From NCBI GenBank assembly GCA_045837725.1, contig JBEWZL010000036.1, forward strand, positions 62,001-126,000: a stretch of DNA of 64,000 nt, in the 5' to 3' direction. A program made the translations under genes and the position numbers. The notes beneath the pieces were generated by a model. That model was not told the origin of the DNA, did no database searches, and saw only the letters and a program-made list of their open reading frames with translations. The DNA is from Vermamoeba vermiformis. Lineage: Eukaryota. Below, one piece after another: positions 1 to 64,000 of the stretch. Each line of letters opens with the position of its first letter. Within the stretch, counting starts at the first letter, position 1.

Positions 1-1708
1 TCAAAGCGCAGCTCGGGCGCGAGATTGAGAGCGGAGATGCGCAACAGACACTGCGCCAGGGCTACTTCAATGTGCTCACGGGGGCCTGTCTCGCGCTGGG
101 CTTCAGATTTGCAGGCACCGCGCACAGTGCCGCCAAGCTAGTGTTGACGCAATATTTGCAGTATTTCATCAAGCTGCAAAGAAGCAAATTTGACCGCGCA
201 GACAAGAACATGCTGGAGTACTGCATGAACAGCGTGGCCCTGGCACTGAGCATGGTGATGAGTGGCACTGGACACCTCGGCACATTTAAGTACGGCCCCT
301 CATTGCCTTATTTGGTAATTGCTGACTTCTATTTTTAGAATTCTCCGCACACTGCGCAAGCGAGTCTCAGTGGATGTGACGTACGGCAATCACATGGCAC
401 TAAATATGGCAATCGGATTTCTATTTTTGGGTGGTGGTCGCTACACGCTGGACACCTCCGCGCAGTCCATCGCTTTCCTTTTGTGTGCTGTTTATCCGCG
501 CTTCCCGCAGAACTGTCGCGACAATCGCTATCACCTGCAAGCTTTGCGGCACTTGTACGCACTGGCTGCTGTGCCACGGTACGTCAATGCCTAAATTAGG
601 AATACGCATCTAACGGAGTCTATTTTTAGCTGCATTGAAGTGCGCGATGTTGACACGCAACGACCGGTCTACGTGCCACTGAACATTCACTTCAGACCTG
701 ACTTTGACACTTCGGAGCATGTCATTCAGTACGTATCTCACTTTGACACGTGTCATCAGTTCACTGAACCTCTCGCTTGACAGATTGACAGCGCCGTGTC
801 TGTTGCCACCAGTGCAGTGGATTACAAAAATAGAACTCGCCACGCCACGTTACTGGTCACTGACACTGTCACGTGATCGTCACGCTGCAACACACCCTTT
901 GACACTTGTCTGCAGTGACACCTGTCAGCGCAGTCCCGTGCTGCACGTCAAGCGCAAGTCAGCGTATCTCGATTACGATCTCGATCCCGACGGCGTCAAG
1001 TCCCTCAGTGCACGGCCCTACTCGCAGACACTGCGACTTGACAACTTGACAGCTGTCAGCACCGTGCTCGATGCTAAAAATAGACGCGAGTTGTTGCTGG
1101 CATTCTCCGCTGACCCGCACGTGCTCGCATTCGCCACGCACTTCGCATCGGGCAATGACACGCGTCAAGTAGCATTCTGCACGGCAGTGTTGCTGGAGTG
1201 CCTGTCAGCGGAAAAATTGACGATGATTGACACGTACTTGACACTTGACCGTGTCGTGCAGTGTTTGACACGTGACACCGCGCCGAGTGCGTCCGAGCTG
1301 TGGAATGTCAAACTGATCTGTCAACTGTACACCCGCACTGACTGGCCCTGGTTGACATCTGACACGTCACCGCTGCTGCAACTAGACTACTTGACATCTG
1401 TCAAACTGAAGCTCGAGAGCTACTTCGAAGATTTGACTCGCCGCGCTGGTCTGTCGCGTGATGATTGGCTGGAACTTGCCAAAAAAGGCTATCTTTCTTC
1501 GCGCGAGAAACAGCGCCACGTGATGCAGCTGCAGCACTACTACGAAGTGCCACCACCTGTCATTCTGAAACACGTGCTGGACCTGCCGCGCCCTGATTCA
1601 GCCGCGCATTGGACACTATTTTTAGCACCACTCGCTCAATTCAGTGAACTGCGCCAGCACGACGCGAGCACAGTGCTATTTTTAGCTCGTGTGCTGAGCA
1701 GCTTGTAA
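1..1708 (+). CDS. ANAPC1: Anaphase-promoting complex subunit 1, C-terminal part (5' end outside the window; introns ~290-338, ~579-629, ~729-783)
   Basis: Spliced translation contains APC1 PC-repeat/C-terminal motifs: LSMVMSGTGHL, YGNHMALNMAIGFLFLGGGRYTL, AVYPRFP..DNRYHLQALRHLYALA, APCLLP; stop at 1706-1708. Confidence 0.93.
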
Positions 1709-1895
1709 ATACACTTCCTTATTTGTAAAATTACCCCCGATCACCACTAGGTGTCAGATGATTGGTCCGTTGACTACTATAGCAGCGACGTTGACAGCAC
1801 TGTCAATCACGTGACTGTCACTCGATCACGTGCGCAACAAGTAGCGAGCATCATTTTAAATTTCACTTGCAGCAGAGCACAGCGCCCATGCCACG

Positions 1896-3124
1896 ATGCT
1901 CAAGCTGAATATCGGAGGCGTGAAGATCAATACCGCGCAACAAGTCGTGCTGCGTACTGGCCAGAATTACTTCACTAAGCTGCTCGCTGGTCAGATCCCT
2001 GTTCTCAGAGGTAATTAACAGCTGCAATTGCTGTATTAACACGTCATTATGGTTCTCTCGATCGTTATATTCATGTGGCTAATTTTTCATAATTTTGCTG
2101 CCAGATGACGAGGACTACATCTTCATAGATCGCAACGGCAAGATATTTCAAGTGATTCTCGATTATTTGAGGTACAACGCTGTATTACAGCCACAATTAT
2201 ATGCTAACCAGTGCTCAGACTCGGCAGCCTGTTCGTGCCCAGCGAGATGAGTGTCACGCAGGTGCGCGAAGAGCTGCTCTATTATTATCCGCACGACGCA
2301 CTGCCCGTCGAATTGGCGCGCAAAGAGAGCGAAGTGAACGAACTCACACCGCGCACGACTGGCGTGTACTGGCGCAAGAAGAGCGAGCTCAATCACGTGA
2401 TCAAACTGCGCCTCATTTGGTTCACTGCGGCAGGAGAGATCTGCTTTGTGGACGACAACAAGCTGCTGCAGGGTCGCATGGTACGTGATTCACTGAAGCA
2501 GTGATTAAGTAGGTTCACTGAACTGTTCTCACCGTGTATCTCCCCACAGACTCCAGTGCCACATCAACCAGGCTGGCTCGCATTTGATTGGTCGAACGAT
2601 CAGTCGCGCGTGTTGGCGTACATCAACCAGGGCACGCTGTACCACCGTTTTGAGACGCACTGGTTCATGAACAGCTCACCTCCGCTGCACACCGAGTACC
2701 GCATGGGTGGCACCGTACTGACGCACTATCCCGGACCACGCTATCAACCGCGCACGGTGGATCGATTCCGCGTCACTTCGGAGAATTTGCTGCAAGTCCA
2801 GTACGCGGCGAGTGAAGAGCCCGTGGAGTTCGGGTACGAGACTGAGTGGCGCGAGGGACTCTGCTACATTGCCGTGCCGCAGTTCTATCAGGTACGTGTG
2901 CACTCTGCGTTAAATACGTTAATTAACGTCGATCGATCCAGTACCGCGACATCTACGCCTTCTCGGGCAAGGAGCACGTGACACGCACAACCACACTGCG
3001 CGGGCTGGTGTGTGGCGCACTGATCGTGTGGCTCAATCTGCGCGAGTGTCACGCGGTCTGTCCGGGCAGAGTTATTCCGCCTGAGACTGACATTGCCACG
3101 GCTGCTGACTTCTTGCGTCCTTGA
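1896..3124 (+). CDS. KCTD/T1-type BTB/POZ domain protein with an unrecognised C-terminal region (about 5 exons)
   Basis: Exons translate to MLKLNIGGVKINT...NYFTKLLAGQIPVLRD / DEDYIFIDRNGKIFQVILDYLR / LGSLFVP...REELLYY, the KCTD BTB signature (LNVGG, FIDRDG..F..ILDYLR). Start codon uncertain. Confidence 0.8.
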
Positions 3125-3247
3125 TCACCATGTTCATTGCCATATTTGGTCATCGACTGTTGTTGTGCTTCACTGAAACAAGTGTCAATACGTGTAACTC
3201 TAATGTAAATAAATCTGTCTATTCTGCTCCTCGCGCGTCAATTCATC

Positions 3248-3315
3248 TAGCAGGGCACGAAAGAATATACCAGGGCATCACATAATATCTACCAGGGCAG
3301 TTGATCTACCAGGGC
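3248..3315 (+). promoter_or_regulatory. Four direct repeats of TA(C/G)CAGGGC upstream of BCAT; candidate promoter element
   Basis: Copies at ~3248, 3268, 3290 and 3307 in the intergenic region, 140-200 bp before the BCAT ATG. Confidence 0.4.
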
Positions 3316-3450
3316 TCGAGTGCCTCTTCGTCAAACAATGAAAATTCGTGCGACAAATGCTGCGTGTTATTGCGCGCTTGATTTGCTTCAGTGTTCTTTG
3401 TGTTCATATCGCAGAGCCCACTAGTGGTCCAATAATATATACGTCACATT

Positions 3451-5004
3451 ATGCAGGCTGTAACACGATTAATGCGCGCTGGTTTGTTCGCGCCCAAAAA
3501 AAGCGCATCAGCAGCGAAAGTTGGTGCTTTGTTGACCCTTCGTGTTAACAACTATGCTACTAAATCATTTGCGGTACGAACTATTATAAGGGCAATAATA
3601 ATCAATAATCATTGAAATATTAAAAATATTTTCTCAATAATAATTAATTATCTGAACGTATTTTAACCCCTATTTGTACAGCGAAGTGAATTACAAGTAG
3701 AAAAGACTAAGAACCCCACACCTAAATTGCCTAACGATCAACTTGTCTTCGGCAAGACATTTACATCTCACATGTTGTCGATCGAGTGGCACGAGAAGTC
3801 AGGCTGGGCTGCCCCTAAGATTCATCCTTACAGACCTCTCGTTCTCGATCCTTCGTGCTCTGTATTCCACTACGCTATTGAGGTACGTACCAGATCCCGA
3901 TCAGCAGCTCCAGAAAACAAACTCTATGAGCAGCCACTAATGAGGCATACTATGCATAGTGCTTCGAAGGTACCAAGGCCTACAAAGACAAAGAAGGACG
4001 CGTGCGCATGTTCCGCCCGATGGACAATGTGAACAGATTGGCCATCTCCTCCAGCCGCCTCGCTCTGCCTTCATTCGACAAGACTGAACTGCTCGAGTGC
4101 ATCAAAGAACTCGTGCGCGTAGATTCGGATTATATACCTACTGGCAAGGGCTACTCGCTCTATTTGAGACCTACTTTTATCGGCACTACGGTACGTGACT
4201 GGATCTACTCCCCATTAATATTATCATTATTGTTGTTGTTATATTACAATACCCTCTACGAGCATATCTATCGTATACACCACTAACACCGCACAGCCCG
4301 CCCTCGGAGTGCACGCAGCACGCGATGCGCTGTTGTACGTGATCATGTGTCCAGTCGGGCCCTATTACCCCACTGGCTTCAAGCCCGTCTCGCTCTACGC
4401 CGATGAGAAGCACGTGCGCGCATGGCCTGGTGGCACTGGTGCCTACAAGATGGGCGGCAACTACGCCCCAGGCATTCTACCAGCGCTGGAAGTCGCCGAG
4501 AAAGGTTACAGTCAGATCTTGTGGCTGCTCGACGATCAAGTGACGGAAGTGGGCACGATGAACATGTTCGTGTACTGGATCAACGAGCAGGGCCAGAAAG
4601 AGCTCATCACGGCACCCCTCGACGGCACCATTTTGACAGGTGTCACCAGAGCGTGCATTCTCGACCTCGGTCGTCAGTGGGGCGAGTTCAAAGTGACTGA
4701 AGCCAAGTTCACCATGACGCAACTCGCGCGTGCCATTGAAGAGGGGCGCGTGATTGAAGCATTCGGTGCTGGTACCGCGGCCATTGTGTCGCCGATCAAG
4801 GCCATTCACTACCGCGGCAAGGACTACCCTGTGCCCCTCGGCAAGAACGGTGCCAATGCCGGTGAATTGACGACACGACTATTGAACACTATTCAGTCGA
4901 TTCAGGTACGTAAATGTGACATCACGTGCGCGTGGATGTGCTCGAACTGATCTGTTTTCTTGCAGTACGGAGAGGTGCCACACCCTTGGTCGATCGTCAT
5001 CTAA
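3451..5004 (+). CDS. BCAT: Branched-chain amino acid aminotransferase, mitochondrial-type
   Basis: N-terminus MQAVTRLMRAGLF... resembles a transit peptide; class IV aminotransferase motifs LVFGKTFTSHML, FHYAIECFEG, SLYLRPTFIG, YKMGGNY (PLP lysine), EVGTMN, ILTGVTR, FGAGTAA. Confidence 0.96.
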
Positions 5005-5200
5005 GCTACTTGTGAATATATCTTCAGCATTCAGTTGCTATGCAGCCAAATAAACCTTCTCGAATATTTTTGCATGGTGCACAAAAAAAAAAAAAGAAAA
5101 AAAAATGGCAAGTGAAAAAATAATCAAGTGACTTTCACGAACAGATCCAGCGTTTGTATTATTTTCATTAGTCCAAGTACTATACACATAACAAGACAAC

Positions 5201-5867
5201 ATGTCCGCTCCTGAAGGTGATTATGCTCGTGGTGAAGCCCTCTTCAAGGGTCGATGCGCTCAATGCCACACCGCTAACAAGGTAACGTTACTCTACACTG
5301 TCATTGATATAAATGACACGCAAAAATATTGTCGCAATAATAGATATATATTCCGGCTTCTCTAAAGCTTGCTAACAAACATCGTGGATCGCAATAATTA
5401 ATTAATAAATAATTCTTATTTGTTTACAATAAGCAGCTACTTACATAACAAGCACTATAATAAATACAATAAATACCGTTGCTAATCAAGTCATCTCGTG
5501 CAGGGTGGTCCTCACAAGCAAGGTCCCAATCTCTACGGCTTGTTCGGCCGCACTGCCGGTACTGTTGCTGGCTACAAGTACTCGCCCGCCAACCAAACCT
5601 CTGGTACGTGCCGATTTAATACTGCCCCGTATATATATGCACTCCTCATCGCGTGACGCTGCAATTTCTTGCAAAGATCTGTTTAACGGTCAGATCTCGT
5701 ATTAACCGTAATATGCAGGCATCACTTGGACTGAAGAGACCTTGTTCGAGTACTTGCTCAACCCCAAGAAGTATATTCCTAAGACTAAGATGAACTTCCC
5801 TGGCTTCAAGAGCGAACAAGACCGCGCTGATGTGATCGTTTACTTGAAGAAGGAAACCAGCGAATAA
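5201..5867 (+). CDS. CYCS: Cytochrome c (3 exons; missed by the ORF track)
   Basis: [27 protein letters not shown] / [16 protein letters not shown]... / [39 protein letters not shown]; CxxCH heme motif and axial Met present. Confidence 0.97.
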
Positions 5868-6278
5868 GAGCTTATTAATTATATATCTTGATATTAACAG
5901 CTTATATAACGATCATGTTATGATGACTAGTTTTGAAGGCTGATAATAAAACGAAATATACAAATCCAGTTTACTGTGCCGCTTGATACCGCGAGCCATA
6001 CACAACATTTCAATATCTATGTCGCTAGATATATATACTAGTCGTATCATTCCGAGTGCAAGTCGTGCTGAAGACACGTCAGATCTAGCCGGAGATTTTT
6101 GTTCCAACAAAATGGCTCAAAATTCAAATTGAATTTTTAATTGCAAACAAATACAGTACAACACCAACACTATGATATCCTTTATAACACTTGTCTAATG
6201 ATTGCAGACTACAATATTCAATTCAACTCATTTTAAATCTGTCGGTTTTTCCTTAACTTTTTATTTACGCTGAAGTAG

Positions 6279-6932
6279 AGGCTTGGAAGGAAGCATTTAG
6301 CTTATTCGACAAGGACGGCGATGGCCACATTAGCTCTGATGAGCTCGGCACTGTTATGCGAGCACTAGGTAATTTCCTTCAATTATTATTAATTTTTTAT
6401 TTGATCACCCAAAAAAAATATTTATTTAACGAGGAATTATTCCAAACACTCGGCCAGCACGTGAATGCAATTATTAAATGCACTTTGCGCAGGACAAAGC
6501 CCCACACAAGCTGAAGTGCAAGAAATCATCAAAGAAGTTGGCGCCGAGTCGATCGACTTTGCGCAGTTTTCCACAGTGATGCAGAAACACAAGAAGACCA
6601 CTGACCCCGAGAAGGAGTTGCGGTGAGTAGTGTCGATGTGCTTGTGCGCGGTGTGACTGACAGTGCGTGGCCAGCGAGGCGTTCAAAGTGTTCGACAAGG
6701 AGGGCAAGGGCGTGATTTCCACGAGTGAAATGAAGACAGTGCTCACTTCCATGGGCGAGAAGCTCAGCGAAGAGGAGGTGAGGGACTATAGGCACTGCTG
6801 TATATATGTGTGTGCCTCGTGTACTGACTCGTCGTGCAGGTCGATGGCATATTGCAGAGCGCGGACAAGGACGGCAAGATCCACTTGGACGAGTTCATTG
6901 AACTGCTCTTGAAGCCGACCAAGACCAAGTAA
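6279..6932 (+). CDS. Calmodulin-like / myosin-light-chain-like EF-hand protein (first exon not identified)
   Basis: [38 protein letters not shown]..., [37 protein letters not shown]2 and EF4 loops are degenerate or shortened. Confidence 0.85.
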
Positions 6933-7130
6933 TCATCTCATTGCCTAATTAGGCAACTGTGTGCCACCCACGTGATATTATCAGAGTACACCTCGTGTGA
7001 CTATAAATAGAACAGTGCTATAATAAAACATTTGTACAATTACGAGCTGGTGGCCTACAACTCGATCAGTGCCGTCCTCTGTTTGACACGTGTCACTCCG
7101 CGCTACACAAACGAAGTACTTTACATCAGT

Positions 7131-9362
7131 TTACAAGATTTGTTTCGACGAGCGCTTCTTGTCGTGCTTGTGCTCTTTGCTGTGCAAGTCGCGCTCAGAA
7201 CTCGCCGAGTGTGACAGCGAGAGATTGGACAGCGAGTGACTGGACAGCGAGTGATCAATGTCACCGCGAGCACGGCGAATCAAGATCTGTGCGGCAGGAC
7301 ACGAGGTCTTTTTGAGGGGTTCAGCGATGGTCTTGTACAGCGTGAAGCCGACTTTCAAGAAGAATTCAACGCCCTGTCCGTCAAAACAGAGCGTGGCGCA
7401 GTCTTGGCCGTGGTAGTCGGCCACTGTTGACACGTGTCAGAAGCGAGTGTCAAACACTGACGCGCACGGTACGTACCTGTGAACACGTGCGACAAGAGGT
7501 GGCGTCCAATGCCTTTACTTTGCAGTTCTTTATCGACGGCCAAGTAGCTCAGCACCCAACAGTTGTCGGGCAGGTCGTGTTGATAGGTCTTTTCGAAGAA
7601 TTCTGCGAACTGATGGATCTTCATGCCCGTCTTGGGACCTATCTTACCAAAGTTCTGCATGCCCACTGAAGTCACGTGTCAGTGGAGAATTGAGGCTATA
7701 AATAGCTCTTACCGCGAATGATTTGTGCAAATGACGGCCGTAGTGAGCGGTCTGGTGGGAACCACAATGCAGCTGCCTAATTTGGGCATGAGGTCACGTG
7801 ATTGCAATGACGTTCACTTACCTGCAATTGTCCGCTCGGAGAGTATCGCCCCCACAAATTATTTCCTTTTTTGGCACAATATCTAACACTGAGATCGAAT
7901 GAATTAGCACGTGATCAGTTGGTTCACTGAATGCACTCACAGGTAGTTCAGCACCACATTGCGCACCAGTTTTTGACGTTTTTCCGCGTCTTTCGTGAAC
8001 AAAAATGTCATTCGGGGCTCATCGCGCAGTTCACGTGCCAGCAAGTCAAGTGTCGCGTCAACATCGCGTTTGTTCAACTGTCGTGACAGCCCATCTGTTG
8101 ACAGGTGTCAGTGCCAGTCACGTGACAGCAGTGCAGACCTACCTTTGACACTGTCAGCCAACTTCTCAAAGGTCTGTTGTTTGAGTGCTTTGGCCTTCTC
8201 GGACTGCAGCGTGTACTGGCGGAAGAATTCGTGTTCTAAGATCTGATCTATATTTGGCCGCTGCAAGGGATCGATCACCATCATGTATTGCACTAATTTC
8301 AGAATGTGCACGCGATCCTGTGTGAAGTGAGTGGAGGGTTGAGTTTGACACGTGTCACATGTCGTACCTTGGGGAAGTACTTGAGCAGCGTGTCATTGAG
8401 TCGATCAGCCCCGCCCTGGTCGATGATGGCGTTGAAGTCAATCTCGTCGAGTGGCAGCACGTGACTGGTGCTCACTTCAAACACGATGCAGGCCAGCGAC
8501 CAGATGTCAGCCTTGGTGTTGTGCGACTGTTTGCGATGCACTTCTGGCGCCATGTAGTGGTACGTGCCCGAGTGATCCTGTCAACTGCGTGTCAACCGCG
8601 CTGGTCTGTGTTTGACACGTGTCGTACCTGTTTGCTGGTCTTGCTCGAGGTCGCGAGTCCAAAGTCACCAATCTTAACGTCGTCGTGCGCGGTGAGAAAG
8701 ATGTTCTCGCTCTTCAAGTCGCGGTGCATCACGCGCAGTTGGTGCACGGCTTTGAGGCCCTTGCACAGCTCCACGATCCACTTCTCAACGAGCTGGAGGA
8801 GTCAGTTAAACACCGTCCCTGTAGGTCTATATTCAGCAACACTACGCACCACGAGTGGTATCAGTTCGAGTTCGCTCGACGACTCTTGACTCGTGCTGTG
8901 TTCGCGCGCACCAAGCAGTCGATCCCAGATGGACCCTCCCGCACAGAACTCCATCACGAGATTGAGGTCGTATATGGACAGTCCTGTATTGTACACTCGT
9001 AAATATTGGCAATTGAAATTAAAGCACTGCCAATAACAGATTCAAATTAAATGCGAATATTAACCGCCGTACCGTCCTCTTGTCGTATCTGCAGGAACAG
9101 GTCTTCGTAGCGCGTAACAAATTCGCTGCTGAATCGGGCCAAAGAAATAGCCTGGAATAAATACCAACGTCACTGTCCGATCTGCCGAAATGGAATATAT
9201 TCGTTTGATACTCACCTCTTGCAGTCCTTGATTGGCCTCATCGATGCTAATGTAGGTCTTCTTCTTGCACACGAACAGCTGCTGATCCTCTTTGCGCTTG
9301 ACGAGCAGTGCTGCACCTTCACCGCCCTGCCCGAGCAGTTTGACGGTCTCGTAGCGGTCCAT
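7131..9362 (-). CDS. NEK-like Ser/Thr protein kinase fused to a C-terminal GNAT-family acetyltransferase
   Basis: Kinase motifs LGQGGEG, VMEFCAGG, HRDLKSENIFL, KIGDFG, GTYHYMAPE, DIWSL. In-frame spliced continuation to AAALWFPP...LSYLAVDKELQSKGIGRHLL (GNAT motif A)...VEFFLKVGF. Confidence 0.88.
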
Positions 9363-9789
9363 GGCGTGGATGAATAGGGACTGGTTGTATATATATATGC
9401 AGCTGTGGTAAATAAATAGGTACTTTGAATTAATATGTGGCCCCCTGTAATGAAACTGAAATTAAGTTCCGAAAATTAACGAGGATTGCCAGGCACAATT
9501 GAATCACGTGATTTCCTTTTATGGCGAATTAATCCGCTCAATGGTCATGCCACTCCCGCTGTGCAGGTCAGTGAGATTAGCAGAACTCAAAGGGAAATTT
9601 CAGTGCAGTGACGCACGAAACAAGCGGACAGAGGAGTATGATAGAGGTGAATAATGACACAGTGGTACTTGAGAACACAAACACAGGTCAGCGGTGCTAA
9701 TAATGTAACAAGGTTTATATATATGCAGCACTACGATCAACACTGGCACTGCTCGGAGCGGTGGTCAGATCTGGCAGCATTAATTGTGC

Positions 9790-10524
9790 TTATTTCTTGC
9801 CTGTCAAATGCGTCCATCAGTTCCGTGCTCACCAACACTATGTATCTTAAATATATCTAATACGCACCCTTGAGCAGGTCCTTCATAGACTGCGACTCGG
9901 CGGCTTCAAGAGGAGTGAGTCCATCCGGACCCTTGACATTGGTGCTCGCTCCCTTGCTCAACAAGAATGCAACTGCTTCTTCGTGGCCTTCATATACAGC
10001 AGCTAATAGAGGGGTGATGCCAAAGCCGTCCTTGACTTCAATCTAAGTGCATCTAGTGGTCAGTACACGTCTAATTAACATATTTTGTTTGACTTACTTT
10101 AGCACCCTTGGCGAGCAACAATTTAATAACTTCGACTATGGTATACACAAGGCGTTAGTAACAGCGCAACAGTAATGCTAGGAGTGCAGCAGTTGACGAG
10201 ATATTGTCAATAATAAAAATATTTTAATTTTCAAGTCAAATAGGCAAAATTTGTTTAGTCTTATTTGTTGGAAAATTAGCATGCATTATAGCTGCTATAA
10301 ATTATACATAAATCTTTTGAATAAAGGGTTGGCTAGGCATGGAAAAAATTCAAATTACCTTGACCGAAATCTGCAGCGTAGTGGAGAGGAGTTCTCTTCT
10401 TAACGGTGTTGTCGGGCTTATTGAGATCGATCTTCTCTTTTTCAATGTAGTCTTGCACGCCTTTCAAATCTCCTGTTTTAATGGCCCATTGAAAAGAACC
10501 TTCCTTTGAACGAGTATCGGCCAT
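9790..10524 (-). CDS. MTPN: Myotrophin / V-1 ankyrin-repeat capping-protein regulator
   Basis: [64 protein letters not shown] closely follows myotrophin. A short last exon is inferred; the alternative stop is at 9857. Confidence 0.9.
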
Positions 10525-10663
10525 ATTGCTTATATATGACTAATCTAGGTGAATAGTGGTTACAAATATGAATTACAAATACAAACTAGTGGGTCCTGGT
10601 TTATTTCATTGAATTCGGTCAATTTTTTTCATATCAATCACAGTGCACTACACGCGACCAGAC

Positions 10664-12646
10664 ATGCATCGAGTGCGCGTCATCACCAATCATCTGGTAG
10701 ACACCGACACTAGTGCTGTAAATATAGAGCGTGAGTGCTACTCGTAAAATACGGAACTAGATCTCATACTGTTTTGCTTTGTGCAGGAAATCCGACGAGT
10801 GAAGTCGATGTTGAGCAAATTAAGGCCAAATATCCCTCGCGTAAGTACATTCCAATTAGTTCATGATATGCGAGCTCATAAACGAGCAGCCTCTTCGGAG
10901 TATTTGAGTTTTGACGAGCTGTTGAGCCCGCGCGACAAACAAATCCGCTACACAGTGCGTCAATTCGCGCAACAAGAGATTTCCCCTGTAGTACGTGCTT
11001 ATTTGTTAATTTACACGAATATCGCGCTCATTGTCATGATTAACTCGCAGATCAACGACTTTTACGAGCGCGCTGAGTTCCCACAAGCAGTTGTTGCCAA
11101 ATTTGGCAAGTTAAAGCTGATTGGCTTGGACATTAAAGGCTATGGCTGTCCAGTACGCACAGAGCAGCTCTCTGTTTGACACGTGTCACATGTGACTGAC
11201 TTTGTACCAGGAGTTGACCGCTGTTCAGAACGGCCTTATGGCACTCGAATTGGCACGTGTAAGGTAAACAATTGCCTAATTAGGAAATGAGATCCATCTA
11301 ACTTCGACTAGCGTGGGACTCGCGACATTTTGCGGCATTTTGAACAACATTTCAATGCTGGCTATTTACAAGTGCGGTACGTAGCATAATTCACTGAACA
11401 AGAGGTGACACGTGTCAAACACTGACCTTTAACACTTTCTTGATCAGGCAGCGAAGAACAGAAGCAGAAGTACTTGCCTAAATTAGCAAGTCTAGAACTG
11501 ATTGGCTGTTTTGGTCTGACAGAGCCCAATGCAGGCACGTGACACTTGTATTTCTCCGCTGACACTCGCTGACCCTTGCATATACAGGCAGTGACGCGTC
11601 AAATCTGCAAATGACCGCGCGACCGCACGTCAATGCCCAGGGCCAGTCCGGGTGGCTGCTCAATGGTGAAAAGCGCTGGATTGGCAATGGCACGCACGCA
11701 GATGTGCTGATCATTTGGGCTAAAAATAGCACCACCCATCAGGTCAATGGATTCATCGTCAAGCGCGGTGTGTCAGGGCTCACAACTGCAAAGATCGAGA
11801 ACAAAGTCGCCATGCGAGAAGTGCAAAAGTAAGTGACAGAATTCGTGCAATACTCGGTTTGACACGTGTCATTTGCAGCGCACACATGACATTCCAAGAC
11901 GTGTTCGTGCCTGACACGCAAAGATTGCCAAAAGCGGAGAACTTTGCGAGTGGACCCAATCAGTGCCTCTTTTTGACACGTGTCATTGCAGGCTGGATTG
12001 CCGTGGGCTGTGCGATGGGGGCATATGACACGTGTCTGCAATATGTCAAAGAGCGCACTCAGTTCGGTGCTCCTCTTGCGAGCTTTCAAGTAAGTCACGT
12101 GCTATTGCTGCAAGTTACTGATTGACACGTGTCACACAGATCATTCAAGATCGCTTGGTGCGCATGTTAGGCACTATAAATAGCCTCTTGTTGGTAAGTG
12201 TGCCGCTCTATCATTAGACCCTGTATTTGACCACGTGACAGTTGATGTGGCGTGTGTCACGCCTGTACGACACGCACTATGACACGTGTCAATCCAAGAC
12301 GCGTGCCACTGATCCTATTTCAATCGGCAAAGTCTCGCTAGCCAAGGTACGTCGCTGTCATTTGTACGTCAGTGTTTGACACGTGTCACATCAGAGTCAC
12401 TGCACGTCGCGCGCACGAGAAGTGTTGCAAATGGCGCGCGAAGTGATGGGCGGCAATGGACTCGTGACCGACTATCACGTGGGCAAACAGTTCGTGGACC
12501 TCGAGGCCGTGCACACCTTTGAGGGCAGTTATGACGTCAACACGCTGTAAGTAGCTCGCCTTATTTGGCAATGTTCTCGATACTGACTGGTCATTCACAG
12601 AATCACTGCGCGAGAAGTGACTGGCCAATCAGCGTTCAAGAAGTGA
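10664..12646 (+). CDS. Peroxisomal short-chain acyl-CoA oxidase/dehydrogenase (ACX4-like, GCDH-related ACAD fold)
   Basis: N-terminal [11 protein letters not shown] (PTS2-like); [56 protein letters not shown]. Confidence 0.88.
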
Positions 12647-12925
12647 GCTATAATAAGCACCGCTGTAATATATATGCATCGTAAACACTCTTTATTCTGT
12701 TCGTGTCTTGTGTGCTGATCAAATACGTCGTGCATCATAATCACTATTGCGTGGTACAGCGTTAGTTCGTAGTGCAATGTGAGCACGTGACTTGAGGTGA
12801 AATTTCGCGGTTTTTAAATATGCGATTCGAGCTAGCGTGTTATTCGGCCCAGTCAGCGGACAATTAACACCAAGCATTGCTTGATATTCAATCAAACGCT
12901 ATCATCCAGTCAATACATATCCCGC

Positions 12926-15167
12926 ATGCTCCACAGGCTAACTCAATTAGTGCAGGTCAGATCCAATTGGTTTACAATCAAAATGAAAATTTAATTCTTA
13001 ATTTGCAATATTATTTCCCTATTATTCTTGATGCAATATTGTGTCCCTAAAAACATTCAGACCTTCTTATAATTTTGATAAATAATGGCGCTCGAAAAAA
13101 ATTTCAAAATAATAAACCCGTTGATTTCAGCGCACTGCAATACGCACGGCACGTGACAGCAGGCTAAATATAGTCGCAACTCCTGCGCGCAATCATTGCA
13201 CCTCTTCACGCACACGAAGCGCCGCGCGTTCGAGAACTAAAAATATGTTTGCCTCAATTAGGCAAGACTGTGCGGCACGTGATCGACGACAGTACTCCAG
13301 CGGTAAGTGTTTCCTAATTAGGCAATGCATTGCTGATCCTCATTGCAGCGAGTGACCCTCACATGCGCATTCGCAACTTGGAGAAGGTGGATGTGGATTC
13401 ACTGCACGCACACATGCAACAACTCGATCCCGTGGAGGTGAGTGCACTCCGAGGTCGGTGCTATATTTAGACTGACACGTGACAGCCAAAAGAGGCCACA
13501 GAACTGCAAGAGATCAAAGACCCCGCTCTCATCTTCGAGCGCGTGTGGCGCAAACTGGAAGCTAAATATAGCCGCGACATGATGCGATTTCCCAAAGAGA
13601 TGATCTTTCTCATGGGTACGTCACCTTGACACCTGTCATCACGATAGTTGCACTGTGACATTGACACGTGTCATTTGCAGGTGCGCCAGGCTCAGGTAAA
13701 GGCACGAACACGCCGTTCATTCTGCGCGAGAGGTAATTCACTGAACGACAAGTGACACGTGTCACACGCCGTACAGGACTGACAGCGCTATTTTTAGAGG
13801 CATCACCGCCCCGCCCATAGTGATGAGTGACTTGCTGACCGGTGCCGAGGCTGAACGACTCAAAGCTGGCGGTAATGATCTGGTCTATTTATAGTGCAGA
13901 CACGTAATCTCATTTCCTTATTTAGCAATGCTGGTGCCCGATGCCATTGTAGTGGAGATTTTCATGGAAAAACTGTTGCAACCAATCTACGAGAACGGCG
14001 TGGTGATCGATGGATTCCCGCGCACTCCTATTCAGGTACGTCACGTGCTCAGATCTATTTTTAGCATTGACACGTGTCAGGTCGAAGTGATCAAGTTGCT
14101 GCACGACAAGATGAAAGAATTGCAAAAAGAATTCGCAAACACGCCAGCGGAAAAATACATGCGCCGTCCAATGTTCCGCATCACCGTGCTGTTCGTGGAT
14201 GGTAAGTGTCAAACACAGCCCCGCGCGTGACTGACAGGTGTCAGACTTTGTGTCGGTGCAGCGTCAAATGCAGCGCGGACAGATGGTGAAGCAGCACAAC
14301 GAGAAGGTACTGCGCACGGGCATGGGCCAGCTCGTCACTGAGCGCGAGACTGACAAGAGCGAAGAGGTACGCTGTGATTGGCTGCGGCTATAATTAGACA
14401 CTGATCACGTGACACTGTCAGGCTGCACGAGCACGGTACGCGGTGTTCGCCAAGCACTACGACACGCTGACCTCGCTGAAGAAGTACTTCAAGTTCAACA
14501 TCATCAACGCGAGTGGCAGCATTGAGGAGGTGGAGCGCTCCATCATCAAAGAGTTCCGCTATCAGAGCGAGTTCGAGCTCGGAGAAGAGGCCTATGCTGT
14601 CGTCATGAAATTTCCCACGGTAATGTCACTGTGCTGTGCTGTGTTTGACACGTGTCACTAACTGACCTGCAGAGCACTGAAATGGGCAAGCACGCCAGAC
14701 AGGAGCTCGTGCGGAGATTAGGTGAGCTCTAGATCGATCGATCGGTGCGATGTGTAGCTGTCTCACTGTTCTATTTTTAGACGCCTATGCGAGTGATCAC
14801 CGCGGTCTGTTCCACCAAGTCAGCTACACACTCGAGCGCGAATTCTTGCCCGCCATTCGTCGTCATCAACTTGCGGGACGATGTTTCGTGCGCACCACTA
14901 GCCCGTAAGTGTATTGCCGAATTAGGAATGTCACTGACCAATGCTCGCAGACTATTTAAAGACACACTGGCCGTTGAAATGGCGATCGATCTGCTGTCCG
15001 AGCGCGGCTACGCAGTGGTGTGGGACCAACAAATCGAACACGTGCCGCACATGGCCAATCCCGTCACAGCACCGTTCAACAACTACTACCGCACACTCGA
15101 CGAGGGCATTTGCACCCACGTGTTCACGATTGAATGGAAGAAGCCAGTGATTCGCAACGACGAATAA
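12926..15167 (+). CDS. Adenylate/nucleoside monophosphate kinase-like protein with N- and C-terminal extensions
   Basis: EIKDPALIFERVW...RFPKEMIFLMGAPGSGKGT (P-loop), VIDGFPRTPIQ; Arg-rich presequence-like N-terminus. The start exon is inferred. Confidence 0.85.
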
Positions 15168-15330
15168 GACCTGTAGTTGCCGTGTACCATTAATATCTAT
15201 TCTAGCCATGCACGTGTACATGTGGTGTTCAATAATAGCACAGTAAATGCATCGAAAGAATATTGTTTATAGAGCTTTGTACAGTGATTGATTACAACAA
15301 TAAATAAGAAGTGTTCAGTGTGACAGTTGT

Positions 15331-18239
15331 CTACTGCTCATTGACAGGTGTCACTTCCACGTGTGCAGTGCTGTCGTGGCCAGGTGTCACTTCAGTCTCC
15401 GCAGACACGTGACTGACAGGTGTCTCCACGTGACTTTCACTGTGCACCACAATGGACGGTGTTTCCTGTGCAGGGTGTTCTTCAGCACGTGGGCTAGTTT
15501 TGGGTTCATTTGCAGCTGTCGTGCTGGCTGCAAAGATGTTCTGGAAATTCTGCGCGGGTCGAGGACGATTAGCAGGGATCGATGCCGTGGCTTGAGGCTC
15601 GGTGGCACTGCTGTCAAATGAGCTGCGTGAGGACTGCGGCGAGTTCGGCGAGGGCTGTCGCTCTTCGTGGCTGTGTTCGCTGTGTGACAAGGACTCGGGC
15701 TCAGCGCGCACAGTGAGATTGTTGTTGTTGCTGCCGTGTGCTCCCTCACCACGCTTCAGTTGAGGCAAGGCACGTGGTTTCTTCTCAGTGGGTGGACGGG
15801 GCGGGGCTGTGGAAGTGCGAGTGGCGCGGTGATCGAAGACATTGCCTGAACTCGAGCCTGTGCTGCCCAGTGCAGGACGTGAAGGCGGCGAGGGAGAGGT
15901 CGATGAAGGCAGCACAACACTGCTGGGGGCTGATGAGCCAGGCTCAGCGTGCACTTGTTGTGGCGAGTGCGGTGCGACGGAGATGGGTGCTGTGGAGCCA
16001 GGCTGCGCACTCGACACACTGCTCGGCTCTGAGGCGTGTGTGACGGGCACTGGACTGGACTCACGTGCCTTCTTCATGGCCGCCAGAGCCAGGTCTAGGT
16101 CAGCAGTGTAGGGCTCGAATATCTGCGGTGCGTGTTGAATCACAAAGTTGATGGCGGTGCGGGGCTCGAATGGATCTGCAGTGCTCAAGTCAACGCTCTT
16201 CGGGTACAAGATGTTCGGCGCTACTACTGTGGACAGCGCGACAGCACTCATCTTGTTCTGCGCCACGTGTTCAGTGACTCTGCAAACAACAATTAGTTCA
16301 AGTGACATGTTTGACACGTGTCATTTGCCCTACTTGACCAACAAGAGCATGACACGGTGCAGCACGAGTCTGTTGGGCAGTGGCAGTTGTTCGACCACTT
16401 TCTGCAGCTGTTCGATTTTCGTCTGTTCATTAGCCACGTCTGCACGATGTCAATTAGAAATCACTTTCCAAATATGGTAATGCAGTGTACGTACTATTCA
16501 CGGCAACTACAGCGTCGTATAAAGTAGTCGGAATAACAGGCTCGGGCAGTTCGCGCAAAAACATCTTGAGAAGTGCCGAGACCAAGTGCGGATCGGTCAC
16601 GTGACTGAAGTCCATGTTGCCTTCCTCGCAGTTGGCGCGCAGTGTCATCAACTCGGGCAGGGTCGGAGAGCGGCGGAATATGCCTTCCTCGTCCATGCCG
16701 TGCTGCTCTAAATATAGCACCGCTTGTTCGACGAGCAGCGGGTAGGGCAAGTTGTCCTGCAGACAGACCTGAGTGAGGGGCACGCCGAACACTTTGATGC
16801 CGCGCACTTGAGCACCGGGCTGCAGACTCTGTCTCTCGCGCATCAATCGGATGCTCTCGCGCTTGTCACGTGCTTCATTCGCGTGACGTTTGAACTCGTA
16901 CAGCGAGGGCAAGATCTCGTTCAAAAACTTGGCGCCGAACGAATAAAACTTGCGCTGAAGTTCGAGGTACTCCACTAGTGCTTCGAGTGCTTTGTAGTCC
17001 GCGACTGCATTGTAGTACTGCAGTGGTCATGATGATGCATTAGTTACTGCACGAGCATGAGTACAAAAGAAGGTACGTACCTTGATAGCTTCTACTGCAT
17101 CGACGTCCACTTTGTCAAAATTAGCTTGAGCTTCTTGCAGTCCTTGTTCAGCCTGGCTCGTGTTAGTAACCACGTGATTGCCAAATTAGGAAAATTCATG
17201 ACACACCTCTTTGATTTGTTTCTCTTTAGCCTTCTTATTGTTACGAACACTATTTAACTCGCTCGTAGCGCTCTCTAGTCGCGATTTAGCCTTTTCATGA
17301 CGACTCTTCTCGCTCTGTAATAAACTGCTATTAGAACCAAAAATCAAATTGAGGATCCGGCAGTTCAGCTGACCTTAGCTTCCTTGACTTCATTGTTTAA
17401 AATAGCTCGCAAAGGCTCTTCAACTTTTACAGGAATAGCATTTTGCTGCAGTGTAATACAGTATCAGTATTATCGCGTGACATTGGTGACCGTTTGACAA
17501 CTACGTACCATATCTTGTCGAATCTCTTGTAACAACTTGTGGAATTCAGACAATTTGAATAAACAGCCGGCTACATATGTACAAAATCAGTATTGATGCA
17601 TTCGTAATGTCGATCGGATTGCATCCGCAAAGTTATCGGCAGGTGCTTCAAATTACCTAGCAAGAAATTCTTAAGCTCCTCTTTGCTCGTAGTACACACG
17701 TCATTCACTACTGGTTCAAATTTTTCTTCGTTTTCGAAAGCGTCTGCGTGGATTAACAAGTTAACTTCTTAACATTCACAAAAGATTTCAATGCGGGAAT
17801 AATGATCGAGAAGATAGAACAATTTGAATTAATAAGAGCAAGGTCAAATTAAATACAATTGATTGATAATTTTGGCACCCATTGAAGTTGCCAATAAAAA
17901 AGATTTTTTGAATTTAATGTCGATTATATTTGGAATTTAATTAGACATACGCTTAACAGCCTTCTCCATCTTCGCAAAATCCTTTGCTATCACTTTCAAT
18001 CGCTCGCTGAAATTTTCGGTGGCAGTAACTTGATCTTCCAGTTCAGGATTCACTTGGATCGCACTCGTCGTACCTACGACTGGTGAGACAATATTACTAT
18101 CACTATCATTACCCTCTCGCGGTGATTTGTCTTTAGATTTTGGTTTGAGTATATTCATGATGCTCGATCTGCTCTTTTCTTTTTTAATGGCCGGTGCGGG
18201 CTCTGAGGCCACAGTATTGTTATTATTATTCTCTTCCAT
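15331..18239 (-). CDS. BAR-like helical domain + RhoGAP + Ser/Pro-rich disordered tail
   Basis: RhoGAP motifs VFGVPL...GMDEEGIFRRSP (Arg finger), DPHLVSALLKMFLRELPEPVIP, NKMSAVALSTVVAPNIL; N-terminal helical exons resemble a BAR domain. Confidence 0.88.
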
Positions 18240-18384
18240 GTTGCTTATAGGAGCTCAGCTTAACATATAGATTGGATAACAACGCCAATTTTCTGACGCT
18301 CCTGTGAAATTTCACTTGCCGCCGAGCAAAAGTAACCGTTGGGAAGAATTTTTTAAAACATTTTTATTGATTGGAAGCAACACC

Positions 18385-19623
18385 ATGAACGGGCAAAGGT
18401 ACCTACTTATCACACAATTGTCAAATGTCGAATTTGAGCTAACTATTTTTTTGCAGAACCCCTGCATCAGCTTTAAAGAAGGTAGTGCTTCAACAAAACG
18501 ATTATTTAGAATTTGGCAGAAATAATAACACCAAATATAATTCAGAGTGCGAGTAGAGTGCCAGTTCGAGCTGTCAGCAAGACTCCTGGACCTTCACGAG
18601 TGCAATCTGTAAGTCAACAAATCAACATAGCGCCGTTATTAATCGTATTTCTTATAGAGGTTATCATTATCTAAGTCTAAGTGAGTAATTTATGATTGCT
18701 GATCAATGAAATGCTAATAATCATAAAGAGTGGCTGGATCGAACACGAATGAAAATACAATCAACAATGTATCTCAATATAAGACTGATACGAGAGTCCA
18801 GACACCTGGTCGCGTATTAAAGGCACCGAGAGATGAATTTGAGGTTTGCCCAGTCTCCCTCAACTCCATTCTGACGAGCGAATCTGAGTCTGATCTCAAT
18901 ACACGCATGTCAATGTATAGTGCCACGCGAACTACGATAGCCTCGCGCCAAGTAAGCTTCAAAATAGACTTCAACATGTTGCCTCTAACGCATTCCAAAG
19001 AGTATACTGGCCTCGGGAGGAGCGCGTCGTGTCATATTGAAAAAGAATTCTCGAGTACCAAGCAGCGCAGTGAGTTCTAATGTAATCATTGTACTGTGAC
19101 ATCAGTATCTAACAATTGTATAGCCTCGAACCCCCAGTAGAGCAACATTAGCTGTCACAGATCCCATCTGGAAAGCAGCCTTGACGAAGAGTATCGAATA
19201 CATCGAGTCTACGACTCCGCGCAAGGTCAATACACCATGTAAGCTAACATTTTCTCCAATGAATCGCATTAACACTATGAATAGCACGCGTGACTGATCA
19301 CGGCTCTCGATTGTCCAGCCCGTTGGTAGATCTGAAAGCAGAAGGACTCAAAAAGCGATTGGCATTTAACGATGAGACTACAGAGCCTTCGAAACAAGAG
19401 ACAGCGGCCAATACAGCTAGAGGTTATTAGGGATGTAGCTGTTACGAAAACAGAATCCAATAATACTTCAGACGAATCCTTGGCAGACCAGATTCATCGA
19501 CAACTCGAGGAAGTTCGTCAACAACGTGCCATGTTGGAGGAGCGTATTAGGGCGTTAAATGATCGCGAGTCTGATCTTCTACAGCAGCTCGAACGCGCCG
19601 AAATGTTGCGCGATCTCATGTAA
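18385..19623 (+). CDS. Hypothetical multi-exon protein: basic, S/T-P-rich, with a C-terminal coiled coil
   Basis: ATG then GT-AG microexons (MNGQRTPASALKK / SASRVPVRAVSKTPGPSRVQS ...); last exon LADQIHRQLEEVRQQRAMLEERIRALNDRESDLLQQLERAE has heptad periodicity. Confidence 0.55.
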
Positions 19624-19808
19624 AATAGGTCCGAAGCTAATTCATTGAGTCTTAAGTGACTCAATCAAATGTAGTCAGCTAGTAAATGTATGTAATTAAG
19701 AATCACAGACACGTGATCAGAAAAAAATTGTCGGCATATTGTGCGGCCATCAATCAATTTGAATCGAATCTTTCTTGAACGACTCGAGCACAATAAGAAT
19801 ATTTAAAT

Positions 19809-22800
19809 ATGGGTTGCTCAAGTTCTGCTGCTCGCGAACCTCCATCAGTATGTCTCAAGTAGATCTCTGGAAATTTGATCGCGTATTCAAAATTAACTTA
19901 CTCCCATTTTCAATAATTATTTAAATTATATTCGGATAGCATAATGTTACTCAATCGAAATTACCCTTCACCGAAAGTAAGATCGGAAAGATTTTCTTAT
20001 TGAATGGATGCGAGAATCTTTTCACAGACAACTTCATTGCTGATTATTTTTATGATAGGACGATGAATTAAACAGAAGATTCTCTGCTCCACCTACTCCT
20101 CGCAGTGGTTCTCCTGGTATGCGAGTAGTTTTAGTCCCTGATATTTTAATTCTTCGACTATAGTAAATGGAGATTGATGTATATTCAATACATTAATATG
20201 GCATAACAATTATATTTATCACAATATTATGGAAATTTAATCTTTAATTTCTCAGGTACTGCCCGCCGTCAGGTCGAAAAACCTGTATTGGATCCGGTAC
20301 GTATAAATTCGAATTTACGAGAGTATAATAGCACTTTGATATGAATATTACTTGAAATTGAATTTCAATTATTATTCTTTTGAGAACATCAACTTGACAC
20401 GTGCAACTCGTGTTATAATCTCACGAACATGACACTAATGAGCCCTAAAAATAGACTCAGGGTGCTGCGACATCAACGAGCGGCAGTCAATCTCAGAGCG
20501 CAGAACAAGAACAGCGTGCTGCGGAATTAAAGCGCCAAGAAGAGCAAGCACGAGTTCAAAAGGAGAAAGACGCGGCTGAACGAAAGGCCCGTGAAGAAGA
20601 AGAGGCTCGTGTTCAGAAACAACGCGAGGCTGAACTCGCTGAAGAGGAGCACAAGCGCCAGGAGTTGTTGAAACAAGCCAAGCTGCGCGAAGAAGAGGCT
20701 GAAAGACTGCAGCGTGAAAAGGAGCAAGCTGAACGCAAGGCTCGCGAAGAAGAAGAGGCCAGACTTCAACACGAAAGAGCCCAAAAAGAAAAAGAAGAAG
20801 CTGAGCGCAAGGCTCGCGAAGAAGAAGAGGCTCGTCTTCAAAAGGAGAAGGAAGAGGCTGAACGCAAAGCCCGTGAAGAAGAGGAAGCTCGTGTTCAGAA
20901 AGAAAAAGAAGAGGCCGAACAACGACGTCTTGAAGAAGAGCGTCTAGCACACGAGAAGAAGCTTCAAGAAGAAGAGGCTGCAAGATTGCGCGAGAAAGAA
21001 GAAGCTGACAGACGGGCCCGTGAAGAAGAGGAGGCTCGCGTTCAACGTGAAAAGGAGGAAGCTGAGCGCAAGGCTCGCGAAGAGGAAGAGGCACGTCTTC
21101 AAAAGGAGAAGGAAGAGGCTGAACGTAAAGCCCGTGAAGAGGAAGAAGCTAGAATCCAAAAGGAAAAGGAAGAAGAAGAGGCCAGACTCCAACGTGAAAA
21201 GGAAGAGGCCGAGCGCAAGGCTCGCGAAGAAGAAGAAGCACGTGTTCAACGTGAAAAAGAGGAGGCTGAACGCAAAGCCCGTGAGGAGGAAGAAGCTAGA
21301 ATCCAACGTGAAAAAGAAGAAGCTGAACGTAAGGCCCGTGAAGAAGAGGAGGCTCGTCTTCAAAAAGAAAAGGAAGAAGAGGAGGCCAGACTCCAAAAAG
21401 AAAAAGAAGAGGCTGAGCGCAAGGCTCGTGAAGAGGAAGAGGCCAGACTTCAAAAGGAGAAAGAAGAGGCTGAACGTAAAGCCCGTGAAGAGGAAGAGGC
21501 TCGTATTCAAAAAGAAAAGGAAGAAGCTGAGCGCAAGGCTCGTGAAGAGGAAGAGGCTAGAGTCCAACGCGAGAAGGAGGAAGCTGAGAGAAAGGCTCGC
21601 GAAGAAGAAGAGGCACGTGTTCAAAAAGAAAAAGAAGAAGCTGAACGTAAGGCTCGCGAGGAAGAAGAAGCTAGAATCCAAAAGGAAGAAGAAGAGGCCA
21701 GACTCCAACGTGAAAAGGAAGAGGCCGAGCGCAAGGCTCGCGAAGAAGAAGAAGCACGTGTTCAACGTGAAAAAGAGGAGGCTGAACGCAAAGCCCGTGA
21801 GGAGGAAGAGGCACGTCTTCAAAAGGAGAAGGAAGAGGCTGAACGTAAGGCCCGTGAAGAAGAGGAAGCTCGTGTTCAGAAAGAAAAGGAAGAAGCCGAA
21901 CGCAAGGCTCGTGAAGAGGAAGAAGCTAGACTCCAACGTGAAAAAGAAGAAGCTGAGCGCAAGGCTCGTGAAGAAGAAGAGGCTAGAGTCCAAAAGGAGA
22001 AAGAGGAAGCTGAACGTAAAGCGCGCGAAGAAGAGGAGGCTAGAGTTCAACGCGAGAAAGAAGAAGCTGAACGCAAGGCTCGCGAAGAAGAAGAAACCAG
22101 AATCCAACAAGAAAAGGAAGAGGCCGAGCGCAAGGCTCGTGAAGAGGAAGAGGCTCGCGCCCAACAAGAGAAAGAGGAGGCTGAACGTAAAGTCCGCGAA
22201 GAAGAGGAGCTTCAAAAGCAAGAAGCTGAGCAACCCAGTGAGCAAACCACCGAGACTGCTGAGACTGAAACCGGTGAGCCTGCTGAAGGAGAAGAGACTG
22301 GTGAACAGTTGACCGAATCTGCCGTTGACTTGGCAGTGAGCGATCGTCCTCGTTTGCAAACTGCCAAGAAAGGTCGCGTTTTGAAGCGACAACCTACTTT
22401 GCGCGATCCTTCGCAAGTGTTAGTTGAAGAGCGTGAGAAGATGATTGAGGCTGGCGAGATTACGCGCAGTGAACTCAGCGTGTCAAAGATTGAAGACGAA
22501 GAAACTCCAACTGAAGAGGGTGCTCAAGAACAGCCTGCTGAAGAACCCAAAAGTGAGTGTACCGCGTATACTTCTACGAACTATAACTAACTGAGTGTGC
22601 TACAGAGAAGTACGTGCCCCCTGGTGCCAAGGGCATGAATCTGTTGGCGATGGTCGGTGCTCCTAAGGGAGGCATGCCCAAGCTGAAGAAGACCACCAAG
22701 ACGGAAGATGAGCCGCAAAAGGAAGAAGAGAGTGCGCCAGTGGACTTCAGAGCCAACTTGAAGAAGTCTGCCCCACCTGGTGCCGTCAAATTGCCTATGC

Positions 22801-22889
22801 CTGTCTTGCCGAAGAAGGCGTAAGTAGTCCTGATAATTATGAGTACTTGAACTGGTTGTTAATTTGATCTATTTAGTGATGACAATTAA
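19809..22889 (+). CDS. Charged-repeat (SAH-like) rod protein with an MGC N-terminus and a putative actin-binding C-terminus
   Basis: Exon 1 MGCSSSAAREPPS, two microexons, a long exon from ~20461 with 19-aa E/K/R repeats, then GMPKLKKT and VDFRANLKKS. Confidence 0.8.
20540..22210 (+). repeat. Coding tandem repeat, 57-bp / 19-aa unit (QKEKEEAERKAREEEEARL), roughly 25-28 copies, some truncated
   Basis: Directly visible in the DNA and in the 641-aa ORF; units vary mostly at synonymous positions. Confidence 0.95.
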
Positions 22890-23135
22890 GCGGTGCAGCA
22901 ATCATTCAACTAGCTACTGGACCATATTTAGGCTGCAATATCCCACGGTTGCAGCTGTTGATCACTGACACCTAAATTTTTGTTTTGTTTGTTTTGTTGC
23001 ATGACAATGTATAGTTTATAAATTAACCTCTTTCGCACACCTTGTTTGAATGCGACAGTTAGCGAACAATAGGCCATAAACATCTCCAACGGATATCCAG
23101 CACACAAAAAACAGAAGTCGTGAGGTAAGAGATAT

Positions 23136-24281
23136 TTACACTATGAATACAATGTAGCCTGGCTCGTACAAGTGCAACATGAGTCTGCAGCCCAATTGAA
23201 CTGCAAAGCTAATGAACACGATGAGCAGGGCCGTCAGTGTGCGGCTGTTCAAAAACACTGCGAGTCAATGTTAGACAAGTGTCAAAAGTGTCAAAAATGT
23301 CACGCGTACCTTTCAGCGAGACCACCAACGAGCTCAACAAAAACACATTGAGCACGACTATGAAGCTCAAGGGATAGTCCCACACGATCATTAACAAGAA
23401 CAACGGCTTTCCAAAATTGGCAAGTATGATGGCCATAATAAGGTAGTTGTATCTGCCAGGGGAGATTAGTAAGGCCTAAGAGAGAGGAATATTGGAACTT
23501 ACTTGATCTCAATGCCGAATGATTTGGCTCGAAAAGCAACGAGTGCAACTACAGAGAGCATAAATACTAGTACCTCGAGTGTCACTGCGATGAATATAAA
23601 CAGATGTTGTTCGGCCATGGGATTGGTGTTGGATTCGAGTCGGCTGTTGTGTGTGTTGAGCGAGAACGAGAATATCGATGTGGTCAATGAGAAGGGTTCT
23701 TCATGACTCTTCAATAAGCGGTACCATTGTACGTCTATATATATGAGGTACATTAATATTGATTGACGATTGGTGCGTTTACGTACAAGTTGCAAAAAAC
23801 AGTGATATTAAGAATAGCTTGATGTATGCAGTCTAAATATAATATTTAGTTGATTCGATAGCGAGAGGTGTTATATTACGCACGTGTATGCCTGTCTCTT
23901 TGAAAGGCAGTCGATTAAAGAGGATGTGTCGATAGACTTGCGGCTTATGCAGTATTAAGTCCAAAAATATTACAACAAAATCGTGTTCCACATATTTATC
24001 GGCAATCTTATGGCAGTGAGGCTGTTTGAATCGTGTCAATGTAAGATCTTTTGTCCAAAATTCAATTTAAATTCAAAAAATAGAAACAAATTCTGCATTG
24101 ATAAAATACGCATCACGTAACAACATACAGTAGATTAGTATGCTTAAAAATTATTCCTAAATTATTTGATAATTTTTTTTTGACCACGTCAGATCTAACT
24201 TACACATCTATTTAGTCGGACATTGCCGTGGCTGACCTTGGCTGTCTCTGCAATCTCTCCACCACATTCTACACAAATCAT
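23136..24281 (-). CDS. ARV1: ARV1 family ER lipid/sterol homeostasis protein
   Basis: MICVECGGEI...VRLNRC / PHCHKIADKYVEHDFVVIFLDLILHKPQVYRHILFN (Arv1 homology domain), followed by TM segments (NFGKPLFLLMIVWDY). Confidence 0.93.
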
Positions 24282-24398
24282 CGGTGCATATATACAAAGG
24301 TGCAATGTGACCTGTGATCGACTGCTTCTAGAAGATTGATAAAAACTTTCTTCGGGCGCCGTTCATTTTAATACCGATTAACAATCAACAAACACAAC

Positions 24399-25251
24399 AT
24401 GAGCAAACCAGACGTCAAGGGCATTATTGCACCTAGTTTATTGAGCGGTGACTTCGCTCGCTTTGGTGAGGACGCCAAGAAGATGATCGACTTTGGAGCG
24501 GATTGGTTGCACGTCGACGTGATGGACGGCCATTTCGTACCCAACTTGACTATTGGTCCTCCTGTTGTGCAAAGTTTGCGCAAGTATTTGGGTGCCTCAG
24601 CGTTCTTGGACTGTCATTTAATGATCGAATCTCCTGAAAAATGGATTCAGCAATTTGCAAAGGCAGGAGCATCATCTGTCACACTTCATATTGAAACTTT
24701 GCGTATGTACAACAAATATCTCCAGTAATTATTACTGTAGAAATATTTTTCTTTTAAAGATATTTTTCGCACGCATTTTTCAAGTTATGCTAATTGATAC
24801 AAATATCCAATAGCAGTATTTTACATTAATTATGGTATTATCGATCTAATTTTTTTCTGTAGCGGATCCCACCCCAGTTCTCGAAGAGTGCCACAAGCTG
24901 GGCATTAAAGTTGGTCTTTCAGTGAAGCCCAAGACAGCCATTGAGACAGTATTTCCTTATTTGGACAAAATCGACGTGGTGCTGATCATGACCGTCGAGC
25001 CAGGCTTCGGAGGTCAAGCCTTCATGCCCGAGATGATGACCAAAGTCAAGGCCCTCGACACTGAACTGCGTGCTCGCGGATTGCGTGCGCAAGTGCAGAT
25101 TGAAGTCGATGGCGGCCTCAACGAGGTCAATGTGCACGAGGCTGCCAAGCACGGTGCGAATGCTATTGTCGCTGGCAGTTCAATTTTTGGCTCGAAGGAC
25201 CCTGCAGCTACTATCAAGCACATGCGCGAGGCTGTCAATGCGCAGTTTTAA
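24399..25251 (+). CDS. RPE: Ribulose-phosphate 3-epimerase
   Basis: [56 protein letters not shown]. Confidence 0.97.
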
Positions 25252-25337
25252 TCGCGGATCTGCTTGTTGTAAATAAAACAGAATCGATTGATTACACTCC
25301 GATGAATTTATTTATTACATTATGCCACAGAATCAAC

Positions 25338-27993
25338 TTAATAGTATCCTAGCGGATCGTCTTTAGTCTCCAATAATTTAATCGATGACGTTCTGATTGC
25401 TGATAAAAATTGTTGCAGATCCAGCTTTGAAAATGATGCGTATAATTTGTGATGTTCATCTGCAATAATATCTGCTAGTTGTATACTCTCGTCGTATCGT
25501 TGTGAATCTTCTAATATGTGGTGCAGTAACATTGTAACTTTTGGAATCATCATCTTGCGCAGCAGATCCATTTCACTTTCACGATCTGTCACACAATTAT
25601 AAGCACATGTTGAATAGTCATGGCTCGATATACATACCAGGGTCGTCTTCGTGAGGGGGCACTGGTCGTGGATCAACCAACCAGCCGTGCGGATAGAGCA
25701 GCACACGTCGCAAACTGTCGATGGTGACACCTGTCAACTCATCGTCCACCGCTGACCACTCGCGCATTTGCAGATCATAGCGCTGTTGTTTTTGTTTGGC
25801 TGCAAGTTCAGCAGACACAGGCGGTACACCAGCAGGGATGGGACTCGGTGGCACTGGTCTCAGGGCTCGATGTCGCTCCCACTCGTCGTACTGTGTCAGG
25901 GCTGTCTGCAAGGTCCACAGTGCTGCCATGTCACGCAGCCACGGTGCCACAGCTGGATCGGAGTCCATGCCGCGCTCACGGAGTGCTGCCAGCAGTGAGA
26001 GTGGTGCCGTGGTGAGCGGTGCAGTGCCCGTCATGCTGCGTGTCACACCTTGATCGACCGTCTCCAGCACTGCACGTGCACCAGGCCAGTCGTGACGCAA
26101 CAAGAGTGCGCGCACGTGATGAGTGGCTGTGCGCAGAGCTTTGGGCCAGAGTGAGGGACTGCGACTGAGCCACGCCAAGGCCACGAGCGGTGCTTGCGCC
26201 GTCTTCTTCGTGTCAGCCGCTGGTGTGCTCGGTGCTGCACCGCGGAGTTGTGCCACACGGGCCATTGAAGCCACCACATCGAGGCCACAACGACGTGCTG
26301 CACGCAGAGCTTCGTCTTCAGGGCCTTGAAGTCGTGCCAAGAATCGCGCGTATCTGTCGGTCTGTTCGCGCGCACCCAAGAGCTGTGCGCAATACAGTGC
26401 CACGTGCCAGGCCGGGTGTGGCGGAGTGCGGTTCTCAATGTGATCAATCCACGCGTGCAGCAGTGCTTGTGCCTCCACTTCGCAGTCAGTCCAGCCGCCC
26501 GTTGCAGCTCTGATCGCGAGTGCGGTGTGTGCTGCAAATCTGAGCAGCGACGAGCGAGCCACAGGTGAGATGTTGGACTGCGACTCGGCATTGAACACCG
26601 CGCCGTGCAGTGCTTTGACGGTCTCGGAATAACTCTCCAAAGCGACCAATCGCTGCACAGTGTGATAAATATCTTGGTGACTCTGTCGCACTTTGGCATC
26701 CTGACTCGCTTGCAGGCGCGTGAATATTTCGCCCAAGTCCAGCGCCGTGCCACTCGTCGCAGCAGCAATCACCTCGCGTGCCTCGTCGTCAATCAGCGGG
26801 GTGCAGTGCTGCACGAGCCACTCGTCCACGTGCTGATCAATCGCCACGCGCACGTGTGACCAGAGACAGTCCTCCCAGCTCTCGCACACACCGAGCATGC
26901 CCTCCAAGTGTCCAGCCAGTGCGCCGTACACTGCCTTCTCGTGCGGACTGAGATCGCCGCTGTGCATGATGGCACGCACGGTGTGTTTGTAGAGTGCTCG
27001 CTCGGGCAGGGCAGATTTGACGCCCAACAGTGTAGCTGCGCGCCAATCTTGACCGAACGAGTGACACGTGCTGACGAGTGAGCTCTCGGCCTCATTGCGC
27101 TCATCGACTGTGCGACCTGAGCGCAACATGTGCCACAACTGCCGTACGAGTGCGTCATTGGCCTCTTTGTCCAACACATCGGCTGATTGTGTGCGTGCCA
27201 GCCAGTCTGGGTGCATGGACAGCGCGCCTTTGAGGGCGTCTTTGGCCTTTCTGAAGGTGCGTTGATAGGAGGCATCGCGCACATCTTCAAACAAAACACG
27301 CTCTTCGCGATATGTCTGTTCGAGCCATGTTTCAAGCACCTGCACTGCATCAGTAACGTATTATCGGAGCTGAGAGCGGATGTGTCTACCTTCAACTTGC
27401 GCACGTCTTGATTCTCGTGCAACAGCTGTCTGATGAGCACTAGCTGGTCCTGGGCAGCAGAGAGTTGCAGCTCTTGTTCAAACAGTTGATCGCCTTTGTT
27501 TTGCTTCTCTTGCCACAGCGCCGCTAACAGCCGCCACGTATTCATTTCGCGTTTCAACAGCTCGTACTCGCCTTCTAATTTGATGCGTTCGATCGATCGT
27601 TCTGGTTGTTGCGGAATAACGCGTTTTAATTCTTCTTCGCGCTGTTGAATGGAGGTAATAAAATTTTGCAGCAGTTCAATCGGATCTGTGAGCAGACTGT
27701 CTATTCCTCGCGCAAATTTAAAGTCCAAATTGCTGTCTTTATCGTCATCAAATTCTTCTTCGAAATAATCATCTTGGTCCTATTGTGTGCATTAGAAAGG
27801 GCTACAATTAATCGCGGCATAATTTTTTCAAATTATAAATATTATAATGCAATGATAAGCCTGATAACGGTGCATTCAGCGATAATATGAAACAATAAAA
27901 TATTATTAAATTATTTACAATTGATAGAATAGTTGATGAATCGTCAGATCAGCCGATCGGATCTCTTACCATAAATATATCATTATCGTCCAT
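25338..27993 (-). CDS. NUP107: Nuclear pore protein Nup107/Nup84
   Basis: ExNTWRLL, LETWLEQ, GQDWRAATL, EKAVYGALAG, WEDCLW and C-terminal IIADEHHKLYASFSK...DPLGYY, all typical of Nup107. Confidence 0.85.
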
Positions 27994-28226
27994 CTTGGGC
28001 AAGCAAAATAAATATCACTCAATCTATTTTGTATGTGGACTATGGCTCGTCAATAGCAAGGGCCAATGATATTTTTCAGGCCACAGAAAATAGCCCATTT
28101 TTGAGCGCCAAGCAATTTGCACGAGCCCGCAAGCAATTATTATTATTATTTATCGTGTATATTAATAGCACACATAGCCTTATTGGCCAAAATGAAACTA
28201 TAACGGTGTGAAAGGAACAATCGGAA

Positions 28227-29536
28227 ATGAAATTGAGCAGATGGGTCCTCGGAGTGACACTCCTCGTTGGAGTCGTGATTATATGGGTGGGATCATCTGT
28301 ATTAATGCAATATATATTTTTAGAACAGGATTTTCCACATCCGTTCTTTCTGACTTACTTTTCAACCACCTTATTTTCACTCTATTTATTTGGATTCGCA
28401 TTTTCAAAAAAATGGCGTGATGCCAGAGGCCATGTAGAGTGGAGGCCGGTGCCTACGGAAGAACCTCAAGGTATAATAATATATATTCCAACATGGATCT
28501 GTCTCGTAACAATTTAATTTGCAATGCAGGCGATGAGCACGAAGTAATTTCCAGTGAAGCACATTTAATAGAGCAGGAAGAATATATTCAAAGCGCTGAA
28601 GTTCAAATATTATCACCAAAACAAGTACGTTTTCTAGATGCGTTATCCCCGAAATTGACCTTAGTTGTTCAGGTTATGAAAATCAGTCTTCTATTCTGCC
28701 CTGTATGGTTCATTGCCAATTACGCCTACAATTCTAGTTTGGTGTTGACGACTGTAGCGAGTAACACGATTTTAAGTGCCACTTCTGGCTTCTTCACGCT
28801 GCTGTTCGGCACCATGTTCCGAGTGGAAGAGTTCTCTTGGGGCAAGTTATTGGCTACAATGATATGGTACATGGTGTTATCAATGCCGACCTTAGTACTA
28901 ATATACCATTTACAGTATTGGTGGTGTAGCGCTAGTGACACTAGTTGACACGCAACAAGGCACCTCATCAATTATCGGTGACGCGGTGGCAATGGGCTCG
29001 GCGGTATTCTACGGCCTGTATGTCTCGTTGTTGCGCAAGAAAGTTAAAAATGAACAACAAGTGCCCATGCCCATGTTCTTCGGTATGTCACGAACTGTCA
29101 TTTCGTTGCAGGTCACTGTTTGACACGTGTCATTGCAGGATTCGTCGGCATGTTCAACTGTCTCATGCTGTGGCCATTCATGATACTGCTGCACTACACT
29201 GGCGTTGAGACCTTTGAGTTCCCACCAGCCAAAGTGCTGCTCTATTTAGTCGTGAATGGTCTGATCGGCACTGTGCTCTCAGATCTGCTCTGGAGTTACG
29301 CCATATTCTTCACTTCACCCACTGTGGCGACTGTTGGCTTGTCATTGACCATTCCATTGGCCATTGTCGTGGAGCTGTTCTTAAACAAGCGCACATTCTC
29401 GGTCTACTATTTCTTGGGCTCAGCACTAGTCTTGTCTGCTTTCTTGGCCGTGAACATCACGACACGCGACAAAGAGAAGCAGTTGATTGCACGTGTCAAA
29501 GGCGCGTGTTGCAAGCCACGGGATGCCCTGGATTAA
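28227..29536 (+). CDS. SLC35F5: DMT/EamA transporter, SLC35F5/THI74-like
   Basis: IWVGSSVLMQYIF..HPFFLTYFSTTLFSLYL, FCPVWFIANYAYN..TTVASNTILSATSGFFTL, GTVLSDLLW..TSPTVATVGLSLTIPLA. Confidence 0.9.
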
Positions 29537-29609
29537 TGGGTGCCACTGATGTACATAGCCGCGCGTTAATATAAACGCTTTTTATTTGCAGACAACAGAG
29601 CGGATCTGT

Positions 29610-31100
29610 CTAATAAGTCAAAGGTCTGGGGGTCATAAAGGCATCGACCATATCATCAGTGACGTATTGACGAGCGTCTTTGTGCTTTTGAACGAGCTTG
29701 ACGAGCAAATCAATCAAAATCTTCTTGACCTCGCTGGTCATCATCTTGCCAGTCTTGTATTTGTCGCGAATATCGTTCAACTTGACGTCATCGTCCATGA
29801 AGAAGGTGAGCCATTGATAACTCACATCGATGTCAACATCAGCACCCAATCGGCGTTGTTCTTCAGCGCTCATTTGACCGCCAGAGAATGCGTGGTGCAC
29901 AATCTTGCTCTTGATTTGTTCGGGGGTGTCGGTCAAGAAGACAGCTGAAGTCTCGCTGCTGGCACTCATCTTGGTCTTGTGGCCTTGGAGCGCGGGGAAA
30001 AACTTGCTGTGAATCAAGGCAGGCTTCAAATAGCCGAGACGAGGAGCCACGTCACGAGTCATGCGGAAGTAAGGGTCCTACGGAACAATAAGCACATTGT
30101 ACTGCAGTATTGATGAGTGCTGAGTGTACCTGGTCGATGGCACAAGGAATCAAGCATCGAATGTCAACACGCGTGCCAAAGATGTGCGGGAATGAGTTGG
30201 GGAATGAAGGAGCTGCTTGGACTGCGGGGAAAGCGAATTTACCGATGGAAGAGCTGTCGTTGAAACCGAAAATACCCTTGGCTTGATTGCCAGTCACTGA
30301 CTTTTGGATCTTCAAAATGTTGGGGTACATGGTGCTGTTAACCACTCGTTAGCACAGTTTGCTAATATATATAATACTGCATTGTACTCACCCGACGTAG
30401 TCCAAGTCGGAGAAAATAAATGTTTTGTTGATATCGAAGCCCAAGGCAATAATGTCTCGAGCATTTTCGCGCGTGTATCGTTTGCACTCTTCCAAGGTCA
30501 AATCTTTCCACAAGAACTTCTCGTCGTCAGTCATTTGAATCACCAAAGGCACATTGAAGGCGTCTTGGAGGTACCTATATAATAAAATCAGTGGCCAGTA
30601 AATCGAATTATTAATTACTTGGTGAAGATGAAAGGAATCAAATGTCCCAAGTGAAGTGCCTCGCTGGAGGGACCACGGCCAGTGTACAAATAGAAGGGCT
30701 TGCCACTCTCGTAAGCATCCAACAACTCTTTCAGATCTCTGGCGATGGATGTCATTAGAGTACGTTGCATAGTAGAAAAAATATTCAATATTTTTTGCAA
30801 ATGATATTGCTGGTATTTACTGCATATTTGGAAGTAATTGAATTTTTTTAATTAACCGATCCAAAATATAATTTACCTATGAGAGAAGAAATATCCTCTT
30901 TTTAACCACGGGTGCGCAGGCTTCTTAGTAATTCGCTCAATACGCTCGATCAATTCGTTGCTCACTCTTTCGCATCCAAACTGAGCGATCAGCTTATCAT
31001 AATCAATTCCTCCAGGACCTGCTTCCACTGTCCAAGGATCAACCACTTGATGGTGGTGTTCAGTAGGTTGTTCAGTTTGGTGTTGTTGTTGCTCAGCCAT
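29610..31100 (-). CDS. WARS1: Tryptophanyl-tRNA synthetase, cytoplasmic
   Basis: [54 protein letters not shown]. Confidence 0.98.
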
Positions 31101-31294
31101 GGTCGCTCACTGACAGACGTAACGAAAAATGAAGATCGCGAGTGAGGTGACTGAAGCATCCCAGAATGAAGTGTCGATGGAGGAGCGACGAGGAGACGTT
31201 CGATCACTTGTAAGGCTGAAGTAGTGCATTCGTTTAGAGACTTGACCAAGCATGTACTTCAATTTTTTCTCTTGACCAAAGGAGTCAACCTCAA

Positions 31295-32419
31295 ATGAGC
31301 TTCAAGGCGAGACTCAGAAATCCCAAACAGTTCGCTAACGTTGTAGCCGTTCTAGTAAGCCACATAAATGTAATCACGAGGCATGTACTCACCGTTGTAC
31401 AGAATGAATTCGTGGACGTAGCCTCTTTCGATATCAGTAAGCAAGGTATTGCGCTAACAACTATGGATACGAGCCATGTATTCGTTGTGGAGCTGGTTTT
31501 CGAAGACAAGGCATTTCTGGAGTTCGCGTGGTACGTCGCGTACTGGCGAATCCACTTCGTCGATTTCTAATTCTTGATTGCTGCAGTGACCGAAGAACTT
31601 CGGTGGGCGTCAAACTCGATGTTTTAAACAAAGTACTGAAGAGCGTCAAGAAAGGAGACATGCGTAAGTAACGTAATACCGGAAGTTTGTACTGACGATC
31701 ACTGGTGCAGTAATGTTTGGGTCTGACGATGAGGACAGCGTCTATATAGTAGGCAACTGATCTCATTACTATATATGTAATGTATAACACTTCTTCGTAG
31801 AGTCTTTATAAGAACGACGGAGTGAGCAAGAAAACAAGGTTCGAGCTGAGTCAGATGATGGTCATTAATCAGGACCAGATTCATGTACCGGACCGAAGCT
31901 ATGCTTGTGGTAACAAACATTCATTATACAGAGGGTATCTAACTGCTCTCAGAGGTTATGATGTCCACAGCGCTATTCCAAGAGATTTGTACCGAACTGA
32001 AAGCGATGGGCGAACAAGTGCGCATCAGCATCAGTAAAGACGAGATTTGCTTTGAAGGTACGATGTGGTGCGATCGAATTTTATCATGGTGCTGATATAG
32101 GGCAGCGCCGGAGGGCAATTTGAAGGGTGAAATACGCCTGTCACCTTCAACCAACAACGAATCACTGGCGCTGATCTGCTCGGAGAACAGAACTCAGCTG
32201 TTCAAGAACAATTTCTTGCAGAAGATGGGCAAGGCAGCCAAGTTGACAGACTCGAAAGAGATCATCATTCAGATGGACCATGATGCACCGCTCAGTCTCG
32301 GATTGTAAGCGTTGACAACTATTAGTTGCTCCTGTATTAACATGTGGTCATGTAGTACATTCGATGACCCGGGCTCTGGTGGACTGAACTTCTTCCTAGC
32401 GCCGTTAATTGATGACTAA
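31295..32419 (+). CDS. Divergent PCNA (DNA sliding clamp) homolog
   Basis: MSFKARL..., GIALTTMDTSHVFVVEL..F.EF.CDRRTSVGVKL..LNKVLK, LFQEICTELKAMGEQVRISISKDEICF, APL, GLNFFLAPLIDD align along the whole PCNA fold. Confidence 0.85.
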
Positions 32420-32567
32420 ATTTGGTAAAATCACGTGCTCGACACTTTCTTTATTGCGCAGGCGGAGCCAGTATATTTTAACTAGTTGTCGTTGGTGTAG
32501 GATTAACTACATATATATTATTGTATATTTTATAAAAGAACATGTAAATATTTTATTACAAACGAGG

Positions 32568-35500
32568 ATGGGCCACACAGTTTCACGAGAAGAACTCAAA
32601 GAGAAAGTTCAAACTAATTTAGGAATATATTTTTATTATCCTCATTTTTTCAAGTCAGTTAAAGAGGGAAACCTTTGTACTAGCGCTGTAAGTGATAGAT
32701 AAAATGCGGTGATTTTTTTTCTTTCAAATTATAATTAGCATTTTAGTTTATTATTTCTACCTTAACGATTCATTGAGAGTGCTTTTTTAAATGCTAAAAT
32801 TCAATTAGATTTTATGCGATCTCCATTGACTTTTCTGTTCAGATCAACCTTTCCTCGTTCAGCAAGCTGTTGCGGCAAGGTGATGATAGCATAGTACTGT
32901 CTATTGATGATGGATTGGATTTGCCACAACAAATGATTGACAAGATCCGTTCACTCGTTCACTCAGAAGAACACATGATGTACCTCATAGATCTCTATTT
33001 GGCGGATTCCGTGATTGATGGCAAACAAGTGCATGTCATGTATATACCAAAGGCATTCCCGCCAAAGAAGGGGTAGGTCTAGATCTGGCTTGGTGACAGC
33101 TAATTAACGTTTTTTTAAGTCCGCGCTTGTATTCATCAACTCCGATGCCAAAGAAAACTATTGAAGAGCCAATATCGATAGCAGATTATTTATTAGAGCT
33201 CTCTATGATCCCTAAAGACAGTACAATTGCGCTACCACTCGCGTATCACCATTTACCTGAATTTACATCGACCATTTCATTAGATCAAGCCGATGGGTCA
33301 ACAAGCAGCGTCAATAAGGTATAAAATAGGTGTTTCTATTATTTACATCCTAACTCTGCCGTCCTTAGGACTTTTTCAATGCGTTATACCGACGATTGCT
33401 GGTCAATAAGAACGATGTCTGTCTGTCGCTCACGGTGCATTCTTTGCCAGAATTTATTTTGCATCCAAATTTGGCACCATTATTGCGCGTGATCGAAACA
33501 AATGATTCGTTCTACCCAATCTTTGAACGCCAACCATTCACCTTGGAAGACGTGTTGAAATTCAGTCGTGAAGTGCTGCGCTCAGAAAGCAACAAGACGC
33601 TGTTTATATTCTACCAGCTGCTCAATGTGATTGCGTTCTGTCATCAGCGCGGCATAGTGCACGGCAACATCAACCCATCGAATATCATTATGAACAATGA
33701 CGCGTGGGTGATGTTGACTGGCTTCACTTGCACTGACTTGGCAACCGTCGAAGGTACGTCGAATAATATTGACTGGACACCGTCACATTACGGCCCTAAT
33801 ACTATCGCAGGCAATCCGGTCCCTGACGCACCACCCGTCGTCAAGTGGGTGAATGGCGAGCTCAGCAATTACGAGTACTTGCTCGAAGTCAATCGACTCG
33901 TTGGACGTCGCTGGGGTGATCCAACATTCCACCCAATCATGCCGTGGGTCATTGACTTCAAGAAGCGATTGCTCAGTGATTCATCGAGCTCTGACGTCAC
34001 TGCCACTACTGACCGCAGTTCAATGTCACGTGACGATGAAACACCACTCAGCCCTCGCGGCGGATCATCGAGCACATTCACTTGGCGAGACTTGACGAAG
34101 ACTAAATACAGACTCGCGAAGGGCGATGAACAGCTGGACTTTATGTACAACAATGCCGGTGCTGAACACACGCCACACCACGTGCCATCACAAGGTCCCG
34201 ATGAATTGAGCTATTACAACTACAAGTCACGTGTGACACCTATCAAACTGTTGCAGAAGTGGGTGCGCGGCAGATATCAAGCGAATGAGTACCCGAAGGA
34301 CCTGGCCAGACTGTACAATCAGAGCCCTGACGAGGCTATTCCCGAGTTCTATTCTGAGCCGCAGATCTACTTTGATTTGCACCCGCTGATGCACGAGCTC
34401 AGACCTGACGACTTGGAACACGATGTGCTCGGTGACTTGCAAGTGCCTGATTGGGCTCAATCGGTCGATGATTTTGTGCAGAAACATCGCGCGGCATTGG
34501 AGTCGGACTACGTGACGTCACAACTGCACACGTGGCTCGACTTGACATTCGGACAGTGTCTCGCTGGTGAGTGGGGTGTCAAGCACAAGAACGTCGCACT
34601 CGTCTCAGACACGCAGTTGAGCTCGCATGGATTTGTCAAGCTGTGGGATGCAGCACACCCTCGCAGACCCACCGCGCAAACAGTGAGCAGTGCACGGTCA
34701 CTGCGCGTCAGACAATCACCGTCCATTCGTCGCACGCCCTCAGCCAAGAAATCATTTTTTGAGCCGCGCAGCACACTCGGTCGCATCAAAAACAAGTTGT
34801 GGAGCAGTGACTCTGACGCACTCATCAGCGGTGAAGAGCTGAGCGAGGTCCCTTCGTCAGCGACGTCCTCGGGCAACACGTCACCAGCCATGTCTGCCAC
34901 GTCATCACAGACCAGCCTTCCTTTGCCGCAGCTACCAAGCTTGGACGAATCACCTGACAGTACGATAGCTCCGTACATGGTGCACTCAGAGCTGGTCAAA
35001 CAACTCAATGCGGGCAAATATCACATGGACTACATTGAGGACTTGATGGCCTGCGAGCACACCGAGCACTTCTTCCAGTTGAGTGAAACATTGGAGCCCT
35101 GGTACAGAGCACCAGTCTCGACCAGCACTGCTCTCAGTGAAGCAGAACTGGCCAAAGCAAACGATATTTTCTCACTGGGATGTGTACTCTATGAACTGTA
35201 CACTGGCACATCCCTGTACAACAAGTACAAGCTCACCGGTGACGACAAATCGTCCACGATTCAAGCCATGTCCTCCATACCACCAGCGATCAGAGACCTC
35301 ATTGTGGACATGACGGACCCCAATCCCGCGCACAGACCCACTGCCCAGGCCCTGTTGGTCCCCTTGCAAGCCTCGCTCAAGTCAGCTATTCGCGACATCT
35401 TCCCGAGTTACTTCCAATGGCTGTACAAGCTATTGATGACTTACCACTCATTGCCGAGCTTGCAAGAACGACTGACTGTCATTTCAGACAACCTCGGCGA

Positions 35501-37928
35501 GATCATTCAAATGGCTGACGATGTAAGTGTGTTTGATTACAAACCAATCATGTGATTGATATCACTACTAGGGCTTCAAACTGTTGATGCCGTGCATGAT
35601 CAAGTTCTTCGACAACGAATCAACACAGCTGCCCGCACTCAAGCTGTTTGAATCACTGGCACTCAAATTGGGTCGTCATCAATCCATCTTCTATTTGCGC
35701 GACTGTATTATATCTCTTTACGAAGTGCGTTCAAAGAATTAATAAGACCGCCTTACTCATTACTTTCACAGCGACAAAATCAAGCGCAATTACAGCTCGA
35801 GTTGATGGGCTTCAAATGGACGCAGCTCATGTTGAGTAAATTCGGTCCTTCGTGCTTCATCAAACACTTTTTGGGCTTCTTGTTGAGTGCTGTGCGATCC
35901 AAGGCCCCCAACCTGGCCAACACAGCCGCAGAGACCGTACTGTCGTTGATGTAAGCACCATGCACATAATTTATTTTTCGTTTTATTGACGCAGTGGACC
36001 AGGCCCTCGTTCACCCAACCTGTATATATGAAGTATTTTGTACTGCCACTGTTGGCGCAGATATCAAAGGCGTACAATGAAGTGATGTTCAACACGTTGC
36101 TTGAGATGGGTATGTCTAAATAAGGAAATATTTGCACATTACTAACTTGGTCAGTGCCGAAATTACGAGCTGAGCTGTTAGCCAAATACTTCTTCGACCC
36201 ACTGATACAACGCGTTGTCAAGCTCACCTCATCGAGCGATATGCAAGCCCAGCCTGGCACCAATGAGTCACTGACGAGCACGATCAAGTTGTTGGAGAAG
36301 TGTTTGGACCTCGTGGACTCAGACATGTGCTGCACATTTTTATTGAAAGAACTCGATGAGGTGAAGGCCAAGCCCGTCGTATTCTTGTACACATTGCTCA
36401 CGACACCTCCTACCTGCTTCCAAGTCACAGCACTGTTCAAAGCATTCTGCAGCTTGCTGTTGGTTGTTGCGAAGAAAATTGGCTCGTCAAATGCCAAGAA
36501 ATTGGTACGTGCTAGGCGTATATTATTAGATGGTGCTAACACGAGTAACAGGCGATGCCATTTGTCTTGAAATACTTCAACACAGCGCAACAGGCCCCAG
36601 CTGAAGCAGCAAAGAGCGATGCCTCGGCTGAACTAGTCAAATCGATTTACAACCCTGAAGTGACGAGTCCGCTCTACGCCAAGTTCAAGTCCCTCATTGA
36701 CAGCCCATCCACGACACTTGACACACCACAGCCGCCCTCAGTGCCAGTCAATCCTACCGCTCTTGGCTTCGGCTTGATCACCGATGACGCGATGTCGGGC
36801 GGATTTGAGAACAGAATGTCGTGGGCCAGTCTCATCAGCATGAGTGACAAGCGCCCTGAATTCCAAGGCCAAACACTCGCTACTTGGCGCGAACATGTCA
36901 GTGCTGTTAAGTGTCTGGCCGTGCATGACAACGAGCGGCTATTCGTATCAGGATCACGTGACAACATGGTGAAGTTGTGGAACATCGAGTCCATGAACTC
37001 GCTCATCACCTATTCGAGCCACAAACAATCTATCACGAGCGTGCAATTCGTTGACAGAGGAAATCTGGTGGCCTCATGCGACGGCAACACAATTCACATC
37101 TGGGAACTGGAACGAGGCATGCAAATCATGCAGTTGGAGAACGAGTACGGGTACTCTGCATTTGAGCCTTCAGATGGTAAGTGCTCTAACCTTTTTTGCA
37201 ATGTCAGTATTAACCTCTATTCAATAGATGGTCGTAGTGTCATCGCTCTGCTCGGCAATGGAGCAGCAGTCCAAGCCATTGAGCTCGGCACAGGACGAGT
37301 GACGCGTGAGTGGCAAATACCCACTGGTCAACTCGGCTACGCGAAGACTATAGCAGTGTACCCCAGACCTTACTTGTTCAATGCTTATCATCACTCCTAT
37401 CATCTCCGCGCCTACGCTGCTGTCAACAAATCGCGCTCGTTCTCGAAGCTGCAAACAATTACATTGGGCCACAGCAACGGCGTGGTGTCAGTGTGGGACG
37501 GACTCTCAGGTCAATTGATTGAGTCCTGGCGTGCACATGAAGGTCCCATCAGTCAAGTGCTGCCTATCACTGCACAAGTCTGTCTCACTGCCTCTCACGA
37601 CCGATCTCTCGTGCTGTGGAACAGATCTGAAACAGTCAACTTCAACAACCCGTCAGAACACATTCCCAAGCAGATTAAAGTGTTCAAAGGCCACCGCGAC
37701 CCTGTGCTCGGCTGTGACTTGCTCGGCAGTGACATGTTGAGCATTGCAGGCCACAGGATCAGTTGTGTGAGCCTTGACAGCCAGGAGGCACTCGTCAAAT
37801 TGAATCGCATCAAATTGCACAAGACCAGCACATTGAAGCCCAATCAGTTGACTACGTTGGCTGCTTTGCCATTACATCAATTAGCACTTGTAGGAACTGA
37901 AGACGGTCTCATCAAACTGTGCAATTAA
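32568..37928 (+). CDS. WDR81: WDR81-like pseudokinase/BEACH/WD40 protein
   Basis: [82 protein letters not shown]; C-terminal WD40 repeats; N-terminus MGHTVS. Confidence 0.9.
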
Positions 37929-38126
37929 TTGTATTAAATAGCCATTATTTGCGTAAGCTATTTCTGCCTTTTTTAAACCAATACTGTCATAAATGGCTAA
38001 CCGAACCGTTAATTTTTTGTTTTTGTCGGGTTTCGGCATTTCTATTTTATTTTAGTTGGAGATGCACAAGACTATTTAAAGTCTTGTCTTGCTGCTTTTC
38101 TACTTGCTGGTATTTAGAAGTTCCAG

Positions 38127-40281
38127 ATGCTGCCCGCGAGTAAATTAACTGCTCTCCTTGGGGCCAATACGAGCCGATTGCTATTGGTATACTACGTTAT
38201 GAATTTATCTTACACCCCATTACTGTTGGCACTTTCTTTCTCTGTGGTTACAATGTTGGCATCAGGCGTTAAATTATGGATGTGCTTCGAAGGACAGGAG
38301 ACAGTATCCATTGAATTGATAATATTCCAAGCCATCGAGATAATTACGTTCTATGTATCAAGTTCCAAGGTAGATCCAACAACATACGCAATAATTACGG
38401 TACGCATAAAGAACAATTTGTTAAAAAATCTGGTACTAACCTGCTCTTCATAGCTCTGCTTATTTAGTATTTCAAATATTATCTCCTCTTCGAGATCTAG
38501 AATCTTTGGGGCATTTTGTAGTATTGTGGGTTCTCTGATCTTCTGCTTGGGTACACAAATATCGCTCCAAATACTTATTATAGCCGTTCTATCTAACTAT
38601 ATAGCTATGGAGACTCGAAATCTCTCCGCTCGAACATCGAGCCCCAAAGTCACCGATAACTTCGGCCACGCGGTCCTGGTAACATGTGTGGCGATATTGA
38701 CTTCAGCAGACGAGAGACAATTGTTCACTTATGGCGTGTCTACTAACACCACTTTGTTGCTGCTGTGGACACTAGCAACTGTAGCGCAATGGATCTTCAA
38801 AAGGGCGGAACAATCAGAGCCGTACACAGATATGGTAATGCACACGATCACTGCTGTTGTTGTGGCACTAGTGACACTTGGAGGGGTGCATTTGGCTATG
38901 GCTCTGGTGGCAACTGCTGTGCTTTTCGTGGCAGCCTATTCTACTGTGAAACCAACTAACGAGCAATTGGCTAGCACAGAGCACGTGCCTCGAGCGCACA
39001 AACGCCACAACACTTCATTTTGGACCATTGGTTTTGTGGTAATCGCATTCACTTTTATCATGTACACGCACGTTAATTGGTTCAACACTCGTGATTTAAG
39101 AGCTCCAGTTTTGCCAGGCATAAACTCTACTATAGACTTCAATGACCACAACATGCCTGAAGGTGAGCGAAAAATGTATCGATTGCAGTGCTTGCACAAG
39201 ACGAGATCTGCATACATCGAGATGTTATCACCGTACTTTCGTCGTGGTCGAAACTACACGATATTAGACTATCCTAATCACTGGAACTTGGGCGATGCTT
39301 TTATTTACGTCGGACAGGATATCATGTTCAGTGTGTACGGACAAGTGCCTTTGCGGCCTCCATATCCACATGTGTCAACCATACAACTGCAAAGAGTACG
39401 TTCTAATCATTTTTCATCGGCTATTACTGACACTGTTGTTGCAGGGCTTTCATAATATCAGTGGTGGCGTGATATTCTTGCACGGTGGTGGTAACTTTGG
39501 TGATATCTACCCCTACTTTGACAACTTTCGCACCCGTATCACTTCAACTTTCAAAAATCATTCTATAGTCATGCTTCCGCAGTCTGTTCACTACAAAGAT
39601 CCCAAAAGGCTGGCAAGGATGGTGATCGCATACAGGCACAAAGACTTGACAATGATGCTGCGAGACCACGAATCGCAGATGTATGTGCAAGGAAATTTCA
39701 CCTACGCGAAAGCACCATACGTACCTGACTCAGCTTTCATGATTGGACATCAACTTCCGAACAGCGATCCTGTCGTTGATGTGTTTTACCTTTTGCGTCT
39801 GGATCACGAGATTGCCATTAATTACACGATGTACAACCCCAAAGCATTAGCTGCGCAATACGGCTTGTCAGCTGAAGTATGGGACTTTCCTCTGAGCTTT
39901 CCCGTCCACATACGTAAAAACAAAACAGTGTTACAAGACATGGCAGACATCTACCCTGGACGGTTGCTAAACCCCAAGTTGTTGCCGTCAACAGAGGCCA
40001 TAACGTGGTACAGAACTCAAATGGGCAATACCATGTTAAGTCGTGGTCGTGTTGTCATTGCCGATCGATTACACGCTAGCATTATGGCCACGCTAATTGG
40101 CCGACCAGTGGTTTATGTGGACAACAACTACCGCAAGACAACACGCGTCAGATCCTCACTCACTCAGTTCATTCCTGAGTGCACGGACATAGTGTTGGAC
40201 GCACATTATGCACCAGATCTCGCCACTGCCGTTAAAATTGCTGCAGATCTCATTAAGAAGATGGAGCCAAATCGTTTGTAA
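38127..40281 (+). CDS. Multi-pass membrane domain fused to a polysaccharide [18 protein letters not shown] (copy A)
   Basis: Hydrophobic N-terminal ~300 aa, then LDYPNHWNLGD, FLHGGGNFGDIY, LPQSVHY, LRDHES, VPDSAF, GRVVIADRLHASI, DNNYRK. Confidence 0.85.
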
Positions 40282-40369
40282 CTTACCTACTTAATATATT
40301 TGTACAGTGTCAATAACACCAAGCGAAATTTTATGAAATTTGATTTGTTTTATATCACTCTGTACATAT

Positions 40370-42657
40370 TTACATTTCCGTTAGCATGTCTGCTGCCATG
40401 TATACTGCATGTTCTAGCGATTCGGCATACCGGGCATTCAACACAACATCGTTACATTCAGGAACTACTTTTTCCAGCCCTTTTCTAATTCGAGTTAATT
40501 TTCGGTAGGTGTTATCAATGTATATCACTGGCCGATCGATTAAAGTGCTCATAATGGATGCATGCAAGCGATCCGTTATGACTATTCGTCCTCGGCTAAG
40601 CAGTGTGTTGCCAAGTTGAGTACGGTAATTGTACATTCCATCAGGCGAGAGGGTCTGATCGTGCAAATAGCGTCCTGGCAGTACTTTCGAATAGTCCCAC
40701 AACAACTCGCCCAGCTCGGACCGGCGTGTTGGGAATCCATCGACTGGAAAGTCCCACAGCTCTGAGGTCAGCCCGTGCTCTTTAGCTAATCTCGTTGCCG
40801 CCTCGCGATCTATATTTGGTTAGCTATGTCCACCGCCGAGAAAAACCAATACTTACTTCGCACAACGGATTCAGCGTCAAAGCGAATTAGAAACAAAATG
40901 TCGACCACGGGATCTGAATTTGGTAACAGCGGACCTAGCATGAAAGCCATATCGGGGACAAACATTGACTTAGCCAAAGAGAACTGAGTAGTCGCAAAAT
41001 GCAGCGATTCAAAGTCCCTGAACATCATTGTTAAGTTTCTGTGCCTTTCGAGTGTGAACTTGTGGTTCTTGGCGCTATTCGGGTACTTGTAATGAATGCT
41101 CTGCGGCAGAAATACAATCTGCGTTCGAGGCATGGACTGTACGACACCCAATCGCAAGCTTTGATGGAAGTGATATAAATCTCCAAAGTTTCCTCCGCCT
41201 TGCATAAATATCACGCCATCAGTGAAATTTACGTCGGCCTAAATGACTTGTTAGTACCCGCATGCACTAAATAACATCCGCACATACCGTTCTCAACAAA
41301 GAGTACTTGTCGTACGGAAATGCAATGCGATGTGACATCTGGCCGTAGATTCTAAACAGCTGTTCAGTTCCGGCGTAAATGAACGAGTCGCCCAGATTCC
41401 AATAATTAGGATAGTCCAGTAACGTGAAAGGCCTCTCGGGCTTGAAGAACGGAAACAACAAGTCCTTGATAATGTCACGTGTCTTGTGCAAACATTGAGT
41501 TCGAAGCTGTTTGCGCACTCCTTCAGGCATGTTGGGGTCGTTGTATTGATTGAACTCCTTATTGGGCACTTCAGCAATTGTCGTTGAGTTCTCGTTGCTC
41601 GTCGTTTGCTTGACATGTCTGGCGTTCGCAGTGCTCAGCAGCTTAGCAGCAAATTCCATGTCGGGATTGACCGTGTCCAATTGACTCGCCATCAAGAACA
41701 GCGTCAGTCCAACGACCACAAAGATTTTCACGGTGTCATGTGATGTATCCGACTTCGATGACTTTGGATGGGCGGTGGGCTCGTCAATAATCACTTGATC
41801 GTACTTCTGAAGGGACAAATAGGCTCCAACCAATGCTACCACGATGGCGACCAATGATGTGACCACGTTTTGACCTTCCAAAAAGACTACCGATGCTACG
41901 ACTGACAGCACGAAGAATGACACGAGATGATTTCGTGTGTCATCTATATCGGTACTTCTGTGGCCATAGAAAGCAAGACCACTGATCACACCAAGTATCA
42001 CGAGAAAGATGTTCGGCAGCTTCTCTTTGAGCTCTCCAACAAAACTGTGGATCGGATCTGGAACCACCAGGGCCAAGATTGTTGCAGATATTAGAGACGA
42101 GAAGAACTCCATTTGATATTTCTCAAAGTGTGTTGGTTGGCGCTTGTTTGCGCGGTGAAGTTCTGTTGTAGCCAACCGTAATACGATGATAATCATGACA
42201 TCCAACAGTTTGACACCTAGGGGGAAGATAGCCAGTGCCGCAATACCACATACTAATGAAGCTGCTTTTGCAATGCGATTTCGATTCTGTAAATTGACCA
42301 AGGAGAACAACTAAATCACAGCGTCAAAATTTAGCAATATTTGTGACCGGATCAGAATCTTTTTCGGCTTACTTGGAGGAATGCAAATGCTACCGGGTGA
42401 AGACGGTGTATTGTTATCGGAAATAATATGATCTCTGCTGCATGGAAAAGAGATCCGGTCGGTAACGTTTTAATGCCTTCAACATTAATGCTGCCATATG
42501 TCATCAATAACAGTGCGCCATTGATGATTATCATTATTATAGCAGAATATAGTGCTAAAATTAATGGCGTAGACGAATTAGTAACAAAAGTATACGCAAT
42601 TAACAACCTGCAAACACCCAAGGCTGCCGATAACGTAATATCTAGCCTGTCAGGCAT
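40370..42657 (-). CDS. Multi-pass membrane domain fused to a polysaccharide [18 protein letters not shown] (copy B, convergent paralog)
   Basis: Hydrophobic N-terminus, LDYPNYWNLGDS, MQGGGNFGDLY, LPQSIHY, FRDFES, VPDMAF, GRIVITDRLHASI, DNTYRK; shares NMPEG.RK..R.QCLHKTR with copy A. Confidence 0.85.
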
Positions 42658-42850
42658 TGTGGTTGTAACCGCTGTATATCAATTATAATAATTAAGGAAT
42701 GCGAATCAGAACTCGGCTAATTTAAGCACGTGACTTGTGAACCGAATTTGACGCGTGTCATTAATGTGTAATTATAACTCATACAAAGTTTAGAAATTTA
42801 AAATCAAAAGACTAAATTGTAAATGGTGATTATTTCAAGGTAATTACCGT

Positions 42851-45481
42851 TTATTTTCGCGTCGCAAAGTACTGCGGAACGAGCACGTTTCGCAGCGACA
42901 GGGTCTCGGGCACAGCAGCAGAAGACTCGACGGACTGCTTGGCGGTGTGCATGCCACATTGAACTGCCACTGCCAAGGGCATACCCATTTGCAAGCCATA
43001 AACTAGACCTGCCACCATACAATCGCCAGCACCCGTGACCTAAATAGCAATCGTGTCAATGTTCGAACTAATTCGGCATTATCGGAAATTAGTGGACGGA
43101 GATCTACGTACATTTACGACTTCTTTAGGCTTGATTGCAGGGCAATACAAATGTGTCTTGTCATGGCTCGCAACAAACACGCCGTTAGGTCCCAATTTGA
43201 CGATGACGTGCTTCACGCCGTGCTCGAGCAACAAATGTGCACATTTCTTAACATCACCACCAAAGTGTGTGCCCTTCAATGCATACGCGAGGGCTTTGAC
43301 CTCTTCGAAGTTCGGCACAATGTACGTAATCTTGTCGAGCACTTTGGCTTTAATCGCTTTTTCACACTTAAATACCGATGTAGGCTCATACAATACTACG
43401 CAGTCATTATTATAAAATCGCTCGTATTGGTATTGACTTACCTGGTACTTTGTATTTTTGAGCTAATTGACAGACAGTGGCGATGGTAGCCTCGGGAATA
43501 TTCGAGTCAACCACAACGATTGACGCGCTCTTAAATTGTTCCTCGTGCTTATAAATCTGTCGCGCTAGTTAATATAGAGCTCATTACTAACACTCTTAAT
43601 AATGACGTACCATTTCAGGTGTGAAGTGGTCAAACATTTCCATGCAGTTGATGCCGATCTTCAATTCGCCATTCGGATACAGTGCCGCGTGATAGAGTGG
43701 TGTTCTGAGGCCGGGCTTGTCGATTACATTGACGTAGTTGGTGCTCATGCCGAGCTGCGTCATGTGATCCAACACTAACTTTGAGAACGGGTCACTGTTA
43801 GGACTGCCAGTGACCGATGTGAAAATGACATTTTGAGGGCCTAACAGACGTACAATCGCCTCGGCAATGTTGCGACCAACACCGCCAGGGCTGAATGTCA
43901 CGTGACCGGGCACACTTAGGCCTTCAAACTGTCCTTTGTAACTATTGTTCGTCGAAGCGTGTTGTTGTCCTTCCTTTTGATACTTGACGGGGCCATCCGC
44001 TGTCATCTTTGCAATGACGTCGCACACTAGACCACCAGCCACGATCACTTTGTTGCGCTGTGCTCGTGCTCCACTTGCTGCTGGACTGGCAGATTTCACT
44101 GGCGCTGATTTTGGAAGGGTTTGTGGCACTAACTGTAAATAAAGCATTTGAGCAATTGGTTGTTATGTTGATTGATTTATTGGCTATGCACAAAAATATT
44201 GACATGAAGAATCATATATAAATTTCCAAAAAAGGAAAAATAAATAGCATAAGGGTGATACATATTAACGGACCTGATTCTGTTCTTTGGCGACCTTAGA
44301 GAACTCAACGGCAATTTGTGCAGCGAGCTGAGCGTTCTGCTGCAAGAGAGCAATGTTGCTCTTCATGGCGTGACCACTCGTCACTTTGTTCACGTGACCG
44401 AGAATGAACGGCGTCACCTTGTTGCCAGTCACGTGCTGTTGCTCTGCGAGCTTAACAGCTTCTTGAATAGCCTTGTCGACGACAGCTGCCTCAGCCTCGT
44501 CTTGTGCAGCAATTGGTTGAGTGACAAGTGTGCCGGTGTTTTGACTCAACAGCTGCTTGGCCCACAACAATTCAGCACATTGACGAGCTGTGTCTGCGCG
44601 ATAAGGCACCCTCAAGCCACTGCTGCGTGTGTAAAATGCTGGGAAATCGTCGCTGCGGTAACCAATCACGGTGACACCTTGTGTCTCGAGCACTTCGAGA
44701 GTGCGGGGCAAATCGAGAATGGACTTGGCTCCTGCACAAACAACAGCGACTGGCACTCTGCTCATTTCAATGAGATCGGCACTCACGTCCATTGTCACGT
44801 GACCGTCGCGGTGCACACCTCCAATACCGCCCGTAGCAAACACGCGAATACCAGCCATGTGCGCGAGGGTGCATGTTGCTGCAACTGTTGTGCCTGCGCT
44901 GCGACGAGTAGCAACAGCGTAAGCAATGTCTCGTGTAGTGGCTTTAATGATGTCAGGTGATCCTGCTTCGCGGCACAAATATTCAACTTGGCTGGGCTCG
45001 AGACCAATGTAGATCACACCTTTCACTACACCGATTGTGGCAGGAACAGCGCCTACAATAATTTGTAAATATTATATAATATTATAATTTATTCATTGAG
45101 TGTGGATATCGTCATTTCTCACTTTGGAATGATAAGGCAAATTAATTCAACGAAAATATTTTTAAATTGAAATAAATAACCGTTTACTGGCCATTAATTA
45201 CCTTGCTCGCGAACTTTTTGTTCTAAGCTTTTTCCTACTTGTTCATTTTGAGGATAGGGCAAACCGTGAGTGAGCACAGTAGATTCGAGAGCTACAACTG
45301 GTTTGCCTTCATCAAGAGCTTGTTTGACAGCTGGATGAATCTTAAATATATCACTCTTCTTGGCCAATGAAGAGACATCCGCTCCGCTTGTCGGTTGCAC
45401 TGACAACGAGTGGATCTGCTCTAGCGCTGTAAGATGAGAGCAGATCTTCGATAAGCGATCCTGAGCACGTTGTTGCGACAT
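42851..45481 (-). CDS. Bifunctional pseudouridine-5'-phosphate glycosidase (PsuG) + PfkB-family pseudouridine kinase, with PTS2
   Basis: PVVALESTVLTHGLPYPQN, GTTVAAT, FATGGIGGVHR..DVSADL, KSILDL, GNKVTPFIL; then GGVGRNIAE, PNFEE, VKLGPNG, VTGAGD; N-terminal RLSKICSHL. Confidence 0.93.
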
Positions 45482-45657
45482 TACTTCGGTGTAGTATACA
45501 ATGGTATCGGTCGTGCTTCGTTACCCCCTCTACCAGGGTCAACCATCACGTGCGGAAAGATCACGTGACAACACGCCCTTTCATGCAACAAGACCGACCA
45601 TAGTGACTTCAGCAAGTTTAAATACACCACAGAAGACTATACACACATTTTTCTGCG

Positions 45658-47193
45658 ATGTTGTCAAGATTGGTGAAGACCGCTGTGAGTTCAAACGGCT
45701 ACATCCAAAAGTCTGCCGTCGGAACTGTGTTGGGCTCTAATAATACAGCAAAAAATATTGTAGGATTATTTTCACGATCCTATGCCCAGAAAAAGTCAAG
45801 TAAGTATTAATCAATCATTTCGGTTGCATAATTTAATTTTGCGGCACTGAAAAACAGACTTTTAGAAGGAAATTCATTTATAATTTGTCTACGTCGACGC
45901 CAAGCTTGTTAACACATCGACTATAAAATAATCAAAAAATGAATTAATTTCCGATTATAAGAATCATGTTACTAAGTTGTGTTTCAAAAAGGCAAGAGCA
46001 CCTTCAATTGGCAAGATCCCTTGAACATGGAGAGCCAGCTCACTGAAGAAGAGCGAATGGTGCGCGATCAAGTGCGCGACTACTGCCAAGAAAAGCTCAT
46101 GCCCAGAATCCTGGAGGCAAACAGACACGAGAAGTTCGATCGCGAAATCCTCCGCGAGATGGGCTCTTTGGGCATGTTGGGCAGCACTATTCAAGGTTAT
46201 GGTTGCCCTGGCGTTAACTACGTTTCGTATGGTCTTATTGCTCGTGAAGTCGAGCGTGTAGACTCAGGCTATCGTTCAGCCATGTCCGTCCAATCCTCGC
46301 TGGTCATGCATCCAATCAACGTCTTCGGCAGTGAAGAGCAAAAGAACAAATACTTGCCTGCCTTGGCTAAGGGAGATATTGTCGGCTGCTTTGGTCTCAC
46401 TGAGCCTAACCACGGCTCCGATCCTGGTTCCATGGAAACACGTGCCAAGCAATTGCCCAACGGCGACTACGTGCTCAAGGGCAGCAAGACTTGGATCACT
46501 AACTCGCCCATTGCTGACATCTTCGTTGTGTGGGCTAAGGACCAAGAAGGTGTTATTCGTGGCTTTATCTTGGAGAAGGGCATGAAGGGTCTCTCAGCCC
46601 CGAAGATTGAAGGCAAATTCTCACTGCGTGCCAGCATTACAGGCATGATCTTGATGGACGACGTCGTGGTCCCCAAGGCCAACATGTTGCCCGGTGCCTC
46701 AGGCTTGCGCGGCCCCTTCACGTGCCTCAACAGTGCTCGCTATGGTATCTCTTGGGGTGCTTTGGGTGCCGCTGAGTTCTGCTTCGAGACCACTCGTCAA
46801 TACACACTCGACCGCAAACAGTTCAACTACCCTCTGGCCTCCTATCAGCTCATTCAAGTCGACTTTGCCAACATGATGACTGACATTGCCCTGGGCATGC
46901 AAGGTTGCTTGCAACTCGGTCGCTTGAAGGACGCAGGCATGGACGCCGTGGAAATGACTTCCATCGTCAAGCGTAACTCGTGCAAGAAGGCTCTTGAGAT
47001 CTCTCGTCAGTGCCGTGACATTCTCGGAGGCAACGGTATTGCCGATGAGTACCACGTCATTCGTCACGTGACTAACTTGGAGGCTGTCAACACTTACGAG
47101 GGTACTTCGAGCATTCACGCCTTGATTCTCGGTCGTGCTATCACGGGCATTCAAGCTTTTGCTCACGATGCCCCGCACACTCCTCAAAAATAA
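45658..47193 (+). CDS. GCDH: Glutaryl-CoA dehydrogenase, mitochondrial
   Basis: [58 protein letters not shown]; presequence MLSRLVKT... Confidence 0.97.
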
Positions 47194-47425
47194 CGAGCTA
47201 GCTGTGACACTATAGTACAACTGTAATATATAGACTATTATTGAATATGGAGCTTGTTATTTGTTAAAATCAACCATTCAATGGCTATTTATAAAACCAA
47301 AACAAATCGAAAAACAATAAATCTCGAATGTGCACAATTAAATACGTGTAATTACTATAGTAACATTGGTGTATTTATTATTTACGTTAACTATTTGCTT
47401 ACAAGTGTTTTTCAATCGGATCCGC

Positions 47426-48816
<1,391 letters not shown>

Positions 48817-49061
48817 GGTCTGCTGTCTGATCTATCTCACGAACAATGAAAAAAGTTCGATCCGAAAATTGGCGGGATCAACACGTGCCGGGGCCACCTG
48901 CTCCTCAATAGTCTAGTGATCAAATATGACGATCTGCGTACGCTTTAAGTATTTCATTGATCATAAATAATGAGGTTCGTTCCAAATTTGCCGAGATTGT
49001 CAAGAAAGTTGCGCGTTTGTTATTTGTTATTTGTTCTCGTGCATTCAAGGCCGCACCAAAG

Positions 49062-52000
49062 ATGGCTTTGATTGAACGATATGAAGATGTTAGTCTCAAG
49101 ACAATGCTCGAGCTCGACAAGGGGCTCAGATCTGACGAGATCGGAAAGCAATGTGAGGCTATTGTGAAGTTTGGCGAGCTTATGGAACAGTGGCCTCTAC
49201 CATCAGTAGTCAACACTTCCGTATTAAAATTAGCTGATGTATTTAGGGAAAGGTAAACCAACAAAAGGAAATATCTAATTTTCATTAATTTATGCGAATG
49301 ATTTGACCACCTAATACTCCATATTTATTCACTACATACGCTATGATGTATTATAAAAATATATTGAATTATGACTATTATTGATAATTTTTTTTGTTTT
49401 CAGCAACAATAACTTGGTTCGCTATTGGATCCTACGCGTAATATTAGACTCAGAGCAACAACTACGCAAAGTAGTAAATATAGATGAAGTCGTGAAGCGC
49501 GTCTTCGTCGTGTTACAAAGTAATGATCCGATCGCACGTGTACTGACACTGCGCCTGCTCGGTGCTATGGCTCATATTATAGCTGAACGCAGCGATGTTC
49601 ATCACGGGTACGCACTTAGATGGCCTTATTACCATGGTCTAACTATTTGATAGTATTCGCACGTGCTTATCATCGCACAACCGTGAGGAAGTGGATGCAG
49701 CTATTTACGCTATTGATCGGATCTGCGCTCATTCACCGAGCTTTTCACGCAGCATGTTGCACGTTATTGCAGCACTAATAGAAGGTACGAGTGACGGGCA
49801 CTTAGTAACGATACTAAAGATATTCAAATTGTTTCACAGGCCACACGACTTCACCACGCATGAAGCTGAAGTTGATTCGAGTGCTGCAGCGCATGAGCCA
49901 CGATGTGCACATGGCCACAGTGACACGTGACATTTTGATTCGGTTGACTGACACGTGTCCAACTCAAACTTTTGTCACGGTAGTTTTGAACACTTTGACT
50001 CACTTAGCAGCTCGGTCACTGCTCTTAGTTGCTGATCAGGTAATAGTAGTCGTCTATTTTATATTCACTATCTAACTAATATCATCTTAGATCTCATTAC
50101 TGTTGAACTACGTGTTCACGGATCCACGACAAACCGTCAAACTGACTGCACTAAAAAATCTTCGAGTATTAGCGAAGGACTTTCATTACTGTTCATTTAG
50201 ACTGAAGGTATGGCCTATAGTACATCATATACATATCTAATACATCTTTTATTTAGGAACTTATAGAGTTCTTCGAACATTCTGAGGATCATAACAGCCA
50301 CGAACAGATTTTGAATATAATGCTGCTGTTATTGCCTAATATGGCAATAGCGCGTGACATCGAGGCATTAAAAGCATCACAGTCGTATGATTCTACATTC
50401 GTCAAGCGAGTGCGGCACTTGTTGTTCGCGTCACCGAGCAAACAAGTCGTGCACTTGTGTGCGCGTGTGTTAGCAATGATCGTGTCAAATCACACGACAC
50501 AACAGCTGCCTAGCAATCAAAATCTCGAAGATGAGGTTGTGGCAGCAATGTGCGTGCGACTGATCACTGAACAAACACTGCCTGTGCTCCAAGCCTTGAC
50601 GCGTGTCACTTTGACATGTGCTTCAGTGAAAACTTCACAACGACACTGCTATACGATCATTCAATCAGTCGTATCGCTAATGTCAAGAGCCACAGGTACG
50701 ATCTTTACCCACAATATCGCTTGTATTTCTATTTGACAGGTCAATCATTGCGTGACTTGTGCCAGTTCTTAATTAAAGTTGTGCCTTGCTGTCCACAAGT
50801 CATATTAAAGTATTTCTTGGAACTGCAAACGATAGTCATGCGACACATTGGACAGCCAGTGGACGACGAGAACGACACCGTTCTTGCCAAGCTGTGCGCT
50901 GTGCTGTTGAGTGTTGACGACGAGCCTTGTCTCAAACTTGCAGCAGATGTCGTGGAGCACTTGATGTCGAACAAAAGACTCTGGCCCTGTTACAAGATTG
51001 GCTGTGTTGCTGCTAACAACTCGCGACATGAAATGGCCAATTCTATTTTTTCACAACTGACTCAAGTTGTAAGTACTAGCGCCATTGTTTGTCAACATAG
51101 ACACGTTACTAATGACCGCTTAGCTGAGTGCATCAAAACACTTGAACTGGTTCAAAGCACTGACGGTCCTAACGAACACCATGACGAACAAACAAAATAG
51201 GATTGAAGTGACGACGAATCAATTGGCAGGCTGTCTAACATTGTTGTCTTCAATTGACGTCGAATTACCAACAAAAGGAGACAAGGCAAGTCTATCAGGA
51301 CCAGTCACATTTACTTTTCAACGAGAGTTTGTCAATCTCAAGCTGCAGCAACTGCGCGTCAACAATAAGTTGCAGTCAATGATAGCGTCGTACCCACTGA
51401 GTCCGATGGCTTCAAAGTCACTCGTTGAAAATGCAGTGCACGAGTTCAAATCTGTGGCTAGGTTGTATAGACAACTCGGTGGATTGTTTCAACAATTAGC
51501 ACAGAAGAGAATTGACATCGACGAGACTAGTTTCGATGCCATTGAAGCCTTGCAATATGCACAGCTGACGTTAGCAACTGTCATTGACGTCTTGGTAACC
51601 AAAGAGTAAGTCCTTAGCTCAATTCCAGATACTTGTGTCTAAGCCCAATTTTAGCTCTCAAAGCAAGTCATCAACTCAACTGGTCCTGGCACAACTGCCG
51701 AAGAACTCGTCCTCAAAACTAATCACAATGTGCCGCACTATTTTGTCACACCCCAGCTTGACGACATCGGGCACAATGGGCATGTCAGAAGCACTTGCGT
51801 TCTTGAAGAGTGCAGTCACGCAGCTCGAAGCGAACTCAAAGAGCGTGCCGCCAATGTTCTTCTCAACACGTGTTGCCACGGTCATTGACTTGTCTATCAC
51901 CCCATCGCCTGCTATTCCCGGTGAAGTGCTCGTCGTGGAAGAACCAAGCGATTTGGTGCTGAACATTTCAGGACTCATCCTGCGTGACAAGACTAAGCTA

Positions 52001-52258
52001 CCACCACGCAAGATCTCGTACTTGGACCTCGAAATCACGATCTCCTCGTTAGAAGAGGACACTCAAGAGGCGACACGACAACCACTGCGCGTGAAAGCTC
52101 TGCAAGACTCATTGGCCCTCAGCACAGCCTTGTTACACTTCCCGTCAACAGGTTTGCATCGTGTCACAGTCGAGTCGAAGATTGTTGACACGAGTCAGCG
52201 CAAGTGGCTCGGTCCTAGTTCGTCGTTTGTTGTAAATTATCACGGCACACGCAGGTAG
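49062..52258 (+). CDS. INTS7: Integrator complex subunit 7
   Basis: LELDKGLRS..IGKQCEAIVKF..WPLPSVVNTSVLKLADVFR.SNN.VR..ILRV, SNDPIARVLTLRLLG match the INTS7 N-terminus. Confidence 0.9.
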
Positions 52259-52385
52259 ATCCGTCTTGTTTTGTTTGTGACCAGTAAACGAATGGTTTAT
52301 TAGACAAAAATAATACTTTAGTGAGGGGTTTTTGTACAATCAATTAACACACTAGAAACGCTTTAGTATCGCAATCTAATCACGA

Positions 52386-54073
52386 TTATTTGTTGCGTCT
52401 CTCTTGCTTGTCTTTCTCACCACCGCCACCGTCGCGCTTGGGCTTGACGAAAAAGTCATTTCTGATCAAGTTGGCACGCAACAACATGGCACGAGAGTTG
52501 TTCTGGAAATTCTCGCCCATCTTCAACGCCTTATCGAAAGTAACTGTTCTTTCATCGGTCTGCTTGGCGTACAGTCGCTTGTTGTGGCTGTCAATACGAG
52601 CAGAAATAACACCTTCAGTAATCAACTTGGACAACTCCTTTTCTAAGCCAGCCAAATCAGTGGTGAAGGCGGCAGCCATTGTGTTGAGGTCGACTGAGAG
52701 GAACGGGCTGAAGTATTGCACAATAGCCTTGTTTCTGATCTTCTCGTACAACGCACCAATGTGATCGTGCAAGTGCAAATCGAGTTGGAGGTCGTTCTAG
52801 GGAGGTCGTTAGAAACAAATGGTTGCTGAAATTTCCAAGATCTGGCACGTACCTTAAAGCGAGCCAATTTCTCGAGGCATGAGCCGTACTTGGAGTTGTA
52901 GAAGTCGTTAATAATGTCGCGAATGTCAGGGATGAGCTCGGTGAAGTTCTTGAAGTCAGAGTTCTCGAGTACTTTCTTCTTCAATTCACTGCGGTCATAA
53001 GTCGCCAAGGCACACAACGCACCGTAGACGGCAATGTCAATAGGAGCAATGACGTCGTTGAAGTGGTTGCCCAAATCAGGGCTCACTTCGAGGAACTTCT
53101 TGGCAGCTTGTTTGTATTTTCTCGAGTCCAAGTTGGCGAGACCAGAAGCAGCGTTCAACTTGGCAATAACAATGCGATCAGAAGCGCTGACAGGGGCCTT
53201 TTCAGCACCTTCCTTGGTTTGGCCCCAAGAACCGCTTTGTTCGGCCTTAGCGACGTAGCTGAGCACGTGAGCAAAGTTGCCCAACTCGATCGAGGCCTTG
53301 ATGACGTTCAAGCACATGTCAATAACGTGTTGGTTGGTCTGGCAGTAGTCACGAGCCTTGACATAAGCGCGCAAAGCGTTGTTAAAGTCACCGCGCATTG
53401 AGAAGAAGTGACCAAGTTCGTCATGTCCGTTCTGCCAACAGAAAATTGGTAAATAATGAGAAAATACGAGAACGCATTATTTATATAGTACGTTGCCAAT
53501 AAATTGTGGTATTAATTGATGAGGAAATGTCTTTGACGATTTTGCATTCAGAAATAAAGTTTTTTGTGGATTCGAATAATAAAATTGAATAGTGAGAACA
53601 ACAAGCAAAAATAATTTATGGCTATTAATATAAATTATAATTTATTCGGATAATTCAAATTTAAATTTACTTACCCTGATGGCATCCTTCAAAGTGTTGG
53701 CTTTAGCACCAGAAAGGTCAAGTTCGAGCTTTTCTTTAGTTTGAATAGCTTTCTTTTCAGTAGAAGCTTCCCAAGCTTGGTCGTGAGTGAAGCCAGGTCC
53801 CAACTTATCTCCAACTTTCTCCATTAATCTGCGGTAAAGGGATGTGTTTGTAGTATTCTTAATTTCAGTAACAGCCAATCGAAGTGCGTCAATTTCATGC
53901 TTCTTAGATCGTTCAGCAATAAATATAAGTCTAGCTATTTTAGTGTGGCCAGAATAGTTGGAAATATAAGCATCCAAATCAAAGTCTTTGCTCGGAGTGA
54001 CTTGGACAATCGGTTCCTCCTTTTGCTTGCCCTCGCTATTTGACGCGGGGGTGTTGGCCTCGTTCTTTGACAT
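52386..54073 (-). CDS. GPS1: COP9 signalosome subunit 1
   Basis: FDLDAYISNYSGHTKIARLIFIA, ARDYC, YGALCALATYDRSELK; PCI domain LHLHDH..IRNKAIVQYFSPF..ARIDSHNKRL. Confidence 0.95.
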
Positions 54074-54375
54074 GGTTTGGTGGTTGTTAGAGCAAAATAC
54101 AAATAAAGACTGATTTTTGATAATTTTGTGTTTTCTGGTCAACGCTTGGTCAATGAGCACAGCCTTTTATTGCGGTCCGAGCTTCTTGTTTTATTCAAAT
54201 CAACACTTGTTGTGCGATACCACGCAAGGCCTTCAGCTTTTTAGCACATTCTTCGGTTTTTCTTCAACGATCAACTCGGAATTGCTAAATACTGTTGGTG
54301 CTTCTTAACTTCAAGCAATTAGGAAAAACTACAACTTAACGTCAAATTATCCACATTGAAAATTTATCAAAAATA

Positions 54376-55099
54376 ATGGAGCACGACGAGATAACTCTAG
54401 ATCAAAAAATGAATCTGCGCAATAAAGGCACCCGCTATGGCATAAAAACGAGAAATACTGTTAAATACAATGCACGCGCAGATAGGTCGTATCATCAATT
54501 CCACGGTGAAATCGAGGACGTCACAAACGGCTCAATTAAAATTAGCTTGTCCAAGCGAAAGAACTGGGAGGTTGTCAAGTCTCTTGAAGGTAACTATAGC
54601 ATCCATTATAACCATTTCATTTAATAGATAGATATTTACCCTTCTATTTCATCTAGACTCGGATGCCAACGTGCGTATCATCGAAATGGACTTCAAGACA
54701 CAGGGCACATCAAACAGAGAAGTGAGACACAAGGCGTTCCCTGACGAAGAGCCCGAGCCTGAAGCACCGGTGATCGTTAACGGCACGAATCGCAAAGGCT
54801 TCTTTGTGCGAGAGAAACGACGCCCTGGCAAGCGAGGTGTCACGCGCAAAGAACGAGGAGCGGCCTCTGACGGCGAAGAGAACTCTGACTCATCAAGTGC
54901 TGAGGAGAAGGAGGATCGCCAAGAGCCAGGCGAGGAGCCTCGTGTTCTGTGCGTGTGGAAGCGAAACAACAAACAGAGTGAGCGAGATTGGCGCAAGACT
55001 TACACTGGTTGCGACTGCGAGTACTGCACTGGCATTGAGAAGAACCAAAACGCCAAGAACAGGAATGCTGTTCGCAAAGAGCTGGTGGATATTTTGTAA
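54376..55099 (+). CDS. Unknown basic protein with CxCxxC motif, tandem family copy 1 (2 exons)
   Basis: Conserved across three adjacent copies with a shared intron position: RNKGTRxGxK, VKYN, KNWE, NRKGFFVR, PGKRGV, GCDCEYC. Confidence 0.75.
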
Positions 55100-55373
55100 A
55101 GTTGTAAATTTCGGTTTTTTTTCGCAGTCAACGCTTTGTCAAATTGTGGTGTTCTGAGGCGACACGAAGTCTCGTTTGTTATATTTATTAATTAGTTGCT
55201 TACCACAACGCATCTGTAGTGCTCGTTCTGCTCCTTTCCTTCCAAGATCTCAGCGAAGGAATCTAAAGAAACCTGTCGGTGCGCTTCTAATAATCGATTT
55301 AAGAAAAATAGGAACATTATTCCTCAAACCGAGCACATAATAATCCAATTTATCCACAAAAAACACTGAAGTT

Positions 55374-56136
55374 ATGGAGCACGACGAAATTATTCTCGAT
55401 CAAAAATTGAATTTAAGAAATAAAGGCACGCGCTTTGGAATGAAGACGAGAAACACCGTAAAATACAACCGAATGGCCGATAGGTCGTATCGGGAATTTG
55501 CAGGTGAAGTAACGTACATAACACCAGAAGAAACAATTACTCTTCCGTTGGACAAGAGAAAGAACTGGGAAATCGTCACTTCTTTTGAAGGTAAGCAATA
55601 TTGCTGAGTTGTGCGTCGATTATTTAACATTCTAATCTTCACTGCCAGATTCAGATGTCAATGTCCGAATTGTTGAAGTTGGCTATTCACCACTAAGCCA
55701 GAAAAAAGCGGACAAACAATCCAAGGGTAAACTATACCCTGACGAAGAGCCTGAGCCCGAAGCGCCTGTTGTTGTCAACGGCACGAACCGCAAAGGCTTC
55801 TTTGTGCGAGAGAAACGACGCCCTGGCAAACGAGGTGTCACACGTAAAGAACGAGGAGCGGCCTCTGACGGCGAAGAGAACTCTGACTCATCAAGTGCTG
55901 AGGAGAAGGAGAAAAGTCGTCAGGAGCAAGATAAAGAAGTTGTTGTTTGCGTGTTGAAGCGCGGCAATAGACAAAAAGAGCGGGACTGGCGCAAGAGCTA
56001 TGGTGGCTGCAACTGCGAGTACTGCACTGGCATCTACAAGAATCAAAGTGCCAAGAATCGAAATGATCTTCGTTCAGAGTTAAAGTTCAATCTTCGACTA
56101 TCCAGTCCTAATTGTACGACTATTGATGACTTGTAA
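55374..56136 (+). CDS. Unknown basic protein with CxCxxC motif, tandem family copy 2 (2 exons)
   Basis: MEHDEIILDQKLNLRNKGTRFGMKTRNTVKYN...; GCNCEYC; same intron position as copy 1. Confidence 0.75.
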
Positions 56137-56330
56137 ATATGAACAAAACAATTGACCGAAGAATAGATGACGGATAAATCAAACCGAAGAATGTCAATTC
56201 GTTGTTAAAAACAATTCTTTCTCATTTTTCGCAGATTTGTGGACCACTGGTCAACGTTTAGTCAATTCTTTCTTGCCATTTAAGCGCTTGAAACAGTGTT
56301 TCGTCATTCATTCAATAACGCGCGAAACTG

Positions 56331-57004
56331 ATGGACCACAATGAGATCATCCTTGACCGCAAGACTAACCCCCGCAACAAAGGCACTCGCTTTGGAATAA
56401 AGTCTAGAAGTACTATCAAGTACAATTGGATAGCAGAGCGAGAATACCGAGCATTTACTGGCACAATCGAGGATCTTACCGAGGGATATCGATATAAAAC
56501 AAAGAATATCAGCTTGTCTAAGAAAAAGAATTGGGAAATTGTGCAAAGACTTCAAGGTCGTATCATTATCCAACGTATTCATCCGAAAGTTGACTAATTA
56601 TTGTTAATTCAGACCCCAAAATCCGCATTATAGAAGCTTTTTACGGTCCCTGCGGTGACCGCAAGGTAGAAAGTTTGGCTTTTCCAAAGCAGATAGATAA
56701 ACCGAAAGAGCCGGTGATTATCAATGGATTCAACCGAAAAGGTTTTTTTGTTCGTGCAATCCGTTCCCCTGGCAAACGAGGAGTGCGAAAGGAGACGTTT
56801 GAAAGTCAACTGACCTCGAACTACCTGGTTGAGGATAGCAAACCCGAGCGCGTTTTATGCGTCCGACGCAGAGGCTATAGGCCACAAATGTACTGGAGCA
56901 GAAGCTGGTGTTGCCGGTGCGAGAGGTGCATCCCGAACCAAAATAAGAACCATGCATCCAATAACAGATTCTATATTCGACAATTGATTGAATTAACTAA
57001 ATAA
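56331..57004 (+). CDS. Unknown basic protein with CxCxxC motif, tandem family copy 3 (most divergent)
   Basis: MDHNEIILDRKTNPRNKGTRFGIK..., NGFNRKGFFVR..PGKRGV, CCRCERC; same intron position. Confidence 0.7.
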
Positions 57005-57121
57005 ATATATGCACTATATTCTTCCCGAATTTTTTTCCCCCGCGGGTCAGTTGTTCCCGCTCGATTTTTTTCCTCTAAATTAAATATCAGTTCATTTTGT
57101 GCTTGTATTTGAAGGAACACT

Positions 57122-60100
57122 ATGGAGACTTACTACAAAGTAATTCTATATATCCCTAAAATTTAAATTTCAATTTTCTAACTGCTTTTGAAGGTTCAAT
57201 ACGCAAAGACGTCCAGATCGTCCTGTAAATTATGTAAAAAGACAATTAATGAAGGAGGACTGCGTATTGGTAAATTGATTCCATCTCCCAAGTTTGATGG
57301 TTTTATGGAATCATGGTATCACCCAAGTTGTTTCTTCAAAGTAAACGTAAGTGTTTCAACGGCCTTGATTAAGCCCGTATTCTGGATAGCCCGCATTACG
57401 TTAATAATTATTACAATGGCAAATTTATTTATTGGGTAAACCAATTATAAAATAATTTAATGCTGGATCTAGAAAGCAAAAATCGAAAGCTCGTCAGCCT
57501 TCAAAGGATTTGACACCCTGAGAATCGATGATCAACGCATGATTAAAGGAGCAATTGGAGAATCTGTTGAAGGTAAAATGGCGCACTTTTTTCAAACAAA
57601 GACTATTTTGATCTGCATCTCGTTTCTAACTATCTACAGATGATCCCGTTGTTGGCAGCGAAGAGACAGCCGCACTTAACGACAAATTCTGGGACCTCAA
57701 AGAGCAGATTGAAGACTTGCCACAGAAGGACCTTAAATACCTCCTGCAATTGAATAACATCCCACAAACTGGTGGCAAATCGTTGATGGTCAACCGTGTA
57801 GCAGATGGCATGTTCTATGGTGTTTCTATCTGCCCCATGTGCAGCGGCCGCGAGATGTGGTTCACTGAAGGCAAGTACAAGTGTCAAGCACAACTCGAGT
57901 GGGGTTCTTGCGGTTACGAAGGCAACATTGGCGTCAAAGTCGAGCCTTGGATCTCTCCCAAACACAGCGAGCACGACTTCATTGCCAAGTGGGTGTTCAC
58001 TCCTAACCCGAGACCTGCTGTCAAGGCACGCAAGCCTGTTATGACCTTCTATGAGCGCGACGCCAAGGCACCTTTCAAAGGAATGACGTTCAGCAGTTAC
58101 GGCCGAACACAACAGCGCTCTGAAGAGGAGTTGAAGAATTTTATCAAGAACAACGGAGGAAAATATGTCAGCGAAATTAACCCTGATGTACGTGTTTGTC
58201 TTGCTTCTACATATGTTCTAACGTACTCTTCCAGGTCGACTATTTAATTTCCACGTACTCCGACCTGTTGCAAAACAAAGAACCAATTCAGAAGGCACTC
58301 TCAATGCAAATAGCTATTGTTCCTGAGCTGCTTGTTGATCGATTGTATGATGAGTTCGGTTTCGATCAACAACCTTATTTGTTGGCCGGCAAGCTTCCTC
58401 CTATCGGCCTCGCCAAGTTGAAACAATCAGATCAGCCAGCCGGAGGTACTTAGCTGACAAACACCAACAACGTTGGCCCATAACTAACGTATCTTCTAGA
58501 TAAAGCAGCTGCTTCAGACTCGGCGCCAAGAAAGACCACCAAAGAAGAGATGTCATCGATGAAACAACGAAAGGGCAGACTCTACCCCGAAGCCAAGTGC
58601 CCCAACGGCAAGGTCCACGAAGATAACGGCGTTAAATTTGAAGTCATGCTCACCCAAACTGACATTGTGTCTGGCATGAACAAGTACTACCACTTGCAAT
58701 TGATTGACATGGATGGCAACGGACAGAAGTTCCTTGTCTTCTCAAAGTTCGGTCGTGTTGGTACTGACGTGTAAGTGTATCTATTTAATCCTGTTATGAG
58801 TGAATAACGTATTAACGAATCTTTACCGAAGTGGCGCTTTCTACAAATCAAATCCTTCGGGCTTAAAGGGTGCGTTGGAGATCTTCTACGAGAAGTACTT
58901 CGATAAGAGTGGCAACAAGTGGGAAGAACGAGAAAACTTCGTTAAGAAGCCTAACAAGTACTACCCGATTGAAGTCGATCTGGAGGGTGATGAGGAAGAA
59001 AAGAAGGAGGAAGAAAATGACGTTAGCATTACTGGTTTATCAAGCAATATGCTTCCTTCATATTTGGATCCGCGCGTTCAAGATATTGTCAACTTGATCT
59101 TCGACGTTACTATGATCAAGCGTCAAATGCAAGACATGAGCATCGATGTCAAGAAGATGCCTTTGGGTAAATTAACACGCAGTCACATTCAGCGTGGCTA
59201 CGAGGTCTTGAGAAAGATTGAAGACGTACTCAAGAAGGAGTAAGTTGCTCGAATGCGTTTGTTCGTTTTGTCTAACACGTGCTCTGCAGTGAGGATACAA
59301 AGGAGTTCCAGCTCTTGAACTTGTCAAGTCAGTTCTACACTTTAATTCCGCACATTTTCCCGCAAGATAAAAAGCCGCCAATCATCGATAGCTACAACGC
59401 ACTTAAGGCAAAGATGGATCAAATCGAGTCTTTGCTCGACATTCAGATCGCTTCAACACTGATGAGTGAAGAAGCTCCTCAATTCACGACCATGAACCCG
59501 ATTGACGCCAACTATAAGAAGTTGGGCATTGAGTACGTGACCACTGATGTTTTTTATACCACGACTTACTAACATTTTTCAATTAGACTCAAGCCTGTCA
59601 ACAGGTTGGGCCGTGAATGGAAGTTGTTGAACAAGTACGTCGAAACTGGCTTGCCCGAGAACGCTGACTTCAGCGTGCAAGTCTTGGACGCCTTCCAAGT
59701 CAACAGAGCTGTCGAGAATGAGAAGTTCAAGTACGTAGCGATGGGCTTAACGCGCGTGTCACTTGCTAACTGCCAAATACAGGTCCTTCAAGGATACCAG
59801 ACCGCGCAAGTTGCTGTGGCACGGTTCTCGTTTGTGTAACTACGTCAGTATTCTCAACCAAGGTCTGCGCATTGCTCCACCTGAGGCACCCACGAGCGGT
59901 TACATGTTCGGCAAGGGTCTGTACTTTGCTGACGTGTTCGCCAAGTCTGCTGGCTACTGTTACACCAACCCCGACAACAACCTCGTAAGTTAACATGTCA
60001 TTACCTACTGGAGTTTTAACTAACGTACATATCAAGGGTGTGTTGTTGCTCTGCGACGTCGCTTTGGGAGATTCTTATCAAGTTAAGAAGCCCGAGTACG

Positions 60101-60398
60101 TCGAGAAGCTTCCTGACGGCAAACTCTCGACTATTGCCTTGTCGAAGTTCGTTCCCGATCCTACTAAGGAAGAGACAGTGTAAGTAACCCGCTGTATTCA
60201 AGTTTATTGATCCGGATGCTGATCTGCTTTTACTTTAGCGAGGACAAGATTGTGATTCCTATTGGTAAATTGACCGAATCAGGCTTGGCCGACGTGTTCT
60301 TAGAGCACTCTGAATACGTTGTGTATAACGTCTCGCAAGTGCGCATCCGTTACATGCTCAAGGTCAAGTTTGAGTTCAAGAAAACTGACAAGAACTAA
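57122..60398 (+). CDS. PARP1-like poly(ADP-ribose) polymerase (one zf-PARP, PADR1, BRCT, WGR, regulatory and catalytic domains)
   Basis: [12 protein letters not shown]...[65 protein letters not shown] (H-Y-E triad intact). Confidence 0.95.
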
Positions 60399-60604
60399 AA
60401 GGCTAAACTTGCCCTCGTTGTAGACTTGTAAAAATAACCATATTATAATTAAAAGGGTTAGCACCAGACTCGTGGTCTCTGAAAGCATCACGTGATTTTT
60501 GTCGAATTTTCTAACCGCGTCTGTTCACCAAACAATTATTATTTTGCAACCATCGAAAGCCAACCAGTCCCACCTATTTCTAATTTTTGGCAACGAGGCG
60601 GAAA

Positions 60605-63600
60605 ATGTTCCGAGGTTTAATGTCTTGCTCGCGAGCCATCTCCAGGCGTGTCGCTCTCAGAACATCTACGAGCACTAAATCCAGTTTGCTCGTCAAAACT
60701 TCGCGAAAAAATGCCTCAAATATTAACGTAACACCCTTATTTACGACCAGCTCGGCTGCGGTAAGTTGCTCCAAAATTTTTCCGAATGCAACGCTAACTT
60801 CACTATTTAATTTAGATCAATGCCAAAAATTCAAAATACAACTACGCTACTAGTGCTTCATCTAAAAAAACTGATGCAGATGTAATCACGAATCGCAAGA
60901 ACCACGCAGATGTCCTTCGCTTAATTGACGCCTACCGAACCTTCGGTCACTTGATTGCTCACATCAATCCTTTATTGCCCATTAAAGAAAAGTAAGCGAG
61001 TTGTGGATCATATTTGTGTTTTTAGAAAAAATCTTCGCGTGTTTCAGCTTTTCTTCCGGATCTGGTGCACAAATACGTCAAAAAAATTCTAATTAATTTT
61101 ATCAAGATTGCCAAGCGTATTGGATCCTGCAACATACGGAATCAAGACTTCAGATGCCCAAAAAATTCCCTTGAAAGGCTTGATCTCGATCCCCGGAAAA
61201 ACCGAGGCCACAATCAAAGAGATTATCGAGCATTTGCGCGCCTCATACACCTCTATCGTTGGAGTGGAGACTAGCTTCTCTTCCGTTGAAGAGCAAGAAT
61301 GGATCGCTGAACAAATGGAGAAAAGGTACCACGAAAAGTTGGCCGGACTCACAACTCAAGATCGAGCAAAAATTTTGACAACATTGGCCAAGCCCGAGTT
61401 ATTCAATCAATTTATGCAAAAGAAGTATCCCACTGTAAAGAGATACTCTGGTGAAGGCAATGAAGCCTCTATTTTGGCGTTTGGTAAGCGAATTTAATAC
61501 TTTTAGCACGTGGTGCAATGCCATTTTGAGACTTTCATCTAACGATTGAAAACTACAGCCGAGGTTCTCAAGGGTGCTGCACGTGGTGGCGCTGATGATG
61601 TTGTTTTGACTATGGCCCACCGAGGTCGTTTGGAGACTTTGGTTTCAGTTCTCAAATACGAGCCCGTCAATATTTTCTACAAATTGTCCAAGGGCCAATC
61701 TCTGTTAGGACCTATTCGCGGTCTCGATGACGTGTTGTCGCACATTGGACAGTCAGTGGATTTGGACATTAACGGCAAACCATTGCACGTGTCATTGATC
61801 AACAATCCGTCCCATTTGGAGGTGAGTCAGATGTCCGGTTGTTCGATCATACCTTTTACTAACGTGCTTAAGCTCGCACTTCCTGTTGCTATGGGCAAGT
61901 CTCGTGCCAAGCAAGAGAACAACAGCAACTCATTGTGCGTGATGGTCCACGGAGACTCAGCAATGAGTGGTCAAGGAGTGGTCGCTGAAGTCACTAACAT
62001 GGCTTATTTGGCTGATTACACCGTTGGTGGCAGCGTTCACTTGGTCGTCAACAATCAATTGGGCTTCACTGCTACTGAGCGTGAAACTCGCTCTGCTCGC
62101 TATTGCACGGACATCGCCAAGTTGATCGGTGCTCCAGTCTTCCACGCTAATGCTGACAGACCTGAAGAAGTAGCTGCCGTCACTGAGATTGCAGTGGACT
62201 TCCGCAACAAGTTCAAGAAGGACGTGTTCGTCAACGTGATTGGTTACCGCCGCTACGGTCATAATGAAATGGACGAGCCTTCATTCACTCAACCCTCGAT
62301 GTACTCCAAGATCAGATCCACTCCTTCCGTCGTGCAATTGTACAAACAAAGCTTGGAAAAGAAGGGCGTAGCTGTCAATGTTGATGCTGAGCTCAGCGAG
62401 TTCAGCAAGTACTTGGACGAGCAATTCCAGAAGATCCAAGACTACACTCCTCAATTCCAACACCTCCAAGGCAAGTGGGCTGGATTCAAGCAGTTCTCTA
62501 TTGATGAGAGCAACGTGGACTCGTGGAAAGCTGAATGGACTCCCGAGACTGGTTTTGACGTCGAGAAGTTGAGACAAATTGGTCTCACTACTTGCAGTGC
62601 TAAGACCATTGAGGTCCACCGCTTGTTGCAGCGATACTTCCAGGGCCGAAAACAAAAGTTGGAGGCTGGCAGCGGCATTGACTGGCCGACAGCTGAGGCT
62701 TTGGCTGTTGGATCACTCGTGGTCGAAGGTCACGATGTGCGATTGAGCGGTCAAGACACTGGCCGTGGTACATTCAGTCACCGTCATTGGAAGCTTTGGG
62801 ACCAGACTCCCGCTGAATTTGACGGCGAGACAGGCGTTAAGTACGAAATGCCTCTGAACAACTTGCAATCCAAACAAGGTCGCGTCACTTCTGTCAACAG
62901 TTTGTTGAGCGAACAGGCTGTCTTGGGCTTCGGTAAGTCCTTCTTGTATTGTTATCACTTATCTAATTAATATCAGAGTACGGCTACAGCTTCGAAGAAC
63001 CGAATGCTTTGACTATCTGGGAGGCTCAATTTGGTGACTTTGCCAACGGAGCACAGATGATTATTGACCAGTTCATCGTGTCAGCTGAAGACAAATGGGC
63101 TCGTCAATCAGGCGTTGTTCTCTTGTTGCCTCACGGTTACGACGGTGCTGGTCCCGAGCACAGCTCAGCACGCATTGAGCGATACTTGCAAGCTGCCAAC
63201 GACGATCAATTCCGTCGAGTTCCTGACTCACGCGACAAATCAATTGTTCCCAACATCAGTGTCATTTACCCCTCAACTCCTGCTAACTACTTCCACGCCT
63301 TGAGACGTCAAATGAAGCGTAACTTCCGCAAGCCGTTGGTTGTGATCGGTCCCAAGACTTTGTTGCGTGATCCCATGGCCTCGTCTAGCCTTGAAGAAAT
63401 GGGCCCTGGCACTCGCTTCCAATCTATCTTCCCCGACAATAATGCAGATTCGATGAGGTACGTAACCAATACAGTCATATTTAACGCGTCCTAACTATTC
63501 GTACAGAGTCCAAAAGGTCGTTTTCTGCTCTGGCAAAATCTTTTACGAATTGTTGAACGAGCGAAAGAAGCGCAATGCTGAAGCAGAAGTCGCCTTGATT

Positions 63601-63864
63601 CGCATTGAAGAATTGACGCCGTTCCCTGCTGAAGAACTTGAGCAAGAAATGTTCAAGTACCGTCACGTGATGCAATTCGTGTGGTGTCAAGAAGAGCCTC
63701 AGAACATGGGCGCGTGGTCATTCATTGCCCCTCGCTTCAAGAACTTCTTGAACATTGATTTGCAGCTCGTCAGCCAACCTCCTTTGGGACCCTCCGCTGT
63801 CGGCAACAGTGCTGCTCATCAGTACTGGTCTAAGCACGTCATTAGCTCGTGCTTCGATATTTAA
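60605..63864 (+). CDS. DHTKD1: 2-oxoadipate dehydrogenase E1 (DHTKD1-like; OGDH family), mitochondrial
   Basis: [59 protein letters not shown]; these variants resemble DHTKD1 more than OGDH. Confidence 0.85.
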
Positions 63865-64000
63865 ATGAATATCAACACTATTGTGCTATTAATATCTCAA
63901 GTATATTCAATTGGCATTCAAAAAAGTCAACGATACAAATGTAAATAAAAAAATTACAAGCAAACTACCGCGAAGTTTATTTACATAACGTTAGCCAGGA

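Follow-up and report, generated by a model that had tools for sequence, protein, structure and literature searches.

The first 17 kb of the window, the whole 64,000-nucleotide stretch of Vermamoeba vermiformis DNA analysed here, carry several classes of short palindromic motif in large excess over chance. The motifs have a fixed geometry, are centred on the introns of particular genes irrespective of gene strand, and are conserved in a related organism. As the relative has kept them, the motifs probably function as DNA elements and do not simply result from where they lie on the chromosome. We give an even chance to the prediction, drawn from sequence, that dimeric factors bind them at the DNA level, as sites under selection that are crowded into introns and overlap splice signals. 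The original prediction, that such sites fill the gene bodies of this region, is confirmed as an observation and partly supported in its interpretation as a whole.

Motif excess and distribution among genes

Motif counts in positions 1-17200 were compared with 300 dinucleotide-preserving shuffles of the same sequence, and no shuffle reached the observed count of any of six motifs. There are 18 copies of GACACGTGTC (shuffle mean 0.04) with one in 30001-64000, 23 of TGACA[CG][CG]TGTCA (0.01) with none, 18 of CTAWWWWTAG (0.12) with none, 13 of CCWWWWWWGG (0.43) with three, 8 of TTCASTGAA (0.22) with two, and 63 of CACGTG (8.35) with 32. These counts bear out both the co-occurrence of several motif classes in introns of about 50 nt and in exons over 1-17 kb, and the near absence of the long motifs from 30-64 kb. 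Between the two regions lie a single GACACGTGTC at 29122, CTAWWWWTAG at 20445 and TTCASTGAA at 24918, and CCTAATTAGG is found at three places in the window, all on the left (6944, 11275 and 13313). The plain E-box TCACGTGA, previously listed as a feature of the left block, is enriched window-wide, with 8 copies on the left (0.57 expected) and 9 on the right (0.79 expected), the latter mostly exonic. Motif-rich stretches have a G+C content of 0.50-0.54 against about 0.44, and exon CpG observed/expected ratios of 1.05-1.14 against 0.82-1.0 in most other genes.

Motifs are present in 29 of the 32 modelled introns of four intron-dense genes (APC1, a kinase, an acyl-CoA dehydrogenase [ACAD] paralogue and an adenylate-kinase-domain gene), and in only one of 35 beyond 30 kb (Fisher p 1.7e-14), where introns had been said to lack them. 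Thirteen of the GACACGTGTC copies in 1-17200 are in modelled introns, three are exonic and two are in unassigned sequence, with densities of 4.6 per kb of intron and 0.31 per kb of exon. The pattern within 1-17 kb is gene by gene and mainly intronic with no smooth positional gradient, so that the proposed fading along the window is not seen.

Pfam searches on single exons confirmed APC1, Nup107 (Nup84/107 family), kinase, GNAT, adenylate kinase, RhoGAP and acyl-CoA dehydrogenase. The 3' part of APC1 (1-1708, + strand; PC_rep, APC1_3rd, APC1_C) has motifs in all three introns (290-338, 579-629, 729-783), and TGACA half-sites crowd its last exon (784-1705), which also has MEF2-like sites at 1074, 1616 and 1676. 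The next gene (1888-3124, +) is of an unnamed family; its N-terminus is putatively BTB/T1-like by eye, and a Pfam search with exon 2505-2891 gave no match. It lacks the TALE palindrome and has TTCACTGAA at 2489 and 2514 in the intron starting at 2481, with a third copy at 3169, past the stop codon. Three motif-poor genes follow on the plus strand (3472-6932): BCAT (3472-5004), cytochrome c (about 5201-5868) and a calmodulin-like gene (about 6270-6932). Their introns have greater length and A+T content; of the six modelled, none has a long motif and one has a 7-nt E-box (TCACGTG). Spliced RNA joints are seen at 3572/3681, 5279/5502, 5602/5718, 6366/6491, 6621/6674 and 6775/6838. These three and an ankyrin-like gene, also motif-poor, are interspersed among motif-rich genes on one unbroken 11.6-kb DNA contig.

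The protein kinase gene, whose C-terminal part is GNAT-like (7131-9362, - strand; Pkinase, Acetyltransf_1), has motifs in seven of ten modelled introns, the exceptions being the three 5'-most (8793-8849, 8984-9072, 9152-9215). The diverged, GCDH-like ACAD paralogue (10790-12646, +; Acyl-CoA_dh_1) has them in all nine modelled introns, and two further 5' introns read by eye (10841-10889, 10991-11050) have none; intron 11535-11587 is of GC-AG type. That AT-rich first introns lack motifs therefore holds for the 5'-proximal introns of both genes as regards the motifs; some of these introns are not AT-rich. A canonical intronless GCDH gene (46027-47193, +), 36% identical to the paralogue (135 of 371 aligned residues), serves as an internal control and lacks TALE and MADS motifs, with an exonic GTCACGTGAC at 47064. 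In the adenylate-kinase-domain gene (13240-15167, +; ADK) motifs occupy all ten modelled introns and also the first intron, 13303-13348 (TTCCTAATTAGG). The RhoGAP gene (15331-17500, -; RhoGAP) has a TALE palindrome in the intron around 16312 and a CArG-like site in intron 16440-16494.

Outside the left block, TTGACACGTG plus CTAAAAATAG lie upstream of a Lys/Glu-rich ORF (20394-20454), a motif pair is intergenic (49921-49959), and introns 23258-23309, 29083-29138 and 50550-50626 bear motifs.

Geometry and conservation of the sites

The spacing of the core site is fixed. TGACA-N2-TGTCA occurs 24 times on the left, all other spacings from 0 to 10 at most three times each, and the everted order (TGTCA before TGACA) at most once at any of these spacings and never at N2. 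The spacers are CG (17), GG (4), CC (3), GC (1) and TC (1). Seven ATTGCCTAATTAGGCAA-like 17-mers form one family (D9), and the full 22-bp form GTGTTTGACAC/GTGTCAAACAC is a foldback. The core architecture is that of ATTGACAGCTGTCAAT, described as the canonical DNA for the TGIF1 (TALE homeodomain) crystal structure (PMC6158717), and the copies here are predicted sites of that kind. The remaining sites match MADS boxes of MEF2 type, CTAAAAATAG being given as the highest-affinity 10-mer within YTAW4TAR (PMC7470950), and of SRF/Mcm1 type, TTACCTAATTAGGTAA being the Mcm1 site used in yeast work (PMC5052057); binding to them is likewise predicted. This geometry and these consensus matches support the view that the motifs are of transcription-factor type.

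Conservation was assessed with a single comparator, a metagenome contig (L007) that is 72-78% identical and syntenic over 11443-16963. It keeps the motifs, whereas the intron sequence around them has diverged. For 15 pairs of orthologous introns the median length of the longest word in common is 11 nt, against 6 nt for 210 pairs that are not orthologous (p 1.2e-5). Motif type is kept in six of nine shared introns for TALE sites, four of five for MEF2, three of four for CArG and one of one for TTC-N3-GAA, although such retention alone exceeds the base rate among these introns only a little because the motif vocabulary is common; E-boxes inside introns are kept in none of four. Kept motifs are often shifted in distance, and spacers change (CG to GG, CC or AG) with half-sites constant. 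Upstream of the adenylate-kinase-domain gene an E-box (12784) and a MEF2-like site (13164) are also kept.

Six of eight long exonic motifs are without change in L007: TGACACGTGTCA at 11974-11985, read as Leu-Thr-Arg-Val, two further TALE-type sites (12027-12036, 12280-12291) and three MEF2-type sites (11720-11729, 12174-12183, 13562-13571), all letter-perfect. Copies of TGACAGGTGTCA at 15342 and 15414 lie in the repetitive C-terminal coding tail of the RhoGAP gene, a tail not conserved in L007. Of the 45 exonic third codon positions that fall in motifs, 40 (0.889) match L007, compared with 0.613 of the 1120 elsewhere (p 1e-4), behaviour that would be expected of DNA recognised by proteins, as had been proposed. 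Purifying selection is a simpler explanation of these unchanged synonymous sites than the biased conversion suggested earlier.

The motifs also shape coding sequence, as claimed for APC1. In its last exon Leu-Thr is written TTGACA in 7 of 10 pairs (0.63 expected; 307 codons), and the dipeptide itself makes up 10 of 306 adjacent codon pairs, versus 54 in 9351 codons elsewhere. The ACAD gene has three exonic TALE sites; compared with the intronless paralogue, two replace codons with no change in length and the third is in a 12-residue insertion.

Predicted function and alternative explanations

We propose that, in five or six intron-dense genes of the left 17 kb, the internal introns and a few codons carry selected recognition sites in double-stranded DNA for dimeric, sequence-specific proteins. 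These genes seem weakly expressed, on read depth that is low and biased. The main site, TTGACA-CG-TGTCAA, has inverted TGACA half-sites exactly 2 bp apart, arranged as in TALE-homeodomain (TGIF/MEIS-type) sites, and is accompanied by MADS boxes of MEF2 type (GCTA-W4-TAGC) and SRF/Mcm1 type (TTGCC-W6-GGCAA) and by a TTC-N3-GAA palindrome. Since the genes stand only a few hundred bases apart and their introns measure about 50 nt, the sites may have been packed into the only free DNA. They are fused with splice signals, such that GTAAGT or GTACGT runs into CACGTG, the branch site yTGAC is also a half-site and several 3' ends are CTATTTTTAG, and they spill into exons wherever codons permit. TALE and MADS proteins may bind these sites. 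Instead of marking chromosomal position, the sites could place these genes under joint control, for example as part of a stage-specific programme. Against this reading, classical enhancers are rarely found in nearly all internal introns yet absent from the 5'-most ones.

The motifs could instead be conserved cores of palindromic modules of about 20-50 nt, copied around the genome and making or remodelling introns in the manner of introners or mini-foldbacks, with the dense genes as burst targets and any binding function secondary or absent. Similarity does reach past the motif core in three families, over 30 nt at up to 87% (D3), 34 nt at 88% (D13) and 36 nt at 72% (D18). D13 is a composite module, TAATTCACTGAAC-N7-GTGACACGTGTCA, at an intron 5' end (11387-11420, +) with a second, equally spaced copy at 13734-13767, and D18 connects intron 14202-14244 with kinase intron 7424-7476. 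Other genomic contigs of sequencing run X1 share at least 20 nt with motif sites and end or join there (loose ends 7079, 11406, 11428, 12119, 12134 and 16308), and the extended motif is therefore dispersed in the genome. These families and the X1 sharing exceed what binding sites need and point to copying, as may the foldback form. Codon-by-codon reading of the alignment shows that intron presence differs from L007 at 6 of 21 positions compared. Four introns of the window are precisely absent from L007 (11535-11587 [+], 12194-12241, 14202-14244 and 14722-14780), all with motif-like sequence, and L007 has two of its own near window positions 11636 and 11664. However, no two different introns align over their full length, and the longest exact word common to different introns of the window is 18 nt. 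Inspection by eye of the six lineage-specific introns showed neither terminal repeats nor target-site duplications of a consistent kind, a TTAG repeat being present only at 14722-14780. Copying alone also leaves unexplained the constancy of just the motif in orthologous introns and at synonymous sites, and gain and loss are indistinguishable from the window and L007 without an outgroup. We consider this origin rather unlikely.

The extended site GTTTGACACGTGTCAY (TTGACACGTG) is on the plus strand 17 times and on the minus strand three times regardless of gene strand (binomial p 0.0026), and TTCACTGAA is split 8 to 3. Relative to transcription, TTGACACGTG is 11 sense and 3 antisense in plus-strand genes and sense in none of five minus-gene contexts (Fisher p 0.005), a test chosen post hoc with evidence from two minus-strand genes only. 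This bias is not predicted by a simple cis-regulatory model. With the location of the sites in a block of neighbouring genes, it fits strand-polar structural elements of the chromosome that, instead of switching transcription, would act domain-wide to block replication, cohesin-type loop extrusion or polymerases, or to give them direction. Such a role is improbable, as flank polarity is reversed at the L007 orthologue of site 12124 and motif-poor genes lie within the block; yeast Mcm1 and Cbf1 sites are, moreover, described as poor polymerase roadblocks (PMC5052057).

The intron motifs overlap the 5' splice site, branch site and 3' splice site, and branch-like words are CTGAC or TTGAC in left introns and CTAAC in right ones. 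Compared with shuffled controls, left introns have a slight folding advantage (mean z -0.38, versus +0.48 on the right). A function in pre-mRNA, as hairpins or splicing-factor sites helping to define very short introns, would account for this, but appears quite improbable. The motifs probably act at the DNA rather than the RNA level, because sites occur in both orientations to transcription, the extended motif being antisense in minus-strand genes, and also in exons, in 3' flank (7085) and in the conserved upstream DNA (12784, 13164), and because folding is weak with no common hairpin and an Rfam search gave no family match. Motif position also shifts between orthologous introns, and all types are palindromic with fixed half-site spacing, the mark of dimers on double-stranded DNA.

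A neutral bias that depends on position, arising because sites are shielded from mutation or because gene conversion is biased near a chromosome landmark, was among the interpretations put forward with the original prediction. Although motif-rich stretches are higher in G+C and CpG and the dense genes adjoin, it is very improbable. Motif-poor genes are interposed in the intron-centred pattern, motif-bearing introns recur outside the block, compositional bias would not yield four unrelated consensus sites of 10-12 bp, and fixed dimer geometry with exact-site and synonymous conservation at high divergence fits selection better.

That the left part is mis-joined or foreign, the refutation envisaged at the outset, is hardly credible, as no supporting evidence was found, L007 comes from an unrelated metagenome, splice-site style is uniform throughout the window, and one X1 DNA contig spans 1-7584 across both kinds of gene. 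Further X1 contigs tile to 20000 (uncovered: 7585-7646, 8526-8575, 9324-9663 and 12499-13896; overlapping only at junctions 17062-17083 and 17993-18022), a tiling that is not independent since X1 is possibly the source sample. These Logan contigs break at motif sites, as assembly graphs do at repeated words of about 20-30 nt.

Likeness to known systems

The core sites share with TALE palindromes (TGIF/MEIS, TGACAGCTGTCA; TGIF1 DNA as described in PMC6158717) the inverted TGACA half-sites, the 2-bp spacer and TT/AA-type flanks, with the spacer varying and the half-sites kept. They differ in preferring a CG spacer, and thereby being also an E-box, in their asymmetric extension, and in that the candidate sites occur about once per intron in gene bodies, not in promoters or enhancers. 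The MEF2/Rlm1 consensus YTAW4TAR (PMC7470950) and the SRF/Mcm1 consensus CC(W)6GG or TTACCTAATTAGGTAA (PMC5052057) are matched letter-perfectly, among others by CTAAAAATAG and CCTAATTAGG with palindromic flanks, and both are kept in the relative. Unlike known MADS-box sites, several copies double as polypyrimidine tract and 3' splice site (CTATTTTTAG at 329, 620, 13788 and 14771) and some are in frame inside exons.

Introners and introner-like elements occur in Micromonas, Aureococcus, dinoflagellates and fungi; a literature search found none in amoebozoans. The window resembles them in its lineage-specific introns, in sequence common to unrelated introns and in clustering in certain genes, but has only modules of 10-36 nt in varying order and orientation in place of full-length near-identical copies, lacks consistent terminal repeats or target duplications by eye, and has motifs apparently kept by selection after divergence. 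C. elegans introns carry non-coding signals of two kinds, PATC periodic A/T clusters and, grouped on chromosome IV, Ruby-motif 21U-RNA units. There, as here, the introns of a gene class or chromosomal block are full of a short DNA signal in either gene orientation, but the sequences of the window are unrelated, show no 10-bp periodicity or sign of small-RNA units, and fit the consensus of DNA sites that dimeric transcription factors use. Rickettsia palindromic elements, mobile insertions of 100-150 bp in frame in bacterial protein genes, likewise show palindromic DNA tolerated in ORFs and visible in protein, whereas most exonic ACAD TALE sites here replace codons. The 'duons' of Stergachis et al. 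2013 are reportedly transcription-factor sites in coding exons that constrain codon choice. The exonic motifs of the window share with them synonymous-site conservation and skewed codon choice, but are perfect 10-12-bp palindromes at high local density that raise the frequency of particular dipeptides.

Gene models and distribution of the motifs

The window comes from the nuclear genome of a compact eukaryote; its introns are about 45-75 nt long and start with GTAAGT or GTACGT. An exon of its BCAT gene is 97% identical to a metatranscriptome protein, with dictyostelids as the best named relatives (65%), and an exon of its Nup107 gene has a single close relative (94%) among 5.8 billion proteins, the next match being to a fish (26%). 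Gene models were made with a small splice-aware dynamic programme and checked against RNA joints and single-exon Pfam matches (APC1, protein kinase, GNAT, adenylate kinase, RhoGAP, Nup84/107 and acyl-CoA dehydrogenase); they are rough, in that APC1 is fused with the next gene and two splice sites of the acyl-CoA dehydrogenase paralogue (ACAD) are a few bases off. A single contig of the DNA run X1 covers 1-7584 and takes in motif-rich and motif-poor genes, although X1 is perhaps the source sample and hence not independent. Other X1 contigs tile to 20000 with gaps, none of those listed lying at 7585-7646, 8526-8575, 9324-9663 or 12499-13896, and overlaps are seen at 17062-17083 and 17993-18022 only.

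A strand-symmetric k-mer contrast between the left region (1-17200) and the right region (30001-64000) yields GACACGTGTC and its extensions, CTATTTTTAG and TTGCCTAATT as left-specific words. There are 18 copies of GACACGTGTC on the left and one on the right (shuffle mean 0.04), and the counts are 23 and 0 for TGACA[CG][CG]TGTCA (0.01), 18 and 0 for the MEF2-type CTAWWWWTAG (0.12), 13 and 3 for the SRF/Mcm1-type CCWWWWWWGG (0.43), and 8 and 2 for TTCASTGAA (0.22). None of 300 dinucleotide-preserving shuffles of the left region reached the observed counts, and the motif richness claimed for this part of the window is thus real, standing far above both the shuffles and the right region. The E-box, which the original prediction had listed among the left-hand motifs, is indeed enriched, but it is not specific to the left: the palindrome TCACGTGA occurs 8 times there (0.57 expected) and 9 times on the right (0.79 expected), and is a window-wide feature separate from the left-hand pattern. 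Seven of the nine right-hand copies lie in modelled exons, one of them inside the reading frame of the canonical GCDH gene. We note also that (G)TCACGTGA(C) occurs about ten times as often as expected in 30001-64000, for example at 34026, 36954, 43898, 44390, 44795, 47064 and 63663.

The motifs are concentrated in the introns of particular genes. GACACGTGTC is found in 1-17200 in introns (13 copies), exons (3) and unassigned DNA (2), which makes 4.6 per kb in introns and 0.31 per kb in exons. A high density of introns (9-10 per 420-545 codons) and of motifs coincides in four genes: APC1, a kinase gene on the minus strand (7131-9362), the diverged GCDH-like paralogue ACAD (about 10.8-12.65 kb) and an adenylate-kinase-domain gene (about 13.2-15.2 kb). 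Of their 32 modelled introns, 29 carry one or more of five motif types, compared with 3 of the 13 other introns on the left, 2 of 11 at 17.2-30 kb, and a single one of 35 past 30 kb (Fisher p 1.7e-14 for 29/32 against 1/35). The motif-free introns among the 32 are the three 5'-most of the kinase gene, and two 5' ACAD introns missed by the model are also motif-free by eye. No regular, nucleosome-like spacing of sites was seen by eye, the distances between sites ranging from 52 to 578 nt and exons from 46 to 241 nt.

Motif-poor genes (BCAT, cytochrome c, calmodulin-like and ankyrin-like) are interspersed among the dense ones, and motif-bearing introns also lie outside them at 23258-23309, 29083-29138 and 50550-50626, so that the pattern is gene by gene and centred on introns. 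The proposed fade along the chromosome is not borne out, and the same distribution speaks against the position-dependent process put forward with it. A positional compositional domain, such as an isochore or a biased-conversion tract, is rejected because sequence classes are not affected alike, a long motif being present in none of the six BCAT and calmodulin-like introns (one holds a 7-nt E-box) and a motif of any type in few of the other left introns. RNA depth is higher for cytochrome c, the calmodulin-like gene and BCAT than for the dense genes, but this contrast is only a hint, as the raw RNA runs are from a strain 1-5% different with less than 1x over the dense genes, and contig depths are poor measures. 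The raw reads of X21 and X23, two RNA runs with the same species label, are 1-5% off the window over 1-20000, with most in the 95-99% class, and therefore belong to a different strain or a closely related species.

Several other loci are of note. An open frame of 711 codons at 20455-22587 is made of 57-nt (19-codon) Lys/Glu/Ala-rich tandem units and has a strong purine skew (GC skew +0.25, AT skew +0.42), with one TTGACACGTG and one CTAAAAATAG directly upstream. Two or three tandem paralogues at 54376-55099, 55374-56136 and about 56594-57001 encode a small protein with the N-terminus MEHDEI..LDQK, a common acidic/Ser tract and a C-terminal Cys pattern. Two convergent paralogous genes of about 550 codons each (38607-40281, plus strand; 40370-42196, minus strand) have a membrane-like N-terminal half and share an enzyme-like C-terminal half.

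Conservation in a related contig and effects on proteins

When metagenomes were scanned for pairs of motif copies lying 80-110 nt apart, at least 118 stretches came back; among the matches listed, 117 of 118 are tandem or dispersed repeats that belong to other organisms and have no relation to the window, and only L007 is related. This 5596-nt contig is syntenic, in reverse complement, with 11443-16963 and shares 72-78% of its nucleotides with it. Exon third positions are identical at 0.613 in a global alignment, showing that neutral sites are far diverged. Six of eight long exonic motifs (at 11720, 11974, 12027, 12174, 12280 and 13562) are nonetheless letter-perfect in L007 and the other two carry one and two changes; third positions within exonic motifs are identical in 40 of 45 cases (0.889) as against 0.613 outside (p 1e-4).

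Shared introns are scrambled outside their motifs, and that at 12347-12394, for example, keeps AGTGTTTGACACGTGTCAC only. The motif type is kept in 6 of 9 shared introns for TALE, 4 of 5 for MEF2, 3 of 4 for CArG and the single case for TTC-N3-GAA, with the distance often shifted and the spacer changed, and intronic E-boxes are kept in none of four; this tally leaves out the row for 11535, where L007 has no intron. Because a motif vocabulary is common to these introns, we compared the longest shared word in 15 orthologous intron pairs (median 11 nt) with that in 210 non-orthologous pairs (6 nt; Mann-Whitney p 1.2e-5). The MEF2-type exonic sites at 11720, 12174 and 13562 are unchanged, and upstream of the adenylate-kinase-domain gene an E-box (12784) and a MEF2-like site (13164) are kept, the latter with one change that still fits the consensus; in the first intron of this gene a CCTAATTAGG box is kept. 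MADS-type sites thus appear to be conserved beyond the neutral background. We note that one shared intron is 55 nt long in the window and 192 nt, AT-rich and microsatellite-like, in L007.

The motif feature is real and conserved, and it exceeds chance by far. The pattern in L007 is that expected of purifying selection on short DNA sites, and neither a mutational by-product nor a decaying repeat would be expected to yield it.

The suggestion that motifs shape protein segments holds at least for APC1 and ACAD. In ACAD, TTGACACGTGTCA encodes Leu-Thr-Arg-Val where canonical GCDH has Ser-Ala-Arg-Tyr at the same length, a second site encodes Asp-Thr-Cys, and a third lies within a 12-residue insertion. 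The last APC1 exon has 307 codons and 10 Leu-Thr pairs, while other genes have 54 such pairs in 9351 codons (p 3e-5); seven of the ten are written TTGACA, the number expected from codon usage being about 0.6 (p 4e-7). The canonical GCDH gene (46027-47193) is 36% identical to the ACAD paralogue. This family is represented in the window by an intronless copy, the canonical gene, and a copy with about 11 introns (10790-12646); retrocopying could account for the intronless gene, or the pair could be old paralogues. At 15340-15440 lies the C-terminal coding tail of RhoGAP, which has repeated GAAGTGACACCTG-like units (peptide EVTP) and two TGACAGGTGTCA sites; it is rearranged by indels in L007, and exonic motif copies can thus arise through small duplications.

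Proposed identity of the sites and level of recognition

The core site has a fixed geometry. TGACA-N2-TGTCA occurs 24 times on the left and never on the right, other spacings from 0 to 10 occur at most three times each, and the everted order (TGTCA before TGACA) is absent at N2 and seen no more than once at each other spacing in the same range. The spacer letters are CG (17), GG or CC (7), GC (1) and TC (1). The half-sites are more constrained than the spacer, which differs in L007 at 11860 (CG to GG), 13627 (CC to CG) and 13662 (CG to AG), with TGACA and TGTCA kept or one letter different between the orthologues at these sites. Among the other left-hand words, TTCACTGAA matches TTC-N3-GAA, which we take to be a STAT-type pattern. 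Splice signals and motifs overlap: GTAAGT or GTACGT continues into CACGTG, CTATTTTTAG is the 3' end of four introns, and the branch-like words differ between the dense genes (CTGAC or TTGAC) and the right (CTAAC).

The canonical DNA for the TALE homeodomain of TGIF1 is ATTGACAGCTGTCAAT (PMC6158717), and the left core site has the same architecture, with inverted TGACA half-sites at a fixed 2-bp spacing. By this geometry and the half-site constraint, the core sites are best explained as candidate TALE-homeodomain dimer sites. CTAAAAATAG is the best MEF2 10-mer within YTAW4TAR (PMC7470950), and seven ATTGCCTAATTAGGCAA-like 17-mers resemble TTACCTAATTAGGTAA, the Mcm1 site used in PMC5052057. Matches to these MADS consensuses (YTAW4TAR and CC(W)6GG) are above chance, at 18 against 0.12 and 13 against 0.43 expected. 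Dimer geometry, consensus matches and conservation in L007 together lend support to the earlier idea of protein-bound, transcription-factor-like sites, as judged from sequence.

Recognition at the DNA rather than the RNA level is favoured, because the extended site is antisense in both minus-strand genes, sites are also present in exons, one 3' flank and upstream DNA, motif positions slide within orthologous introns, and the core has the geometry of dimer binding to duplex DNA. A structured RNA element is rejected: left introns fold only slightly better than shuffles (mean z -0.38, and +0.48 on the right), a common hairpin was not found among them, no Rfam family matches in the window, and the antisense copies also count against it.

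Intron turnover, polarity and comparison with known systems

Intron presence differs between the window and L007 at 6 of 21 positions. Four introns (11535-11587, 12194-12241, 14202-14244 and 14722-14780) are precisely absent from L007, and two are present only in L007, near window positions 11636 and 11664 on its reverse complement. For a relative with 0.613 third-codon identity this turnover is unusually fast. At the borders of the six lineage-specific introns a 4-nt repeat (TTAG) was seen by eye at 14722-14780 only. The intron at 11535-11587 is a GC-AG intron starting GCACGT, the first 9 letters of which resemble the first 8 of the next exon (GCAGTGAC).

Within the window the longest exact word common to different introns is 18 nt, and the best families of extended similarity between motif copies (D3, D13 and D18) span 30-36 nt at 72-88% identity. 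Many other X1 contigs end or join at motif sites, and this, with the 30-36-nt shared copies, points to modules dispersed in the genome; perhaps such modules were copied around it.

The asymmetric extended site GTTTGACACGTGTCAY lies 17 times on the plus strand and three times on the minus strand. Relative to transcription the ratio is 11:3 in plus-strand genes and 0:5 in minus-gene contexts (p 0.005, in a test chosen after the data were seen and with evidence from two minus-strand genes), and its flank is reversed in L007 at one orthologous site. We note that all five TTGACACGTG sites in minus-strand gene contexts between 743 and 29120 point as do those in plus-strand genes, and that TTCACTGAA has a strand split of 8:3.

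The best explanation, to which we give an even chance, is that these are selected candidate TALE-homeodomain and MADS dimer sites, packed into the introns and some of the codons of a particular gene set. Their role (which could be stage-specific control, a gene-body mark or a polar structural one) and their mode of spread are points on which we infer. A simple regulatory reading does not cover the intron turnover, the shared 30-36-nt copies, the polarity or the sparing of 5'-most introns, and near-universal sites in internal introns with the 5'-most spared are unusual for enhancers. A more far-reaching reading is a gene-body code of this lineage: in a block of neighbouring genes, nearly all internal introns would be kept or created as carriers of high-affinity TALE and MADS dimer sites, fused to splice signals, written into codons and, in the extended form, oriented one way on the chromosome regardless of gene direction, as domain marking (for example a polar barrier, or an orientation signal for replication, loop extrusion or polymerases) or through intron gain or survival coupled to factor binding. 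We regard this as unlikely; if true, it would be an undescribed kind of chromosome-domain marking, or a coupling of intron gain or survival to binding. Strand polarity, were it genome-wide, would suggest that such sites act at the scale of the chromosome, a function for which they are not known.

If the selected sites are bound, they would show to what extent a compact genome can place regulatory DNA inside transcribed sequence, with introns of about 50 nt that are little beyond splice signals and transcription-factor sites, and proteins bent to carry sites. They would then provide a clean natural system for asking why introns are kept, how binding sites and splice signals share letters, and whether intron gain and loss (as at the 6 of 21 positions) is linked to regulatory content.

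A literature search of main texts found no description of motif-filled introns and nothing relevant on introners in amoebozoans, and the 12-mer motif was listed only as a primer in two Ebola papers. Exonic transcription-factor sites, or dual-use codons, are marked by synonymous constraint and skewed codon choice, and both are seen in the left exonic motifs. Introners and introner-like elements are near-identical full-length introns, which is not so among the introns of the window, but their presence or absence between close relatives is matched by the comparison with L007.
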